A DNA stretch of 64,000 nt from Naegleria gruberi (Eukaryota), in assembly GCA_000004985.1 (NCBI GenBank), contig GG738905.1; one strand, given 5' to 3'. Numbering within the stretch: position 1 is the first letter of the stretch; every line of letters begins with the position of its first letter. The notes beneath the pieces were generated by a model. It made no database searches. It had not been told where the DNA came from and saw only the letters and a list, made by a program, of their open reading frames with translations. Positions 1-64,000 of this stretch are shown piece after piece. A program made the position numbers and the translations under genes.

Positions 1-19
1 TTCCACTCATTCCTTCCTT

Positions 20-1006
20 ATGGTATGCTCAAAATGCAATAATCTCTTTGCTACCTTTATTCCACCAAAACAGGATTCAACATTGAAGGAGCCAGTCTTT
101 CCTGAACGATTTAAAACACATCCATTCACATTTGGAGTTCTTTTAGGAGATAATAAGAGAAGAAATGTTGCATTTACACCTAGGTTTTCTGAGGAAGATG
201 GAGAACAATTGTTTATTCCAACATTGTGTCAACCTGATTCGAAATATTTGGAAGAGGAATTTGATTGTAGGAAAATTCAAGAATCAGACCTTGCAGAAAT
301 GAAAGATAAATGTAAAATGGCTAGGGATATGGGAAAACTATTGAGATTATTTTGTAAGAAGTGTGGAACTAAGGTTGGCTCAATTTTAAAAGAACCACTC
401 CAATTGTCAGTTACTGAAGATATCAAATTACCTTTTAATACTTTTATGGATCAAGAGGATTGTTCCATAGTCGAGAAATGTCACTGCAACCATTCAGACT
501 CAGTCGATATGAATACGTATATTAACAGTGAAAATATTGTCAATGTTTCAGATTCTTCAACATTTAGAAAAGTTTCTTTGGGTGAATGGAAGTATAGCTC
601 ATTAGCTAGTATGCTTTTTGATATGCCAGACGTTCCACCAAAGAATTCATCAACTCACCATAACCGAAATAGGAATTACCACAATAATAATAGCAATAAC
701 AATGGAAGAGGAAGGTTCCCACAAAGAAAGTTCAATAATAATCAACCACACAGAAGAAACAATCAAAGACCAAAATCATCCAATCCACAGCAACAACAAC
801 AACAGAAACAGCAATCCTCTCAGAAAGTTCAATCACCACCACAACGAACACAAGAATCAACAACAACAAACAAAGAAGGTGGTGGCAAATCAAAGAAGAA
901 GCGATCCCAAAAGAGAAAGAAAAAGAACAACTCCAATGAACCAGAAAATAAGAAGATTAAAGTTGAAGCATCAACCACTACCACTCCTTCAAATTCTCAA
1001 AATTAA
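20..1006 (+). CDS. hypothetical protein with Cys-containing N-terminal region and strongly basic Q/N/K/R-rich C-terminal tail (nuclear-localisation-like)
   Basis: Uninterrupted 328-aa ORF starting at a real ATG (pos 20). CxxC...CxxC...HC motifs around aa 5-160. Tail of poly-Q/N and KKKRSQKRKKK. No recognisable catalytic domain. Confidence 0.45.
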   Translation: MVCSKCNNLFATFIPPKQDSTLKEPVFPERFKTHPFTFGVLLGDNKRRNVAFTPRFSEEDGEQLFIPTLCQPDSKYLEEEFDCRKIQESDLAEMKDKCKMARDMGKLLRLFCKKCGTKVGSILKEPLQLSVTEDIKLPFNTFMDQEDCSIVEKCHCNHSDSVDMNTYINSENIVNVSDSSTFRKVSLGEWKYSSLASMLFDMPDVPPKNSSTHHNRNRNYHNNNSNNNGRGRFPQRKFNNNQPHRRNNQRPKSSNPQQQQQQKQQSSQKVQSPPQRTQESTTTNKEGGGKSKKKRSQKRKKKNNSNEPENKKIKVEASTTTTPSNSQN

Positions 1007-1056
1007 AGATTTCACATATTTGTGGAATAATTTTTCACTTTTAATTACAAAAAAAA

Positions 1057-3036
1057 ATGTTTTCAAATCTACCACCAGAGATTTTGTACCAAATATTCGC
1101 GTACTATGTCAATCCGTATAATTTGATTGACAATTTGATGGTCTGGCGACAATTAAACATGTCAACCTATTCGATGCTCGAGACGAGTTCTACCTTGTCA
1201 CTATTATTGAACATGTCTATTCGTGATCCATTGGTATTGCAGGCTCCGAGCAGAACTAAATATTATGAACCGTATGGTTTTGTTTTGGATGCTGATAATT
1301 TAGATGATGATGATGATGATGAGGATGAAAAACTTGCATTGAAGAATGGTAATACGGAAGGAGTTGAAAATAATGCTCGTAAAGAAGAAGAAGAAAATAA
1401 TGAAGATGATGATGATGAGGAAGATGAAGAAGGAGAACAGAAATTATTTTACAATAGTCATTGTTTTATTGATCAATTGCTTTTACGTTCTTTACAAAAT
1501 CAATTTATTGGAAGAATGGGAAATAGAGATAAACATCATGAATGGAAGTACAAGACAAGGAATGGAGAGTTGTGTGATCCAAGTGAATATGATTGTTTCA
1601 AAGATGGCCCACAATTTCATGATAAGTTTGAGGAATGGATTGATGCCTACTCTGAGAAGAAGAGTTGGATTTTGCAATTATTGTTGGAAATTAGTCTTGG
1701 AAGGGAAATGATTGAGTATTTGGGGATGAGGAATGTTGGATTTTGCATTGTGCAATATTTTCACAAATTGTTCGAACCTGCCATTCGAACTGTTGAAAAT
1801 TGGAAGGAAAATCCAAAGTCAATTTTGGAATTTTCTGATATTTTCAATAGCAATTTATATGAATTGTTAGAGATGGCCATGAAGAAGGAAACAATTCTCA
1901 AGGATAACATGTCAGATTTCTGGTTTCAAATGGAAACAATTTCAAATTCAATTCCTAGACAAGTTATTTTGTTTATTGCTGAAAACTTTTCACATCTGAA
2001 TATTCGCTTAGGCGAGGGAGAGGAAATGACATGCTCTGTGTTTATATTCCAAGAACTGAGAAAGTTTGGTATTTGTGTGGAGAAGCTCCAATTCTTGGAT
2101 AAACGATCTAAATTTGGAAACTTTGAAAGAACTAGCTTTCTCAACTCGGTCATACCAGAAATTTCCGATGGGTTTTACTTGCAACACTTTGCTGTATGGA
2201 TTAAGAGCATTCCTCTATTAGAATGGTGTTTGGATGTAGATTCAACCCAAATGAATCAAACATTGGCCGAATGTTTACAAAAACCAAACCAATCAATTCT
2301 AAATGTGAAAATGAATTCCTATGCCAAAACCTATCTTGTTGACAAGCTACCATTTACTATTCTACACTATGCTGTATCGATGTGCAATGTTGAAATGGTT
2401 GAATTGTTGACCAACAAATATTTGGCAAATCCAGTGTTTGAAACTACATATCATGCAGTGAGTCCTCTCTCTTTAGCTATAAGAAATAGTAAGAATGTTG
2501 GAAAGGGAAGAAACAATGAAGAGGATGAAATTATGAAAATATTTTCCAAGCATTATCAAAGTGAAATTGAAAAACAAGGCACCAGTTCATCTGTGGGAAG
2601 TGAATCCAAAACTTTCGAAACTGATGGAAGAACGTATGAGGAAGATAATAGTGACCTAGATGAAGAATACTATTCAGATTATTCTTATGATATTCCTCCC
2701 CATCAAAATGTTGTTGTGGAACAATGGAATACTAAAATTTACGATACTCTTGGAGTCACTGACTTTAGTGACGATGAGTACGAGGAGGGATTAGATTTCA
2801 AGCAATTAGGCCACATTTTTAAAAACTTGGAAAATGAAGCAAATAATCCCCTCAAAAGAAAGAGATTTGATCCATTGGCATTCGAAGATTATTCACAAAA
2901 TTTCATTGAAAATAGATTGAAAAATACGATTGCACCTTTTGAATCCAATACATGGGATTACGACCTCAAGCAGGAGTTTGAAGGAGAGTTGACAGAAAAT
3001 ATTCCAGCCATTAAAATTCTGCAAGAGAAGGTGTAA
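1057..3036 (+). CDS. F-box-like protein with acidic D/E stretch
   Basis: 659-aa ORF with a real ATG. N-terminus LPPEILYQIFAYYVNPYNLIDNL matches the F-box consensus (LPxEIL..IF..L). Poly-D/E block at 1300-1440 nt. Stop TAA lies 14 nt before a scaffold gap. Confidence 0.5.
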   Translation: MFSNLPPEILYQIFAYYVNPYNLIDNLMVWRQLNMSTYSMLETSSTLSLLLNMSIRDPLVLQAPSRTKYYEPYGFVLDADNLDDDDDDEDEKLALKNGNTEGVENNARKEEEENNEDDDDEEDEEGEQKLFYNSHCFIDQLLLRSLQNQFIGRMGNRDKHHEWKYKTRNGELCDPSEYDCFKDGPQFHDKFEEWIDAYSEKKSWILQLLLEISLGREMIEYLGMRNVGFCIVQYFHKLFEPAIRTVENWKENPKSILEFSDIFNSNLYELLEMAMKKETILKDNMSDFWFQMETISNSIPRQVILFIAENFSHLNIRLGEGEEMTCSVFIFQELRKFGICVEKLQFLDKRSKFGNFERTSFLNSVIPEISDGFYLQHFAVWIKSIPLLEWCLDVDSTQMNQTLAECLQKPNQSILNVKMNSYAKTYLVDKLPFTILHYAVSMCNVEMVELLTNKYLANPVFETTYHAVSPLSLAIRNSKNVGKGRNNEEDEIMKIFSKHYQSEIEKQGTSSSVGSESKTFETDGRTYEEDNSDLDEEYYSDYSYDIPPHQNVVVEQWNTKIYDTLGVTDFSDDEYEEGLDFKQLGHIFKNLENEANNPLKRKRFDPLAFEDYSQNFIENRLKNTIAPFESNTWDYDLKQEFEGELTENIPAIKILQEKV

Positions 3037-3049
3037 AAAGAGAAAATGA

Positions 3050-3099
3050 NNNNNNNNNNNNNNNNNNNNNNNNNNNNNNNNNNNNNNNNNNNNNNNNNN
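3050..3099. other. assembly gap (50 N)
   Basis: Run of n characters read directly from the sequence. Confidence 0.98.
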
Positions 3100-3131
3100 T
3101 TGATAACATTTCTTCATGCTCATCTGACAGT

Positions 3132-3380
3132 ATGGTTTCGAATGCTTGCCAACTTAAAATGATTCTGAAATCAAATGAGGAAACAATTTTCGCCGATAAT
3201 ACCTGCATCTCTTGCAAGACCCTTGCCGATTACAAAGAAATGAATCCTGAATTGATTTGCACAACTGGAGATGGTTTTCCAACCATTATAGAATCACACC
3301 AATCTTACGATTATGAAATTAAATTCACAGAGAGCAGAGAAGAAGCAATTCATTGGATGAATGGCAAGTTATTCAATTAA
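3132..3380 (+). CDS. small orphan ORF (82 aa); could be a terminal exon of a gene interrupted by the gap
   Basis: ORF begins 33 nt after the gap. No recognisable domain. Codon usage is similar to neighbouring genes. Confidence 0.2.
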   Translation: MVSNACQLKMILKSNEETIFADNTCISCKTLADYKEMNPELICTTGDGFPTIIESHQSYDYEIKFTESREEAIHWMNGKLFN

Positions 3381-3388
3381 GGACTTTA

Positions 3389-4303
3389 TTAATCTGCAAA
3401 TCCAGAACCTCCATGGCTTGAGGAGCCACCTCCACCACCACCACCTCCTCCTCCAAAATCATTCGAAGTGGTATAATTGGTATCATTGAAAGAGGAATAA
3501 TTACCACCACTCCCATCACCACCATTTCCTCCACCACCTCCACCTTTTCTATTCCTCAAAACACAAAATAATATCAGACCTGTAAGGAGGAAAGTTCCAC
3601 CAATTACACTAAGGATAATGGCTGCATTGATGGCACTTTGGTCAATTAGGCATTTATCGTATTGGTTGGAATTGGTACGAAAGGTTACGGATGGGGTGTA
3701 TTGAGAAATGAGATTTGATTTCTGATAGAAAATGGAATATTGTTGATTGGAATTGAGTGTGAGAATTCCATTGCTGTCAGGAGTTGGGGGATTTGAGAAA
3801 TCAATAGTGGAATCAAAGATGAATGTGGAATTTAGATTTAAAATCTTGTAATTATCCTTGTAATAATACGAAACTTGATAAGCCTTTTGACTTTCAGTTT
3901 GGAAGAAACTGTTCGATCCAGAAATAGTATACGAAAGTTTAAAGGATAGTACAGTTATTCCATTTTCAGGAGTTGACGGCTCCAAATACAGTACTACATA
4001 TGGACTTTCACTAATTTTCTGATACTCACTTCTAATGTTATATCCATTATCCGAAACTAAAGTCACAGAACGATCATATGCATTGGAAGCGAGTGGAGGT
4101 AATGCTCTTCCAATTCTAGAAAAGGTTCCATTAAATTCATATTGAAAATATTCAACAATTTTCAATGAACAATCTCCGTTTCGAATATAAATTTCAGAAG
4201 AAAGTGATTGTAGTGAGTAGGATTTGGCAGTTGAAGAATTGGTCATGGCTGCTAGCAGCAGTAAAGCTATTAGAAATGCAGACAACAGGACGAAGATTCG
4301 CAT
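3389..4303 (-). CDS. type I membrane glycoprotein: signal peptide, extracellular domain, single TM, Gly-rich cytoplasmic tail
   Basis: Real ATG at 4303-4301. N-terminal hydrophobic MRIFVLLSAFLIALLLLAAM followed by multiple N-x-S/T sites. TM AAIILSVIGGTFLLTGLILFCVL then basic RNRK and poly-G. Single exon. Confidence 0.55.
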   Translation of the reverse strand: MRIFVLLSAFLIALLLLAAMTNSSTAKSYSLQSLSSEIYIRNGDCSLKIVEYFQYEFNGTFSRIGRALPPLASNAYDRSVTLVSDNGYNIRSEYQKISESPYVVLYLEPSTPENGITVLSFKLSYTISGSNSFFQTESQKAYQVSYYYKDNYKILNLNSTFIFDSTIDFSNPPTPDSNGILTLNSNQQYSIFYQKSNLISQYTPSVTFRTNSNQYDKCLIDQSAINAAIILSVIGGTFLLTGLILFCVLRNRKGGGGGGNGGDGSGGNYSSFNDTNYTTSNDFGGGGGGGGGGSSSHGGSGFAD

Positions 4304-4723
4304 TCTAATATTTTTTTTAATGTGTGTGAAAATTGATGTAAATTAGAAAGCTAATATTTGCGCGAGAAATAATTGCATTCGCCATTTTGAGAAAGCATGT
4401 TACCTGATTTTGATTATAATAACGAACTTTTCATTACATAAATTTTGTTGTTCTATCTACAAACAATGTTGTAAATAAAGATGAAGAACTGAGGTGGTGC
4501 CCTATTAAAAAAAAAATAATAATTATTTTGAAGGGATATTACAAGACGTTGGGAGTTTTCCAACAGAAATTAACAATTCATGACATTGAGTGAAATTGCA
4601 GATTTAACAAGTCAAATAGTGGTTAGAACCTGCACCGATTCTTCGGAAGAATTGTTGAATATTTTGATGAATGGTTGGAATGTATTTATTGTTGTATTTA
4701 TGGATCGGTGTAATGGAACACAT

Positions 4724-5189
4724 TCATTTAGTAATTTCTTTCAATTCATTAAGGTGCAACACTTGAACGTCATACGTATTACTCAATGTGTGAACACCAT
4801 AATCATTTGAAAGAAGCTTTACATTATTATTAATGCAAACGTTTTCTTTGAGATATTTGGCTGTCAAAATAATTTCCTCATCCCATGTAATATCTCCAAC
4901 CAACATGCTCCTAATATATTTCTGAACATCTTCTACAGGTTCATTATGTCTCAATGAACCTAATGAATCAGTAATTTGTTGTAGAGCTACTATTTTTTTC
5001 CTCAAAGCATTATCATTCTTCAAGCCATCCAATTCTATAAGAACTCTCCTGGGGAAACAAACTAACTCACCTAATAATTCAATGTAATCAAATACCTTTT
5101 GAGTTTCATCAATTTTCATGGTTATCAAAATATTGGTGTCAAACACCCAAATGCCAGTTATTGGTTTAACTAAATGATGAACAGTGCTG
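4724..5189 (-). CDS. PIN-domain-like protein, 5' end lost in the scaffold gap
   Basis: The frame stays open upstream of the listed M up to the N-run (..PITGIWVFDTNILITMK..). The VFDTNILI motif resembles PIN-domain motif I. The N-terminus is missing in the gap. Confidence 0.45.
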
Positions 5190-5239
5190 NNNNNNNNNNN
5201 NNNNNNNNNNNNNNNNNNNNNNNNNNNNNNNNNNNNNNN
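5190..5239. other. assembly gap (50 N)
   Basis: Run of n characters. Genes on both strands run into it. Confidence 0.98.
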
Positions 5240-7631
5240 AGCGTAAGTTTGGATTCACTTTGTTGACATTAAGATGTTAATTTTCGAAAATTCAGATGGT
5301 GAAATTGTTGAGTGCTACTCTTTAGAACCATTCATTGAGGGAGAATATCAAAAATATTTTAGTAATAGTGGAGAAGTGCCATGTATTGCGGCAGCCATCC
5401 AGTCTCCAGAAGTAATGGCATTATTCCAGACCTCCCAAACGTTCTCCCATTGGACATATGAAATAACCAAACAAAATTTAATAGTTACAGATATTCAGGG
5501 TGTGAAATATAGAATGACAGATCCAGCAATTTCCTCAGTAGGTCAATTATATGGAGAAACAGACACTGGTGAGGAAGGATTTAAAGACTTTTTTGAAGCT
5601 CACTATTGTAATGAACTTTGTTTAAAACTTGGATTGAAACATCCAAACGGTGATTTGTACATGGAACATCCATCTCTTCCAAAAACAATTTCAAACACAA
5701 TTGACCATGTAGACTTCTGTTCAGGATACTGTTGTGGAAACTATATTGAATACAAGATTGGTGAGAAAACACCAGATGGCACGCTTTTTTGCAACAAATG
5801 TAACCAGCGTAATAGTATAACTGAAAAGAAAGTTTGTAAAAAGAAAGGATGTTCCCTTAAATTTGAAATTGAAAGATGGTATTGGGTATCAACTGGAAAA
5901 CATCCACCAACCAAATGTCATCTACACAGAGGAACTATAGCATCTGAATTAAGGGATTGGAAGAAAAACAAAACCCTACCAAATGGAGCTCTCTTCACTC
6001 AAGAAGAAATGCAAAATCAATTAGATAAGGATCCAGATTTGAAAAAGCAATTTGAGAAGAGTATCATCCAAGAAAAGAAACCAGATTTATTTAATACTGT
6101 TGTTATTTCAAATCTCCCTGCTAGAACAAATTCCATGGATATCTTTAATATGCTTCCCCCTTTCTTCACTAATAGAAATCAGAAAGTGAAAGTCACTGAA
6201 CTTGAAGTGCCTTCAACCTTCAGCATTGAGTTTGAGAATGAACCAATTGCGTTAGAGGCATATCAAATTCTTGGATCATACATCCATAGAAGAAGATTAA
6301 TTGTTTGTAGACCTCTACAACACAAACATGAATCAGTGAAACTGGATAAAAGCTCCATCAATATTCAGTTGTCAAAGTATCCAAATGTTAAATGCAGTGA
6401 TATTTTACAATATTTCAAGGATTCGAATTACAAAATTCAAGACAAGTACTATGAGGAAAACAAGTTTGCAAATTTCACATTCTCTGATCCCTCAATAGCA
6501 CCAACCTTGGTCTCAAAAGGTTTATCTATTGATGGCACACTTGTTAAAGTTGTTTATAAGAAGGAGAAGCCAATTACTAAACAAGATGTACCACTAAAGA
6601 ATTTTAAGGAAAAGAAAATAGAAATTGATGAAAACGTTGACAAGACATCTGTACACATCAAATGGAGACCTAAAAATCCATCCGAATCTGTTCAGTTGCA
6701 AGAGATTGATCTTTTAAAACTTTTGAACCAATCTGACATTTTTAAGAAGAAATTCAATTCTGCTAAATCATTTATGCAAATTACTTTCAAATCAGAACAA
6801 TCTGCAGCATTATTGATTAAAAATGGTTTAAAGTTGCCAAACTTCAAGTTTACAATCAATTTCAAGAAGATACAAGAAAATGAAAGGAGCAATGATTGTA
6901 ATGAAAAACGAGTACAAAGTGAGGCCAAATCCAAAAAAGAAAAGCAATATCCAAAGGTTGTGGCAAACTCGCTTACTCCAACATCTGATTCAACTACCAA
7001 AAATCTTAAAAGCAATATTTCAACATCTAACAATCAATCACCCAAGCAACAAAATATTTCTAAAATGCAAAATTTGATGTTTGTTTTTGATATTAACACA
7101 CTTTTGAAAATTGGTAATTTACGTAATTTACTAGGACAATTTCTAGAAAACCACATCCAGTTTTGTGTTCCAGATATTAAATTGGACGAAATGAACGAAG
7201 ACACGTTTGCGGTTCAAAATTTAGTAGATGAATTCAAAGAAATCAATGTACAAGTTCCTGATGAATCAAATAATCTCACTTTAAGAACTCTTAAAGTAAC
7301 CAAAAAGGTGTCTGACAATTATCCAAATAGGAATGTTATGCTTGTGACAGATGATAAAGAATTGAAAGCTAACGCAGATAAATTCAGATTGAATGTTATC
7401 AATAGCTCAGCAATGAATCAATTAATTAGACAGTCAAGCGTAAATAATTCAGTACCAAAGCCAATACCATCAATTTCCAATCCATCACAAAAATCTACAA
7501 CTATTCCAACAACTAATACTGTTGAAACAATTATCATAGAACCATCTAATCAAAGAACAACCAACACACCTGTACCTGTTCCTGTTTTGCAAAGTATGAC
7601 CAAACTGATTAGTCATGGAAAGAGAAAATGA
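5240..7631 (+). CDS. alpha-kinase-family protein (C-lobe only visible) fused to an RRM-like segment and a C-terminal PIN-like domain; 5' exons missing in the gap
   Basis: First ~120 aa (LEPFIEGEYQKYFSNSGE...QTFSHWTYE...LIVTDIQGV..MTDPAI..GETDTGEEGFKDFFEAHYCNELCLKLGL) match the conserved C-terminal half of the alpha-kinase catalytic domain (MHCK/eEF2K family). The visible sequence starts mid-domain. agc|gtaagtttggattcactttgttgacattaag|ATG directly after the gap looks like a 31-nt intron (5243-5273), so upstream exon(s) lie in or beyond the gap. Residues ~265-340 (VVISNLPAR..LIVCRP) are RRM-like. The C-terminus FVFDINTLLK...VMLVTDDKEL is PIN-like. Confidence 0.55.
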
Positions 7632-7772
7632 ATCTAAATCAAAAAATAGACTATTATTAAATAATTTTTATTTTTGGATAATTATTGGATGAGAACAAAT
7701 GTTTGTTACAAACAATACCCTATTGATCGTCCACTGCGAAAGCTTTATGAATGGCAACTATTCATGAGTACT

Positions 7773-10700
7773 CTAATGGAGAGAAATGATAGCTTGTTTT
7801 TCCACATGTTGAGCACTTGAAGACATTCTCAAATTATCTAAACTCATTCTCAATGCAGAATCTCCTCCTCTAAAAACCTCCAAAGTTCCCTCCCTTAAAT
7901 CATCTTCCTTATTTGGTTCGTGAATGTATGTTTTCATTTGACCTTTTCCTTTCACTTCGACATATCGTTCTTGGAATTCGTGTTTATCTTTGAGTCGTTG
8001 ATAGCATGTTTCGGTTACTTGAATGAATCCTGCAGGGCATGTACTTTCCATTCTTGAAGCAGTCTTTGATAATGTTATTTAAATTGTAAAGTGTGAAAAA
8101 TAAACTTACATTCACAGCATCAGACCAGACATCGTAGGCATATTTCAATACTCCACAAACTCCTGCAACTATTGGTCCAGAGTTAATGCCAACTCTTATT
8201 CCAATATTCAATCCATGATCCTCACAAAACAATTGAACTACTTCTGACAACTTGACAGCAAATGTGAAAGTTCTTTCCACATGATGAGCTTCATTCATAC
8301 CATCAGGTTTCAATCCAGCAGTACAGAAATACTTGGATCCAATTGTCTTTATCTTTTCCAAATTGAAATTGATGGTCAAGTCATCAAATTCATGAATAAT
8401 TTCATTCAAAGTTTGAACCAAATCAAAAGCAGATAAATTCAAATCCAATAATCCAACAATATCACTAAACAAAATGGTTACATCATCGAACTTGTCAGCA
8501 ATCAGAGTTTCTCCTGCAATCAGACGTTGAGCTACACTCTCTGGCATGATATTCATCAAGAGAGATTCGCTTTTTTTCTTTTCCTCAGCTAGTTCCTTAA
8601 CTTGTACTTTGTGTTCTGAAATATCACGCATGAAACATGAAATGATGTTTCGTCCTTCTAGTGCCGAAACTGAAATTCTCAATTCAACTGGGAATGATGA
8701 AGAATTCTTTCTTAAACCATTTAGTTCAAGAGTTTCAGAATAGCTTGTGGCAGAAACTCCCATTTTGGAAATGACTGGTTCTAGATTGGCAGCTGATTCC
8801 TTGTCAAATAATTTGTGGAGTGGAAATCCAATAATTTGATCTCCTCTGAATCCAAATAACTTTTCAGAAGCATTGTTGAAAATGTCAATTGTGCCACTTG
8901 ATGAGCAAATGACAGCACTCGTTAAGGCAGCTTCTAGAATGGCTCTTTCTTTTGTCGTTTTGAATTTGTTTTTCGATCTGGACTTTCCATTAGATAAGAG
9001 ATGGAAGAAGATATAGTTTCGAATATCGTCATTGGTATCCAATATTTCCCATGGAATGTAATTGAACAATTTTCTGAGAACATAATTTTCATTCTCAATG
9101 GTAGAGGTATACGTGTAGGTAATCCATGTCAGAAATAGCAATAATGGACAACCTAGGACAGCTGACAGTATTGTCATCAATGGTTGTTCTTGGAAAAAGT
9201 TGTAATAACAGAGTTTGTTTAAGGTTTCCAAATTGGTGAGTAGTACTATGGAATGATCAAAGAGAAATTCTGCCAATTCATTGATTTGTTTCATTTCTAG
9301 AGAGATAGTTTCGTTTGAGATTAGTAATTGATTGAAATTCAAAATGCTAGTTCTGAACTGCCCTATTTGGGTATCCAAAGATTGACAATCAAAATGAGAA
9401 CAATTAGTTGGCAATGTCAATAATAAATTGTCGATATTCGGATTGAATCCACTCAAACTAAAGTAATCATCAATTTGAGAACCATATCTCAACATATTCC
9501 AGTTTCTGTCAAATAAACTCATATCTGCCAATAATCTGTCATGAAATTTAACTCTCTTCTCATAATCTGCAATTGAAGCTACTTGAAGAAGATCATATCT
9601 TAAACTCTGAGATATATGCATTGATTGTGCTGTAGATTCCAACTTGTAAAGTCCATGTTCCAATATTTTCAATTTTCTGAAAATATCAGCAACGATCAAA
9701 GACATGGTTGCTGTGGCCACAATGAAGGACAAACAAACAACAATTACCAAAAAACTATTGGATGAGATACTATCCTTTGTGGAGTCTACATTCGTACCAT
9801 CCTTATCAATCAATCTCTCCATTCCAATAATGACCTTCTTGGATTCGTCTTTTGGAATTTTCTTAAACAAGTTTAGGATTTGTTTTCTCTGGTGAAGGAA
9901 TTTAAAACTACAAAAACCATTGAAAATCAAATATAGAAAGAAAATTAATCCAATAAATGATGATAAGGCAATGTAAGCATATGAATAGTTCCTTAATTCG
10001 CCTTGTTGGAATTGAAGAGTTTTTTGGAAGAAATCTAACATTCCATCTGAGAATGCTACTCGATTCATTTCAATGAAATTCAATAATTCTTGACTGATCT
10101 TCAAGTTGGATGTGTTTGTGGAAATAATTGTTTCAGATAGAACTCGTTTCGTCTTTTTCACAAACCATGAAGTTGAGGAATTTTTGTAAACTTGATTATC
10201 AAGAAGGAGAGTCTTGTCTTGTTTAGTATACAATAAGGAAACCAATTCATTGAATGAGAAGGAATCGAATAGAGTTTCGAACGAGTCAATCTTTGCAAGG
10301 TCGTTTTCCAGAACGTTCTGAAATGATTTTCTATACTCTAAAGATGAGCTATAATTCAAAGTTGACATTGCTCCAATATTTCCATTCACATTCGAAACTC
10401 CACAAAGTGTAGAAGTCGGAATTGAACTCAACATGGCAGATTTCAACAAAATATCGAATACACTATCATTCTGTGTAAATGAAAGTCCAACAATTAACAA
10501 AATTGCAATCAACACAATCGAAACCAAACCAGAGCTCACAATAAAATAAAACGTCGTTCTATTCTCATCCTTCTTATGAAGTGCCGAGCTGAAAACTTCT
10601 TGTTGCTTATCAGCTTGATCCATCAACTCTTCTGGTTGTTGTTCACTTACAGAGATGGAATCAAAGGCCTCATCATTGACATTCTCACTGAACATGTCGA

Positions 10701-12705
10701 CTCTCATGCCGTTGTTGTTATTGCTGCTACTACTTGTGTAGCTCTTTGTTATGATGAGTTCTCCGTGTGTTTTATCTGATCTTTCATTATCTGAGTTGTT
10801 GTTATTGGATGAAGAATGTTGTGAGGATGGTTTGAATTTGAATTCTTCCTGATATTGAGCGAACATTTTCTGAATGGCATGATCTTCCTCATTGTCTATA
10901 AGGAGATTGTGGAAAGCTAGGTCGCATTCATTGGATAATCTTTGAATTTGTTGAACAATAGTGTCAACAGCAACAGAGGCCAATAAATTCTTCCAAAATT
11001 GGACAATTAGTAATCTAAGCATTTTGATTCTACGCTTCGTTCCCTCCATAATGATATCAGAGGCTCCCGAAGATGAAGTTCTCCCTTCAGATAAATTCTT
11101 TTCCAACTCTTTTGTTCGAATATAGAGAGAATATTGAATGAAAATGTTGGCTCTCTTTTTCTCTGCCTTCTTAATCACTATTAAGGCAAGAAAGAAGTTT
11201 GGTATTTCCTTGTAGAACATGGAAATGAGAATTAAACTCTGAGCATCATGGACTTCTGATTTGTGAACGATTCTAATGGCATCATTTGCTAATTTCTTAT
11301 CCTCATCCGATCCTTTCAATGAAAATTTAATAAAAGTTGACAAGTAAGGCAACTCTCTCTGTGTTAACAGGACATCAGATCCACAATTTACAATTGCCTT
11401 AGCGAGATGCGACCCCCTCCTCTTCACAGACTTGGAATAGAATTCCAATATCAGAAATCCAATCACGAAAAAGATGATTCCCAAAACAAGAGGTGAAAAA
11501 GTCAATCCCAATCCAAATTCCCACATGTCATCCACGTTGATGAGAGTACTCACGAGTGAGGCAATTCCTACTCCAACTCGAGCAAATCCAATTCCACCAT
11601 AAACTGCATTGGCTTTCCTCCTCAAGAATGGTAAATCGACAAACATCAAGACAATAAATCCAATAGAAAGAACAATATAATAGACAGGTCTCAGGAAATT
11701 GACTATATGAGGAGTCACTCCTGCCACAATCAAGTACAATTGATTCGTTCCAATCAGATAGCTCATCACGAATGGATTCTCCAAAACAAATTTGGCCTTA
11801 CTCGCCACCATCGTATCACAAAATATCATGACCGCGCTCATAGTGATCAGAATTTGAATGATACAGAACAGTAAACTGATACTAGCCAATATACCATTCA
11901 TCGTGCCCCAGCATTCCACATTTCTGAAATTCCTCAATGCAAATGAAGGTGGAGCTCCCTGAACAATAGAAACCTTACTAGTAAAATCACAATCAAAGAA
12001 ACCTTGCATGAGACCATAGGTTATTGGCAGAGAGAGGAAGGTCATTAGGAAGAAGACAAATCTACCTCCAGTTCTGATCTTTTTCCAATAAGAGCTACCC
12101 AGAATGATGGATCGGTAGGTAATGTAAATAATCAGAAAGCAAATTGACTGCATCACAAAGACAATCACTGCCAATGCAATAAATCCTTCATAGGGCAAGT
12201 ATTGAAATCCCAATGTTCTTGGTATGAGTAATATGTTATAAATGTATCTGCCATATTCACCCCAATTATAATCGATGGCCACTCCTAGTGAAAGCGTCTG
12301 ATAGGCAATCAGCATGTGTATCGAGAGACACATGAGTGGATGCAATGGTTTTTCCAATTTGAGTGATTGAACAAACATGAATAGTTTCCTAGTGATGGCT
12401 CCTTGATTGTCTGTTTGTGAAGGTTGTGAATTCACACCAGACAGTTCATCAGAAATTACATTAAAGTAACCACCTCCTCCTGCTGTTGTTTTTGTTATTG
12501 CTGCTGCTTGATTCCCTGAAGCATTATTAAGACTACTAGTACTTCCATTGATGGGAAGGATTGAGTTGGAGCTGGGAGCTTCGGAGAGTCTGTTAGTCGA
12601 TCGTCTGGAGAGAAAATTCGACCTCGTCTTGAGATTCCTTCCACTATTACTAGTATGAAGTGTATTGTTATTGTTATTATTTGAATTTGAATTTGATTTA
12701 TCCAT
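7773..12705 (-). CDS. polytopic membrane class III nucleotidyl (adenylyl/guanylyl) cyclase with an internal PAS-like domain; 2 exons
   Basis: Exon 1 is 12705..~8110 and exon 2 is ~8063..7773. A 46-nt intron (gtaagttt...atcaaag) splits the cyclase motif ..YDVWSDAVN|TASRMES.. and the phases agree. The cyclase homology domain shows FSDIVG.., IKTIGSKYF, GIRVGINSGPIVAGVCG, YDVWSDAVNTASRMES and KGKGQMKTY. About 8 TM helices lie at the N-terminus with further hydrophobic segments mid-protein. PAS-like segment ERAILEAALTSAVICSSSGTIDIFNNASEKLFGF. Real ATG at 12705. Confidence 0.75.
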
Positions 12706-13739
12706 ATTGATGAAATCTGGATTATGTTGAATAGGAATTGTATTCTTCCTTAATGTTCTAATAACAAAATATATGAACAGTTCGTTTTAACTAATTAGCT
12801 AATTGATATACTACTATTCTGTGTCAAAATATTTCCTTAGTCGTTAAAATTTCAACAATTTATGCCGCCTACTAATAATTTCACCACTTTTTTGCAATTA
12901 TTTGCAATAATTAAAGGTTCTATTTTGAATAAATTGATGTATAATATTGATGCAAATGATGATAAAGGAAAGATGTAGTGAGCCAAATTTTACTCTTGAT
13001 GATAATAATTCTTTGCTTTTTGTTTTAATATTGAGCGAAGAATAAGCTAGCTTACAGGAGCTAGTTTGCACAGCTCAAAGATGCAACAACAGCTCCAACC
13101 ACAACAACACACCACCACCAAAACAGTAGAAGCCACTATATTTCATTTGGCTTAAATTCATGTTTAGAAGTCGGTGTGATACGTTTATGGAAACTCCATC
13201 ACCTTCAAGAGATTTGTTTTCCAAATGGCCTTATTTACAGCTCCTCAGATTTTCGCCTCAATTTGAAGTTCGGCCTTAGAGTGGCGCGTTTACCAATTTT
13301 GAGTTCATCATATGTGCAACAGCAAAGAGTGAAAGCTTGGCATGAGAATGCTGTTTGAACCTATCAGAGAAAAGATGTGCAATTTGAAACCCAACATCTG
13401 GTAATGTGAGGTTGTGAATTATTAATGTTGTTGTTGTTTTTTTAGTATCTCTTGATCAGTTGAGTTGTGGTAAAATATCATGATTGAAGTTTCGTGTGGT
13501 TAAAAGTGGAGTATTCTGTTATGGGCCATGTCTTGATTGGGATTGAAAATCCTTAATTCCACCTTTGAATAAGATCAGGTTTGATCAATTCAACCTGAAA
13601 TGGCTTGATAAACCATAAAGTGATTTTTGCAATTCATTAGAACCCATGAGATATTGCCTTATCAATAAAAGACAAAATCAAACAGTTGTTATTATTATTG
13701 TTGCTGTTTATTAACATAAATGATTAACATAGAGGCGTG

Positions 13740-14246
13740 TTAGATTGAATCAGAATCAATAGTATTATCGACATCATTGGATTCTTCATTCACTTGCTCA
13801 ACAAATTGAGACATGAGTAATTTCATACAACGACCCTTATCTTCCAATGAAAGTTTCTTGAATTGTTTCAAGATTTGCTTGACTGAATCTTGTGTACTTT
13901 CTGATGATTCCTTCTTCTCCTTCTTTTCCTTTTTTACTATAGTTGGCAGTGGAGATCCACTTAGTAAACAGTGAAGTGCCTTTAGCTTTTCCTTCTTGTG
14001 ATAATCTTGAACCTTCTCTTTGAAATCACTGTATTCTCCAATCTCCTTTCCATTCAAGCTGAATTTAATTCTATCAGCAACTTGGCCACTTGTTTTATAA
14101 TCTGTAACTTCATTGCAAAATTCTGTAATACTGTCCAGTGAATTATTTGCATAGTGAATATGACCATCGGAGGACAATACTGCCTTGTGATCAACTTTTG
14201 TGTAGGTGAGGCTTAACTGAATAACAGTAGGAGTGGATGATGACAT
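13740..14246 (-). CDS. hypothetical protein (168 aa), K/E-rich
   Basis: Real ATG. Single ORF with no recognised domain. Confidence 0.35.
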   Translation of the reverse strand: MSSSTPTVIQLSLTYTKVDHKAVLSSDGHIHYANNSLDSITEFCNEVTDYKTSGQVADRIKFSLNGKEIGEYSDFKEKVQDYHKKEKLKALHCLLSGSPLPTIVKKEKKEKKESSESTQDSVKQILKQFKKLSLEDKGRCMKLLMSQFVEQVNEESNDVDNTIDSDSI

Positions 14247-14397
14247 TTTTTTTGTGATTGATTGGATGAGTTGTGTAGTATCTTTTTTTATTCTAAAATT
14301 GTCTAAAATTAGAATTGATAAGGAATTCCCTTAATATTCAATCAAAACAAGAAATTGTGTGTCGAAATACAATAATTTACACTTTTGTAGAGATGAT

Positions 14398-15547
14398 TTA
14401 TTTCTCCCAACCATATCTTTGAGCAACTCTGAAGAAAGCTTCCTTAGCTTCGTGTTCAGAGTATGGGGAGGTGTTTGAGAAATCCAATTGAGCTTCACCT
14501 GCAACCATTTCAGATCTGATTTGAACAAAGATTGATTCAAGAGAACAGACTGAACTCCAACCAGAGCTAGTCAACAATTCCATACAAATGGAACCACCAA
14601 TAGTGACGTGACCAGTACGGAAGGCAAATCTTGGCTTGAGAACTCTGATGAATGGTGGCTTGAACGGGAATTCAAGAGGGAAGGTCAAATCCAATGTAAT
14701 GTAACTGGTTGTGTTAATCAATTTGAAATAAAGAGATACTTACTCGATACCATTCTTCTTCTTGTATTCTTGCAAATCCTTGGCAATTTTACCATCTTCC
14801 TTGATATCAAAATTGAAGAATCTGATTTCCCAATGGAAAAGATCATCATTGACAGGATTGGCACTAATACCAAACTTTTCAGTGTTAGCTTGTTTAATCT
14901 TCATATATTCCTTCATAATGCAATTAACACAACCTTCTGAGGCACCAGTTGGTTTTTTGAATTTCTTCTTCATTTCTTCAAATTCTGGATCATATCCTCC
15001 ACTTGATTGATGAGTAACTGGTTGGATTGGATCATCATCCATATCATCACCAATATCAATTTCAACTTCCTCTGGTTCTTCGTCACCACCATCTTCATCA
15101 CCCAACAAGGCAGATTCAACTTCCTTGTAGAGAGCAGTAGCCTTTTGTAAAATATCAGTGAGAGATCTCTTTCCACTTCCACAATAATCACTCAATGATT
15201 TGACAAATTTAACATCTCCAACTTCTTCCAAAAGATAGTATTGACTGGTAACTTTCTATCATGATCAAGAATTAAATTATAATAATTGATGTATTTGATT
15301 GATAATTGATGTTGATCAATTTAATAACAAATAGTACATAAACTCTCCATCATCATTCAAATACTAAATTACTTACGAATGAATCTCCATTCTTTGTTAC
15401 GGAAAAGTATGGATTATCTTCAGCATCTACTTCGCTATCTACAATGACAATAATCTTCTCATCAGTACTATTACTCTTCAAAGTCCAAGAGAAGGAATTT
15501 TCCTTTGGGTTGTTGATGAACTTTTCTGCTTCAGCCTTTAAACTCAT
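14398..15547 (-). CDS. UBE2Q-family ubiquitin-conjugating enzyme E2 (3 exons) with long N-terminal extension
   Basis: Exons are ~15547..15377, ~15255..14744 and ~14704..14398. Donor ttc|gtaagt and acceptor gatag|aaagtt (phase 0). Second intron is 39 nt, gtaagtatc...aaccag, phase 2. The C-terminus ICMELLTSSGWSSVCSLESIFVQI..YGWEK closely matches the UBE2Q UBC core with the catalytic Cys. An acidic D/E insert sits in exon 2. Confidence 0.65.
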
Positions 15548-15994
15548 CTCTGATCAATTCGTGAATTTTTTTTGCTGGAAATTACTTTTGGGTCTAAATT
15601 TAGCTCAGATTGCTTCTGTTGGAAAATTCAATATTGAACTGAACAATGAACCAGCTGTTAAATTTTGTAATGTATTGAAATTGATATCAAATAAATTTAA
15701 CATTTCATATTAGTTTTTAATATTAGTACTAGCCAACAGTAACCAATCAAAATTATTCAATATTTGGAGTTAAAAAACTCCACTGAATTCTTCCTCCGCA
15801 AAATGCACTCCTCATTACTTCTCCAATATTGACCAGCAGCATCTTTCCACTTCGATATCGATTCCAACAATGCCTAACCACATCGGAGAAGTAAATCAAA
15901 AAAGAATCTTGTCAATTTTTCAAATATTTTTCAAATTTTTGTTATTTTAAAATTTTCTCTCACAGAAAAATCATCAACACCAAAGATTATTAAC

Positions 15995-17812
15995 ATGTCC
16001 TTGCAAAGAAGTTTAGAAGCAATCAAGGGTTTGCATCCTGCTCCATTGTGGAATTACTTTGTCAAACTCTCCCAATGCCCACGTCCATCCAAGAAGGAAG
16101 AAAAGGCTATTGAATTTTTGAGAGCCTACGCTAAGGAAAATAACTTTGATATCAATGTTGATAATGTTGGCAATTGTTTGATCAAGGTTCCAGCTACTCC
16201 AGGCTATGAAAATACTCCAACTGTTGCTATTCAAGGACATATTGATATGGTTTGTGAGGTAGGTTTATTGTTGCTGTGTGGATTGTTTAAATGTTTGGAT
16301 TAATACTTTCATGTGATGATGAATTAATTTATTATTATTTATATATTTAAATATTTAATATATGTGATAATGTGATTTATAATCATCATGATGATAATGC
16401 AATTTCCATATTGAAAATCATGCAATTTCCTGTTGTTTCCATCAATTTATCTTCATCATCAATTTATATAGAAAAATGTAAGCTTTAACATTTGGAAGTT
16501 TTCTCATCACTCTATTACTCTAATCAAACTAATTTAAATTATTCATCATGCTATTTAATAATTATCATAATAGAAAACCACTCAACATGATTTTGACACT
16601 GATCCAATTACATTGATTCGTAGTCAAGATGGTGATTGGATTCATGCTGATGGTACTACTCTCGGATCTGACAATGGTATTGGTGTTTGTTGTGGATTGG
16701 CTCTTGCCACTGATAAGGATGTTGTCCACGGACCAATTGAATTGTTGTTGACCATTGATGAAGAAACTGGCATGTCAGGAGTTATGGCATTAAAGCCAGA
16801 ATTCTGTACTGCCAAGTATTTGTTGAATTTGGATGCTGAAGAACTTGGTGCTTTCTATGTTGGTTGTGCTGGTGGTCAAGATACTACTGCTTCTTTCGAT
16901 ATTGTTGAAGAAGAATTGGTTGACTCATCTTCATTTGAACAAGTTTCAATTATGGTTTCTGGTTTGAAGGGTGGTCACTCTGGTATTGATATTCACACTG
17001 GACGTGGTAATGCCATTAAATTGTTGGCCAGAACTTTGAAGCATGTTTTGGATGAAGTTCCATCTGATAATCTCAAAGTTTTCTATATTGAAGCTGGTAG
17101 TAAGAGAAATGCAATTCCAAGAGAAGCTTGGGTTAATGCCTATGTCAAGAAGGATAAATTGGAAGCTGTTAAGGAAAGAGTTGCTGCTTTTGAAAAGTTA
17201 GCTGTTTCTGAATTCAGTGTTCCAGAACCAAACTTGAAGATTTCTGTTGGTCCAGTTGAATCTGCCACTACTTCTACTAAGGTCTTTGCTAGTGAATTCT
17301 TGTCCAAATTGATTTCAGTCATCTTTGCTGTTCCTCATGGTGTTTTCCAAATGAGTCCAGTTATTGAAGGTCTCGTTGAAACCTCTACCAACTTGGCTAT
17401 TGTCAATACTCGTGATGGTAAGATTGAATTCTGTACTTCTCAAAGATCAAGTGTCAACTCTGCCAAGAACTACGCTGCTCACAGTGTTGCTTCTGTCTTT
17501 GCCTTGTCAGGTGCTGACGTCAAACACTCTGATGGTTATGTTGGATGGCAACCAGATATGAATTCTCCACTCCTCAAGTTATGTAAGGATGTTTACACTG
17601 AAAAGTATAAGGCTACTCCAGAAATTAAGGCTATTCATGCTGGTTTGGAATGTGGTTTGCTCTTGGAAACTTATCCAAACATGCACATGATTGCTTATGG
17701 TCCAACCATTGTTGGTGCTCACTCTCCAGACGAAAAGGTCAGAATTGCTGATGTTGCTCATACTTATGAATTGACCAGTGCTATTTTGGAAGCTATTGCC
17801 AAGAGTCAATAA
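15995..17812 (+). CDS. Xaa-His (aminoacyl-histidine) dipeptidase, PepD-like M20C family; 2 exons
   Basis: Exon 1 is 15995..16258 (..IQGHIDMVCE|gtaggt). Exon 2 is 16574..17812 (ataatag|AAAACC, KTTQHDFDTDPITLIRSQDGDWIHADGTTLGSDNGIG). Phase 0 on both sides agrees with the ORF-table frame; intron ~315 nt. Motifs HIDMV, TTLGSDNGIG and IDEETGMSG are the PepD metal and catalytic signatures. Length ~500 aa, as in bacterial PepD. Confidence 0.8.
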
Positions 17813-17981
17813 ATTGTAATTTCCACATCATTTATTAATATCAAATCAGGTCTTTTTCAAGAGTTTAAATTTCAATTCATGTCTTTCTAATTCATTCGAA
17901 TTGAATGAAATTGTGAGCTAAAAGTCTTTTGGTTAGCTGTACAGTAAATTATTCCACCATCTTATTTAAATGATAACATCA

Positions 17982-18365
17982 TTATTCCTCATCCTCGTCT
18001 TCTTCATATCTGTAACGTTGTCTCTTTTGGAGCTGTCTCTCATATTCTGCTTGATAAACTTGACGAAGTTGTTCATCTTGAATTTCCTCAGGTTTTATAA
18101 TTGGTTTTCCTTGATTCGTTCTTTCTACATTTTCCTTGTAAATCTATTGTGAAAATTAAATTCCGAAATAATTCCAAATATTAAAAACGACATCAAATGT
18201 GAAATCCAAAGTTGATGTCACCAAATTTTTAAAAACACCTACTGAATAAAGAGGATTTTCATTGGCTTTCTTATCTAACCATTGTTTACTCCACTTGTTA
18301 ATTTGCAGCGAGAGGAACACTACTCCGATGACTGATAGTGGAGCAGCTACTGTGACAACCTTCAT
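17982..18365 (-). CDS. small single-pass membrane protein with charged C-terminus (2 exons, ~95 aa)
   Basis: Exon 1 runs MKVVTVAAPLSVIGVVFLSL..ENPLYS|gtaggtg. An ~100-nt intron ends cacaatag. Exon 2 is IYKENVERTNQGKPIIKPEE...RYEEDEDEE*. Phases are consistent. Confidence 0.35.
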
Positions 18366-18491
18366 CCATGTCTTCGGTTTTTGCATTTTTTTTGAATTGT
18401 ACAAGTTTTTGATTGAATCAATTAATTTATTTTTCTTTGGAGGTTATTCCTGTTTAAGGTTGATAGACAAGCAAAAGTTAAATAATGTGGT

Positions 18492-19923
18492 TTATTGATA
18501 GACAATTGTGGCTGATTTGGCAGCATACTCAACCAAGTTATGCTCGTTTTCGCCAACACCAAATGAGGTTTCAATAAATGCACACAACATTACGTTAAGA
18601 CCCTTAGGTTTAAAAATGTATAGCAAATGGTCAACTTCTGCAAAACCAATCCTCTTTACAAAATGGAAGTGGTATCGCGAAACTGAATCGAATGCACTAG
18701 CTCCAAATTTTGATGTGGCATCTTCATCCCTTACAATTGTCTCAATGCCATTGAAAGCATCATGGCTCAATTTGTGGAATAGCATATTTTCATATAGACC
18801 TTTTGTAAATTCGTAATCTTCATCTGTACATGAACTAATTTTCTGATAAACTATGGAGAGAATTTCAATTTGATCAGTTTCAGGACCGAGGCATCTGGTA
18901 GACCAAAATTCTGCTTCATAGTGGCTATGGCTATCCTTATTTACAGATTGTGCTTTCTTTACAATCCAATCGGCTGGAAGAAGAATGGTCAAATTCTTGC
19001 TTACAGATCTCTTTGTCCATCCCTTTACAAATTCATCAACATCAGAATTTTCCACAACAGGACGACTATTCGAGACGACACTATTACCATCCCAGTGACC
19101 TAATTCAATTCGAGCATGCTTATTACTCTCTTCGAGTAATAATGCTGCTGTAAAATGTTCGTTACGAATAATTTTAACTGATGCCTCAAGAGCTCCAGAG
19201 ATAGAGTTATCCTCCCTCAAAGAAGATAAATTTCCTTGTGATGCACTAGCCCTCAATTCGTGAGAGTCTGTATCTGGAGTACCGTTTGTATGATCAATTG
19301 TTGAACTATTGGAAGAAGTTGGAGAGCCAGGTCTAGAATTATGCATTCCCTTCATAGCAATCTTGATCGATTTTTCCACGTTCACACAACTCAAATCATC
19401 CCCATCCACATAAAAATCTCCTTCTGCAATCTTTTTATCCTTTCTCAATGTATGGGACTCCATTAATGTGAACCAAAATTTAATTCCATGCTGAGAACAT
19501 TCAATGGATGGAAAATCAAATTCTAATCACCATTAAATAATCAATATTGGAATCCAATATAAATTCAAAACAACTCTCAAAGAACTTACCTTGATTCCAA
19601 TTAAATACAAATTCATCTGTTTGATCATTGATCTTGACTTGAACTCCTGAAATATTATCATGAGATTCAATTGGTGTTGAGGCACATGATTCGGGATCAT
19701 AGGTTGACAATGCCTCATGACTATTTACACGATCCATTCCCAAATTTTCCAAACAAGGTGTCGATTTAACCTTAACAACTGTCTGTTTGTGACTCTTTTG
19801 ATCACAATGATGAGTTCCAGCCTGTTGTACCATCAAATAACATTTTCGTGGCAAATCCGCATGAGGAGCAAAGTGTCCAGCAAGAACTCGAAAATGTATT
19901 GAATCACCCTTAGCAAATACCAT
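18492..19923 (-). CDS. hypothetical protein, 2 exons (~450 aa), S/T-rich central region
   Basis: Exon 1 is 19923..19590 (donor caag|gtaagttc, phase 1). Exon 2 is 19522..18492 (acceptor gattag|aatttg). The ORF-table frames join correctly. No domain recognised. Confidence 0.45.
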
Positions 19924-20705
19924 CTTGTTTATATTCGATTGATGATGATCGTATTCGATTTTTCAAAATTCTCTCAAAATTCTCTATTATAATACTCTTT
20001 TGAATAATATTTGTACTCTACTACAAGTAACAAGTAAACTGTTCCGCAACTACTTTTTGATGAAATAATAATAGAGTTTCAACTGTTCGGAAAAAAGCGA
20101 GGGAAATTTCCAAAGACTTGTTTTGAATTTTTTTTTTGTGATTGTTGTTAGAGCGATAATATTCGTAACCGTTCATCTATGCATAGTTTCTGTTATTTGT
20201 CCGCCAAGAATCGCATTAAATGGGACAATTTGTCTTGTATTGGAGGGTAGACACAAGACGGCGAAATGGTGCATTGATGACATTTGGCAGTTTTAAAGTG
20301 AGGAAATAAGGGAAATGAAAATATCTTTTCCATTTCTCCTATCAATAATCTAATTGAATTTAGTTTACAACAGTTTACAATGAAATGCAAATTTAAGGTT
20401 ATATATAGTTGAATGCTTACTAAGATGAAGGTACTAGATAATACTAATAATTGATAGAAAATACTGGTACTCGATTCATTTCATCCTCTATCTAACTGTT
20501 TGAAAATTGTTATTTTTGGGTTGGATTAATTTTCCATAGAGGTTTCGAATTTCTGCAAAAAAGTTCTTTTTCTAATCTAGAGCACTCTTTACTTTCAAAA
20601 ATGAATTTCATTCATAAAAAGAACATTTGATTTTAAGTGTTAATAATAATTAAATATTAAATAGTCATTTGTAATTTATTATTTAAAAAAATAATTTTAA
20701 AAAAA

Positions 20706-23700
20706 ATGGACTCACACAATATCAGAGTTTTTCAATCACAAGATATTTTGTGCCCACACGATCTCGGACAGCCCTACTGCAGTGCTGCGAGTGATAGTTT
20801 ATTCTGGGTCGCATACAATGGAATTGTCAAAGGCTACTCGACACAAACAACACAGAAAGAGTTTCATTGCCTTTATGAATTTCAGCCTTTGTGGAATCAA
20901 GTGGATGCTATTCATTATTTGCCAGATATTAGGAGAGTAATTACGGTGGAAAGGAGAGTTTTATATTCATCATCTTCATCATCATTGAATGGAGGAGCAA
21001 CAATAACATCCTCTCCGATGAATAATAGTTTAAATGTTTTGGCAACATCATCAAATTTGACGGATTTTAAATCAAATCTCACGAGTGTTAATAATAATAA
21101 CAGTCAGGGAACAAATGGTGGAGTGAGTGTGGAGCAATGTTGTAGAGTTTATCATTTTGATTATGATAAGAAGGAGAGAAAGACAATAATTACACCTTCT
21201 ACATTACCGATTCAACATTTTACGACATTTGCTAGTGGAGATTCTTTAAATAGTGAATTGCTTATTTCTGTCTGTACATATAGTAATCAACTGTTGACTT
21301 GTGTGAAGGATGTTATTTCATTGTGGAAATTTACAAATCATGATACATCTGTTTGTGTGTTAAAACTTCACACTTCTTGGAATGTCAAGTGTATTTCTGT
21401 TTTTAACCAATTTATTGGGTACGGAACAACAAAAGATGTCCGTGTTGTGGAATTAAAATTAAAAGACAGTCAAAAGTTTGAATTTGTGGAGAATATTCAA
21501 GAGGATGACCTCATGGAAGAAGCTGAATTACAAAACAATGCAGAAATTCTCAACACTAAAAATCTATCACTATTGGATATTCAAAAGAAAATTCAATCAA
21601 GAATTCAGGATCAATTTATTGGACCAACTATTGAAACTCAATCCACACCAACCAGTACTTCCATTCTACAAAGGCAAAGAAATGGATCTGGTCCCCTCAC
21701 AAACAAGACAATGGCCATGTATTGGGGTAAAAGTCAATTGGAATCTAGTGACGAAATACAAATTCGTCTCGATATGGCAACCAAAGAATTACTTCCTTCT
21801 CCAGCCACTCAGAAATACAGTGAGGCTGTAGCAATAACACCTGAGGATAGAAAGAAGAAAAAGACTGCCATTACATTTTCAACTAATATTGCCTATGATA
21901 TTGTTGGAGAAACCACAACAGTCGATCACCCAGCTTTTGTAAATACTCACTACATGTAAGTTATCAATATTATTGACCTATGAATTTGTTTATTCATTAA
22001 TAATTACAGTGAGGCTTGTACCAATTTACTTCACAAACATTTCACCGATGAGGAAAGTCCAAGATCTATTCACTTTCTTCAAAACATTGCTCAAAAGAGA
22101 GACTTTAATCAAAATACAGGCATGAAATGTATTTTGAGTACTTCAACTTGTGGTTATGTTTATGGATTATCGAGTCCTCAACAATTACTTTGCGAATTTG
22201 AATATACAGGAGAATGCTTAATGAGTGCTGTCAATTCATTGTTCCTTTATGCTATTACACCAGTAGGATTGGAAATTTGGTCAGTTCTTGGCAGTAATAA
22301 TGGTTGCCTTCTCAGGTTCCATCCTTTCATTGGTCTCAAGAACGTCTCTGCCACAGACAAGCATGTCATTCTTCTCTCCAAGATGAGCAGCAACGAGAAT
22401 GTTTCCATTGCTGCCTATTATAACCAACAGACAGAGAAGACTGTTCTCGTGTCTGACATGAGAAGCATTGAGAAAGTCAGTAGAGCTTCAACAGCCAAAG
22501 AGGGTTCAAGAAGTGGCTCACTCCTACCAATTTTCAGTGCAAGAAGAAAAAAGGAAGAACCAAAATCCACAGCCCAACCAGTTGTTGAAGAATTTTCCTA
22601 TAACATTTATGCCCTGAACTCGGTAGAATTATGTGAAATTTATGAAGACATGCTCGAACATGCCATAATGTACAAGACCCAAGATAATGCCAAGTATATG
22701 AAACTTTTGAAGGAATCTCACAGCTTATTGCAATCAAAATATTTTGAACTTTTAGCAAAGGAAAAGAAATTGGATAGACCAGAGACAGATCCGGTCATTA
22801 TTTTAAAAACAAGAGTGGACTTGCAAAACTATACTACATTATTGAAGAGATCATTCGGATTAATAGGTGATACCTATGTTTCTGCTGGACAAATCGATAA
22901 GGCAGCCTATGCTTATTCGAATAGTGACAGACCAATCGATAATGTCTTTGAGAATTTGTCTGTTAGAGAAGAATCTCTTCTTCTCTTCCTGGATCATGTT
23001 CTCTTTGATAATGACATTAGCAATATGGAGAAGGTTTGCTCAGAAGAATTGGGTGATAAAATACTCTCCATTTACAGGCAAAGAACGCCACACAGATTGT
23101 CCAATGTCATCTTATCTGGTAGTATTAACTTTTCCAAGAGTCATGCCATCTCACTATTGCATGAAATCAGTGAAGAATATATCAAGGCTCAACAGACTGT
23201 TTCTCAACTTGAAATGAGTCAAGGAGAGCAAAACTGCATTGGAGAACAATCTTGGTTTGATATCATGCCTAAAGATGCAATTGTTCTTTCATTGATGCAA
23301 TTGAACAATGGAGAAGCTGAGCAAGCTATTACAATTTTAAGGTCTGTGGAAGGCAACTGTTTGGTTGACTTTTTGATCAATTATCCAAACTTGTTAACTT
23401 CACCAAGCGAGCCATTCTCCTTGTTTGCAAAAACTATTAGAGAATATGCTCCATGGTGTTTATTGGAAGCCCTTGTACGTTTGACCTCTGCTAATTGTTG
23501 TCCATTAGAAACTCAACACGTTCTCAATTTGCTGAAGGGAGAAGAAATCAAATTTACAGCTGAAGAACTTCCAATTACACCTCTTGTGATGCAACAAATC
23601 TACTTGTCCTCACTACTTATTGCTGGCGATTATACAAATGAGAAAATACTAATTGATAATGCTCTCCTATTACTCAAAGTATTCATATCGGAATTGGAAC

Positions 23701-24695
23701 AAGTAACTCTAACATTGAAGCAATCTGACATTGAGTTATTGGTCAAGTGTGTTAAGAGTAAGGTGGATTTGATTAATTCTTTGAATTCTCCTCAACCTTT
23801 CATGTCTCCTTCAGATATTTCATCAAATGAAGATATTATAGGTCAAGAGTTTGCTCCCCTCATCTCAAACCTTTCACAACTTCAAGATTTGAAGCAATAT
23901 TGTTCCTTCCTCCACTATTCATTTATTCCTTTCCGTGAAAATCTCAAATGGCCAAAAGAATTTGTAAATTATGAGTTTGAAAAGAATAGAGACTCGTTTG
24001 GAAATGTAAACTCTAAAACCCTCTCAGAAAAGTACAACGATGTTAATAGTATTTTAGAGAGCATTTCAATGGCAGATGCTACCCTCTTTTCTCTTACAGA
24101 GAATGACCCATTCCTTTTAATGATTCACTTGTTGTACAGTGCCCAAGGTTTGATTTGCTTCTTTGTTCAACTTCTTTCAGGAAATGGCGATCTTTTCCAA
24201 GAATTTATCAAGATTATTGAATCTTCCAACGCTCATTCTACAGTTGGTTTTGAGACTTTGAAAATTTTGTGTATGACTGGTTCAAAACAACTCAAGGAAG
24301 GCATTGAAAGATTATTTGAAATTCTTGGACAAGTGAATGAAGACAATGAAAATTTCAAATCTAAAATGGATGTTCTCTATGGATTCATTCAGGAACACTG
24401 CAAGAATGTTGAGGAATGGAAGTGTGTTCTCCAGTTAATCTTTGAATACATTCAACAAGTCGAATCAGTCAATACCCAAGATTCCAAGCCTGCCATCTGT
24501 CCTAAATTCCTCTACAATTTACTAGATCGTGTGTTGAGAAATTTGGCACTTACCAACACTCCTGAGGAATTCCTCACTCTAATCCCAAAGAATGGCAGTA
24601 TGAAATTCTTCTTTACCTACATTCAATTGTGTTATTCACATTTCACAATGAATATTACCAACAATACCAATCTCCTTAATTTTGAAATTTTGTAA
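20706..24695 (+). CDS. large hypothetical protein (~1270 aa), 2 exons
   Basis: Exon 1 is 20706..21955 (ACAT|gtaagttatc, phase 2). Exon 2 is 22031..24695 (acceptor aattacag|tgaggc). It is in frame with the 857-aa ORF. S/N-rich linker. No confidently recognisable domain. Confidence 0.55.
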
Positions 24696-24794
24696 TGTCA
24701 CCTCCACCAAGTAAAGACAATCCATTTACATTATCCACTCTCTCTTGATTTTCACTGTTATTTAAGTACATTCATAAAACACTTTACAAAAAAA

Positions 24795-25908
24795 ATGGTA
24801 GACAACGAGATTGGTAATCAGCCTCACGAACAACACAACGTTGTTACTCCTCCGAATAATTATAATAATGCAACGAATACAACGGATGATGAGGTAGGTT
24901 TGAAAATAATCAAAATAGAAAAAAAATAGAATCAACATATTGATGATGAATTTTACATCATTAAATAATCGACGAAAATCGGAAAAGGATTTGGAATTGG
25001 GAGTGGATGATTTGGATTTTATTAATAGTTCCTTCTCGGACCGTACACCATTGAATAAGGATTTTAATGATGATGCAAGATCAGATTTTTCAAACACTGA
25101 TAATTTAATACAGACACCATCAGAAAGAGTGAACAGTGGAGGGAGATCTATTCAGACAATTGTTGGATCTTGGTTTGAGAGAGTTAAAAAATGGTTTGGC
25201 AGTAGTATTTCATGGCTGATTTTTGCATCAATAGTTACAGTTTTAATTTGGCAGCTGCCATCGGATGTTGGACGATATATTGCTTATCCATTTACGATAT
25301 TTGGAACATTTTGGCACGAGATGGGACATGCCACAAGCGCTTTACTTTGTGGAAATAGTTTGAAATACATTATTATTGAAAGCAATGGATCAGGATTGAC
25401 TGTCTATGCCGATTATGCAGATAGTAGGATATGTAATGCTATCATTAGTGTGAATGGACCTCTTGGTCCAACATTCTTTGGCTGTTTAATCATTTGCTTA
25501 TCTGTTCTCTTTGTGAAACATGAAATATTCTCGAGAATTTTACTTGGTTTAATTTCAGTCATTGTATTTGTTTGTACAGTTTTACTGGTGAGAAAATCAT
25601 TATTTGGTATCATTTTCTTACCATGTCTTGCTGTAATTCTCTTGGTAATGTCTGTCAAAGCAAATGGAAAGATACTGACATTTTCATTGCAATTCATTGG
25701 AGTTCAAATGGCTATTTCCATGTATCAGAATATTCTCTACCTCTTCTCCAAAATGGATGGTAAATCAGATACTGGCTCTGTAGAGGTTCTCTTCAATGGA
25801 TTAGTTCCCTATTGGATGGTAGCAATATTCATCATTATTGTGAATGTCATTTTAATCTTGGTGAGCTTTCTCTTTGTCTTTCGTCAATCCCTCAAACAGA
25901 GTACCTAA
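24795..25908 (+). CDS. M50B-like polytopic zinc metalloprotease (HExxH in TM helix)
   Basis: The main exon (24919..25908) contains GTFWHEMGHATSALLCGNSLKYIIIESNGSGLTVY followed by several TM helices, as in the Peptidase_M50B family. A candidate 5' exon (24795..24893, MVDNEIGNQPHEQ..TDDE) joins through a 25-nt gtaggt...aatag intron in phase 0. That intron is shorter than any other here, so the N-terminus is uncertain. Confidence 0.5.
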
Positions 25909-26323
25909 GAATCAATCAACAATTACAAACCAAACACACAATTTTCACAATATGTCTTGCATTCTTAATGAAAAGTATCAAATTACTTAATTTACAGAAA
26001 GCATTCCTGTGCGGCATTACAATCCCTCCTTTCTTTGCTCATTGGAGAGAGCAAATAAATTGGAAAGGCCTCTTTTTGACACTTCAAAAACTTCGGGTCC
26101 TTACTTGCCTCGTCATCTATACTCTCTAACAACAACAGCACCACATCAATGGAATATTCACAACAAATTTAATTGTCAATATACACAGTAGAAAAAAACA
26201 AGAAGAACCGTTCATTGTTGTGGATAAGATCATAAGAGATATTTATAATAGCGGAGTTTGTGTAGAATAGTTTGACATCATCATTGTAGAGAAATATATA
26301 TTAATTCATCATCAGTAATAGAC

Positions 26324-28483
26324 ATGTGGAAGACATTGCAAAAGAGAGGAATAATTTCCTCCATTGTTGCCAATAACAGCAGTGGCAGCACTTCTACTAC
26401 CAATATTCATTCGAAAAGTCGTTTGATGATCAATTCTTCCTCTTCTTCATTGTCCAATTCTCTCATCACCAATAATAAGAAAAGATCTTTTGTACAGCCT
26501 GTAAATAAGCTTTTTACATCTAATCAACAACAAGAATTAATAGATATTAATAATAAGAATAATAATTTATCATCATCATCTTTATCAACAATACAACAAA
26601 CACGTAAATTCAGTACCATCAATAATTCTACAAATAATTCAACAACAACAGCAAGTTCTAAACAAATCATTGAAGAAAATAGTAATATAATTATTAATTT
26701 ATTGAGAAAGCTTGGAAAGGGAATCTTTTATCTTTCCTTTGGAATATTAGGTGCTTTAATTTCAGCCTTTCTATTGATGAAGGGTTGTTTAGAACTTTTT
26801 ACTAGATTTAAACTCGATGATCCAGAAGATGCACTCTTTTATAATGAAGCACTCATCAAATTCATGTATAATTTGGAGAATTTAGATAGATTTGTTAGGG
26901 CTTTCTTTACACTCTTTGTTATTGCTGGAGATTATTTCCTTCTCTTGGATACATCATGGAAGAATCCAAAGTATTGGTTCGGAGCACCTTTTCCTGATAA
27001 GAATTCAGATGAATTCAAGCAATTAAAGAAGGCACATCACTATATGAATGCAGTAAGATTGAAGAATTTGTTCATGTCTTTCAAGGGAATATATATCAAG
27101 TATGGTCAATTCTTTGCTTCGTTGGGAGGATGGATTCCAGATGAATATTGTACTGTAATGGCTGCTATGAGAGATCAAGCACCTACTGTTGGATATGATG
27201 AAGTGAGAAAGGTCATTCATCAAGATTTTGGAAAACCACTCGAGGAATTGTTTATTGAATTTGAGAAGGAACCAATTGCTTCTGCCTCTATTGCTCAAGT
27301 ACACAGAGCAAGAACTAAGGATGGCACTCTTGTTGCTGTTAAAATTCAATATCCCTATGTAAGAAGATTCTTCTTCAATGACATGGAAACCAATGATATT
27401 GCAAACAAGTTTTCAATTAATGTATACTATTTGCAAGATGATGCAGAGAATATTGATGCATTGGTAGCTCTCAACAACAAGTTCAATGAGGAGTTGAAGG
27501 ATGGTCTCTATACGGAACTTAACTTTTTACATGAGGCCAACAATGCAACCAAGGCAGCCGCAAACATGAAAAAGAGAAAGGACATTTACATTCCTAAAGT
27601 CTACTCTGATTTGACTAGTTCAAGAGTTTTGACTATGGAATTTATTGAGAATGCAGTGAAGGCAGACAATGTTGAAGCTATTAGAAAGATGGGATTTAGT
27701 GAATCAGACATTTCCAAGAGAATTTTAAAGTCCTTCTCTGAACAAATCATGGTTCATGGCTTGTTCCATTGCGACCCTCACCCTTCCAATATTCTTGTTA
27801 GACAAAACCCAAAGAATCCATCTGAACCACAAATTGTCATTCTCGACCATGGTTTATATAAGGAAATTGATGATGACTTCCGTAGAAATTATGCTAATTT
27901 TTGGATGAGTATTATTCTTGGAGATACCAAACACATGGAAAGATATTGCAATCAATTGGGAATTTCTGATTACAAGCTCTATGCTTCCATTATCATGATG
28001 CAAGGTTTTGACTCTCTTGTTTCTACTCAAAACGAAAAACAACTTACTGAAAAGGATTGGGAAGAGTTCTTCACAGCCATGCAAGTTCAAAGAGATGATT
28101 TTGTGAATATTTACAAGAATATGCCAGACAATATGGTCTTTATTTTGAGAACTGATAATATCCTCCGTGCTCTTAACAGAGATTTAGGAGCTAAGGTCAA
28201 TAGATTTTCAATCATGGCTAGAGCTGCTGCTAAGGGATGTTCCATTAGAAGTGACGATGGTAATATGAGTCGTTTGAGGAGAATTACTCAAAGAATTTCT
28301 TCCTTGTCAAGCAGAGCTTATTTTGAAATGAGATTATTCTGGCTCACCTATGTTAAATCATCACTCCTAGCTCTCTACGTTTCATTGTTTGGTATTTATG
28401 CTGAATGGAAGAGAAATACCACAATCGAACGTAATTTGTACATACTTGAAACATCCAAGCACATTTCTGCTGGATTTGAGTAA
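26324..28483 (+). CDS. ABC1/ADCK (UbiB-family) atypical protein kinase
   Basis: Motifs QFFASLGGWIPDEY, ASASIAQVHRARTKDGTLVAVKIQYP and FHCDPHPSNILV are diagnostic of the ADCK/UbiB kinase-like fold. Real ATG, single exon. S/N-rich N-terminus and a TM segment. Confidence 0.8.
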   Translation: MWKTLQKRGIISSIVANNSSGSTSTTNIHSKSRLMINSSSSSLSNSLITNNKKRSFVQPVNKLFTSNQQQELIDINNKNNNLSSSSLSTIQQTRKFSTINNSTNNSTTTASSKQIIEENSNIIINLLRKLGKGIFYLSFGILGALISAFLLMKGCLELFTRFKLDDPEDALFYNEALIKFMYNLENLDRFVRAFFTLFVIAGDYFLLLDTSWKNPKYWFGAPFPDKNSDEFKQLKKAHHYMNAVRLKNLFMSFKGIYIKYGQFFASLGGWIPDEYCTVMAAMRDQAPTVGYDEVRKVIHQDFGKPLEELFIEFEKEPIASASIAQVHRARTKDGTLVAVKIQYPYVRRFFFNDMETNDIANKFSINVYYLQDDAENIDALVALNNKFNEELKDGLYTELNFLHEANNATKAAANMKKRKDIYIPKVYSDLTSSRVLTMEFIENAVKADNVEAIRKMGFSESDISKRILKSFSEQIMVHGLFHCDPHPSNILVRQNPKNPSEPQIVILDHGLYKEIDDDFRRNYANFWMSIILGDTKHMERYCNQLGISDYKLYASIIMMQGFDSLVSTQNEKQLTEKDWEEFFTAMQVQRDDFVNIYKNMPDNMVFILRTDNILRALNRDLGAKVNRFSIMARAAAKGCSIRSDDGNMSRLRRITQRISSLSSRAYFEMRLFWLTYVKSSLLALYVSLFGIYAEWKRNTTIERNLYILETSKHISAGFE

Positions 28484-28844
28484 ATAGTTTTGTTTTCAAT
28501 CACTACAACTTCCATCTTTCAATTCTTCCTTCTGATTATGAATTGAATTATTAAACTTGAACTATGAGGTTTAATAATGGTATCAAGATCAAGTACTTCT
28601 ATTGTCAACTTTATCTAGAGACTTATCCTTAATGGACAAAAAGGAAACTTGACTAAACCTATCCCTCACAACCTTTTATTAATTTTTATAACCTTTTATT
28701 ATACTTTAATATTATTAAGGTATATGAACTCCGCTCCAAGGAGGAATACAATATCACACCGACAATTGCTATTTTACTACACATAAGGTAGGTACCTTCA
28801 CTGTTTCACGCACTTATTAAAAACAATGTTTGATAAAAAAAATG

Positions 28845-29578
28845 TTCAGTGAGTTCTCGCTCTCAGTTACCTTGACAACTTGGCTCTTGTTACTTCTTGC
28901 GCTTACTGCTGTTTGCGTTCAAGGCTCATTGAGTATTCTTAACGAGCAGCAACACAACAACAAAACCAAGAAACGAAACGTTATTATCCAACTCCAAATC
29001 CTAATGATTTACCATATTATGGTTATCCATTCAGTTTTAATACCAGCACTGAATTGTTTAAAGTCTATACATATGAAGGCCCTACATGTAGTAAGGACTA
29101 TTTGATCAGCATGGAAACTCAACCTCTCTACCAACCATCTCAATCATGCCTTCAAGTGAGTCCAGGTGTCTATCAACAATCACATTGTACCTATGCAAAC
29201 TTTATTCTTAGGGAGGAATGTGATGAAGAATGTAAGGTGTGTGCAAAGATGACAACTCTCCCTCTTCAACAATGTACTCCAACAGGTGATGGTCATGCAG
29301 TCATTAGAATGTGTGGTGTTCTTCCAAGAGAGAGACCACCTAAAATGTTGTGGAAACTTCAACATGAAGAGAATGGTAAAACATCATCATGCATTCATAA
29401 TAAGGTCATTAAGGTCAATGGAACAGTCATAAAGAAGAAAAAACCTATTTGGATACCAAGAGGTTTGAGAGGTAAAATTGAAGATGATGTTTCGTGTGAC
29501 ATTAGAGATTACAATGATGGAAAGAATACTGGAAAGATTGGAATTTGTAAAGGAAATCTTGAATATGAATGTTCTTAA
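28845..29578 (+). CDS. candidate secreted cysteine-rich protein; gene structure unresolved
   Basis: ATG at 28845 encodes a signal peptide (MFSEFSLSVTLTTWLLLLLALTAVCVQGS). The Cys-rich ORF 29054..29578 (14 Cys) is in a different frame and is open upstream to 28943 (..YYPTPNPNDLPYYGYPFSF..). An intron or frameshift must connect them. Confidence 0.3.
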
Positions 29579-29831
29579 AGATCACTTGCTGGAACAGAAT
29601 GGCTCATCATGCACATGAATAAATCTCAGGGCATGAGAAAACAACATTGTGTGAATAACTGATTATTGAAAGAATTGATATTGACCTCATTGTAAACAAT
29701 CGGATAATCTTTTTACATACCAAGCCAGTGACATACAATGTTGTTTCTGTATTAACAGACAATGTTTTCCTTATTGAAATGTGAAAGTTAAGAAGGATTC
29801 GAGAAGTGTCAACTTTCAACAAACAAAAAAA

Positions 29832-30250
29832 ATGAAAAAATTCTTCCAAAGCAAAAGTGTACCACAGATTGACGTTATCGATGTTCCTATAAACACGTGG
29901 ACTGTCAATAACTTTGCAGAGTGGTTAACCAGAGAACGTTACAACAAAACTGTTATTCAAGGTATGTAAAATAATCCGAAACTTTCTCTAACACTTTCCA
30001 ATAACTTTTCTCAGCCATTACTAAAGCCGGATTTGATGGTGGAGCTCTCATGAATTTCCACATTGATGATTTGGTGGATAGCAAAGTTCCCGAACCAACT
30101 GCACTCACAATCTACATTAAAATTCAAGATTTAAAAAAGAGACAAAGTCAAATGGGAATTCTTCATGGATATGTTGCAAATGATGGTTCTGATATGGTTG
30201 TTGTTGTGGCAGAAACAACCACTACATCAACTTATAGTGGTGATTTGTAA
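29832..30250 (+). CDS. small SAM-domain protein (2 exons)
   Basis: Exon 1 runs to 29961 (..TVIQG|gtatgtaaa, phase 1) and exon 2 starts at 30015 (ttttctcag|CCATTACT). The joined sequence WTVNNFAEWLTRERYNKTVIQAITKAGFDGGALMNFHIDDL fits the SAM fold. T-rich tail. Confidence 0.5.
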
Positions 30251-30578
30251 ATTGATTCATTGAAATGGATGGAAAATTGACTATTTTTAAATAGTTAATA
30301 TTTTTAAATATTTAATAGTAACAATAGTATTAGATAATTATTCGATGTAAAATAATGTAGAGTGGTTGGAGATGTTGGAGATGAGGAAAATTTTGTTATA
30401 TTATTTCTTGATAATTGTAAATTTATAAAACAATTTGTAAAATTAATTTCACACAAAACACAAAATGTCAATATATGAAAAGTAGATAAATAAATGTAAT
30501 TTTATTTATGAACACATTTCGATTTCCAATAAATTTGGAGAAACTCTTTGAATGAAATGATTGAGAAATGAAAATGGA

Positions 30579-31331
30579 TCATTCACCAAAATAAATTAAA
30601 ATTGAGGGCGAATCTGTTAAAAACTTCCAAGTATTTTTCAGTGAGATTCTTCTAATGTTTGGATAATCCAATTGCAACTTGACATTTACTCTTTCTGAAT
30701 CCTTAAAAAATGATTCGTATTCAGCATTCGATTCTCGAATTCTTTCTTCCTCAACCCTCAAAACTCTTTCAATTTCAGCTTCACAAATTGAATGATTATT
30801 TACAATTTTTCTCCTCAAAAAGTAAAACAAAACTCCCACAACAATTCCAATACCCAAAACGAAAGGAATTGCAATCAGAAAATAAACTAAACTATTGTCC
30901 ATGTCCACAATGAGTGGAATCACAAGACACAATGAAATTACACACAAAATCACAACTCCAACCACCACTCCAACACTATAATATTTATCCAATTTAGAAA
31001 CATGTTTTTCCATCAATGAATTGCACGGATACACAACATTTCTGATTAAATAATTTTCCTGATCTGAACTCAGCTGATTTTCCTCTTTTTCATTAATTTT
31101 CAATGATAATAACTTGGTATGAGAATCCAACTGAATGGTGGCTACTAATTTTACATCGTGTTCCTGTTCAAATGTTGGTTTTTCATCCTGTTTTTCCATT
31201 TTTGGTTTTTCCACAATAATTGATGTGGTATGTTCATCAGAAGAAAAATTGTGGATTAAATCCAATGGATCATAGGTCGGGATGGAAGTAGTTGTTTGTG
31301 CCGTGCTAGTGGATGTATCATGTTGAGCCAT
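30579..31331 (-). CDS. hypothetical two-TM membrane protein (250 aa)
   Basis: Real ATG. Hydrophobic segments VGVVVGVVILCVISLCLVIPLIV and LVYFLIAIPFVLGIGIVVGVLFYFL. Confidence 0.4.
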   Translation of the reverse strand: MAQHDTSTSTAQTTTSIPTYDPLDLIHNFSSDEHTTSIIVEKPKMEKQDEKPTFEQEHDVKLVATIQLDSHTKLLSLKINEKEENQLSSDQENYLIRNVVYPCNSLMEKHVSKLDKYYSVGVVVGVVILCVISLCLVIPLIVDMDNSLVYFLIAIPFVLGIGIVVGVLFYFLRRKIVNNHSICEAEIERVLRVEEERIRESNAEYESFFKDSERVNVKLQLDYPNIRRISLKNTWKFLTDSPSILIYFGE

Positions 31332-31480
31332 TTTTTTTAAAGAAGATTTTAAAACTTTTCAACTCCTTTTTCATCTCCGAAAAACTCCTGAACATGTTTT
31401 GATAATTCAAAACATTGTTTCCAGTGGACAAACTTTGCAATTTATTACACTCCTTCTAAATTTCATGTTCTAATTATCAT

Positions 31481-31765
31481 CTAATAGTTGGCCACATGAA
31501 GAATAAGGCACCCAAAGTTCCTCCACTCAACAAGATTGCAGCCAAAAATCCTCCCCAACCAAACAAGAAGAGAGTCAACGAAAATGGAAATACTCAATCC
31601 CATCAAACCACCAGCCAGAGGTGTTCTAGCTCTAAAGTGAGTCGCTCCAATCGAATAGCCAACAATATTGATTGCAATTGGAGCTAGGAAATATTTACCA
31701 ACTAAAAGACCGTAATGGGATAAAAGTTGTTGGAAATCTGGTGAGTTGGAGGTGGTGGTAGACAT
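31481..31765 (-). CDS. small hydrophobic protein (94 aa), G-rich TM (GGLMGLSISIF)
   Basis: Real ATG. Possibly a small organellar membrane-complex subunit. Not identified. Confidence 0.3.
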   Translation of the reverse strand: MSTTTSNSPDFQQLLSHYGLLVGKYFLAPIAINIVGYSIGATHFRARTPLAGGLMGLSISIFVDSLLVWLGRIFGCNLVEWRNFGCLILHVANY

Positions 31766-32343
31766 GTTGTTGTGTGTTTGTTTTTTTTTAAGATCAATTG
31801 ATTGGAATGGTTAAATGTTGAATTACGGGAATAGTCCACTTGATAAGGTGATTTTAAAAGTGTGACATGACAGCTAGTTATCAGTTATGACTTGTTTTTC
31901 TCAACATGTTTTGTTTTGTATCATGCATGAAAATGAATATATAGATGCAAATCCAATTTAAAGTTGATTTTGTAAATGGTGAACTTGCAAATTGATTGCT
32001 AATGAGAGAACCAAAAAGTGGATTCTGGACAGTAGCTTCCTCATGACTTAATCTTTTCATTCTTTCCTTTCTTTATCAATCAGTTTCTAATTTCGAATAT
32101 TTGTAAAATGAAAAACGAAATAGACTTGTTTAAATTGGTTTTACAACAGAAGGAGATTGATAAGTTGCAAGTAAACAATTGAATAAATGGATGACATCTA
32201 ACTTATTGACAAAGTACGAGTACATTTCAAAAAGACCCTCGCTCGCACTTTCGTACAAATTCTCTTTCCTTTAAAAAGAAACTCGACACAATTAACAAAT
32301 CAATAAAAAAAAAACAAACAGCAACACAATTAGAAGAAACAAG

Positions 32344-33462
32344 ATGAAGTATGAAAATTTAGGTAACACTGGCTTGAAAGTCTCCAAAATCTGTCTCGGA
32401 TGCATGAGTTTCGGCTCACCAAAATGGTTTGATTGGGTTTTGGAAGAATCAGAATCAATGATCATTCTCAAGAAGGCCTGGGAGTTGGGAATTAACTTCT
32501 TCGACACTGCCAACATTTATTCGAATGGTGAAAGTGAGAGAATTTTGGGTAAATTCATTAGGGAGAATAACATTCCGAGAGAGGAAGTTGTTATTGCCAC
32601 TAAGGTTTTTGGTCCGGTTGACAAGAGTGGAGAACAAAGATTGCTATTGTTGAGTGATGATAAGAAGGTGAATACTCATGGATTGTCGAGAAAGCATATT
32701 ATGCATGCTGTTGAGGAATCATTGGAAAGATTGGGAACTGATTGTAAGTAATTTTGAAAATTGCATCTCTTGGTTGACTGAATATTGTAAACAGACATTG
32801 ATTTGTATATTATTCATCGTTGGGATCCAGACACTCCTATTGAAGAAACCATGGAAACTTTGCATGATTTGGTAAAATCTGGAAAGGTCAGATATATTGG
32901 TGCCTCTTCAATGTTTGCTTGGCAATTTGCTAAAGCTCAACATTATGCTGATAAGAAGGGATTGACCAAATTTATTTCCATGCAAAATCTCTATCATTTA
33001 CTTTATAGAGAAGAGGAAAGAGACATGATTCCAATGTGTTTGGATCAGAAAGTTTCCTTAACTCCATACAGTCCACTTGCTAAGGGAATTTTGGCAAGAG
33101 CTCACGAATTTGTCAACTCTGAGAAAACAAGCAATGATGAGGATGATGATGAGAAATCCAAGAGAGCAAATTCAGATTTCATTCAAAAACAATTCAAAGA
33201 AACCATGACTGAAGGTGATAAGGAAAATTTGAGAAGAGTTTCAGAATTGGCTAATAAGAAGAATGTCTCACCAGCTCAAATTGCTATTGCTTGGCTATTG
33301 AAGAAACCAGGAGTTACTAGTCCTATTGTTGGTGCCACAAAAGTATCGAATATAGAATCGTCAATTGCTGCTTTGGATATTGAACTCACCCCTGAAGAAG
33401 TCAAATATTTGGATGAATCTTATACAGCTAAAGCACCTCATGCAGTTGGTGTTAGAAAGTAA
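32344..33462 (+). CDS. aldo-keto reductase (AKR) family oxidoreductase, 2 exons
   Basis: Exon 1 is 32344..32743 (..LGTD T|gtaagtaat, phase 1). Exon 2 is 32795..33462 (aaacag|ACATTGATTTGTAT). The joined sequence ..YIDLYIIHRWDPDTPIEETMETL..GKVRYIGASSMFAWQ is the AKR signature. GLKVSKICLGCMSFG at the N-terminus. 51-nt intron. Confidence 0.8.
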
Positions 33463-33762
33463 CGAATGAAATCGGCAATAAATTCTCATTAAAACTTGTT
33501 TGAATTTAAAGATTGAAACAGATAATTAGAAATTCCAAACTTGGCTTCCCGACTTGGAAATTCCAAGTTATCGTCATCATTAAGAAGAAAAAAAAATTGT
33601 CTTGAAATCTTTCCCAAGATTAGATTATAATTTATTTGAATCAAATTCTCTATCTGCTTAGATAACGAATCGATAGTGCTGATCATCTCTAATTTTGCTA
33701 ATAGTATCAGAGCCTCGGATCATCAATTTTAATTACCATCATCAAGTGTAACATATAACATA

Positions 33763-34558
33763 ATGACAGCACATATTCATTCGAGTGCCACTAGTAAATC
33801 ATCACTTTTTAAACGATTGGTCATTCTCACCATTGTAGTCTCCGTACTAATTTACTTGGCTTTTACTTTTAGTTTGTTCTCCGTTCCGACAAAGTTTCAA
33901 AAACAAGCTTTATCAACAACATTAGAAGCAAACTCTGCTAAACAACAACAACAACAAGAAGCAATAGTAGTAACACCAGCACAAGCAGCAACACCTGCTA
34001 AAGTTGATGAAGAAGTGAAGAAGCCTACGGGAATTGTAGTACAAACACCTGCAGCAGCCAACAAGCAAGTTGAGGAAAAACCAACAACAACAATTCAAAA
34101 AGAAGAAGAGGAACATGAGGATTTAGGAAATAGTATTCCTCCGCAACAACCTGTGCAAGATTTGAGTGGAGAAACCTATGATGATTTTATCAAATCATCA
34201 CCAAATGCATTGGTTTATGTTTTTTCACCAAGTTGTTCTCATTGCATTCAGTTTGCTCCAACTTTTGAAAAACTAGTTGTGGAATTGGGTAAAATTTATG
34301 GAGGAATAATCAATATTGGAAAGGGTATGTGAATTTTTATAATATTGACCTATGTTAACAATGATTTAACAATTATTTAACAAATTGAACTAAGTTGTTG
34401 GACCAAATCACATCAATACACTCGTGGTTCCACTGGGAGTCAGAGGTTACCCAACCTTGATGTTCTACACAAATGGAAATTTGAAATCCAAGAAGTTCTA
34501 CGAAGGAGCAAGAAAAATCCCAGAAATTTTAACATTCATCGAGAAACAAATCAAGTAG
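33763..34558 (+). CDS. thioredoxin-fold (PDI/TMX-like) membrane protein with CSHC active-site motif, 2 exons
   Basis: Signal anchor LVILTIVVSVLIYLAFTFSLF. ALVYVFSPSCSHCIQFAPTFEKL is a thioredoxin CxxC motif. Exon 1 ends ..NIGK G|gtatgtgaa (34324). Exon 2 starts ~34395 (ctaag|TTGTTGG) and continues ..VVPLGVRGYPTLMFYTNG..EKQIK*. 70-nt intron, phase 1. Confidence 0.65.
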
Positions 34559-34840
34559 TGAAATTCTTCCAATTATTAAATTATCAATGATTAAACTATC
34601 ATGCAACAAACATGAAATTGCCATAGAGTAACACCTTGACCTATTATGTTTCTTGGATAACATAGCCGGTAAGCGGTCCATAAGAGACAACCATTTTCAA
34701 GAGCTCTTCAACGTCTTGCTGTCGAATGTCACATTAAAAAAAATAACCAAACACTTTTCTTGAACCAGCACCATTTTCAAATTAATACACAGAGAGTGTT
34801 GGTAAAAAGTTATTTCTTTCTGCATTGAAATTATCAACCT

Positions 34841-37066
34841 ATGGGAAATAAATTTGCCAAAGGTGCTAGGTTTCGTCGACCAAATCAACAAGACGAAACC
34901 TCTCAAAGAAATGATGAAGCAACCTCTCCCTCCCAATATCGTATTGTGAGTACAGAAGAAATTCAAGCCAATTCCTCTCCTTCCAATCATCATCATCATC
35001 CCAACAATAATAATTCCAATTTTTCTTCTTCTGACTCACCAACACTCCGAAAATCCAAATCAAATCGAACAAGAAGTTTGAGTACCTCCACAACAACAGG
35101 TGGTAACAATGGTAGTAGTAGTAGTGGTAGCAATAATGCTCGTTCAAGTCCAGGTACCTCTCCGACAAGTCATCATCAACGTTTCCTTCTGACCAACAAT
35201 CATACAACAACAACAACTCCAAGCCTTGCATCCTCTTCATCAACAACAACAAAAAATTCCCCGCCAAATTCTACAGTAATTTCCAATCAGAAAAAAAAGA
35301 GTGGTGTTGGCGGTTCGTTCAGGTTCCGATCATTGAGAGGGAATAATTCGGCATCGGCATCATCATCGTCTTCATCATCGAGTAAGAAGAGTAAGAAGAG
35401 TAATGAGGGAAAGCATAATGAAAAGCAACAACCTCAATTGCAATTGAATGATTCGAATTTGAATTCATCAGTGCAAAATAATCAACATCATCACCATAAT
35501 AGAACAATATCAAATGGTTCGACACATAGTGGTGCAAGTGGACATTTTCCTCTACTTTCATCATCATCGACTGGAATGATACAAACTGGTGGACATTTTC
35601 ATAGAAAAACTTCAAGTCAGCCTCCACCTAATTGGGCTACTTTTAATTATCAAAATTCTGGAAGTTTATTGTCTCCTAATGGAACTGGTAATCCATTGGT
35701 TAGTTTACAAATGTCTCCAAGTCCTTCATCATGGCAGAATAATTACTTTATCTATAATTATGCAATTTTATCATCATCAGCTCCACAACCTTCCACAGTG
35801 AATAGAAGTTTATCTAGCTCACCAATGAGTGTTTCTTCAGCTGCTTCAAGTGTTAGTAATTCGAGAGATCAATTAGTGGAATATCAATTGATGGAATTCT
35901 CACCACAACAACGATTGGTTCATGAAAAACTGAGGGCCATGTTTCCTTCCATGAAAAATGTGCCTGACTATTTCTTGGCCTATTTTTCATTGGTTCTTTC
36001 AGATGAAATAACTTTGAAGGAGACAATCTTTTCAAATGTCAGTGATATTTCATTCTACTTGGAAATGCAATCCAAGATTGAAGAATTATTCCTCGAAGAA
36101 GAGGAAAGACTCGGAAAATCACCTAGTACTTCTAGAATGGATCATTTCACTCCTAAATCACCAGCTTATCATAGTGTTACCAATGACAATCTTCTTGCGA
36201 ACACTACTGAAGATGGTGACATTAACTATTCTTCCAATTTTTTCAATTCTAATGATGCCTATGAAAATATTACCTCTAACCTAAATTTGAACGACTCATA
36301 TTCTAGTAATAACACTTCTACCGAAAAAGGTGATATTCCTTCCTCAATTATCAATTTCCAATTAGATTTCCTAAATCCTTTCCACATGATGAGCAGAAGT
36401 GAGCTCACTGTTCGCTTAATCATTCTACCAAAAATTTTCAAAAATGTTTTCTATGCAAAGACTGAAGTTGCTCAATTAATGTCGCCTGTATTTTCTACTA
36501 GAAATAATTTACACTTCCGAGATTCCTTTATTCACAACGACGAGTTTGTTGTATGTATCATGATTGGATTTTGGGTACTCGAGTACATTCCATCCTCTGG
36601 AATTATTGTACCAAAACTTATTTATGGACCATCAGAGCTATTTTCATATATACAGAGTATTCCTGTAATTGCCACTCTGAATAATAGTGATGGACACGTA
36701 ATGAGTGCACTCATTTCTACAATAGTTAAATGGAATTGTGAAAAGAAGAATCCAAACACTAACTCTATGACGTTCATTGATGACTTACTAAAGACACTAC
36801 ACATTAACTTTAAATATGCCCATAATTCAACACTTGAAAATTGGAGGAAGGGTAACTCATCTCTTGAATGGACCATACCAAATCATTACAACCTGCTAAA
36901 GGATCCTAGTGTAAACACTACTAGTTCTCGAGTTTTGAAATTCAAATCAATTGAAGATTATGAATTATCAGTGCCTAAAATTGTTCACACCCTGAGTAGT
37001 GAATTGTTAATTTCTAATGGAGGAGTTTTTGATTATCTAAGTTGTCTCCAAAAATGTTTCTCGTAA
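34841..37066 (+). CDS. hypothetical S/T/N/H-rich protein (741 aa) with MGNKFAK N-terminus (possible N-myristoylation site)
   Basis: Real ATG. Long low-complexity N-terminal half; C-terminal ~350 aa globular. A gtaagt lies at the stop, so a further 3' exon is possible. Confidence 0.4.
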   Translation: MGNKFAKGARFRRPNQQDETSQRNDEATSPSQYRIVSTEEIQANSSPSNHHHHPNNNNSNFSSSDSPTLRKSKSNRTRSLSTSTTTGGNNGSSSSGSNNARSSPGTSPTSHHQRFLLTNNHTTTTTPSLASSSSTTTKNSPPNSTVISNQKKKSGVGGSFRFRSLRGNNSASASSSSSSSSKKSKKSNEGKHNEKQQPQLQLNDSNLNSSVQNNQHHHHNRTISNGSTHSGASGHFPLLSSSSTGMIQTGGHFHRKTSSQPPPNWATFNYQNSGSLLSPNGTGNPLVSLQMSPSPSSWQNNYFIYNYAILSSSAPQPSTVNRSLSSSPMSVSSAASSVSNSRDQLVEYQLMEFSPQQRLVHEKLRAMFPSMKNVPDYFLAYFSLVLSDEITLKETIFSNVSDISFYLEMQSKIEELFLEEEERLGKSPSTSRMDHFTPKSPAYHSVTNDNLLANTTEDGDINYSSNFFNSNDAYENITSNLNLNDSYSSNNTSTEKGDIPSSIINFQLDFLNPFHMMSRSELTVRLIILPKIFKNVFYAKTEVAQLMSPVFSTRNNLHFRDSFIHNDEFVVCIMIGFWVLEYIPSSGIIVPKLIYGPSELFSYIQSIPVIATLNNSDGHVMSALISTIVKWNCEKKNPNTNSMTFIDDLLKTLHINFKYAHNSTLENWRKGNSSLEWTIPNHYNLLKDPSVNTTSSRVLKFKSIEDYELSVPKIVHTLSSELLISNGGVFDYLSCLQKCFS

Positions 37067-37230
37067 GTATTATTATTTCTAAGATATTTAATTTAATGAT
37101 TAATGTTGTATTTCATTATCTGATCAATAACATTTATAGAGAGGACTATTTCATGTTACAAACAATTAGAGCCTCATTACAATTAAAAGAATTCGCCCAC
37201 TTGAAATAAATGCAGTTCAAATTTTGTTTA

Positions 37231-38320
37231 TTAAAGCATTTGAATAGACTTGTTATATTGTTTAATTTCGTGGCACTTGACACGATTTTTCTTTTGACAT
37301 TTAATTCTAATATCAACACCTGCATGAGAAAATTTCATAGCTCTTGGTGGAACAAGTGCAACAAGATCATATCTGACCTTATTCTTCTTTGACTTGTAGA
37401 AATCCACAACTCTGGCAAATTCTGGAATGGCAGCATTAATAGTTGAAACAAATTTGGCATCGCCAGTTCTAGGTTGACCAAAAGTAATTAATTTAATCTT
37501 GGCATTCTTATAATCAACGTATTTTGATGAAACAAAGTCCAAAGCAGCAATACTAGTAACAGCAGCTCCCTAATAATAATTATTAATTTTCCAATCAAAT
37601 GTTTTAAGTAATTAAATTAAATTCCGTTATGTTGTTGTGAAAATCCAATATCCAAAAATGTTCAATGATAATTCGGATCACAAATTTATCACCATCATCC
37701 TTTCGTATAAATTCTAATAAAAAAATATAACAAACCTTTGAATGTCCAGTAAACATGACAGTGTCAACTTGATTTTCACTACTAAAAACCTTCTTTAAAG
37801 CAGCAACCAAAGTTTCCTTCAATTTCTTATAATGTTGCAAGAAACCTCTATGAACCTTTCCATTTCCATTAAAATCAGTCAACTTGAAATTAAACGAATC
37901 AGCCCAATTTTTAACATTCTTTGGTTCAACTCCTCTGAATGAAATTACAACAGTTCTAGTCAATGCATTATAATAAATTTTGAAAGAAGTTTGTGATGAA
38001 CGATGAAACTTGACAACTTTGTAATCTTTGGCATTTGGCAGGGATGAACATTTGACAATTGGAACTTGTGAAATTTTGTTATGATAAACATCTTGAGAGA
38101 AAAATCCTGCCCATTCAATATCTCTTGGACAAATAGTTTTCAATCTTCTATTCACAATTTCCATTTCCTTGTCACTATTGACAAGTGACTTGACAGTTTT
38201 TGCGACATTTTTAATCTTCTTGACAGCTTGCTTTAATTTAAGTCCTTCTACTTGTTGTGTGTAGATGGAAAACAAGGCAAGCGTGAGAAGAAGAGCAAAA
38301 ACTAATTTGTTTGCTTTCAT
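37231..38320 (-). CDS. secreted class 3 (fungal-type) lipase, 2 exons
   Basis: Signal peptide MKANKLVFALLLTLALFSIY. VVISFRGVEPKNVKNW...GKVHRGF...VMFTGHSK|GAAVTSIAAL. Exon 1 is 38320..37736 (donor aag|gtttgt) and exon 2 is 37569..37231 (acceptor ttattag|GGAGCT), phase 0. This restores the GHSxG nucleophile elbow. ~166-nt intron. Confidence 0.75.
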
Positions 38321-38755
38321 TTGTCGGTTGTGAATTTTTTTTTAAAGATAATTTTCAAGTGACCTGACAGCTGAATTTGTGATGTGAGAAAGTGTCGTTT
38401 TTTTGAGCTCTGGCCCATTACATGGATAATTGGTGATCTAGCAAGGCATGAGATTTTCATTTTACAATACAAACGAATGAGAAAAATCTATTCGAAATAT
38501 ACAAATTTCGAATAATATTATTCGAATAGTATTTTCATGAATAATTTGAAGAAATGAATGTTTTATTAGTTTCAATAATATTAATCATAATGATGAATCC
38601 TTTGTTGTTCAGACATATTGGAACAATACCTTTCGAATTCAATCATTATACATTCGTTCAATTTCCCATATTATTTTCAAAATCTTATTTCACATATTAT
38701 CTAAATTGTAACATTGTAAATGGAAACCAATTTAAATTGCAACCTAATCTCTCTA

Positions 38756-39148
38756 TTAATAAAACATATTGTAAACTTTAATATCATCCTGAGTTTCCTT
38801 TAACTCATCCTTCATGTCAGAAATAATTCTCTCTCTATATTCCTTATGTAACATTTCTGGATAGTCCAGATATTCCCTAAAATAGGAATCTTTGAGCAAA
38901 TTTTGAACCAAGACTTCACGTCCCATTCCTTCTGGATTACCGAGATAGACTGACCAGAGTCCATACTTTTTAGAATTCTTCATTAAATGATCTGGAATTT
39001 GTAGAGAATGTGCATGTTGAGAATAAACTGAATTACCATCAAAGGCAAATCCATAATATTCGGACATGTTTTTAAAATCATCACTGTCTGATTTGACTCC
39101 GTCTTGAGAGAGGAGAAAATCAAGGGCAAGTTGTTTGGTTTGTTCCAT
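38756..39148 (-). CDS. hypothetical protein (~130 aa)
   Basis: The ORF-table start is TTG. The first ATG is at 39148. No domain recognised. Confidence 0.3.
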   Translation of the reverse strand: MEQTKQLALDFLLSQDGVKSDSDDFKNMSEYYGFAFDGNSVYSQHAHSLQIPDHLMKNSKKYGLWSVYLGNPEGMGREVLVQNLLKDSYFREYLDYPEMLHKEYRERIISDMKDELKETQDDIKVYNMFY

Positions 39149-39715
39149 CAAGTGCTTTCGTTTTTTTTTAATCTACTTTCGGTTAGTATTATTAGAAAGG
39201 TTAATTTAAATGAGTTTTTTATATAGGACAATACCTTGTTTAACACTTACTAGAAAAGGAATGAAGGAGATAATGCATTTTTACCAAAAATAATCCAATC
39301 TAGATGGATAATCATTAGAAATAAACTGTTATCTCACTTTAGTTTGTTTGGATTGAATCAAATTGGAGGAATCTAATTGTTGAATAGGAAAATATCAGTT
39401 ATTTTGGACCAGCTTTCCATCATTAATGATGTGAAGAAAAAGTTCAATTGGATTAATTTTCAATTATAAATTTAGTTTACTTTCCATTAAGGTTTCTCTC
39501 TTGTCAACTGCTCATAATCATTTTAATTTCTGGCCAAACTGAATAACATATGATAAGAATGATTTCAATATTTTCTTTCCATCTTCTAGAAAGTATCCAA
39601 ATAATACTTTTCCCTTCTTTGTCAACTAACTTTTCAAAACATTGTAAAAAAAGATTCTTGTAAAAAAACATTTCAACGCTCAATTCTGTTAGTAAAAACA
39701 AACAAAAAACGAAAC

Positions 39716-40471
39716 ATGTGTTGGTCTCTCAGAGCTTCCTTGTTCTTTTCCATCCTAGGAGGATTGATGACTTTGGATCAGATTCGAAGAACACTTGCTA
39801 TTCGAAAGGAGTGGAGAGCACGGAGTATATCTCAAGTATTAATGTACCTGTCGTATACCTTGATGGAATTCCTACAATTTCTACAGTATTGGTTTGGAAT
39901 TGAAGGAACGTGTGGCACCACTTCAAATATTTTCCTGTCAATTGTGGCTCACTTTCTAATTTGGACTCAACCACTGGCACACAATTATTGGTGTTTAAGG
40001 AATACAGCGAAGGGAAGAAGTACTTTCAGATATGCTTTGTTTTGCTCCTTCTCCACCCTAATTCTGGCAAGTATCAGTTTGGCAATGGGTTATTTTCAAG
40101 TTGGTGGATTTGGTGTTGGAATTGAAAATGACAATCTGGAAGGTGTTCCAGGAAATGTTTTGGGAATTGAAATTCAAAATGTGAATACCAAATTGTGTTC
40201 AATGCAAGGACCTAATCATTTATATTGGATGTTTCCCTATCATCCAATATGGGGACATGGCATTTCGTGGTTTACTTGGTTGATGGTTGCTGCATTTCCT
40301 CATTTCTTTAGATATTCAGTTAAGGATAATGATTTCTTTGGAAAGAGTTGGGTGATGGGAAGTGTTGTCGTTGGTGGATGGTTAGTTGCCTTGGCAGTCA
40401 CTTTGACAATTGGCAATTTCCATGAGACACCTTCTTATTGGTGCCTTATTTCAGTTCCATGTTTGGTGTAG
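39716..40471 (+). CDS. hypothetical polytopic membrane protein (251 aa, ~6 TM, W/C-rich)
   Basis: Real ATG. Multiple hydrophobic helices. It ends ~70 nt upstream of the retroelement repeat. Confidence 0.4.
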   Translation: MCWSLRASLFFSILGGLMTLDQIRRTLAIRKEWRARSISQVLMYLSYTLMEFLQFLQYWFGIEGTCGTTSNIFLSIVAHFLIWTQPLAHNYWCLRNTAKGRSTFRYALFCSFSTLILASISLAMGYFQVGGFGVGIENDNLEGVPGNVLGIEIQNVNTKLCSMQGPNHLYWMFPYHPIWGHGISWFTWLMVAAFPHFFRYSVKDNDFFGKSWVMGSVVVGGWLVALAVTLTIGNFHETPSYWCLISVPCLV

Positions 40472-40539
40472 CCCTATGTGTCTGCATTCTTCAATCCTAA
40501 ACGATTCATTGTTCGAGAGGAATTGTATGTCAAAATGCC

Positions 40540-40795
40540 AAAGTCTTCATCTTCTGAATATGATTCAAAGAAAGTTGCCTAATTTTTGAGGGATGAGAAT
40601 TGATGGATTGAAAGCCTCCATCTCATTGAGAATGAGCATTGACAATAATAGTGGAATCATTCAATGTCGATTTGAAACTATTTCAAATAAATTTCGAGTT
40701 GGAATCTGCTACTTTTTTTAAGTGTTTGGTGATAAACGTTGGGTCAATTTGTTACTTTCCATTTTGAGGAGTCATGCAGATTTCTTGAATGAAAG
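40540..40795 (+). repeat. terminal repeat A1 of the DIRS-like element
   Basis: About 90% identical to 44976-45236. Both start aaagtcttcatcttctgaatatgattcaaagaaagttgcctaattt and end gatttcttgaatgaaag. Confidence 0.85.
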
Positions 40796-40796
40796 T

Positions 40797-40915
40797 TGAA
40801 GTGAGTACCCCACTCACTAAGGTTTATTGTAAACTACACACACCAATAAATATGAAAAATTTTTGTCTGAAAAAATTTCAACACAGCAAGATGTTAAAAG
40901 ACAAGATTTACGCTC
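40797..40915 (+). repeat. repeat B1
   Basis: ttgaagtgagtaccccactcactaaggtttattgtaaactacacacaccaataaatatgaaaaatttttgtctgaaaaaatttcaacacagcaagatgttaaaagacaagatttacgctc is identical to 44800-44921. Confidence 0.9.
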
Positions 40916-42034
40916 TTATTAAAGAACACTCCAGTGATGTTATGGCTAGTATGCCTCCAAACACCATCAAGATGGTATTGGATCTACTTGGCGAAAACCC
41001 TGAAGACAAAGAAAGATGGCTAGAAATTGTTGAAGACGCAGGTGGTGCGTTATTCAACAACTTCTCAACAAAAGCAGAGGCCCAGGAATACTTTACCAAA
41101 GGTATTAAGAAGTTAGCAAAGAGTGGTAAAGTTGCTTCCACTAGAAGTAAGACTACCTCTTTGCAAGAGGCAAGCACTCCAAGTAACATGAATAAGACTT
41201 CTTCTTCATCTCAAATGGCTACCCCAAAGGTTTCTAGCGTTAGTCAGGTTAGAGAGTTCGTCCAAAAGAGAAGGATTGAAGAAACAGACGACAAGGAGTG
41301 GAAGAGAAGAGGTGTTATTCTTGACCCAGCTGATTTCCTTGAAAAGCCAGCTACTTGGAATCTCCCAAGTAGACAACAATGGGAAGAGATGAACCGCCAA
41401 ATCAACATTTTAGTGGTCGGTAAACAGGTTGAAGAAAAGGTTAAGGAAACGTTTCCGCCATTGAGTACCAATAACCAAGCATTGAAAGCAGAGTACGACA
41501 CCTTGAAAGAGGTCGCAGGAAGCGTCTACGGTGCTGCATTGTTGAACAAGGATGAGTCAGTTGCAGACAAGTTGGAGGGTGCCATTGAATATATCAAGGA
41601 GAAAGCGGTACACCTCAAGCTCGTTTCCTTCGACAAGCATCTTGCGGAGAAGGTTCGTATCATTCGTTCAGATAAGACCTGGAGAGAACAGGCTGACCTT
41701 ATTAAGGTCGCCTCCAAGTTGATGAAGGTAGAAAGTGAAGTGATTAAGAATGGAAACTTGCCAGTCATCAATAATATGACTAAAGCTGTTGAAAAGGCAA
41801 GAGATACCTATCCTGTAGCTTCCCACTGTTTCAAATGCGGAGAAGTTGGACACTTGGCAAAGAATTGCAATAAATCCACTTCCAAATACGTCTCGGTAAG
41901 TACTATTTTTCGATCCTCCAGATGCGGCAGAGATACGGGAGAGGAAACAAGCTGTTCACTCCATTTCGAATGCTTGGAAGGAGTGGAAGAGAAGAGGAGC
42001 GAAACCTTCGATAATAAGGCTCCTGAAAGAGGGT

Positions 42035-43852
42035 GTGAAAGTGCTTCCTTCAACAGGGTTCAAAAGATCAGTGGAGACAGTAAATTCAGCCAAGTTCTCA
42101 ATAAGGGAACTACAGTGGTTGGAAAGGGAGATAAATTTGCTAAAGAAGATTGGTGCATTAGAAGCTTGTCAGAATGCGGAAGTAGTGGCCAAGTTCAGAT
42201 TGGTACCAAAGGGAGAACAGTACAGATTGATTGTAGACTTGAGACCCTTAAACAAATATTGCCTCATCCCCAAATTCAAGTACAACACATTGAAGAGATT
42301 CTTAGAGTTTATTCCAGAATCTGGAACCATGTTCCTATCATCATTCGATTTGAAGTCTGGGTACCACCAGCTAAAAGTCCACAAGGACTCAAGAAAATTT
42401 TTTGCTATCAACTATTTTGGACAATTATTACAGTTTACTGTGTTGCCCTTTGGCTGGAATGGATCACCATAGAACTTCACTTTGGTAATGAATCAAGCGG
42501 TAATTTTGATGGAATCACCACTCATGCGTCTTTCCAATTATTTGGACGATGTGCAAATAGTGAATGTAGTGGAAGAAACAATAGCCGTACAGAATGTAGA
42601 AATATGCAGGGAAGATGCAAACCAGCTTGGTTTAGTGTTAGAGAGAAGAAAGAGTGTAATGAAACCAATGACAGAATTAGTAGTGTTGGGGTCATGTGTG
42701 AATATTATAACGAAGACACTATCAATGACAGAGGCTACGATAGTGAAGATTACGAATATGATAAAATCAGTACTCACGCGGATTCATTTAGGCAAAACAG
42801 TGTCGGTAAGGAAGATGAGTTCGATAAGCGGGACAGTGATTGCTTATTTGGAATGTTTTATCCCAGCAAGGGTGATGCTTGCTCCCATATTCGCCTTAAT
42901 AGCAAAAACAGTAGTGAAGTACGGATGGAAAGCTTCGGTATTCGTAAGGGATGTCAGGGTCATTCACAACCTTCAATGGATTATTGCAAATATAAGGATG
43001 TGGAATGGAAAACACTTCCAGAGGCCATCATTGGTCTATTACTTCTGGACAGATGCATCAGATTGGGGTTGGGGAGCATATTTCGAGGAGAAGGACTTGA
43101 AGATAGGTGGTCAATGGTCGGAACAAGAAAGAAAACTTCATATCCATATAAGAGAAATGTTAGCGGTGTTAAGAGCTTTGATGGAATGGAAGCATTTGTT
43201 CGAAGAGAGAAAGATCATTATTTATGTGGACAATTGGATTATCTTACACAACATTTTAAAGGGATGGGCAAAAAGCCCACTTATGAGAAGGTTAATTATG
43301 AGCTTCTGGAGAATTATATTCAGCCACAATATAACTCTATTGTCTGTGGAATGGTTACCGTCGGAAGAGAATTATATGGCAGACGGGATCAGCAGGGGGA
43401 TAATGAACGATCCCACGGATTGGGAGATGACTATTCCAGCATTTCAAAGGATTCAGAAGGAACTTCTAGTGGAAATAGGATTCGACAGATTCGCTTCCCA
43501 CGTAAGCTTCAAAGTCAAGCCTTACATGGTAAGAGAAAGAAATTTCAGAGGAGAGAAAGCAGACGCCTTCTCTACATTATGGACAGAAGAGGTTGTAAAT
43601 TTGTGTTGCGTCCCATTCAACTTAATAGGAAGAGTATTGAAACATTGCGAAGAATCAAAAGCTATAATGGTGTTGATTCATCCAGTATGGAAGAGAAGGT
43701 TTTGGTGGCCAATTCTAGAAAAGTATCGTATAAGGAGTGTATCGATGAATGGAAAGGACTTCTTTACAAAGTCCAATACAGGTCACGTAGAACCTTGCAA
43801 GAAATCTTGGCTATTAGAGGCAAGTCTGATAGATTGTCGAACTCGGAACTAA
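42035..43852 (+). pseudogene. RT/RNase H ORF of the DIRS-like element, interrupted by one in-frame TAG (~42473)
   Basis: Both sub-ORFs are in the same frame. The stop falls between the LPFGWNGSP motif and the YLDD motif. Otherwise the frame is intact. Confidence 0.7.
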
Positions 43853-44772
43853 TTAGAATTGCCAAGGAGGTCATTAGCTCTCACAGATACAAAGAGAGCA
43901 CTGACAAGAACTACAGAAGATATTGGGTGCGCTTTATTAGATTTAACATTGAAAGAAAGGCTTGTTTTCCTCCTTCAGAAGATAATCTTATTGCTTTCCT
44001 GACGAACATGTTCCTTAAAACACCGTCAGGAAGCAACTGCAGTGCAGCATATGCTGCTATCATGGCATTTGCCAAGAAATTTAGTTTAGATCAGGGAATG
44101 CGAGGAGATAATATTCGAGAAGTTTTAAATGGAATGACTAATCTTTCAAGAGTGGCTAGTGAGAAGGAAAGAAATGCTTGGCAACTAGAATTTATTAGAA
44201 AGTGGGTGAGCATAGGTAGGAGAAGCGTGTCTGACAGAGAATTTGTATTATACACATCTATGATGATCATAGGTCTACGAACTATGTTGAGAGGAAGTGA
44301 ACTTGGTGAACTAAAGACCGAAGATGTTCAATTTCTTCGCTTGGAGAATGGTAAAATGGCAGTCAAATTGAAATGTAGAAGAGTTAAATCTAGTCAGGGT
44401 AGAATGGGTAGAATTATGTGTATAGAGAGTACAGGAAATGATTTGTGCCCAGTATCTTGGTTGAATAGGTGGATGGTGTATAGAGATCAAGGTGATTACT
44501 TATTTGGTAATAGTAAGGCTTTGACTACAATCGACATTTCGTGGATACTGAGATTTGTGGCGTCAGTTATTGGAGTAGATGGATGTTTCTCCTCTCATTC
44601 TTTAAGAATTGGAGGTGCTAATGAAGCAGCTCAAGCAGGTTTTTCTCTCGCTGCTATTCAAGCTTTAGGCAACTGGTCTTCAAATGCGGTTGACAAATAT
44701 TTCAGATCTGAGTTTTTCTATAGTAGAAACGTATCAAAAGAATTGGGTTTCTAGTAGGGGCTCATTGTTTTC

Positions 44773-44849
44773 GTATTTATTGGTGTGTAGTTGGATAAAT
44801 TGAAGTGAGTACCCCACTCACTAAGGTTTATTGTAAACTACACACACCA
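44773..44849 (+). promoter_or_regulatory. 19-bp perfect inverted repeat (tttattggtgtgtagtt(a) / aactacacacaccaataaa), candidate internal complementary region
   Basis: The left arm at ~44775-44793 lies just inside the internal region before B2. Its complement lies inside B2 (and inside B1 at ~40828-40846). A 19-bp stem with a ~31-nt loop. Confidence 0.6.
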
Positions 44850-44921
44850 ATAAATATGAAAAATTTTTGTCTGAAAAAATTTCAACACAGCAAGATGTTA
44901 AAAGACAAGATTTACGCTCCC
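44800..44921 (+). repeat. repeat B2
   Basis: Identical to B1. It is followed by cccacca and then the N-gap. Confidence 0.9.
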
Positions 44922-44925
44922 ACCA

Positions 44926-44975
44926 NNNNNNNNNNNNNNNNNNNNNNNNNNNNNNNNNNNNNNNNNNNNNNNNNN
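44926..44975. other. assembly gap (50 N) between B2 and A2
   Basis: Run of n characters. Confidence 0.98.
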
Positions 44976-45236
44976 AAAGTCTTCATCTTCTGAATATGAT
45001 TCAAAGAAAGTTGCCTAATTTATGAGAATGGATGAGAATGGATGGATTGAAAGCATTTCATCTCATTGAGAATGAGTATTGACAATAATAGTAGAATCAT
45101 TCAATGTCGATTTGAAACTATTTCAAATAAATTTCGTTATTGCAATCTGCCACATTTTTTAAGTGTTTGGTGACAAATGTTGGTCAGTTTGTTATTTTCC
45201 ATTTTTGAGGTGTCACGCCGATTTCTTGAATGAAAG
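44976..45236 (+). repeat. terminal repeat A2
   Basis: Matches A1 with a few substitutions and indels (e.g. ttatgagaatggatgagaatggatgg versus tttttgagggatgagaattgatgg). It starts exactly at the gap edge, so its true 5' extent is unknown. Confidence 0.85.
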
Positions 45237-47119
45237 ATTTCTCTTGTTGAACGTGATTTCCAGATATCAAGCTAAATGAAAATCCAAATGTTGTCGATAT
45301 TCGTTGAAATTGAAAATTCATGAAGGAAAGCAACATTTCCATACAATTACAATTTGTTTCTTATCACCACTCGAGATGATCTTGTTTCATGTGATCTTTC
45401 GAATGAACTTGTGAAAGATCCTAATTACAAAAGTGAAACTGTTCAATAAAAATTACGTTAAATGCAATGTTTTAAAGATGTTGATGAATATTTCATTTAC
45501 AGTCGTCCTCAAAAGGTAATATACTGTCGAGTTCACTCATTCCCAATTACGAAAACATTTCTAATAATTCATTCAACATCCAATAGAGAATCTTCAAACT
45601 ATGAAAACATGATCTCCACAATCTCCCCATTAAGTCGAATATTCCAAACCAATTAGTACTTTGAATTAAGGGCATTTAACCTATTTGGATGCTTATTTCC
45701 CCTTAATTGGACAATTGCACTACGGTACTTCCTCAACAGTCCATTGAGATTTTTTAGATAAAATACCCAAAATTCAAGGCACCTTGAAAATAGTTTAAAG
45801 GAAGCCATGCATGTGAGATGATGAAGAAGGCATGTTTGCATGCGAAAGTTATGATGAAATCTAGTCATGTACATGTTGGTGCACATGACAGTATGTGAGA
45901 AGATTACATGTCTACTCTTTGATGTTGTAAGGGCATGTCTGAATGAAAATCCACACATTGGATGGAGATGTATGTGTGATGATAAGAGAGATACTCATCT
46001 TGATTAGATCTTTTACTTCTGCAGAGTTGGAAATAATTAAGAACTGTTTGTCAATAGTACTTACCAAGTTTTTGTTTTCCTTCATGTAATCATGGTGATG
46101 TAAATTGACATCATGTTTGTCAAGAATGAACATGAATCAAGTGTTTAGCATGGAGTGGTTGTGCGTCACTACTCCATCAACATGTGAAATTATTTCACAC
46201 CAACAAGAACAAAAGGTAATTTAGCAACAAAACACATATATGGCAAAGCACACCCCCATTATCACCAAGCAAACTGTTCTTTCAAGATGTTCCATCACCT
46301 CACTTGAATCTCGGTTAGTGGTGCTACCATTGAAAGTTGTTGATTTAAATCTTGTCCACCAAAAGATGAGAGGAAGTAGTGCGCACCTCATTGTTGCCTG
46401 GTTGGTGATGTTGTTCTTGTTGTTGAATTGGTAATAACCAACTCAAACAAACAGCCTCAACAAGAGTGCATTTCATTGCTTTGCAATTTGCTTTCTTTTT
46501 TTCTAAAGTGTTGTTCATCATCATATCGCTTAATATTTATTTTAAGAGAGTAATCAGGTGGTGTGTGATTCTTGGACTAGTAGTGCGCAGAGTGATTATT
46601 AGTATTATTATTATTAATTATAATCAATTATTTATATCTTTAAAATCATCAACACATCAAATATTTAATAAGGGTTTGAGTTGTTTCCCGCCAAAAATAT
46701 AATTGACTCTTGAAAGGGGTAGGTACCTACCTGATCATTTATTTATAATATTATTTAATATTATAATATCTAAGATCTTGCTTCGAAACTCTATCAATTG
46801 ATTTCTTTTAAATTTTTAAGAACTGTAGAATCATAAGAATTACCAAATAGAACGGACCAAAGCAAAAGAGAGTAAAATCTGCGATATATCTCAAATCACA
46901 TCCAATTTAATCTTAAGAATCCGAGATTCTATTTTTACGCCAAGTCGCTACAAGTACGGAAGTAAAGAGCCATAGAGTGAAATTTTTTTGCTATTAGATT
47001 GTGGACTCCATTGTGTTTTAGTGGTCGAGTGACAGTTTCAAAGTTATAAGAAACTCTAAAAAATTGAACACATCTCTCACTTTGAGGTTCCATTACTGAG
47101 AGAATAGTTTCGAATAATT

Positions 47120-48856
47120 ATGTCGGAAAGTGACGAATCTTCAAGGGAGGAATTGGCAACGAACAGTGTTTCGAATAGTGCTTCATCTGCTGTTGGTTAT
47201 CTACATGTGAAAATGCCCCAAACAATTCTCTCAAAACGACAAAGACCAGGCATAAACTATTCAAATCAGCAACAACACAAAAATCCATCATCAGACCCAT
47301 CACAATTTAACATTGTAGACGAAACAGACAAGACAACACTCGATGTCAATAAGAAACTAAGAAAGAAGCGAAAGAAAAATCTACCTCCATTCCTTTCGAA
47401 TACATGTCAACAACAAAAATCATCAACACCAAACAGCAGCAACGACAATTTAAATAATGGTAATAATAATGAAGAGGAAATTTTGGATTCAATCGAAGAT
47501 ATCGATCCTTCCATCAAGGTCTATGCATTCGAAAAACCACTAATGACAAGCGCTACCAATTTTAAAGATAATTACTTCATACTGACACCTGTCGTGAACA
47601 ATACTACATCTAGCACATCTAATAATGCTACTGTTAATTCTACAACTCAACATGTTTCCTCTCCATCAAGAAAATCTCAAAATCAAACTATCTCAACTAA
47701 TCCGCACCGAAAAAATTCTAGACGAAAATGTTCGTCTTCCTCCTCTTCAAACTCTTCCAATAACAATAATACTTCAGCAGCATTACTTTCGAATAATAAT
47801 CTGTCTAGTACTACTCCACATGTTGTAAATTCGACAAGTGCTGTACATGTTCATAACGCTAGGAAATCGAGTCAACAACAACAACAAGTATCACATGTGA
47901 TTATTGAGTATCCACAACAACATCAACAACAACAACTTGCAAATCAACAACAGTGTGAATTAGGTGGATATGAGAATGGTAATACGGTGTTCAAGTTTGG
48001 TAATTCCTCATCTGTTCGTGAAGTTTCTGGCATGGATAAATTGACTGAGAATCCCCTTAATGATTTTTTACAACTACAATCCTCGTTGAATAGTAATAAT
48101 GCGGGTAATAGTGGTGTGTCTTCGGCAGTTGCCTTGCTAGCATCAGTATTGGCCAATAACCAAGTTTCGAATAATGATTCGAATGGTTCATCTATGGCTT
48201 TTGATTACGATTCCATGATATCCATGTTGGATAAATTGCTTTGCAGGCAACCAAACATGTCATCTTCATCTGGTGCATCTTCATCTGATAACATGTTATA
48301 CAACATGCACAATAATAACACAACTAGTCCAACAAGTTTAGTTTCAAATACTAATCCTTCAAATCTATTCATGACAAGTGGCAACAACATGCAACATGGT
48401 ACCTCCTCCACAACATCCCAAAATCAACTCAATAATTTATCCCTTCAACTCATTTCACAAATTGTTGAACTCTTAATTCAACGATATCAACAACAATTAC
48501 AAAGCGTATTAAGCCAAAATCAAATATCGAATTCTTCATCATTGAATAATTCTCCAATTTCCAATCCAACCTCCAATTTTGTACAACATTTATTTAATCA
48601 AGATCCTCAAGTTTCGAATATTTCGACGAACCTATCTCAATATATAATGAATGCTCGATTTCCATCCAATGATGATTCGAATAATCAATTGCCACAAATG
48701 GTAGATCAGCAACAACTGAATCAGACATCCATGCAACCAAATAATGTTTCGTCCTCCTCAAACGAAACAATTTCACAACAAGACATTCTAAGGTTTATTC
48801 TCCAAAATCAACATCTTCTCTTTCCAAATTCGAATAATCAATCAAATAATCAATAA
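47120..48856 (+). CDS. hypothetical Q/N/S-rich protein (578 aa), possibly a nuclear regulator
   Basis: Real ATG. Extreme low complexity (poly-N, poly-Q, poly-S). Basic KKLRKKRKK NLS-like patch. Confidence 0.4.
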   Translation: MSESDESSREELATNSVSNSASSAVGYLHVKMPQTILSKRQRPGINYSNQQQHKNPSSDPSQFNIVDETDKTTLDVNKKLRKKRKKNLPPFLSNTCQQQKSSTPNSSNDNLNNGNNNEEEILDSIEDIDPSIKVYAFEKPLMTSATNFKDNYFILTPVVNNTTSSTSNNATVNSTTQHVSSPSRKSQNQTISTNPHRKNSRRKCSSSSSSNSSNNNNTSAALLSNNNLSSTTPHVVNSTSAVHVHNARKSSQQQQQVSHVIIEYPQQHQQQQLANQQQCELGGYENGNTVFKFGNSSSVREVSGMDKLTENPLNDFLQLQSSLNSNNAGNSGVSSAVALLASVLANNQVSNNDSNGSSMAFDYDSMISMLDKLLCRQPNMSSSSGASSSDNMLYNMHNNNTTSPTSLVSNTNPSNLFMTSGNNMQHGTSSTTSQNQLNNLSLQLISQIVELLIQRYQQQLQSVLSQNQISNSSSLNNSPISNPTSNFVQHLFNQDPQVSNISTNLSQYIMNARFPSNDDSNNQLPQMVDQQQLNQTSMQPNNVSSSSNETISQQDILRFILQNQHLLFPNSNNQSNNQ

Positions 48857-48988
48857 ATTGAAAGTTTGAAACTCTTCTCAAAACTTCAATAATTGTCATT
48901 GTAATCTTAATTCGCATCTTTACAATGACAAGTTCACATTTCCAATCAGCGCTGATGAACTTGCCACAAAATTTACAATAAAAAAAAA

Positions 48989-49963
48989 ATGGCATCACTT
49001 GAGGAACAGCTTTTACTTCGTCGTCAATTAATCTTCTCCAAAGTTACGGAAAAGATTGGACCTTCCCTTCCCAATGATGATAAAAAAGAGGCAAATTTAA
49101 TGATTCGGGTGGCATGTTTCGTCTATAAAAAAGATGGAGCCGATCGACATTGGAAAGACCTGTTGCAAGCCTTGACTGATACCTCACATCCTAAGGAGAG
49201 AATTATTAAGAAAGATGATCACAGTGATGGACATGAGATGATGCCTCACTTGTTGAATTTGAAAAGAGTTCAATTTGAATGTATTCAATTTGATCCGAAT
49301 GATATTGGAAATGGTCAATTGATAACTAAAAAGATACATGTTGTGTTTTGTGGAGGAGGATTGGGTCCTGCACATGCTAGTCAATTGGGAGGAAAAGGAA
49401 AGAGGGAAATTATCAAGTTCTTGGAACAGGGAGGAGGTTATATTGGATGTTGTGCTGGAGCTTATTTAGCATGTAGGTAATCTGTGATATTTATTGAATA
49501 TTCTAATATTGAATGGAATGAAAAATAGGCACAGCGTATGATGCTTCTTTAAGTTTCTGGAATTATGGATTGATTGACTATCATATTCTTGATTTGTCAA
49601 TGTGAAAACACTCCACAAGGTTCTGATATTCTCGTTTCAAACTTGAACGACTCTATTAGAAATGTCTATTACAGAAATGGACCTCTCTTTACACCAGTTA
49701 CAGATGAAAAACTTCGTGAAAAGTATTCGGGAAACAAGATTGGACAATCGATGGTTTTACAAAATTTCAAACAAGAATTCACAAAGAAGAAGGTTGATTT
49801 GGAATCCAAATCAGTCATGATCGATACTCCCTCCATAATTGCCAATCAATATGGTCAGGGAAGGGTTGTGGTGTTTAGTGCACACCCAGAAGCTTCAGAT
49901 GAACAGGTTAGAAATGAATTCAAATGTGCCTTTGTTTGGGCTTCCTCTCAATTGATTTATTGA
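48989..49963 (+). CDS. class I glutamine-amidotransferase-like (BPL_N-type) domain protein, 2 exons
   Basis: Exon 1 is 48989..49472 (..GAYLAC, donor gcat|gtaggtaatc, phase 1). Exon 2 is 49620..49963 (ccacaag|GTTCTGAT), consistent with the table frame. ~147-nt intron. HVVFCGGGLGPAH...GGGYIGCCAGAYLAC and ..QGRVVVFSAHPE resemble the stand-alone N-terminal domain of biotin-protein ligases. Confidence 0.45.
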
Positions 49964-49973
49964 AAACACAATC

Positions 49974-50498
49974 TTAATGATTTTTTGGTAGTGTAACTGC
50001 CAATGTGATAATGACAATGAGGATGGACAGACAGACATTGAATGCCACCAATGACCAAAATGTTGATTTTGCCAATTGTCCATATTTTCTTGCTCCTCTC
50101 ACTTCATGACTTGAATATTTAAAGACAAACATGTATGGAATGCAAGCAAAGAAGGGTGTAAAGATGAAGAATACTAGAAATGAAATGACAGTAGCAATCA
50201 AAAAGGCATTCTTTGCCTTGTCAGTTTGATGTTTCTCATGAAACCAATTGTTGGTTCCAGCATTTGTGTAGGGATGTTCTTGTCTATTCACAAGAGGAGT
50301 TGAGGTTGTTTCAGCTGTTGTAGTATAAACCTGCTGTTGTTGCTGAGGAGGAATCAGATTTTGTTTCAAATTCTCATGGAATGGATGCGATGTATAATGA
50401 ATCGCTTGAGGAGGTGGAGGGATTTCTCCATTACTTGGATAGGCAGAATTACTGTACGAAGTAGAATTGACTGTTGCTTGGTAATTGGTTGGATTCAT
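49974..50498 (-). CDS. CD225/dispanin-like two-TM protein with Pro/Gln-rich N-terminus
   Basis: The first ATG is at MNPTNYQ; the table start is TTG. The C-terminal half NAFLIATVISFLVFFIFTPFFACIPYMFVFK..GARKYGQLAKSTFWSLVAFNVCLSILIVIITLAV fits the CD225 topology. Confidence 0.45.
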   Translation of the reverse strand: MNPTNYQATVNSTSYSNSAYPSNGEIPPPPQAIHYTSHPFHENLKQNLIPPQQQQQVYTTTAETTSTPLVNRQEHPYTNAGTNNWFHEKHQTDKAKNAFLIATVISFLVFFIFTPFFACIPYMFVFKYSSHEVRGARKYGQLAKSTFWSLVAFNVCLSILIVIITLAVTLPKNH

Positions 50499-50826
50499 TT
50501 TTTCAAAATTTGTTTCTTCAATTTGAAATGATCTTATTTCAAACAATTGCCTCTTTTGGAATTGTTACAAAATTGGAAATGTAATATTTTTACATTAAAA
50601 TACTCTCAAAGAAAAAGGTTTATTTTGGAGTAATTTTGGTCGTACGAAGGAAGAGGAATAAACGTAGTGGTTGTCGTCGTAGTGGAGGAAACGAAAGGAT
50701 TAAGATTCCAAAGTTCCTGCGCTTATAAGCTTTTATTCATTAATTTTCCAAATTGATTTTGAAATGATATTTGAATTAGGGGCATTGTGATGGATAATGA
50801 TGGACACACATGTGGTTTACATGTGG

Positions 50827-51376
50827 TTAGTCTTGAATGGGTTGATAGGCATGTCCTTGAGAATCATAATATTCAGGAGGAGGAGAATCTTCATATGCTG
50901 GAGGTTGTGTAGTGGTGCTCAATTGACCACTTCGTGTTTTCTCAGGAATTATTCCAAAATCTTCAGCTAACAACTCAATTGTGAGTGTTCCCTTTTGTGC
51001 ATTGTGCAAATTCAAAGTCAATTGTTGAGCTATTCCTTTTTCCAAACTGTCCAATGACACTGATGCCTTGCCAATCACATCATTCACCAATCGATCATAA
51101 TCAAAAACTTCAAAATAAATAGTTTCTATCTCAGGATTAAAATTTGAAGGTAAATCCATGTGGAAAGTGGCATTCCAATCTGGATTGCAATTCTTCTTGA
51201 TGACTTCTGTTCGTAATTGAATGGTACCGAGTTGAATTTTGACAAATGGATCTTTAAACAATTAATGGAATGTTAAACAAGATAATTTGATGAGAAATAA
51301 ACTTACCAGAAGTGCCTCCTCGATCCTTTGCATCTAAATCTCGGCAGTTAATAACTGTTAATTTGAGTTTTGGCAT
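50827..51376 (-). CDS. C2-domain protein, member 1 of tandem array (2 exons)
   Basis: Exon 1 is 51376..51307 (MPKLKLTVINCRDLDAKDRGGTSG, 70 nt, donor tctg|gtaagt). Exon 2 is 51251..50827 (tttaaag|ATCCATTTGTC, DPFVKIQLG...). C2 signatures VFDYDRL..DVIGKA and LAEDFG. Pro-rich tail. Confidence 0.75.
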
Positions 51377-51451
51377 TTTTTTGATTGATATGACGCTTGA
51401 CTTTTGTGAAAAAGGATACATGTCGGACTAATAAGGTTTATAGTTCAACAT

Positions 51452-52294
51452 TTATTGATTATATTGTGGTGGATAACTTGGTGGTGGTGGTTGAGAATAA
51501 CCAATTGGTGGATACCCTTGAAAATTTTGATTTGGATATTGAGATTGATCTGAATATTGAGGTGGTGGTGGTTGACATTGAGATTGATCTGAATATTGGG
51601 GAGGAGGAGGTTGTGAATTGAATGAGTTATCATTTTGAGGAGGAGGTTGATTAGGAATTGGGTATTGAGGAGGTGATACAGATGATTGATTATTCGAATA
51701 GTATTGAGGTGGAGGAGGAGATGAATTGCTGCTATCGTATTGTGGAGGTGGAGGAGTGGGAGGTTGTGTGTTAAAATTATTAATATTCGAATGATTATAA
51801 TTCAATTGAGTGGCACTTCTGTTGTGAACAGATTGTTGTGTTGGCAGAGTTGGTGGTTTAATTTCTGGAATTATTCCAAAATCCTCAGCTAGTAACTCAA
51901 TGGTGAGTGTTCCTTTGTGTGCATTGTGTAAATTCAATGTCATTTGTTGAGCTATTCCTTTTTCCAAGTTGTCCAATCGAGCAGATGTCTTTCCAATCAA
52001 ATCATTTGATGAAAATCTATCATAATCATAAACATCAAAGTAAATACTTTCAAATTCTGGATCAAATTTTGCTGGCAAATCCAAATTAAAAACAGCATTC
52101 CAATCTGGGTTACAATTCTTCTTGACAATTTCAGTTTTAACTTGAAGAGTGCCAATTTTAATTTTGACAAATGGGTCTTTAAAGAGTCATGATGATTTGA
52201 TATTATGTCAACAATTTAACCTACCTGAAGTGCCACCCATATCTTTGGCATCTAAATCCCGAGCATGAATAACTGTGAGTTTGAGTTTTGGCAT
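51452..52294 (-). CDS. C2-domain protein, member 2 (2 exons) with PPPPQY/SDQSQ repeat tail
   Basis: Exon 1 is 52294..52225 (MPKLKLTVIHARDLDAKDMGGTSG, donor cag|gtaggt). 48-nt intron. Exon 2 is 52176..51452 (DPFVKIKIGTLQVKTEIVKKNCNPDWN...). Confidence 0.75.
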
Positions 52295-52409
52295 TTTTTT
52301 AAAGTTGACTTGGTTTGTGATTGATGTTTAGATTCCATTATTGAAATTACAATAAATTCATTGATAAGCATTAAATTGCTAGTTTAAATTACAAATTTAT
52401 AGTACACAA

Positions 52410-53490
52410 TTATTGGAATGGTTGTGGAGGATATCCCATTTGAGGTGGGTAACCCATTTGAGGTGGGTAACCCATTTGAGGTTGTTGAGGGTAACCTTGC
52501 ATTGGCTGTTGTGGATAGCCTTGCATTGGTTGTTGAGGATAACCTTGCATTGGTGGTTGTTGTGGATAACCTTGTTGCATTTGAGGGTAACCTTGCATTG
52601 GTGGTTGTTGTGGATATTGTTGATAACCCATTTGAGGTTGTTGTTGGGGATAACCTTGCATTGGTTGTTGTTGAGGGTAGCCCATTGGTTGTTGAGGATA
52701 TCCATAACCTTGCACTCCCTGTGGTTGATAACCCATTGGTTGTTGTTGTTGTTGTTGTGGATAACCATAACCTTGAACTGGTGGACCTTGATTGAGTGGT
52801 TGTGATTGAGTAACTGATTGAGTTGGCATGGCTTGTCCAAAATCTTCAGCCAACAATTCCACAGTCAAAGTACCCAACTTGGAATATTGCAATTTGAGAT
52901 CGACACGTTGTGGTTGTCCCTTATATAAAGTTCCCAAAGCAACTGTTGCCTTACCAATAATATCATTTCCTCCAAAACGATCATAATCATAAACTTCAAA
53001 GACAGCACTTTCACTGGCTGGATTAACAGAAGGAGGCAAATCAAAGAACAAGGTTGTGTTCCATGTTGGATTGCAATTTTTGCTGATGTGATCAGTCTTT
53101 CTTTGAACGGAACCAATTGTTACTCTAACATATGGATCTAAATAGTATTAATTAATTAATATATAATGATGATGATAATGAATGATTATTAATATATATA
53201 TGAATAATATTTGTTAACCAATCACAAAATCATTGTTAATGTACAAAACAATATTAAATATATTAAAATCGATTGTACATTGTAGTTGAATAACACAAAT
53301 AATATAAGAAATATTTCATTGTTATAAGAAATTCATCATCATGGATGTAACATCACCAAAATTCATCATCATCATCACATGTAAAATTAAATCATCATCA
53401 AATTCGCATCATCAACCTACCAGAAGTACCACCAACATCCTTTCCTTCCAAATTTCTAGCAGAAATAACAGTAATCTTGAGTTTGCCCAT
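52410..53490 (-). CDS. C2-domain protein, member 3 (2 exons) with QGYPQQP repeat tail
   Basis: Exon 1 is 53490..53421 ([24 protein letters not shown], donor tctg|gtaggtt). ~283-nt AT-rich intron. Exon 2 is 53137..52410 ([27 protein letters not shown]...). Confidence 0.75.
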
Positions 53491-53708
53491 TCTTTGTGTG
53501 TCTATTTTTTGCTAAAGTTTCCATTCCGTGTTGCTTGTTTGAGAAACTCATCGCGTTTCATGTGTTTTATAAATAAGAATGGATCGCTCATGTTCATGTG
53601 TGTATTTTTACCGCCAAAAAAAACTACAATATGAACTTTGTTTTATTCCTTACCTCTGGGGTTGATGATGGGAATGTAAAATTATAATTTAATATAACAG
53701 TTAGTTTA

Positions 53709-54080
53709 TTAAGTTTGACTTGGATGAGGAGAACCTCTCAAGTGAGGAAGAATAGTATGATGTTGGGAATGATGAGGTTTGAAATGAGAAATAATTGGTC
53801 TGATTATATGATGAGAACCAAATACTTTGAATGGTGGTTGGACGGTATCACCCGATTGTTGTGGTGTAGGAATGGAAATTTGTGGCAATTGTTCTTGTTG
53901 GACGGTATCACCTGATTGTTGAGGGGTTGGAATGGAAACTTGTGGTAATTGTTCTTGTTGGACAGTATCGCCTGATTGTTGTGGAGTTGGAATGGAAATT
54001 TGTGGAAGTTGGCAATCAACTAAACAATTGGCAATAATGAAGCATGAAATGAATAGCAAGAGAATGAGAAATTTAGTCAT
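53709..54080 (-). CDS. small secreted protein with three tandem 20-aa repeats (QLPQxSIPTPQQSGDTVQQE) and His-rich C-terminus
   Basis: Signal peptide MTKFLILLLFISCFIIANC. Three near-perfect 60-nt DNA repeats at ~53835-54010. HH/HSQHH tail. Real ATG, single exon. Confidence 0.55.
   Translation of the reverse strand: MTKFLILLLFISCFIIANCLVDCQLPQISIPTPQQSGDTVQQEQLPQVSIPTPQQSGDTVQQEQLPQISIPTPQQSGDTVQPPFKVFGSHHIIRPIISHFKPHHSQHHTILPHLRGSPHPSQT
53835..54010. repeat. 3 x 60-bp tandem repeat (coding)
   Basis: ggtatcacc(c/t)gattgttg(t/a)gg(t/g)gt(a/t)ggaatggaaa(t/c)ttgtgg(c/t)aattgttcttgttggac is repeated with 2-4 substitutions per unit. Confidence 0.8.
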
Positions 54081-54383
54081 CTTTTTTGAAAATGTTACTA
54101 ATACCTTTTCATTCTTCCTGAATTTGAATCATTGTAATGCCAATGAACAATGTTAAATTGATATGTTTCGTTTAAGGATATTTACAGTTTAAAGATTTTT
54201 CCCAAGAGAGGATTTGGACACTTTGGTATTTTCAAGCAGATGGTAATGTTATATTTATATAGTAATTCATCTTTTGTGAAGTTAGAAATCCAACTGTTTG
54301 TGACCTCTGCGTGTTAGAAGAAGAAGGAGAACTATATAAGGAAGATAATGTATTATTTACACAATTTCAAGAAGAAATTCAAA

Positions 54384-55152
54384 TTATTGATATGGTGGAT
54401 ATCCTTGTTGAGGAGGATATTGTTGTGGTGGATATTGTTGTGGGTATCCTTGTTGTGGTGGAAAACCACCTTGTTGTGGGTATCCTTGTTCAGGAGGATA
54501 GCCATATCCTTGCATTGGAGGTTGTCCATAGTATGGTTGTTGTGGATATCCTTGTTGTGGTGGATACATTTGTTGTTGAGGGTAACCTTGTTGAGGGTAA
54601 CCTTGTTGAGGATATCCTTGTTGTTGTGGTGGAAAACCACCTTGTTGTGGATTAGTTGTGGTTTGAGTAGTAGTTGGTATGGCTTGTCCAAAATCTTCTG
54701 CCAACAATTCAACAGATAAGATTCCATTCCTTGAGTTGGCCAACCTTAAATCAACTTTTTGAGCGTGTCCTTTGTAAAGTGTTCCCAAAGCAATTGTTGC
54801 TCTTCCAATCAAGTCAGAAGATCCCAAACGATCATAATCAAAAACTTCAAAAGAAGCTGATTCTGTGGCTGGGTTGACACTTGGTGGCAAATCAAAGAAG
54901 AGAGAAGTATTCCAAGTTGGATTAGTAGTCTTGGTCAAGTGGTCAGTCTTGTGTTTAATTGTTCCAACAGAAACAACAACAAAAGGATCTATTCAGTGTT
55001 TAAAATATGATATTATTATTCAGTAGGATTATACAGATGTAAGTGTAATGATCAATGAAATTGTTTAAATAGTAACACCTACCTGATGTACCTCCAATAT
55101 CCTTTCCTTCTAAATCACGTGCAGAAATGATGGTTACTTTAAGTTTGCCCAT
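54384..55152 (-). CDS. C2-domain protein, member 4 (2 exons) with GYPQQ repeat tail
   Basis: Exon 1 is 55152..55083 ([24 protein letters not shown], donor catcag|gtaggtg). ~94-nt intron. Exon 2 is 54988..54384 ([27 protein letters not shown]...). Confidence 0.75.
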
Positions 55153-55496
55153 TGTTGATGATTGTTAAATTAATTGATGAACAGTGTTTGAGGTGTTTTT
55201 TTTGTTTTTAGAAATTATTGGTTTTGCAAAAGTTCCAATTTTAAATCTCAGAACGAATATTGGCAAGTTCAAAAAAGTTGCTCGCCCAATTAGATCGCCA
55301 TCAAATTAAACAATTATGGACTTTTGGGTAAATAACAAAAAATTGAAAGCAAGGTCAAGGGCATGCTTCATTGTAACAAAACTGTAGTCCTTGAGAATTA
55401 TTAATAATATAATTATTATTTTTATGTTAGAAATATTCAAAATTAAGGTATTTCCAAAAAAGTTAAGCACAATTATCAAACAAAAACAGAAAAAAA

Positions 55497-56738
55497 ATGT
55501 TCAAACACCAAGCTCAAACATTTCCCGCCAATTTTCATCAAGATGATGAAAGCGCACTAGATGATATTGAAACAACACTCTCAATACATAATAATCCATC
55601 TTGTTTTAATCATCATCAATTATTGTCTTCCGATACCATCACAATCATTGCAAGTTTCTTGCCAATTTCCGATTGGTTTTCAATGAGTGCTGTGAATGAG
55701 TGTTGGTTTCAAGCTATGCATCACGGAATGAATCATGAATGGAAGAGAATTTATTATAAGGAATGGAAATTGGATCGAATCATTGCTCATCATGACCATT
55801 TGAAACTTTATGATGAAAATGATTTAAAGATGGAAAAGGGAAAATTTAATCCTGGTAAAGGAGAAGAAGAAGAACAGCACGATGAGGAAGATAATGATCA
55901 TGATGATGATTTGAGAGGTGATGAGGAGGGAACAGTGGATTGGATGAGAGTGATTCAATACTATTTAAACAAATTACCAATCAAGACAGAAACTGTGGAG
56001 AGAGGAGAATGTTTAAACTTTTGTGAGGAGAGGAATAAGAGAATGGAATGGGAAAGTCCAATAATACAGAATGGAAAGGGAATTGTGGAGGGAGAGAATA
56101 GTTTTAGTATCTTTCAATTCTCGTTTCATGTATTGAATAGAATGAAAGAGTCGATTGAGAATTTCAAAAATATGGACGAAAGCTTGGAAGATCTGCAGCT
56201 GGAACTATTTAAACAATATAGAGTTTGTCTATTTATGGAATATTTGAGTTTGGGATTTAGACCTAGTGTAGTTTCAGATGTAGTTAATATTTGGGAAGGA
56301 ATTTATGATAATGAACCCATTCTAACATTACCTCTAGTTTCCTTTCTCTTTATACTACATCAAGACAATCCAATAGAAATCATGGAAGAGTTCATTCAGG
56401 AGGAATATGGTGAAATCTCCAATTGGATCTACGTTTCACTTTCTCAATGTCCACAAGATCGATTAGGATTCTCTCTAATTTTGAAAGAATTGGATCTCAC
56501 TAACTTTTCCTATGATTGGAATGGAAAGCTCCCTTGGTACCATCAAACTGATATCAATGAAAAGAATTTCCCACTCTACCTTGGAGTTTCCCAACATTTA
56601 GCTGATTATGAAACAAGCTACTACATGGATGATTATGACACCTCTCCATGTCGAGTCTATCATTTGAGTATTTCATGTGAATTATTGGCAACTCATCATG
56701 TCAAATTGTACAGAGAGGAAAAGATAATGAATTATTAA
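55497..56738 (+). CDS. F-box-like protein (413 aa) with acidic insert
   Basis: Real ATG. LSSDTITIIASFLPISDWFSMSAVNECWFQA resembles an F-box. D/E/H-rich stretch. Confidence 0.4.
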   Translation: MFKHQAQTFPANFHQDDESALDDIETTLSIHNNPSCFNHHQLLSSDTITIIASFLPISDWFSMSAVNECWFQAMHHGMNHEWKRIYYKEWKLDRIIAHHDHLKLYDENDLKMEKGKFNPGKGEEEEQHDEEDNDHDDDLRGDEEGTVDWMRVIQYYLNKLPIKTETVERGECLNFCEERNKRMEWESPIIQNGKGIVEGENSFSIFQFSFHVLNRMKESIENFKNMDESLEDLQLELFKQYRVCLFMEYLSLGFRPSVVSDVVNIWEGIYDNEPILTLPLVSFLFILHQDNPIEIMEEFIQEEYGEISNWIYVSLSQCPQDRLGFSLILKELDLTNFSYDWNGKLPWYHQTDINEKNFPLYLGVSQHLADYETSYYMDDYDTSPCRVYHLSISCELLATHHVKLYREEKIMNY

Positions 56739-56874
56739 CTGTATCTCTCAGTATTCTTCAATATTTTGTAATAATAATTGCAAAGTTCTCGTGAGAAAAA
56801 TTCTGAAAAATGTAATATTCTAAAAATTCTAAAAGTAACTTCATCTCCATCAAAAACAACAACAAAAAAAAAGA

Positions 56875-57564
56875 ATGACAATTTCTAAACCACCTCCATC
56901 TTCAGGTAATAATAATACCTCAACAGGAGCAGTAGAAGAATCCATTATTTTGCAACAAGCTTTATATTGTATAGAAGATAATTATGATGTGATGATGGCC
57001 TCACCAATCACGCTCCAACTCATCTCATCAATTTGTACCAATATTGTGACTCATCCGAACGAGGAAAAGTTTAGAAAGATTAAAATTGCCAATCCAAAGT
57101 TTAATGACTTTGTGATGGGCGTTGAAGGAGCTGTAAATTTATTAATGTTGTGTGGATTTGAAATTGATGATAGTGGAGAGTATATTATTCTCAAGAAGGA
57201 GAATTTTGTTGCTAGTGATTTGAAGGATTTGATTGCTGCCATTGATATCAAGACAAAGAATAATTTAACTACACCACAAAAGCCAAGTAGTAGTAGTTCA
57301 GCATCATCAAGTGTTGTGAAACCAACTGGTAGCAGCAGTTCAGTTTCCGATGCTGAAATAGAAGAGAGAAAGAAGAAAATGATGGAAGAAAAGAAAAAGA
57401 TTCAAGCTGAAAAGGACAAAATCAAGCAACAATTGCTTGCTGATAAGGAGGAAAGAAAGCATTTGCCAACTGGTGTTTGCTCTAGAAAGACTACCAAACC
57501 AAATAGCACTTCTAAAAAGACTTTTAGAGACATTGGCGTCGAGCTCAACAAGGGAGGAGGCTGA
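56875..57564 (+). CDS. PUB (PNGase/UBA-or-UBX) domain protein with S-rich linker and coiled-coil
   Basis: EEKFRKIKIANPKFNDFVMGVEGAVNLLMLCGFE matches the PUB-domain core. The KKKMMEEKKKIQAEKDKIKQQLLADKEERK segment is predicted coiled-coil. Confidence 0.5.
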   Translation: MTISKPPPSSGNNNTSTGAVEESIILQQALYCIEDNYDVMMASPITLQLISSICTNIVTHPNEEKFRKIKIANPKFNDFVMGVEGAVNLLMLCGFEIDDSGEYIILKKENFVASDLKDLIAAIDIKTKNNLTTPQKPSSSSSASSSVVKPTGSSSSVSDAEIEERKKKMMEEKKKIQAEKDKIKQQLLADKEERKHLPTGVCSRKTTKPNSTSKKTFRDIGVELNKGGG

Positions 57565-57910
57565 TGTTAATGGCAAGGAAGTTGAGAAAGAGATAGAATT
57601 TGATTGTTGTTCACTTGATTGGAAGAAGATTGAAAATATTTGAAATAGCTTAATTAGTATTTGAGAATCTTGATTCCAAAAAGTGATAGCATGTTTTGAG
57701 GATGACGATGTAAATGGTCAATTCAGCTTGTATTGCACCCTCAAATAGGTCAACAAGCAATCATTCACATCTGAGATCAACATGTTAAAACATGTCAAAT
57801 TTGAACTTGATTGATTTCTTTGCCTAGATATTTTAAATATCTTTTTATTAAATAATAAATTAATGATGTAAAACATTTCTACATTCCTCACACAAAGTTT
57901 AAATATCTAT

Positions 57911-58864
57911 TTACAAAGTACCGAATTGAACATAGACAGCTCTAAATTCCCATATTCTCTTCAATAAGAGACCTGCAAAACCAACAAAGATAGCACCAAT
58001 CAAGACAACAACAAGAGCCCACCAGTCAAATCCGATATGAGTTCCAAATTGAACAGCAAAATCCAAAACCAAATAAATTCCACTGAATGGAACAAGTGAA
58101 ACAATACTTGTAAACAACCACATACAAGCCAATACTAGAATAGTGTTGATATAATTCTTGTGAGTTTTCAAGAGACCAAAGAAGAATTCTTTCCTTATGA
58201 TCATTATGCATGATATTAAACCACAAGTAGCTCCAAACAAACTCATCAATGCAGCAATTACCAAACAAAAAACACTAATTCCACTAAAAAGACTCACTTG
58301 ATCATCTTCCAAATATCCGTTATCTTCATAATAATCCTCATTCTTATCATACTTTGCATGATAATCTTGCACAAAATCAATAGTCAACTTGATTTCAACA
58401 AATGACAAGATTAAAAAGATAACCGCATAAACGAAATTCAAAATTGCTGCAATCAATGGAATTAATACCCTGATAGGTTTTGGATCTCCAGCACCTCCCA
58501 CAACACTACTACTAATATCACTCTTTTCAATTGAAACTCTAATATTATCAACTGATGGTTCGGCAATTGGCTCTGTTCTTTCAACTTTTTCATCAACCGT
58601 TTCTTCATCATTAATTTTCTCCTTTTTTTCATGATAATGATCTTCGGAGGTATTATTTACTTCTTCTTCATGATGAGAAGATGATGTTGTTTCTTGTTGT
58701 ATCATTTCATCTTCCAATTCTATTGTTTCTTCGCGATAGACAGGTATTGTTGTTTGTTCTTCCTCTTCATGTTGTTCTTCATGTTGTTGTGATGATTCTT
58801 CGTTAATCACCTCATCAACCATATGACTCACAGTGTTGTTGTTGTTATTTTCATTATTGGACAT
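57911..58864 (-). CDS. hypothetical 4-TM membrane protein with acidic E/Q-rich N-terminus
   Basis: Real ATG. Four hydrophobic helices in the C-terminal 180 aa. Confidence 0.4.
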   Translation of the reverse strand: MSNNENNNNNTVSHMVDEVINEESSQQHEEQHEEEEQTTIPVYREETIELEDEMIQQETTSSSHHEEEVNNTSEDHYHEKKEKINDEETVDEKVERTEPIAEPSVDNIRVSIEKSDISSSVVGGAGDPKPIRVLIPLIAAILNFVYAVIFLILSFVEIKLTIDFVQDYHAKYDKNEDYYEDNGYLEDDQVSLFSGISVFCLVIAALMSLFGATCGLISCIMIIRKEFFFGLLKTHKNYINTILVLACMWLFTSIVSLVPFSGIYLVLDFAVQFGTHIGFDWWALVVVLIGAIFVGFAGLLLKRIWEFRAVYVQFGTL

Positions 58865-59162
58865 TTTTTTGCTAATTATTTTTTTTTTAAATCTTTTGTA
58901 AAATGTGTTTCAATTAATATTATTGGAGCAATGACTATTTGAGTGAGGGTTGCCAATTGGTTGTTGTGGAATGCATTGGAGAGTTGACTGCTTGTTGTGA
59001 AATGTATTGGTTTGTTGGGTCGCCCTTGTATGTAAAATAATTGTAATGATATTTTAAATCTCCGATTCAAATTCGAAACTTAGTTCTATTGGGGAATCCA
59101 AAAGATGCATTCAGAGTGATAAGTAAGATATTCAAGATCCTATTGTTTGTAAAATAAATAAT

Positions 59163-62100
59163 TTATATTCTTCTTTCACTTTGTGAGTAAGTGTTGGCAT
59201 TTCTGTTACCACCATAATTGTTTTGTTGGGAAGCATAAGGACTTTGTCTAGCTTGGGAGTATGGGCTAGTAGATGGTTGTTGATTGGATGGTTGTTGATT
59301 GTTGTTGGCAGTAGTGGAATAAGGTGATTGTTGGGCAGCAACTGTGGCAGCGTATGGACTTTGGGAGTAAGGTGATTGTTGAGGAGTTGAGGAAGCATAA
59401 GGTGATGGGGCATACGGACTTGTTTGTGGTGTAGAACTGTATGGAGACTTTTGATAATTATTGTTAGAATTGGACGAGTATGGACTATTTTGATAATTTG
59501 GAGGATTAGTTCTTTGACCTCTATCATATGAATCATCTCTTCTTTGATACCTACTATCACCACCATAATTTCTATTTTCATTTCTATTATCATTTCTATT
59601 ATCATTTCTATCAGAATAGTTGCGATTATTATTTCTATCACCAGAATAGTCTCTGTTGTATCTGTTGTTATTATCATTTCGGTTATTATCATAGTTTCTG
59701 TCAGAATTATTTCTATATGAATTATTTCTGTCATCTCTATTGTCATTTCTTTGGTAATCCCTGTTATCATTACGTTGATAATTCGATCTGTCACCTCTGT
59801 CATAATTTCTATTATCTCTGTTATCATTACGTTGATAGTTATTGTCTCCTCTATTTCTATTGTGGAAGTTGCCACTTCTTGAAAAGTCTACACGTTCTCT
59901 ATTGTTATAGTCGTGTCTGCCTCCACCTCCATTTCTTCTAAAGCTCAAATAGTTATTTCTTGGTTTACCATTCATAATATTATCAATCATTTCTCTTGAA
60001 GAGCAGAAAGTGACAGTCTTTTCACCATTTTGTCCAATTACAACTGGAACACTGCCTGAATCCAAAATTGTTGGCAACATTCTTGGAGGAAGTGTTACAT
60101 TTGGTAATAATTTGGCAATATACTTGCACTTGGATTTTTCAACCAATGGGAAATCAAAACAAGCACTAACAGCTGCAGTCTCTGCAACATCATCTAATAA
60201 ATCAGCTTTCCATGGTACCTTAACCATATCTGAAGGTGCCACCGAGAGTGGATCTTGTCTGAATGTACCTGCAACATCTTTTGATGCCTTATTAAAGTCA
60301 ACAAAGGAACTATCATCCAAATAGCATGACATGATTGAATTTTGGAGTGGATGTTCAAAGTGAACATATAGAGTAGTATTGCCTAGAGTATTTCTTTCCT
60401 TTTCCTCACTTGACAATTTAGGTTCAACAGTCTTGATGGCTGCTTGTAATTCTTCTTGATCAATGAAAGGAAGTAAGCATACACCCATCCATGTCTTGGT
60501 CTTTCCATTCAAATCAATCTTGAAATCTGTAGGGTAATAGTTAATAATTGGACTATCATCAGACAACATCAATTCACGATAACATGGAGGAAGAGCATGA
60601 GAACTTCTTGGAGGTAAAACACCCAACAATTGAGAGAAAGGTTTGTAAGGTTGACCTTTCTTAAAATTGAGACCAAGTTTTGAACTATCAACCATGGCCA
60701 TATCAGAAGCAAACGGAGCAAAATGGTAAGGATAGAACCAATCCCAAGAATCACAACCAGTATAATAATATCTAAATACCCAAACCAAACCTTCCAAATA
60801 TTTCAAAGAAACATCCCAATATTCATCAGTTCCAATATTAATATCCATCTTGTCCTTGTAATATCTTTCCTTCCATCCCTGAGAACCCAATTTCACTGTA
60901 TCAGGGAATTTTTCGGTATCAACATTCTTTGCTTCATCAAGTCTTAATTTCAAGCTATCTTGATATTGTTTGGAATCCATTTTAGAGATGGAAGATGAGG
61001 CAGCACCTTCAACCGAAGTTGTGGCTGTAGATGATGGTTCGGATGGTTGTTCCTCAGTTTCTTTTAACTTTTTTTCAACAGGAGCTTCCTCTTCCAATTC
61101 TTCATTTTCCTCCTCATCCTTTTTTCTTTTACCTAGGAATGATTTTTCAGGTGTATTTTCCAATCCTTGCTTTTTTCTGAAATCTTCATATGGATTTGTA
61201 ATGTGACCAAACTTTCCACGATGTTCTTTCAAAATTGGAACAATTTCAACACCTTCAGGTTTGTATGATTGATCCTTTCTTTCCTTTTGTTCACGCTTAC
61301 GTTGTTCTTGTTGTTTTTTAAAGTATTCTTCTCTCTTTTCTCTGACAGAGAATATTTTATCTTCATACTCTGAAACTTGTTTGAGCAGATACTGGACACG
61401 TGAAACATTGACATCACCATTTTCTGTAAGATAACCACCCATAACAGGTAAACTCTCCTTGTACAATGCAAGTAACAAGTCAATTGCACCTTCTCTAATA
61501 TCCAAAGAAGGTAAATGAGGTAAGAAATCGTTACCAACAAAGAAGCAAATAAAGACAAAATCATCCAAGCCTCTCTCAAATTCATATTGGAACGGAAGAC
61601 GATCAGTTTCTTGTAGCAATTCAATTTCCAAATATTCTCTCAGTACACTAATGTGTAAAATTTCTAATGGCTTGTATTCATAGGGATGGGCACCACTATT
61701 CTTCTTTTCCACATCATAACCCTTTCCTCCAGAATTTTTACCAAAATTGACTTTTTCTCTTAGATTGTAAAAGTATGGTTCGTGTGTTGCAAGAGCAAGC
61801 ATTGTAAGATCAGCATCCAATCCATGGATAACATGACTAGTATTTGGATTATATCCTTTCATTTCTCTTTGGGATCTAATAAAATCCATAATTTTATGTT
61901 CTCCTTCACCTGGAACATTTGCATCACTTAAAATAATTTTGACCTTTTTCCATCCTTCATCAGTGGTCAACTTCATGTGAATGAAATATCTTAGAGCTTT
62001 TCCTAGACGATACATGAAAGGAGTACCAGGAGTAATCACGTTTGAATCCCAATTATCTCCTGCAGGGTGAATTTCAAAATATTCATCCTCTTCCTCCTCC

Positions 62101-62771
62101 TGATTATTATTACTATCTTCAAATTCTTCATTGAGTGGCATATCATTATCTTCCATTAATAAACTAGCTAATTCCTTATTCTTGAAAGAAGAAAGTTTTT
62201 TCTTTTTCAAAATTCTAATTGGTTTCTCTGCAATAGAATCAATCTTTTCTGGTGGTGGTTCTAATCCACGACTAATTAATTCCTCACGTAAATCTCTTTC
62301 AACTTTCTTTTGATCTTCCATATCTTTTGCAGATTTATAACGACGAGCACGTTGTTGATTTTGTTTGGCTCTCGGAGCAGGACCATCAACAGCCATGAAT
62401 AAAACTTTTCTTGGTCTGATGGCTGCATAAATTCTCTCTACATATTCAAAGATCTTTTCATACATTTCTTCTTCTGTTTTAGGTGCTTCTTCATCTTCTG
62501 GATGGCAACAAGGGTGAATAATACCATTCATATCCAAATATAAATTATCAAATTCTTTTCCGTTAGGATTTGGTTTGGTTGTATCAATTCCTTGGGTTAC
62601 AATTCTAACAGTCTTCTTTTTAATGGTTGGTAATTGTCCATCAGCAACCTCAAAATCATCATAATTTGATGAAATTGTTGTTTTTTGTACTGTAGGTATT
62701 TCTTCAACACATTCCGATACAATATTTGGATATTTCTCTGTTAAATATCTATATAATCCTGGTACACCCAT
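59163..62771 (-). CDS. 5'-3' exoribonuclease, XRN family (Xrn2/Rat1-like size), with RG/DN-repeat and SPY-repeat C-terminal tail
   Basis: N-terminus MGVPGLYRYLTEKYPNIV. The conserved acidic active-site region has LYLDMNGIIHPC, FMAVDGPAPRAK, ILSDANVPGEGEHKIM and GLDADLTMLAL. A single 1202-aa ORF with real ATG. The tail has DNRDNRNYDRGDRSNYQRNDNR repeats followed by SPY(S/A) repeats. Confidence 0.85.
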   Translation of the reverse strand: MGVPGLYRYLTEKYPNIVSECVEEIPTVQKTTISSNYDDFEVADGQLPTIKKKTVRIVTQGIDTTKPNPNGKEFDNLYLDMNGIIHPCCHPEDEEAPKTEEEMYEKIFEYVERIYAAIRPRKVLFMAVDGPAPRAKQNQQRARRYKSAKDMEDQKKVERDLREELISRGLEPPPEKIDSIAEKPIRILKKKKLSSFKNKELASLLMEDNDMPLNEEFEDSNNNQEEEEDEYFEIHPAGDNWDSNVITPGTPFMYRLGKALRYFIHMKLTTDEGWKKVKIILSDANVPGEGEHKIMDFIRSQREMKGYNPNTSHVIHGLDADLTMLALATHEPYFYNLREKVNFGKNSGGKGYDVEKKNSGAHPYEYKPLEILHISVLREYLEIELLQETDRLPFQYEFERGLDDFVFICFFVGNDFLPHLPSLDIREGAIDLLLALYKESLPVMGGYLTENGDVNVSRVQYLLKQVSEYEDKIFSVREKREEYFKKQQEQRKREQKERKDQSYKPEGVEIVPILKEHRGKFGHITNPYEDFRKKQGLENTPEKSFLGKRKKDEEENEELEEEAPVEKKLKETEEQPSEPSSTATTSVEGAASSSISKMDSKQYQDSLKLRLDEAKNVDTEKFPDTVKLGSQGWKERYYKDKMDINIGTDEYWDVSLKYLEGLVWVFRYYYTGCDSWDWFYPYHFAPFASDMAMVDSSKLGLNFKKGQPYKPFSQLLGVLPPRSSHALPPCYRELMLSDDSPIINYYPTDFKIDLNGKTKTWMGVCLLPFIDQEELQAAIKTVEPKLSSEEKERNTLGNTTLYVHFEHPLQNSIMSCYLDDSSFVDFNKASKDVAGTFRQDPLSVAPSDMVKVPWKADLLDDVAETAAVSACFDFPLVEKSKCKYIAKLLPNVTLPPRMLPTILDSGSVPVVIGQNGEKTVTFCSSREMIDNIMNGKPRNNYLSFRRNGGGGRHDYNNRERVDFSRSGNFHNRNRGDNNYQRNDNRDNRNYDRGDRSNYQRNDNRDYQRNDNRDDRNNSYRNNSDRNYDNNRNDNNNRYNRDYSGDRNNNRNYSDRNDNRNDNRNENRNYGGDSRYQRRDDSYDRGQRTNPPNYQNSPYSSNSNNNYQKSPYSSTPQTSPYAPSPYASSTPQQSPYSQSPYAATVAAQQSPYSTTANNNQQPSNQQPSTSPYSQARQSPYASQQNNYGGNRNANTYSQSERRI

Positions 62772-62905
62772 GGTGATGAATATATATTATTAGAATGGTG
62801 CTGATGATCAAACGATGATGATGAAAAACAACAATCGATGACGATCAAATTTTTTTTGAACTTTTTTAATAAAATTATAAAATACTTTTGGTTCAATTAA
62901 ACGGC

Positions 62906-64000
62906 TCAAATTCTTAGCATGTTGAAAACTTCCTTCTTGAGGGAATCTAATAGGATTGGTTTGTAAATGACAGAGTCAAAACCATGACCCACTAGAGTAT
63001 CAACACTTTCCCAAGTATTGGCTGTAATGGCTAAAATTGGTGTTTGTTTTTCAGTTTCGTTTTGTTTCTCTGCTTTACGAATCATTTCACATGCTTCCTT
63101 ACCTGAAAGAATTGGCATGAAACAATCCAACAAGATAATGTCGTACTTCTTTCGTTTGTACATGTTGAAACATTCCATTCCATCACAGGCTACATCAATA
63201 TCTTTAAATCCAATAACTCTTAGCATTTTGGTGAGGATTTTCCTATTAACTGCATTATCATCTACAACAAATATTGATTTCTTACTAATGTCAGGTCGAA
63301 TAGGACTGGATGGGTGGTGAGATTCTGATCTTTCACTTGTTGGAGAGGCTGTTTCTACTCCCAAGAATGTTGGCATGCTGCCTACTTCAACAATTGATTG
63401 TCTTGGGGTACAACTGGCTTTCTTGCAATGTGCATTGTGCGGTTTCTCTTTCAACACCAAATCAGCCAAATCAACAAACTTGATCGGTTTGGTCAGGTAT
63501 GAGAAAGTTTGATGATGTCTTGTTTCTCCTCTGAATATTGAAGGAATTATCATGCAATTCAATTGTTCCACAAATCTAGTGCCTTGAATTTGAGTACAGA
63601 ACGATTCTGGGCAGAAAATCATATATTTACAGGAATGATCTGCAACATGGAGAATATTTTCAGATTCTTGAACAAAATCTGCATGAGTTTCAAAATCTTG
63701 AATAAGCACAACTCGTTTGAACAAGTTCAAATAGGAAGACAGTACTTGTCTAAAAACTGGATCCTCATCAATAATGATAATACTCAAATCTTGTGATTGA
63801 TCTTCACTTAGAACGTCCAATAAATTTTCTGGATTCAAATTAATGTGAGTTGAGGAAGAAGAGCCTTCAGAATCTGTAACTTGCTCTTGTTTGTCCATTT
63901 CTTCGAGAGGGATATAGACGTTCATTGTTGTTCCTTCTCCTACTCTTGAGTTGACAATAATCTTTCCTTCCATTTTCTCAATAATTTGCTTAGTAATATT
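62906..64000 (-). CDS. hybrid sensor histidine kinase, C-terminal part (end of HATPase_c plus receiver domain); 5' portion beyond window end
   Basis: The frame stays open to the window edge. GKIIVNSRVGEGTTMNVYIPL is the G2 box end of an HK ATPase domain. The receiver domain is IFVVDDNAVNRKILTKMLRVIGFKDIDVACDGMECFNMYKRKKYDIILLDCFMPILSGKEACEMIRK (DD...D...K pattern). Confidence 0.75.
   Translation of the reverse strand, partial: NITKQIIEKMEGKIIVNSRVGEGTTMNVYIPLEEMDKQEQVTDSEGSSSSTHINLNPENLLDVLSEDQSQDLSIIIIDEDPVFRQVLSSYLNLFKRVVLIQDFETHADFVQESENILHVADHSCKYMIFCPESFCTQIQGTRFVEQLNCMIIPSIFRGETRHHQTFSYLTKPIKFVDLADLVLKEKPHNAHCKKASCTPRQSIVEVGSMPTFLGVETASPTSERSESHHPSSPIRPDISKKSIFVVDDNAVNRKILTKMLRVIGFKDIDVACDGMECFNMYKRKKYDIILLDCFMPILSGKEACEMIRKAEKQNETEKQTPILAITANTWESVDTLVGHGFDSVIYKPILLDSLKKEVFNMLRI

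What the first reader, a model, noticed from the sequence alone, without database searches (positions are those of the whole stretch)
44773..44849. ICR-like 19-bp inverted complement at the 3' internal end of the retroelement
tttattggtgtgtagtt sits immediately upstream of B2. Its exact complement aactacacacaccaataaa lies inside B (both copies). In DIRS1 an internal complementary region near the 3' end pairs with the terminal repeats to form the circular replication template. A short complementary segment placed exactly here suggests an analogous mechanism despite the direct-repeat termini.
Basis: partly seen in the sequence, partly recalled or inferred. Interest (0 to 1): 0.6.

Follow-up and report, generated by a model that had tools for sequence, protein, structure and literature searches.

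The report
Junction hairpin of a Naegleria DIRS retrotransposon
The short inverted complement is real but not exact: it is the outer stem of a 95-base hairpin spanning the point where the 3' internal end of a Naegleria gruberi tyrosine-recombinase retrotransposon meets a repeated copy of its own 5' end, and related elements have a similar hairpin at that point.

Summary
The window is Naegleria gruberi DNA. The element (40796 to at least 44925) is a DIRS-order retrotransposon: Gag with a zinc knuckle, RT/RNase H/methylase-like ORF, and tyrosine recombinase (YR).

The complement exists but is not an exact 19 bp. The perfect run is 15 bp. The full stem is 25 bp with one G.U pair and one bulge.

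That stem is the base of a 95-nt extended hairpin (44768-44862; RNA z = -7.7). It is the strongest single hairpin in the window outside a tandem-repeat gene. The hairpin spans the joint (44799|44800) between the internal 3' end and the second copy of the 5' terminus.

Close metagenomic relatives conserve the left arm (L001, L004) or carry their own hairpin there (L005). Distant relatives with split direct repeats have a covarying hairpin across the same joint: 9 of 20 pairs show compensatory changes.

"ICR-like" is therefore right in logic, because this is an internal replica of the joined termini with complementary ends. A strict DIRS1-type ICR is not supported: no inverted terminal repeats were found, and the complementarity is inexact in a copy whose repeats are identical. 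The 3' terminus lies in an assembly gap, so the mechanism is inferred.

The parts
40540..40795 (+). 5' flank X1. It is duplicated, about 93% identical with indels, as X2 after the gap.
   Evidence: X1 and X2 agree up to ...GAATGAAAG and then diverge. This fixes the 5' end of the element at 40796.
40796..40915 (+). 5' copy (A1) of the direct repeat. It is 120/120 identical to 44800-44919 and holds the apical stem-loop, the right-arm sequence, an AATAAA and the first in-element gag ATG (40852).
40800..40818 (+). Apical stem-loop AGTGAGT-ACCCC-ACTCACT at the extreme 5' end of the element
   Evidence: two exact copies in the window, about 0.01 expected by chance
40832..40858 (+). 5' copy of the right-arm sequence AACTACACACACCAATAAATATGAAAA
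   Evidence: (I5)
40852..41899 (+). Gag-like region with a CCHC zinc knuckle at 41824-41871. It lies in the frame of the 1321-aa ORF 40789-44754. The 3' limit is approximate and is set at the point where the pol frame opens.
41900..43852 (+). pol ORF in a second frame. It holds RT (RVT_1, 42209-42469), one in-frame stop at 42470-42472, RNase H (43040-43237) and a Dam-methylase-like domain (43406-43822).
43786..44754 (+). Tyrosine recombinase: SAM-like N-terminal domain at 43858-44079, catalytic domain at 44257-44700, stop codon at 44752-44754
44755..44767 (+). Start of the 3' UTR, including the conserved block CTCATTGTT.TCG (44761-44773), which runs into the left arm
44768..44792 (+). Left arm (outer stem, 5' strand) TTTTCGTATTTATTGGTGTGTAGTT.
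   Evidence: (I6). It is conserved in L001 and L004.
44793..44835 (+). Inner part of the hairpin: middle helix 44794-44801 with 44825-44832, and apical stem-loop 44804-44822. The internal joint between B1 and A2 lies at 44799|44800, inside the middle helix.
44836..44862 (+). Right arm (outer stem, 3' strand), inside the 3' repeat copy. It contains AATAAA at 44849-44854.
44800..44919 (+). 3' copy (A2) of the direct repeat. The next 6 bases (44920-44925) differ from the 5' copy only by four T-to-C changes and abut the gap.
44926..44975 (.). 50-N assembly gap that hides whatever follows A2: a B2 terminus, a second tandem unit, or the 3' flank
44976..45236 (+). X2, the second copy of the 5' flank. 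It is followed by sequence Y with no element, so X2|Y is a paralogous or allelic empty site.

Best explanation
Shown. The element is a DIRS-order retrotransposon of Naegleria gruberi. It carries Gag with a zinc knuckle, RT/RNase H with a Dam-like domain, and a tyrosine recombinase (YR). Its first 120 nt (A) recur directly after the 3' UTR. The last ~32 nt before that second copy (B, 44768-44799) are the imperfect inverse complement of nt 30-63 of A. The first ~25 nt of A form a small stem-loop on their own. Wherever B is joined to A, a 95-nt extended hairpin therefore forms, with the joint inside its middle helix.

Inferred. B|A is the internal replica of the joined element termini. In split-direct-repeat elements (A1-ORFs-B1A2B2) this is the counterpart of the DIRS1 internal complementary region. 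Because B and the start of A are complementary, the two ends of a linear single-stranded replication intermediate, which starts in A and ends in B, can pair with each other. That pairing would place the ends side by side as a nicked stem-loop. End-joining or template switching could then create the circle junction that the YR uses for integration. Wobble pairs favour the plus-sense strand, so the structure probably acts in the genomic RNA, or less likely in plus-strand DNA.
For: Organism: exact matches to three N. gruberi proteins.

Domains.

Hairpin strength: (z = -7.7; strongest single hairpin outside the tandem-repeat gene).

Exact 5' boundary at 40796 and internal joint at 44799|44800.

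Close relatives (YR 42-52% identical):
- The non-coding left arm is conserved in L001 and L004, with 2/2000 and 1/2000 shuffles scoring as well. Identity there is about 84%, against 65-70% in coding DNA.
- L005 has its own extended hairpin about 30 nt after the YR stop codon, z = -4.8.
- The apical stems differ but stay complementary: GTGAG/CTCAC, GTATG/CATAC and GGAAGC/GCTTCC, read.

Distant relatives (RT 25-28% identical):
- A two-tier hairpin spans the B|A joint in many families.
- An 11-family alignment gives 20 pairs, 92.7% of cells paired against 39-49% when partners are slid, and 9 pairs with changes on both sides against 1-3. None of 500 shuffles reached the observed values.
- A covariance model finds the structure in 24 of 80 loci, always in the sense orientation. 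This includes L033 and L014, which were not used to build the model.
- Copies followed by unrelated flanks end just after the inner hairpin. This shows that the joint coincides with the element terminus.

Strand bias: the Naegleria hairpin has 4 G.U pairs and folds at -42.6 kcal/mol on the plus strand against -33.3 on the minus strand. In the distant set there are 13 G.U cells against 4 A.C cells.

Literature: the DIRS-1 ICR is essential and acts after first-strand synthesis, and the intermediates are linear single-stranded cDNA (PMC7192593). The A1-[ORFs]-B1A2B2 layout is described in PMC8547959.
Against: The 3' terminus of this copy is hidden in the gap. B2, and so the claim that the element's two ends are complementary, is not observed for Naegleria. 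It is extrapolated from distant relatives.

Only one Naegleria copy is available, and every close-relative contig stops inside or at the hairpin.

The distant relatives' hairpin model does not match the Naegleria hairpin. The arrangement is also mirrored: the apical stem-loop is on the A side in Naegleria and on the B side in the distant relatives. The two structures could be convergent.

The known DIRS-1 intermediate is the antisense cDNA, whereas the wobble bias points to the sense strand. Shuffle z-scores are as good on the minus strand, so the strand assignment is weak.

Covariation cannot separate a folded strand from a symmetric protein-binding site.

No experiment bears on any of this.
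Confidence: 0.5

Rival explanations
1. Cis-acting RNA stem-loop of the 3' UTR. In this reading the hairpin is recognised by the element's RT or Gag for initiation of reverse transcription (snap-back or protein-guided priming), for packaging, or for 3'-end formation. Its position at the B|A joint would be incidental.
For: The hairpin starts 14 nt after the YR stop codon. Wobble pairs favour the sense strand. The loop sequence is strongly conserved in distant relatives (G.TTGAGC..GCGAATTAG), as expected for a protein-recognised loop. AAUAAA lies in the right arm at 44849-44854, so a transcript could end just past the base of the hairpin. A 3' hairpin has been proposed as the DIRS-1 primer, as cited in PMC7192593.
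Against: In DIRS-1, deleting the ICR did not prevent cDNA synthesis (PMC7192593). In distant relatives the joint falls at a fixed place in the hairpin, and the outer stem exists only when B is joined to A. This ties the structure to the termini rather than to the 3' UTR as such. Transcript ends are unknown.
Confidence: 0.25
2. Double-stranded palindromic recombination site. In this reading the inverted arms are symmetric binding sites for a YR dimer at the circle junction, and nothing folds.
For: Tyrosine recombinases typically act on inverted half-sites. The apical AGTGAGT-N5-ACTCACT looks like a core site. Concerted change of both half-sites would mimic covariation. Minus-strand z-scores are as good as plus-strand ones.
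Against: The joint (44799|44800) is 13 nt off the symmetry centre and outside the apical spacer. The arms total 25+8+7 bp, far longer than known YR half-sites. Four G.U pairs in Naegleria, and 13 G.U against 4 A.C cells in relatives, would be mismatched half-sites in duplex DNA.
Confidence: 0.12
3. True DIRS1-type ICR. In this reading the segment is a splint complementary to the termini of an element with inverted terminal repeats, and the right ITR is hidden in the assembly gap.
For: The segment is the inverse complement of the 5' terminus and lies near the 3' end. A left ICR followed by a right ICR would itself be a near-palindrome, which follows from the description in PMC3266345. Piednoel et al. 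assigned the N. gruberi elements to the DIRS1-like group by TBLASTX (PMC3266345). Long ORF overlap, a DIRS1-like trait, is present.
Against: The complementarity is inexact (15 bp perfect, one mismatch, a 2-nt indel) in a copy whose repeats are 120/120 identical. The DIRS-1 ICR is exactly complementary (PMC7192593). The direct repeat runs at least 57 nt beyond the hairpin, into gag. No inverted copy of A occurs anywhere in the window. None of the related loci examined shows inverted terminal repeats. They show direct or split repeats.
Confidence: 0.1
4. Chance match, or an artefact of assembly or rearrangement peculiar to this copy.
For: There is only one copy in the window. An assembly gap and low-quality bases lie 60 nt downstream.
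Against: None of 200 shuffles fold as well. The right arm and apical stem are identical in the 5' copy, 4 kb away. The left arm is conserved in independent metagenomic relatives. Analogous covarying hairpins occur in other families.
Confidence: 0.03

Closest known systems
Internal complementary region (ICR) of DIRS1-like retrotransposons (Dictyostelium DIRS-1)
   Same: Both are an internal sequence just upstream of the 3' terminal repeat that carries the information of the joined element termini. Both contain the inverse complement of the 5' terminus. A left ICR next to a right ICR is itself a near-palindrome with an off-centre junction. The host element has the same gene set (Gag, RT/RH, methylase-like domain, YR) and long ORF overlap.
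   Different: The DIRS-1 ICR is exactly complementary to both termini, and its element has inverted terminal repeats. Here the complementarity is imperfect, the sequence that follows is a direct copy of the 5' end, and no ITR is seen. The pairing here would be directly between the two termini (B with A), not between each terminus and a separate splint.
Split direct repeats (A1-[ORFs]-B1A2B2) of PAT-like and Ngaro elements
   Same: The 5' terminus is repeated directly downstream of the YR gene. The B1|A2 joint equals the joined termini. Gag has a zinc knuckle, as in Pat1-like elements. Distant relatives fetched here show B copies at the 3' terminus and B|A joints internally.
   Different: No paper in the searchable library describes B as complementary to the start of A, or a conserved hairpin across B|A. 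B2 cannot be seen in this copy. The element has a methylase-like domain, so it is not Ngaro.
Folded single-stranded recombination sites of tyrosine recombinases (integron attC, CTX-phage attP). This comparison rests on my own knowledge.
   Same: All are imperfect palindromes of 60-140 nt that are conserved in structure rather than sequence, carry bulged bases and show strand bias. All are associated with a YR and a single-stranded intermediate.
   Different: There is no evidence that the DIRS YR acts on a folded strand. No sequence relation exists. This is an analogy only.

Membership tests
DIRS order (tyrosine-recombinase retrotransposons) | Reverse transcretase and RNase H domains | tested here: met
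   RVT_1 E = 7.9e-7 (29.4 bits, just under Pfam's 29.6 cutoff) and RT_RNaseH E = 1.1e-7 in the second-frame ORF. The RT is 54% identical to P0001, which has a full RVT_1 match.
DIRS order (tyrosine-recombinase retrotransposons) | Tyrosine recombinase in place of a DDE integrase | tested here: met
   Phage_integrase E = 2.8e-9, above the curated cutoff, plus a weaker SAM-like N-terminal domain match (21.7 bits, below the 27-bit cutoff), at the C-terminus of the 1321-aa ORF. No integrase (rve) hit was found.
DIRS sensu stricto (DIRS1-like plus PAT-like, as opposed to Ngaro and VIPER) | Methyltransferase-like (Dam-like) domain after RNase H | tested here: met
   There is no direct Pfam hit. However, the last 140 aa of pol align (E = 7e-15) to residues 473-608 of P0003, which is that protein's PF05869 Dam domain at 477-585.
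DIRS1-like | Inverted terminal repeats | tested here: inconclusive
   No inverted copy of the 5' terminus longer than the hairpin arm occurs in the window. The 3' terminus lies in the 50-N gap.
DIRS1-like | ICR exactly complementary to the outer ends of both termini | tested here: not met
   The complement to the 5' terminus is imperfect (15 bp perfect; mismatch and 2-nt indel) even though the repeats are 120/120 identical. The complement to the 3' terminus cannot be tested.
DIRS1-like | Long overlap of the YR ORF with the pol ORF | tested here: met
   The 1321-aa ORF 40789-44754 stays open across the whole pol ORF 41900-43852, which is in another frame. P0056 in L004 behaves in the same way.
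PAT-like / split direct repeats | A1 at the 5' end repeated as A2 downstream of the ORFs | tested here: met
   40796-40915 equals 44800-44919, 120/120 identical.
PAT-like / split direct repeats | B1 (before A2) repeated as B2 at the 3' terminus | not testable with these tools
   The sequence after A2 is lost in the gap at 44926-44975. No other copy could be retrieved.
Pat1-like | Zinc finger in Gag | tested here: met
   zf-CCHC E = 2.9e-5, above the cutoff, at aa 346-361.
Junction hairpin family of the distant DIRS-like loci (model R1) | Match to the covariance model: two-tier stem with loop G.TTGAGC..GCGAATTAG | tested here: not met
   With filters off, no match at the hairpin site in the window or in L001-L006. 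The best window hit is elsewhere, at E = 0.26. The Naegleria hairpin is analogous in position and logic, but homology is not demonstrable.

The most novel reading that the evidence does not exclude
Complementarity between the two element termini may be a general and so far undescribed requirement of DIRS-order elements. It would produce a conserved, strand-biased hairpin across the joined ends. It would also be the common principle behind the two known architectures, ITR plus ICR and split direct repeats. A palindromic junction reads almost the same in direct and in complementary copy, so the two architectures could interconvert through it. The Naegleria element, whose apical stem-loop is on the A side, would then be one of the 'intermediate forms' that Szitenberg et al. 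(PMC4157794) said are not observed. A bolder version is that the folded single strand is itself the YR substrate, as with integron attC or CTX-phage attP.
Probability: 0.2. Interest if true: 0.8.

Novelty: new variant of a known kind. Interest (0 to 1): 0.55.

Why it matters
How DIRS-order retrotransposons turn a sub-genomic RNA into an integrable circle is still largely a 1985 model. Only one element, DIRS-1, has been tested by experiment, and in it the ICR proved essential. If split-direct-repeat relatives carry a covarying hairpin exactly across the internal copy of their joined ends, then the ICR and the B1A2 repeat would be two versions of one device. That device has a defined, mutable structure, and disrupting and then restoring its arms gives a direct test. 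It would also supply a structural signature for finding and delimiting these poorly annotated elements. In addition, this is to my knowledge the first description of the 5' boundary and internal repeats of a Naegleria DIRS element. The 3' terminus is still missing.

Tried and rejected
- **Other copies of the element.** None is in the window. Exact look-ups of the 1321-aa and 456-aa ORFs found nothing on record. A homology search with the whole 1321-aa ORF found nothing. A look-up of the paralogous neighbour protein P0065 found nothing.
- **Collection scans for close relatives.** All were empty: YR alignment against metagenome, genome and viral contigs, and a DNA pattern of conserved 3' UTR blocks against genome and viral contigs.
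- **Close-relative contigs.** L001, L004, L005 and L006 all stop 46-101 nt after the YR stop codon. The right arm is visible only in L005. P0057 had no DNA available.
- **L002/L003.** This is a degraded element without a YR and was not informative.
- **First scan for inverted repeats next to the YR stop in distant loci.** It used blastn-short at E <= 0.05 and missed almost all junction hairpins. They were found only by folding around the A2 start.
- **MAFFT alignment of the Naegleria, L005 and L001 hairpins.** It is not structure-aware, so no formal pair count was possible for the close clade. The compensatory apical stems were read by eye.
- **Rfam.** Only sub-threshold matches to generic long miRNA hairpins. 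No tRNA or primer-binding-site candidate was found.
- **Covariance model of the distant hairpin.** It does not match the Naegleria hairpin.
- **X1/X2 as part of the element.** I considered an LTR, SDR or tandem unit that includes X1/X2 and rejected it. The order X-A-internal-A-gap-X fits none of these, and X2 continues into unrelated DNA exactly where X1 meets the element.
- **Internal hairpin at 43990-44036.** It is not conserved in relatives.

Full report
**Source and host element**

Three window ORFs are identical to annotated Naegleria gruberi proteins on a 290,827-bp scaffold. The finding sits at the 3' end of a retroelement on the plus strand.

- A 1321-aa ORF (40789-44754) carries a CCHC zinc knuckle and, at its C-terminus, a tyrosine recombinase (YR) with a weaker SAM-like N-terminal domain match.
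- A second frame (41900-43852, with one in-frame stop at 42470-42472) encodes RT and RNase H.
- The last 140 residues of that second-frame ORF align, at E = 7e-15, with the Pfam Dam-methylase domain of a distant homologue.
- The long ORF stays open across the whole pol ORF. Piednoel et al. list this long overlap as typical of DIRS1-like elements (PMC3266345).

The element therefore belongs to the methylase-bearing part of the DIRS order (DIRS1-like or PAT-like) and is not Ngaro or VIPER. Piednoel et al. detected seven degraded DIRS-like sequences in N. gruberi but did not describe their termini.

**Repeats and boundaries**

- 40796-40915 is repeated at 44800-44919 with 120/120 identity.
- The next six bases differ only by four T-to-C changes and abut a 50-N gap at 44926-44975. 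I read these bases as low-quality contig end, so the repeat may continue. This is an inference.
- The 256 bp upstream of the element (X1) recur after the gap as X2, about 93% identical with indels. X2 runs into unrelated DNA exactly where X1 meets the element.
- I read X2|Y as a paralogous or allelic empty site placed into the scaffold. That is also an inference.
- Whatever its origin, the comparison fixes the 5' end of the element at 40796 (TTGAAGTGAG...). It also fixes the internal joint between the 3' UTR and the second repeat copy at 44799|44800.
- What follows the second copy cannot be seen. It could be a B2 terminus, a second tandem unit, or flank.

**The observation**

They are a 17-mer and a 19-mer that differ by an AC dinucleotide, so they are not exact complements.

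- The perfect run is 15 bp.
- The full outer stem is 44768-44792 with 44836-44862: 25 bp, one G.U pair and one 2-nt bulge.
- Inside it lie an 8-bp middle helix with three G.U pairs and a 7-bp apical stem (AGTGAGT-ACCCC-ACTCACT).
- Together these make a 95-nt hairpin (z = -7.7; z = -6.3 as minus-strand DNA).
- In a scan of all 64 kb, only windows inside a tandem-repeat coding region fold better.
- The joint at 44799|44800 lies inside the middle helix, 13 nt to the left of the symmetry centre.
- The 5' copy of the repeat carries the apical stem-loop and the right arm but has no left arm nearby.
- The right arm contains AATAAA and the first in-element ATG of the gag frame.

**Close relatives**

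Protein searches found only unannotated metagenomic relatives: RT 53-54% identical (L001, L002/L003) and YR 42-52% identical (L001, L004, L005, L006). All of these contigs end 46-101 nt after the YR stop codon.

- The non-coding stretch after the stop codon is alignable between the window and L001 and L004. The shared blocks are CTCA.TGTT.TCG, TTTATT, a GT-rich run and TTGGATAAAT. Only 2/2000 and 1/2000 shuffles score as well. Identity is about 84%, higher than the 65-70% seen in coding DNA.
- L005 is a 5'-truncated copy next to a kinase gene. It has its own 66-nt extended hairpin about 30 nt after the stop codon (z = -4.8), with arms of different sequence.
- Where the left halves align, the apical stems are GTGAG/CTCAC (window), GTATG/CATAC (L001) and GGAAGC/GCTTCC (L005). 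These are compensated changes, but I read them by eye, and the L001 stem is weak.

**Distant relatives**

A metagenome scan with an RT alignment returned 80 loci at 25-28% identity. Many have a downstream YR and direct, split or tandem repeats, but none has inverted termini.

- Folding around the start of the downstream repeat copy showed a hairpin across the joint in several families.
- A shared motif then became apparent. It consists of an outer-left arm, an inner stem, a conserved loop (G.TTGAGC..GCGAATTAG), the inner-right strand, then the joint, then an outer-right arm made of the first 12-20 nt of the repeat.
- Copies followed by unrelated flanks (L016-L019, L040, L041, L043, L042:4967, L065) diverge directly after the inner-right strand. 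The joint is therefore the element's 3' terminus abutted to its 5' terminus.
- An alignment of 11 families gives a 20-pair consensus with 9 pairs changed on both sides.
- In that alignment 92.7% of cells are paired, against 39-49% when partners are slid. Nine compensated pairs compare with 1-3 in the slid controls. None of 500 shuffles reached the observed values.
- A covariance model finds the structure in 24 of the 80 loci, always in the sense orientation. These include L033 and L014, which were not used to build it and which fold the same way with different stem sequences.
- The model does not match the Naegleria hairpin. In Naegleria the apical stem-loop lies on the 5'-terminus side of the joint, and in the distant set it lies on the 3'-terminus side. 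The two structures share position and logic, but homology is not demonstrable.

**Which strand**

The Naegleria hairpin has four G.U pairs and no A.C mismatches. It folds at -42.6 kcal/mol as sense RNA against -33.3 as antisense. The distant set has 13 G.U cells against 4 A.C cells, and lower sense-strand energies in nearly all families. Shuffle z-scores are as good on the antisense strand. The sense-strand preference is therefore suggestive only.

**Interpretation**

In split-direct-repeat elements (A1-[ORFs]-B1A2B2; PMC8547959, PMC4157794), B1A2 equals the sequence that joining the termini would create. In DIRS1 the ICR is the complement of that same junction, is exactly complementary to the termini, and is essential at a step after first-strand synthesis (PMC7192593).

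I take this as the most likely function: holding the ends together so that the junction used by the YR can be formed. The plus-sense RNA is the likelier carrier. This step is inferred and has not been shown.

The alternatives cannot be excluded. One is a priming, packaging or 3'-end signal in the RNA. The other is a symmetric duplex site for the recombinase.

The strict DIRS1 reading is disfavoured for three reasons. The arms are imperfect although the repeats are identical. The hairpin is followed by a direct repeat rather than an inverted one. No relative shows inverted termini.

**Novelty and limits**

No paper in the searchable library links split direct repeats with a hairpin or stem-loop at the joint. 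The primary descriptions by Goodwin and Poulter are not in that library, so prior description cannot be excluded.

The main weaknesses are as follows:
- There is only one Naegleria copy, and its 3' end is missing.
- The close relatives are truncated at the critical place.
- The clade-wide evidence comes from a distant lineage whose hairpin is not alignable to this one.

Noticed in passing
window 40540-40795 and 44976-45236, with the gap at 44926-44975: The 256 bp upstream of the element recur after the 50-N gap, about 93% identical with indels, and then run into DNA with no element. This is probably a haplotype or paralog duplication introduced at a heterozygous insertion. The neighbouring gene (39716-40471) also has a copy at least 90% identical on another N. 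gruberi scaffold (P0065).
   Followed up: partly
window 44916-44925: The last bases before the gap read CCCACCA where the 5' repeat copy reads CTTATTA. All four differences are T to C, which looks like low-quality read end. The direct repeat may therefore be longer than 120 nt.
   Followed up: partly
window 40789-44754 and 41900-43852: A single 1321-codon frame joins Gag and YR and stays open across the whole RT/RNase H/methylase-like ORF, which is in another frame, in a genome of about 34% GC. The pol frame has one in-frame stop at 42470-42472. It is unclear whether the middle of the long ORF is translated.
   Followed up: partly
window 43990-44036: A strong inverted repeat (TTGCTTTCCTGACG ... 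CGTCAGGAAGCAA; -21 to -26 kcal/mol) lies inside the most conserved YR N-terminal motif (IAFLTNMFLKTPSGSNC). The homologous stretches of L001, L004, L005 and L006 do not fold, so it is specific to this copy.
   Followed up: yes
L015-L074 (for example L042:4474-4563, L053:54-140, L033:4202-4288): The junction hairpin of the distant DIRS-like metagenomic elements has a nearly invariant loop, TTCG.TTGAGC(N)GCGAATTAGAA. It also has a conserved AT-rich joint (...TAAA|TGTATTT...). In one family ATAAA occurs at both element ends, which suggests a short crossover core.
   Followed up: partly
window 40845-40854 and 44849-44858: The right arm contains AATAAA followed by the first in-element ATG of the gag frame (40852). 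A TTTATT lies on the left arm. The hairpin would mask a possible poly(A) signal at the 3' copy only.
   Followed up: no
L005:1-3517: This relative has only the YR gene and the 3' hairpin. It lies 375 nt downstream of a protein-kinase gene, so it is a 5'-truncated or YR-only copy.
   Followed up: no
L002:3560-4456 and L003: This relative has Gag and RT, but its YR region is replaced by scrambled short duplications. It is a degraded or non-autonomous derivative.
   Followed up: partly
window 52400-54700: Long imperfect tandem repeats of GGTTGTTG/GGATAACC-type units lie here. They probably encode a Q/P/Y/G-rich repeat protein on the minus strand. They give the only folds in the window more stable than the junction hairpin.
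   Followed up: no

What the first reader, a model, noticed from the sequence alone, without database searches (positions are those of the whole stretch)
50827..55152. Tandem array of four paralogous single-C2-domain genes with divergent Q/P/G/Y repeat tails and a conserved 70-nt first exon
All four genes lie on the minus strand. Each starts with a 70-nt exon encoding M(P/G)KLK(L/I/V)T(V/I)I..R(D/N)L(D/E)(A/G)KD.GGTSG and is split by a phase-1 intron (55, 48, ~283 and ~94 nt) immediately before DP(F/Y)V. The C2 cores are alike. The tails differ: PPPPQYSDQSQ repeats in member 2, QGYPQQP in member 3, GYPQQ in member 4, and a short Pro-rich tail in member 1. The architecture resembles plant SRC2-like or annexin-VII-like Pro/Gly/Tyr/Gln tails attached to a Ca2+/lipid-binding module. 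The array suggests recent duplication with repeat-tail turnover.
Basis: partly seen in the sequence, partly recalled or inferred. Interest (0 to 1): 0.6.

Follow-up and report, generated by a model that had tools for sequence, protein, structure and literature searches.

The report
Naegleria C2-domain gene cluster, repeat tails
Four neighbouring genes of the amoeba Naegleria gruberi each encode a calcium/lipid-binding C2 domain followed by a floppy Pro/Gln/Tyr-rich tail; this protein design is already known from Entamoeba and other amoebae, so the cluster is real but fairly ordinary.

Summary
The window is Naegleria gruberi. On the minus strand at 50827-55152 lie four two-exon genes. Each has a 70-nt first exon and a phase-1 GT..AG intron of 55, 48, 283 or 94 nt. 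Each encodes a full C2 domain (Pfam PF00168, E about 1e-25) with all five canonical Ca2+-ligand aspartates, followed by a low-complexity tail. An unrelated 123-aa gene interrupts the array between members 3 and 4.

Two claims need correction. The duplications are old, not recent: dS is 0.84-1.6, introns and flanks cannot be aligned, and the tree places the m3/m4 split before the N. gruberi/N. fowleri split. The spliced junction reads GGTS|DPF, not GGTSG.

Tail turnover is real. There are perfect DNA repeats inside the tails, and tail indels separate orthologues and strains.

The tails fall into two classes. Members 1 and 2 carry PPxY motifs. Members 3 and 4 carry (G)YP(P)QQ repeats.

The design "single C2 plus P/Q/Y/G tail" is widespread in amoeboid protists. 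It has been studied in Entamoeba (EhC2A, EhC2B) and solved structurally in Trichomonas. The likely function is a Ca2+-triggered membrane adaptor whose disordered tail recruits partners.

The genes are new members of a known kind, of low to moderate interest. One useful by-product: the public model of m1 is truncated, and no matching model of m3 was found.

The parts
51307..51376 (-). m1 exon 1 (70 nt, MPKLKLTVINCRDLDAKDRGGTS + first base of the Asp codon)
   Evidence: the public model XP_002671516.1 (110 aa) lacks this exon and the first half of exon 2
51252..51306 (-). m1 intron (55 nt, phase 1, GTAAGT...AAG)
50827..51251 (-). m1 exon 2: C2 core to 50953, then a 41-aa tail with two PPxY motifs (PPAY, PPEY), stop included
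52225..52294 (-). m2 exon 1 (70 nt)
   Evidence: the spliced product is identical to XP_002671517.1
52177..52224 (-). m2 intron (48 nt, phase 1, GTAGGT...AAG)
51452..52176 (-). m2 exon 2: C2 core to 51875, then a 140-aa P/Q/S/N-rich tail with seven PPxY motifs and a 39-nt repeat (1.9 copies)
   Evidence: in-frame tail indels in a second strain
53421..53490 (-). m3 exon 1 (70 nt)
   Evidence: no protein with this model was found in the public collection
53138..53420 (-). m3 intron (283 nt, phase 1, GTAGGT...TAG, 21% GC)
52410..53137 (-). m3 exon 2: C2 core to 52836, then a 141-aa uncharged Q/P/G/Y/M tail (12 GYP; 48-nt and perfect 18-nt tandem repeats)
55083..55152 (-). m4 exon 1 (70 nt)
   Evidence: the spliced product is identical to XP_002671520.1
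54989..55082 (-). m4 intron (94 nt, phase 1, GTAGGT...TAG)
54384..54988 (-). m4 exon 2: C2 core to 54687, then a 100-aa Q/P/Y/G tail (8 GYP; 15-nt repeat, 3.4 copies, 94% match)
   Evidence: AF2 model: residues 1-125 at pLDDT above 90, tail disordered
53709..54080 (-). Unrelated gene interrupting the array: 123 aa, hydrophobic N-terminus, three 20-aa repeats, His-rich C-terminus (= XP_002671519.1)

Best explanation
The locus holds four old, selectively maintained tandem paralogues of a small cytosolic protein type from Naegleria gruberi. Each protein has an N-terminal type-II C2 domain with a complete Ca2+-binding aspartate set, followed by an intrinsically disordered, multivalent Pro/Gln/Tyr-rich tail. 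The inferred mechanism is as follows. When cytosolic Ca2+ rises, the C2 loops bind Ca2+ and dock the protein on anionic phospholipid membranes. The tail then presents many short linear motifs at the membrane and recruits partners there. The array has split into two effector classes. m1 and m2 carry PPxY motifs, the classical ligand of class-I WW domains. m3 and m4 carry uncharged (G)YP(P)QQ repeats, like the annexin A7/A11 tails that bind EF-hand (PEF) proteins and like the Pro-rich tails of Entamoeba EhC2A/EhC2B. The tails evolve by slippage-type gain and loss of repeat units, while the C2 core is under purifying selection. Shown here: the gene structures, the C2 identity, conservation of the ligand residues, the predicted fold, the predicted tail disorder, the age of the duplications, purifying selection, and the tail indels. 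Inferred, not shown: Ca2+/lipid binding, and the identity of any partner.
For: All four proteins match Pfam C2 at E about 1e-25. The PDB sequence search matches synaptotagmin, ferlin and PKC C2 domains. D18, D24, D74, D76 and D82 are invariant in all six family members aligned; from my own knowledge of the rat Syt1 sequence, they sit in motifs KD.GGTSDP and DYDR...D that parallel Syt1 C2A LDMGGTSDP / YDFDRFSKHD, where the ligands are D172, D178, D230, D232 and D238. The AF2 model of m4 has eight strands at pLDDT 90-98 for residues 1-125, and a tail at pLDDT about 50 with no secondary structure. The best fold matches are Ca2+-binding type-II C2 domains, including Trichomonas C2 structures, at TMt 0.8-0.88. 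Core dN/dS is 0.16-0.35 and all ORFs are intact. In a second N. gruberi strain the covered part of the m2 core (from residue 32 on) is identical and only the tail has indels. Motif counts: PPxY 2 in m1 and 7 in m2, 0 in m3 and m4; GYP 12 in m3 and 8 in m4. The same architecture occurs in Acrasis, Acanthamoeba, Entamoeba, Physarum and Blastocystis. For Entamoeba EhC2A/EhC2B, experiments showed Ca2+ binding, phospholipid binding, recruitment of the EF-hand factor URE3-BP, and tail-dependent actin nucleation (PMC7197785, PMC2652455). Natural fusions C2-GYPPQQ-EF-hand exist (P0176, P0180), which links this tail type to EF-hand proteins.
Against: There is no biochemical or expression evidence for the Naegleria proteins. 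No strict ALG-2-binding ABM-1 motif PPYP(X)3-6YP occurs in any tail (motif definition from PMC12183772). Whether N. gruberi has suitable WW-domain or PEF partners could not be checked with these tools. Low-complexity tails may act non-specifically. Orthology to EhC2A/EhC2B is not established: the Entamoeba hits have E 1e-12 to 1e-17, and part of that score comes from tail composition.
Confidence: 0.6

Rival explanations
1. The tails are actin-assembly modules. As reported for Entamoeba EhC2B, the C2 domain docks on the membrane in response to Ca2+, and the Pro-rich tail binds G-actin (or profilin-actin) and nucleates filaments under the membrane. This would drive the pseudopods of the Naegleria amoeba stage.
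For: The architecture is the same as EhC2B: an N-terminal C2 of about 120 aa and a Pro-rich C-terminal tail whose removal abolishes actin binding and nucleation (PMC7197785). Entamoeba C2-tail proteins are retrieved by m4. Naegleria amoebae move by actin-based crawling (my own knowledge).
Against: Only m2 has poly-Pro runs of four or more residues (five runs) of the kind that profilin binds; m3 and m4 have none. Orthology with EhC2B is not established. Nothing was tested in Naegleria.
Confidence: 0.15
2. The Q/P/Y/G tails are prion-like low-complexity domains. Their main role would be self-association (phase separation or gel formation) on Ca2+-exposed membranes, for example to plug wounds or tether organelles as proposed for annexin A7/A11, rather than specific motif-partner binding.
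For: The m3 and m4 tails are uncharged (0-1 charged residues in 100-141 aa) and 83-86% Q+P+G+Y. They are predicted to be disordered. The annexin A7/A11 N-termini are similar low-complexity Pro/Gly-rich regions, and liquid-liquid phase separation is discussed for A11 (PMC12183772).
Against: The m1 tail is short (41 aa) and charged, and the m2 tail is built around discrete PPxY units, so this reading does not cover half of the array. No condensation has been tested.
Confidence: 0.15
3. Some or all copies are decaying duplicates or gene-prediction artefacts. In particular m1 (short tail, public model truncated) and m3 (283-nt intron, no public model found) would be suspect.
For: The public m1 model is a 110-aa fragment without a Pfam hit. 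The exact m3 protein is absent from the 15-billion-sequence collection. No transcript data were available.
Against: All four spliced ORFs are intact and have a complete C2 domain. dN/dS is 0.16-0.35. The same exon-1/intron junction occurs in the N. fowleri model (L001) and in a Naegleria sp. contig (L003). An intronless homologue (L002) encodes the predicted junction GGTSDPFV contiguously. m1 differs by only 2 aa in a second strain, at about 98% nucleotide identity across the region.
Confidence: 0.04

Closest known systems
Entamoeba histolytica EhC2A / EhC2B (single C2 domain plus proline-rich C-terminal tail)
   Same: Both are small cytosolic proteins with an N-terminal Ca2+-binding C2 of about 100-120 aa and a repetitive P/Q/G/Y-rich C-terminal tail. 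Both come from an amoeboid protist and occur as several paralogues per genome. Entamoeba C2-tail proteins are retrieved by m4 at E 1e-12 to 1e-17. Published functions are Ca2+-dependent phosphatidylserine binding, recruitment of the EF-hand factor URE3-BP, Rab21 binding, and tail-dependent actin nucleation (PMC7197785, PMC2652455).
   Different: The supergroup differs (Amoebozoa against Heterolobosea). Core identity is only about 35%. The Entamoeba homologues retrieved here have an N-terminal extension of about 30 aa. No PPxY-type tail class is reported for EhC2A/B. Orthology and shared partners are untested.
Trichomonas vaginalis 'XYPPX repeat family protein' C2 domain (PDB 9bkw/9bky; also 9zk0-9zk6)
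   Same: A protist C2 domain from a protein named for XYPPX repeats. It is hit by sequence (E 6.7e-10) and by fold (TMt 0.77-0.85, rmsd 1.9-3.1 A). Some entries have Ca2+ bound.
   Different: Identity is 21-26%. Only the C2 domain is solved. Pfam found no family, XYPPX included, in the three Naegleria tails scanned (m2, m3, m4).
Annexin A7 / A11 (and Dictyostelium annexin VII) N-terminal tails
   Same: A Ca2+/phospholipid-binding module joined to a long, uncharged Pro/Gly/Tyr/Gln low-complexity region. That region binds EF-hand proteins such as ALG-2 through YP-containing motifs (PMC12183772). That Dictyostelium annexin VII has GYPPQQ repeats is from my own knowledge.
   Different: The membrane-binding module here is a C2 beta-sandwich, not an annexin core; Pfam finds only C2. 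The tail is C-terminal, not N-terminal. The strict ABM-1 motif is absent.
Plant SRC2 and other small single-C2 proteins (CAR1/CAR4, OsGAP1)
   Same: All are small proteins with a single C2 domain. CAR4 and OsGAP1 are among the fold hits. SRC2 is a C2 protein (PMC12989361), and by my own recollection it has a Pro/Gly/Tyr-rich C-terminal region.
   Different: No SRC2 sequence was recovered or compared here. The CAR proteins have an extra helical insertion (target length about 160, TMt 0.61-0.68) and lack the repeat tail.
N. gruberi XP_002669212.1 (P0177), an unlinked fifth paralogue
   Same: It has a C2 core (Pfam E 3e-26) and a QGYPQQPM-type tail very like that of m3.
   Different: It lies on another scaffold. 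It has an extra C-terminal polybasic KFGKFGK segment. It falls outside the clade of the four array genes (98% bootstrap).

Membership tests
C2 domain superfamily (Pfam PF00168) | Significant match to the C2 profile above the curated threshold | tested here: met
   87-91 bits against a cutoff of 22, E 2e-25 to 5e-26, profile positions 1-2 to 98-101 of 104, for all four proteins
C2 domain superfamily (Pfam PF00168) | Eight-stranded beta-sandwich fold | tested here: met
   The AF2 model of m4 has eight strands (2-12, 25-31, 34-37, 48-57, 67-74, 82-90, 100-105, 113-122) at pLDDT 90-98. Foldseek gives probability 1.00 to many solved C2 domains. This is a prediction, not an experiment.
Ca2+-dependent (synaptotagmin/PKC-type) C2 domains | Five acidic Ca2+ ligands in loops 1 and 3 (Syt1 D172, D178, D230, D232, D238) | tested here: met
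   D18, D24, D74, D76 and D82 are invariant in m1-m4, N. fowleri and L002. The correspondence to Syt1 numbering rests on motif alignment from my own knowledge of the Syt1 sequence.
Ca2+-dependent (synaptotagmin/PKC-type) C2 domains | Measured Ca2+-dependent phospholipid binding | not testable with these tools
   Needs ITC and liposome co-sedimentation
EhC2A/EhC2B-like amoebal C2 plus Pro-rich-tail proteins | Single N-terminal C2 followed by a Pro-rich repetitive C-terminal tail and no other domain | tested here: met
   The architecture is described in PMC7197785 and PMC2652455.
EhC2A/EhC2B-like amoebal C2 plus Pro-rich-tail proteins | Orthology or specific sequence relationship to EhC2A/B | tested here: inconclusive
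   Entamoeba C2-tail proteins are retrieved (E 1e-12 to 1e-17, 34-37% identity). The NJ tree shows no resolved relationship, with 24-63% support on the deep nodes. EhC2A itself (XM_650207) was not compared.
EhC2A/EhC2B-like amoebal C2 plus Pro-rich-tail proteins | URE3-BP recruitment, Rab21 binding or actin nucleation | not testable with these tools
   Experimental properties only
Annexin VII/XI | Annexin repeat core | tested here: not met
   Pfam reports only C2 for all four proteins. Only the tail composition resembles annexin A7/A11.
ALG-2 (PEF) ligands | ABM-1 motif PPYP(X)3-6YP or ABM-2 PxPGF | tested here: not met
   No strict matches in any tail. The loose pattern YP(X)3-6YP occurs 7 times each in m3 and m4 (motif from PMC12183772).
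WW-domain (class I) ligands | PPxY motif(s) in a disordered region | tested here: met
   m1 has 2 (PPAY, PPEY) and m2 has 7; m3 and m4 have 0. Binding to a WW protein was not tested.
Plant SRC2 | Specific sequence relationship to SRC2 C2 domains | not tested
None appeared among the hits.
Pfam XYPPX repeat (PF02162) | Match to the XYPPX profile | tested here: not met
   No Pfam family at E up to 10 for the isolated tails of m2, m3 and m4. HMMER bias filters may suppress such matches.

The most novel reading that the evidence does not exclude
The array would be a modular toolkit of Ca2+-triggered membrane adaptors. One conserved Ca2+ sensor would have been duplicated and fitted with two different recruitment tails. 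The PPxY tails (m1/m2) would bring WW-domain HECT ubiquitin ligases to membranes exposed to Ca2+, supplying in trans the C2 targeting that animal Nedd4 carries in cis. The GYPQQ tails (m3/m4) would bring EF-hand/PEF proteins (ALG-2-like, and hence ESCRT) to the same membranes. On this reading the C2-GYPPQQ-EF-hand fusion proteins of other amoebae record the second interaction as a 'Rosetta stone'. This would give a simple, ancient, annexin-independent route for membrane-damage or Ca2+ signalling in Heterolobosea.
Probability: 0.15. Interest if true: 0.5.

Novelty: new member of a known kind. Interest (0 to 1): 0.22.

Why it matters
The practical gain is mainly in annotation and comparison. Two of the four genes are wrong or not found in the public N. 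gruberi protein set: m1 is truncated to a fragment without a domain, and no m3 model was found. The cluster also shows in one locus how a conserved Ca2+-sensor domain is kept under purifying selection while its disordered tail is remodelled by repeat gain and loss and has split into two motif classes (PPxY and GYPQQ). If those classes do recruit WW-domain and EF-hand partners respectively, the locus would be a compact system for studying how short-linear-motif tails diversify after duplication. It could also point to Ca2+-dependent membrane responses in Naegleria, including the pathogen N. fowleri, which keeps one orthologue. None of this changes current understanding of C2 proteins.

Tried and rejected
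(1) I searched the profile of the C2 cores against 1.84 billion representatives. The top 150 were dominated by multi-C2 proteins whose scores add up. Only the two family clusters (P0005, P0003) appeared as single-C2 hits, so the search said little about distribution.
(2) Exact look-ups of the N. gruberi proteins on contigs failed, so no genome-wide view of N. gruberi or N. fowleri was possible. Family size and the presence of WW/PEF partners remain unknown.
(3) I looked for the public m3 model by guessing alternative starts: a tail-only model from M127 and the mechanical 213-aa ORF. Neither is in the collection. The consecutive accession numbers EFC38773 and EFC38775 suggest that an entry exists with another structure, but this is inference.
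(4) I searched papers for the locus tags and accessions and found none.
(5) I tested whether m1 lost a longer tail through a premature stop. There is no Pro-rich reading frame and no similarity to the m2 tail downstream of the m1 stop.
(6) I tested for gene conversion or special conservation of exon 1. Its identity is no higher than that of the core.
(7) Synteny with N. fowleri: only the downstream membrane-protein gene and one gene about 27 kb away match. There is no second C2 copy within 10 kb either side in N. fowleri.
(8) Pfam scans of the isolated tails, XYPPX included, found nothing.
(9) No tRNA genes were found in the window.


Full report
ORGANISM AND OBSERVATION. The window is 34.5% GC. 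It comes from Naegleria gruberi. The spliced product of the fourth gene is identical to XP_002671520.1 (NAEGRDRAFT_73557), that of the second to XP_002671517.1 (NAEGRDRAFT_73554), and the small ORF between members 3 and 4 to XP_002671519.1. All three lie on a 290,827-bp scaffold.

On the minus strand, four ATG codons at 55152, 53490, 52294 and 51376 each open a 70-nt exon. Each exon is followed by a GT(A/G)GT donor and a (A/T)AG acceptor. Splicing yields in-frame CDSs encoding 224 (m4), 265 (m3), 264 (m2) and 164 (m1) residues. Because 70 = 23x3+1, the intron is phase 1.

tblastn with each core finds only these four loci in the 64 kb (E 1e-31 to 1e-63 between members). The array is not strictly uninterrupted. 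An unrelated, annotated 123-aa gene sits between m3 and m4 at 53709-54080.

IDENTITY OF THE DOMAIN. All four proteins match Pfam C2 (PF00168) with 87-91 bits, E about 1e-25, across almost the whole profile, and match nothing else. The PDB sequence search returns ferlin, synaptotagmin, PKC, Nedd4 and Munc13 C2 domains. It also returns a Trichomonas 'XYPPX repeat family protein' C2 (9bkw, E 6.7e-10).

In an alignment of the four cores with the N. fowleri and environmental homologues, D18, D24, D74, D76 and D82 are invariant. They sit in the motifs KD.GGTSDP and DYDR...D. From my own knowledge of the Syt1 sequence, these parallel synaptotagmin-1 C2A LDMGGTSDP / YDFDRFSKHD, where the Ca2+ ligands are D172, D178, D230, D232 and D238. 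The full ligand set is therefore present. The phase-1 intron splits the codon of the second ligand.

An AlphaFold2 model of m4 gives eight beta-strands with pLDDT 90-98 over residues 1-125. The tail has pLDDT about 50 and no secondary structure. Foldseek against the PDB ranks intersectin-2 C2, E-Syt C2A, Munc13-1 C2B, the Trichomonas C2 domains, CAR4, cPLA2 and PLC-delta first (TMt up to 0.88). Synaptotagmin-1 C2A superposes worse, at rmsd above 6 A. The chain also starts directly with the strand that aligns to Syt1 beta-2, and it ends with the invariant strand (T/S)(V/I)ELLAEDFG. Together these indicate a type-II (PLC-delta-like) topology. That assignment is my inference from the model.

THE TAILS. 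Downstream of the invariant DFG motif the proteins are unrelated low-complexity sequence.
- m1 has 41 residues with two PPxY motifs (PPAY, PPEY).
- m2 has 140 residues (27% P, 16% Q, 14% S, 12% N) with seven PPxY motifs and five poly-Pro runs.
- m3 has 141 residues (35% Q, 23% P, 13% G, 12% Y, 9% M, no charged residue) with twelve GYP.
- m4 has 100 residues (32% Q, 25% P, 15% Y, 14% G) with eight GYP.

The array therefore holds two tail classes, and they coincide with the two sequence pairs. The strict ALG-2-binding motif PPYP(X)3-6YP (definition in PMC12183772) is absent from every tail. The loose pattern YP(X)3-6YP occurs seven times each in m3 and m4. Pfam, XYPPX included, finds nothing in the isolated tails of m2, m3 and m4.

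AGE OF THE DUPLICATIONS. Core amino-acid identity is 77% (m1/m2), 71% (m3/m4) and 52-56% between the pairs. Nei-Gojobori dS is 0.84 (m1/m2), 1.16 (m3/m4) and 1.0-1.6 between the pairs, with dN/dS 0.16-0.35. For scale, m4 against its orthologue in another Naegleria species (contig L003, 90% identity) has dS 0.51. A second N. gruberi strain (L004) is about 98% identical at the DNA level.

Introns, 300 nt upstream and 200 nt downstream mostly align no better than shuffled sequence. Two short intron pairs and one downstream pair lie above the shuffled mean. Exon 1 (67-79% nt identity) is no better conserved than the rest of the core (59-80%).

A neighbour-joining tree with 100 bootstraps gives (m1,m2) 100%, (m4,L003) 100% and (m3, N. 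fowleri) 76%. The environmental homologue L002 groups with m3/m4/N. fowleri to the exclusion of m1/m2 at 98%. The duplications are therefore old. The m3/m4 split probably predates the N. gruberi/N. fowleri divergence, and the split between the m1/m2 and m3/m4 lineages is older still, unless m1/m2 evolved much faster. 'Recent duplication' is not supported.

INTRON HISTORY AND SUPPORT FOR THE GENE MODELS. The same 70-nt exon and phase-1 intron occur in the annotated N. fowleri gene FDP41_010191 (L001: exon 1 at 10001-10070, intron of 145 nt). They also occur in the Naegleria sp. contig L003 (exon 1 at 16-85, intron of 51 nt). The homologue on metagenome contig L002 has no intron and encodes GGTSDPFV contiguously, which is exactly the junction predicted by splicing. 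The intron thus predates the duplications, which points to DNA-level tandem duplication rather than retroposition. The splice models are also supported without transcript data. The N. fowleri model has a second, 80-nt intron at the core/tail boundary that N. gruberi lacks.

Comparison with public annotation gives three results. The m2 and m4 models are identical to mine. The public m1 model (XP_002671516.1, 110 aa) starts at an internal Met and has lost half of the C2 domain, so it has no Pfam hit. No protein matching my m3 model, or two alternative models, is in the collection.

TAIL TURNOVER.
- Inside the tails there are young DNA repeats: a perfect 18-nt repeat of 2.7 copies (GYPPQM) and a 48-nt repeat of 2.8 copies at 86% in m3; a 15-nt repeat of 3.4 copies at 94% in m4; and a 39-nt repeat of 1.9 copies at 89% in m2.
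- The m4 orthologue on L003 has a 90%-identical core, but its tail differs by indels of 6 and 11 residues.
- In the second N. gruberi strain the covered part of the m2 core (from residue 32 on) is identical, and the only protein differences are two in-frame indels in Pro runs of the tail.

LOCUS COMPARISON. In N. fowleri a single C2 gene of m3 type lies within 10 kb either side. Its downstream neighbour is homologous to the membrane-protein gene that follows m1 in N. gruberi (46% identity over 57 aa). A second conserved gene lies nearby. The locus is therefore orthologous. Given the tree, N. fowleri has most likely lost or relocated the other copies, but whole genomes could not be searched here.

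DISTRIBUTION AND CLOSEST KNOWN SYSTEMS. A search with full-length m4 recovers small proteins with one C2 domain and a (G)YPQQ-type tail from several lineages:
- N. gruberi, an unlinked fifth paralogue (XP_002669212.1);
- Acrasis kona;
- Acanthamoeba castellanii;
- Entamoeba histolytica, E. dispar and E. invadens;
- Physarum;
- Dictyostelium, where the repeats are N-terminal;
- Blastocystis.

The design has been characterised experimentally in Entamoeba. [quoted passage not shown] It anchors the EF-hand transcription factor URE3-BP at the plasma membrane and is found on phagosomes (PMC2652455, PMC7197785). EhC2B binds Ca2+, phosphatidylserine and Rab21 through its C2 domain and nucleates actin through its Pro-rich tail (PMC7197785).

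Annexin A7/A11 carry comparable Pro/Gly-rich low-complexity N-termini that bind the EF-hand proteins ALG-2 and S100A6 (PMC12183772). Some relatives are natural fusions of C2, a GYPPQQ linker and an EF-hand pair: P0176 (C2 at 2-104, EF-hands at 277-346) and P0180. I read these fusions as indirect evidence that this tail type works together with EF-hand proteins.

MECHANISM. The best-supported reading is a Ca2+-triggered membrane adaptor. The C2 domain docks on anionic membranes when Ca2+ rises. The disordered, multivalent tail then concentrates partners there. Candidates are WW-domain proteins for the PPxY tails of m1/m2, and EF-hand/PEF proteins or the actin machinery for the GYPQQ tails of m3/m4.

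Shown here are the domain identity, the ligand residues, the predicted fold, the predicted disorder, purifying selection and the motif content. Ca2+/lipid binding and every partner are inferred. The rivals are an EhC2B-like actin nucleator, a self-associating low-complexity 'condensate' role, and non-functional copies. The last is disfavoured by the intact ORFs, the low dN/dS and the conservation between strains.

VERDICT. The finding is real and was accurately described. It consists of new, partly mis-annotated members of an already known protein design, in an old rather than a recent tandem cluster. Interest is low to moderate. The most interesting point is the split into two tail classes within one array, together with the direct evidence that the tails are remodelled while the core stays fixed.

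Noticed in passing
window 40789-44754 (+): A 1321-aa uninterrupted ORF with a CCHC zinc knuckle (aa 346-361) and a C-terminal tyrosine-recombinase domain (Phage_integrase E 2.8e-9, aa 1157-1304, plus the SAM-like N-domain at aa 1024-1097). It looks like a tyrosine-recombinase mobile element (DIRS/Ngaro/Crypton-like) about 6 kb from the C2 array. No reverse-transcriptase domain was detected by Pfam even at E up to 10.
   Followed up: partly
window 53709-54080 (-): A 123-aa gene inside the array (= XP_002671519.1). It has a hydrophobic, signal-peptide-like N-terminus, three copies of a 20-aa unit (LPQ(I/V)SIPTPQQSGDTVQQEQ; 60-nt period, 2.8 copies, 89% match) and a His-rich C-terminus. It has no Pfam family.
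   Followed up: partly
window 49974-50498 (-); L001 11354-11860: A 174-aa protein (NAEGRDRAFT_73552) with a Pro/Gln-rich N-terminus and a hydrophobic, membrane-spanning-like C-terminal half. It has only a weak CD225 hit (E 0.012). Its N. fowleri homologue also lies immediately downstream of the C2 gene, so the gene order is conserved.
   Followed up: partly
window 50827-51376 (m1) and 52410-53490 (m3): Problems with the public annotation. The m1 model XP_002671516.1 is a 110-aa fragment that starts at an internal Met and lacks half of the C2 domain. No public protein matching the two-exon m3 model was found.
   Followed up: yes
L001 10001-10858 (N. fowleri FDP41_010191): The N. fowleri orthologue has a second, 80-nt intron (10517-10596) exactly at the C2-core/tail boundary, which N. 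gruberi lacks. Its annotated C-terminus also runs 17 aa past the position where the N. gruberi m4 protein ends (...YPPYQ*); the sequence there looks like a single extra base. This could be a real extension or a sequencing error.
   Followed up: partly
L002 736-1335 (ENA ERZ27315067 contig, 39.8% GC): An intronless homologue (64-71% identity to m3, m4 and N. fowleri) from an unidentified environmental eukaryote. The Naegleria phase-1 intron was therefore either gained in the Naegleria lineage or lost here.
   Followed up: partly
proteins P0176, P0179, P0180, P0186 (metagenome / EukProt transcriptomes): Natural fusions of a C2 domain, a GYPPQQ-repeat linker and a C-terminal EF-hand pair. They are a possible 'Rosetta stone' linking C2-tail proteins to EF-hand partners. 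Domain positions were confirmed with Pfam for P0176 and P0180 only.
   Followed up: partly
protein P0177 = XP_002669212.1 (other N. gruberi scaffold): A fifth N. gruberi C2 protein with a GYPQQ tail. It has an additional C-terminal polybasic segment (KKLKKMGKKMGKFGKFGKIGKIGKKFGKFGKKWF), which could be a second membrane-binding element.
   Followed up: no
window 51377-51451 and 52295-52409: The intergenic spacers inside the array are very short: 75 nt between the m2 stop and the m1 ATG, and 115 nt between the m3 stop and the m2 ATG. Promoter and terminator signals must be very compact or overlap the neighbouring gene.
   Followed up: no
window 56875-57564 (+), 59163-62771 (-), 62906-63973 (-): The neighbouring genes are a PUB-domain protein, an XRN-family 5'-3' exoribonuclease (XRN_N E 2e-92, XRN_M E 2e-132) and a protein with a C-terminal response-regulator receiver domain.
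   Followed up: no
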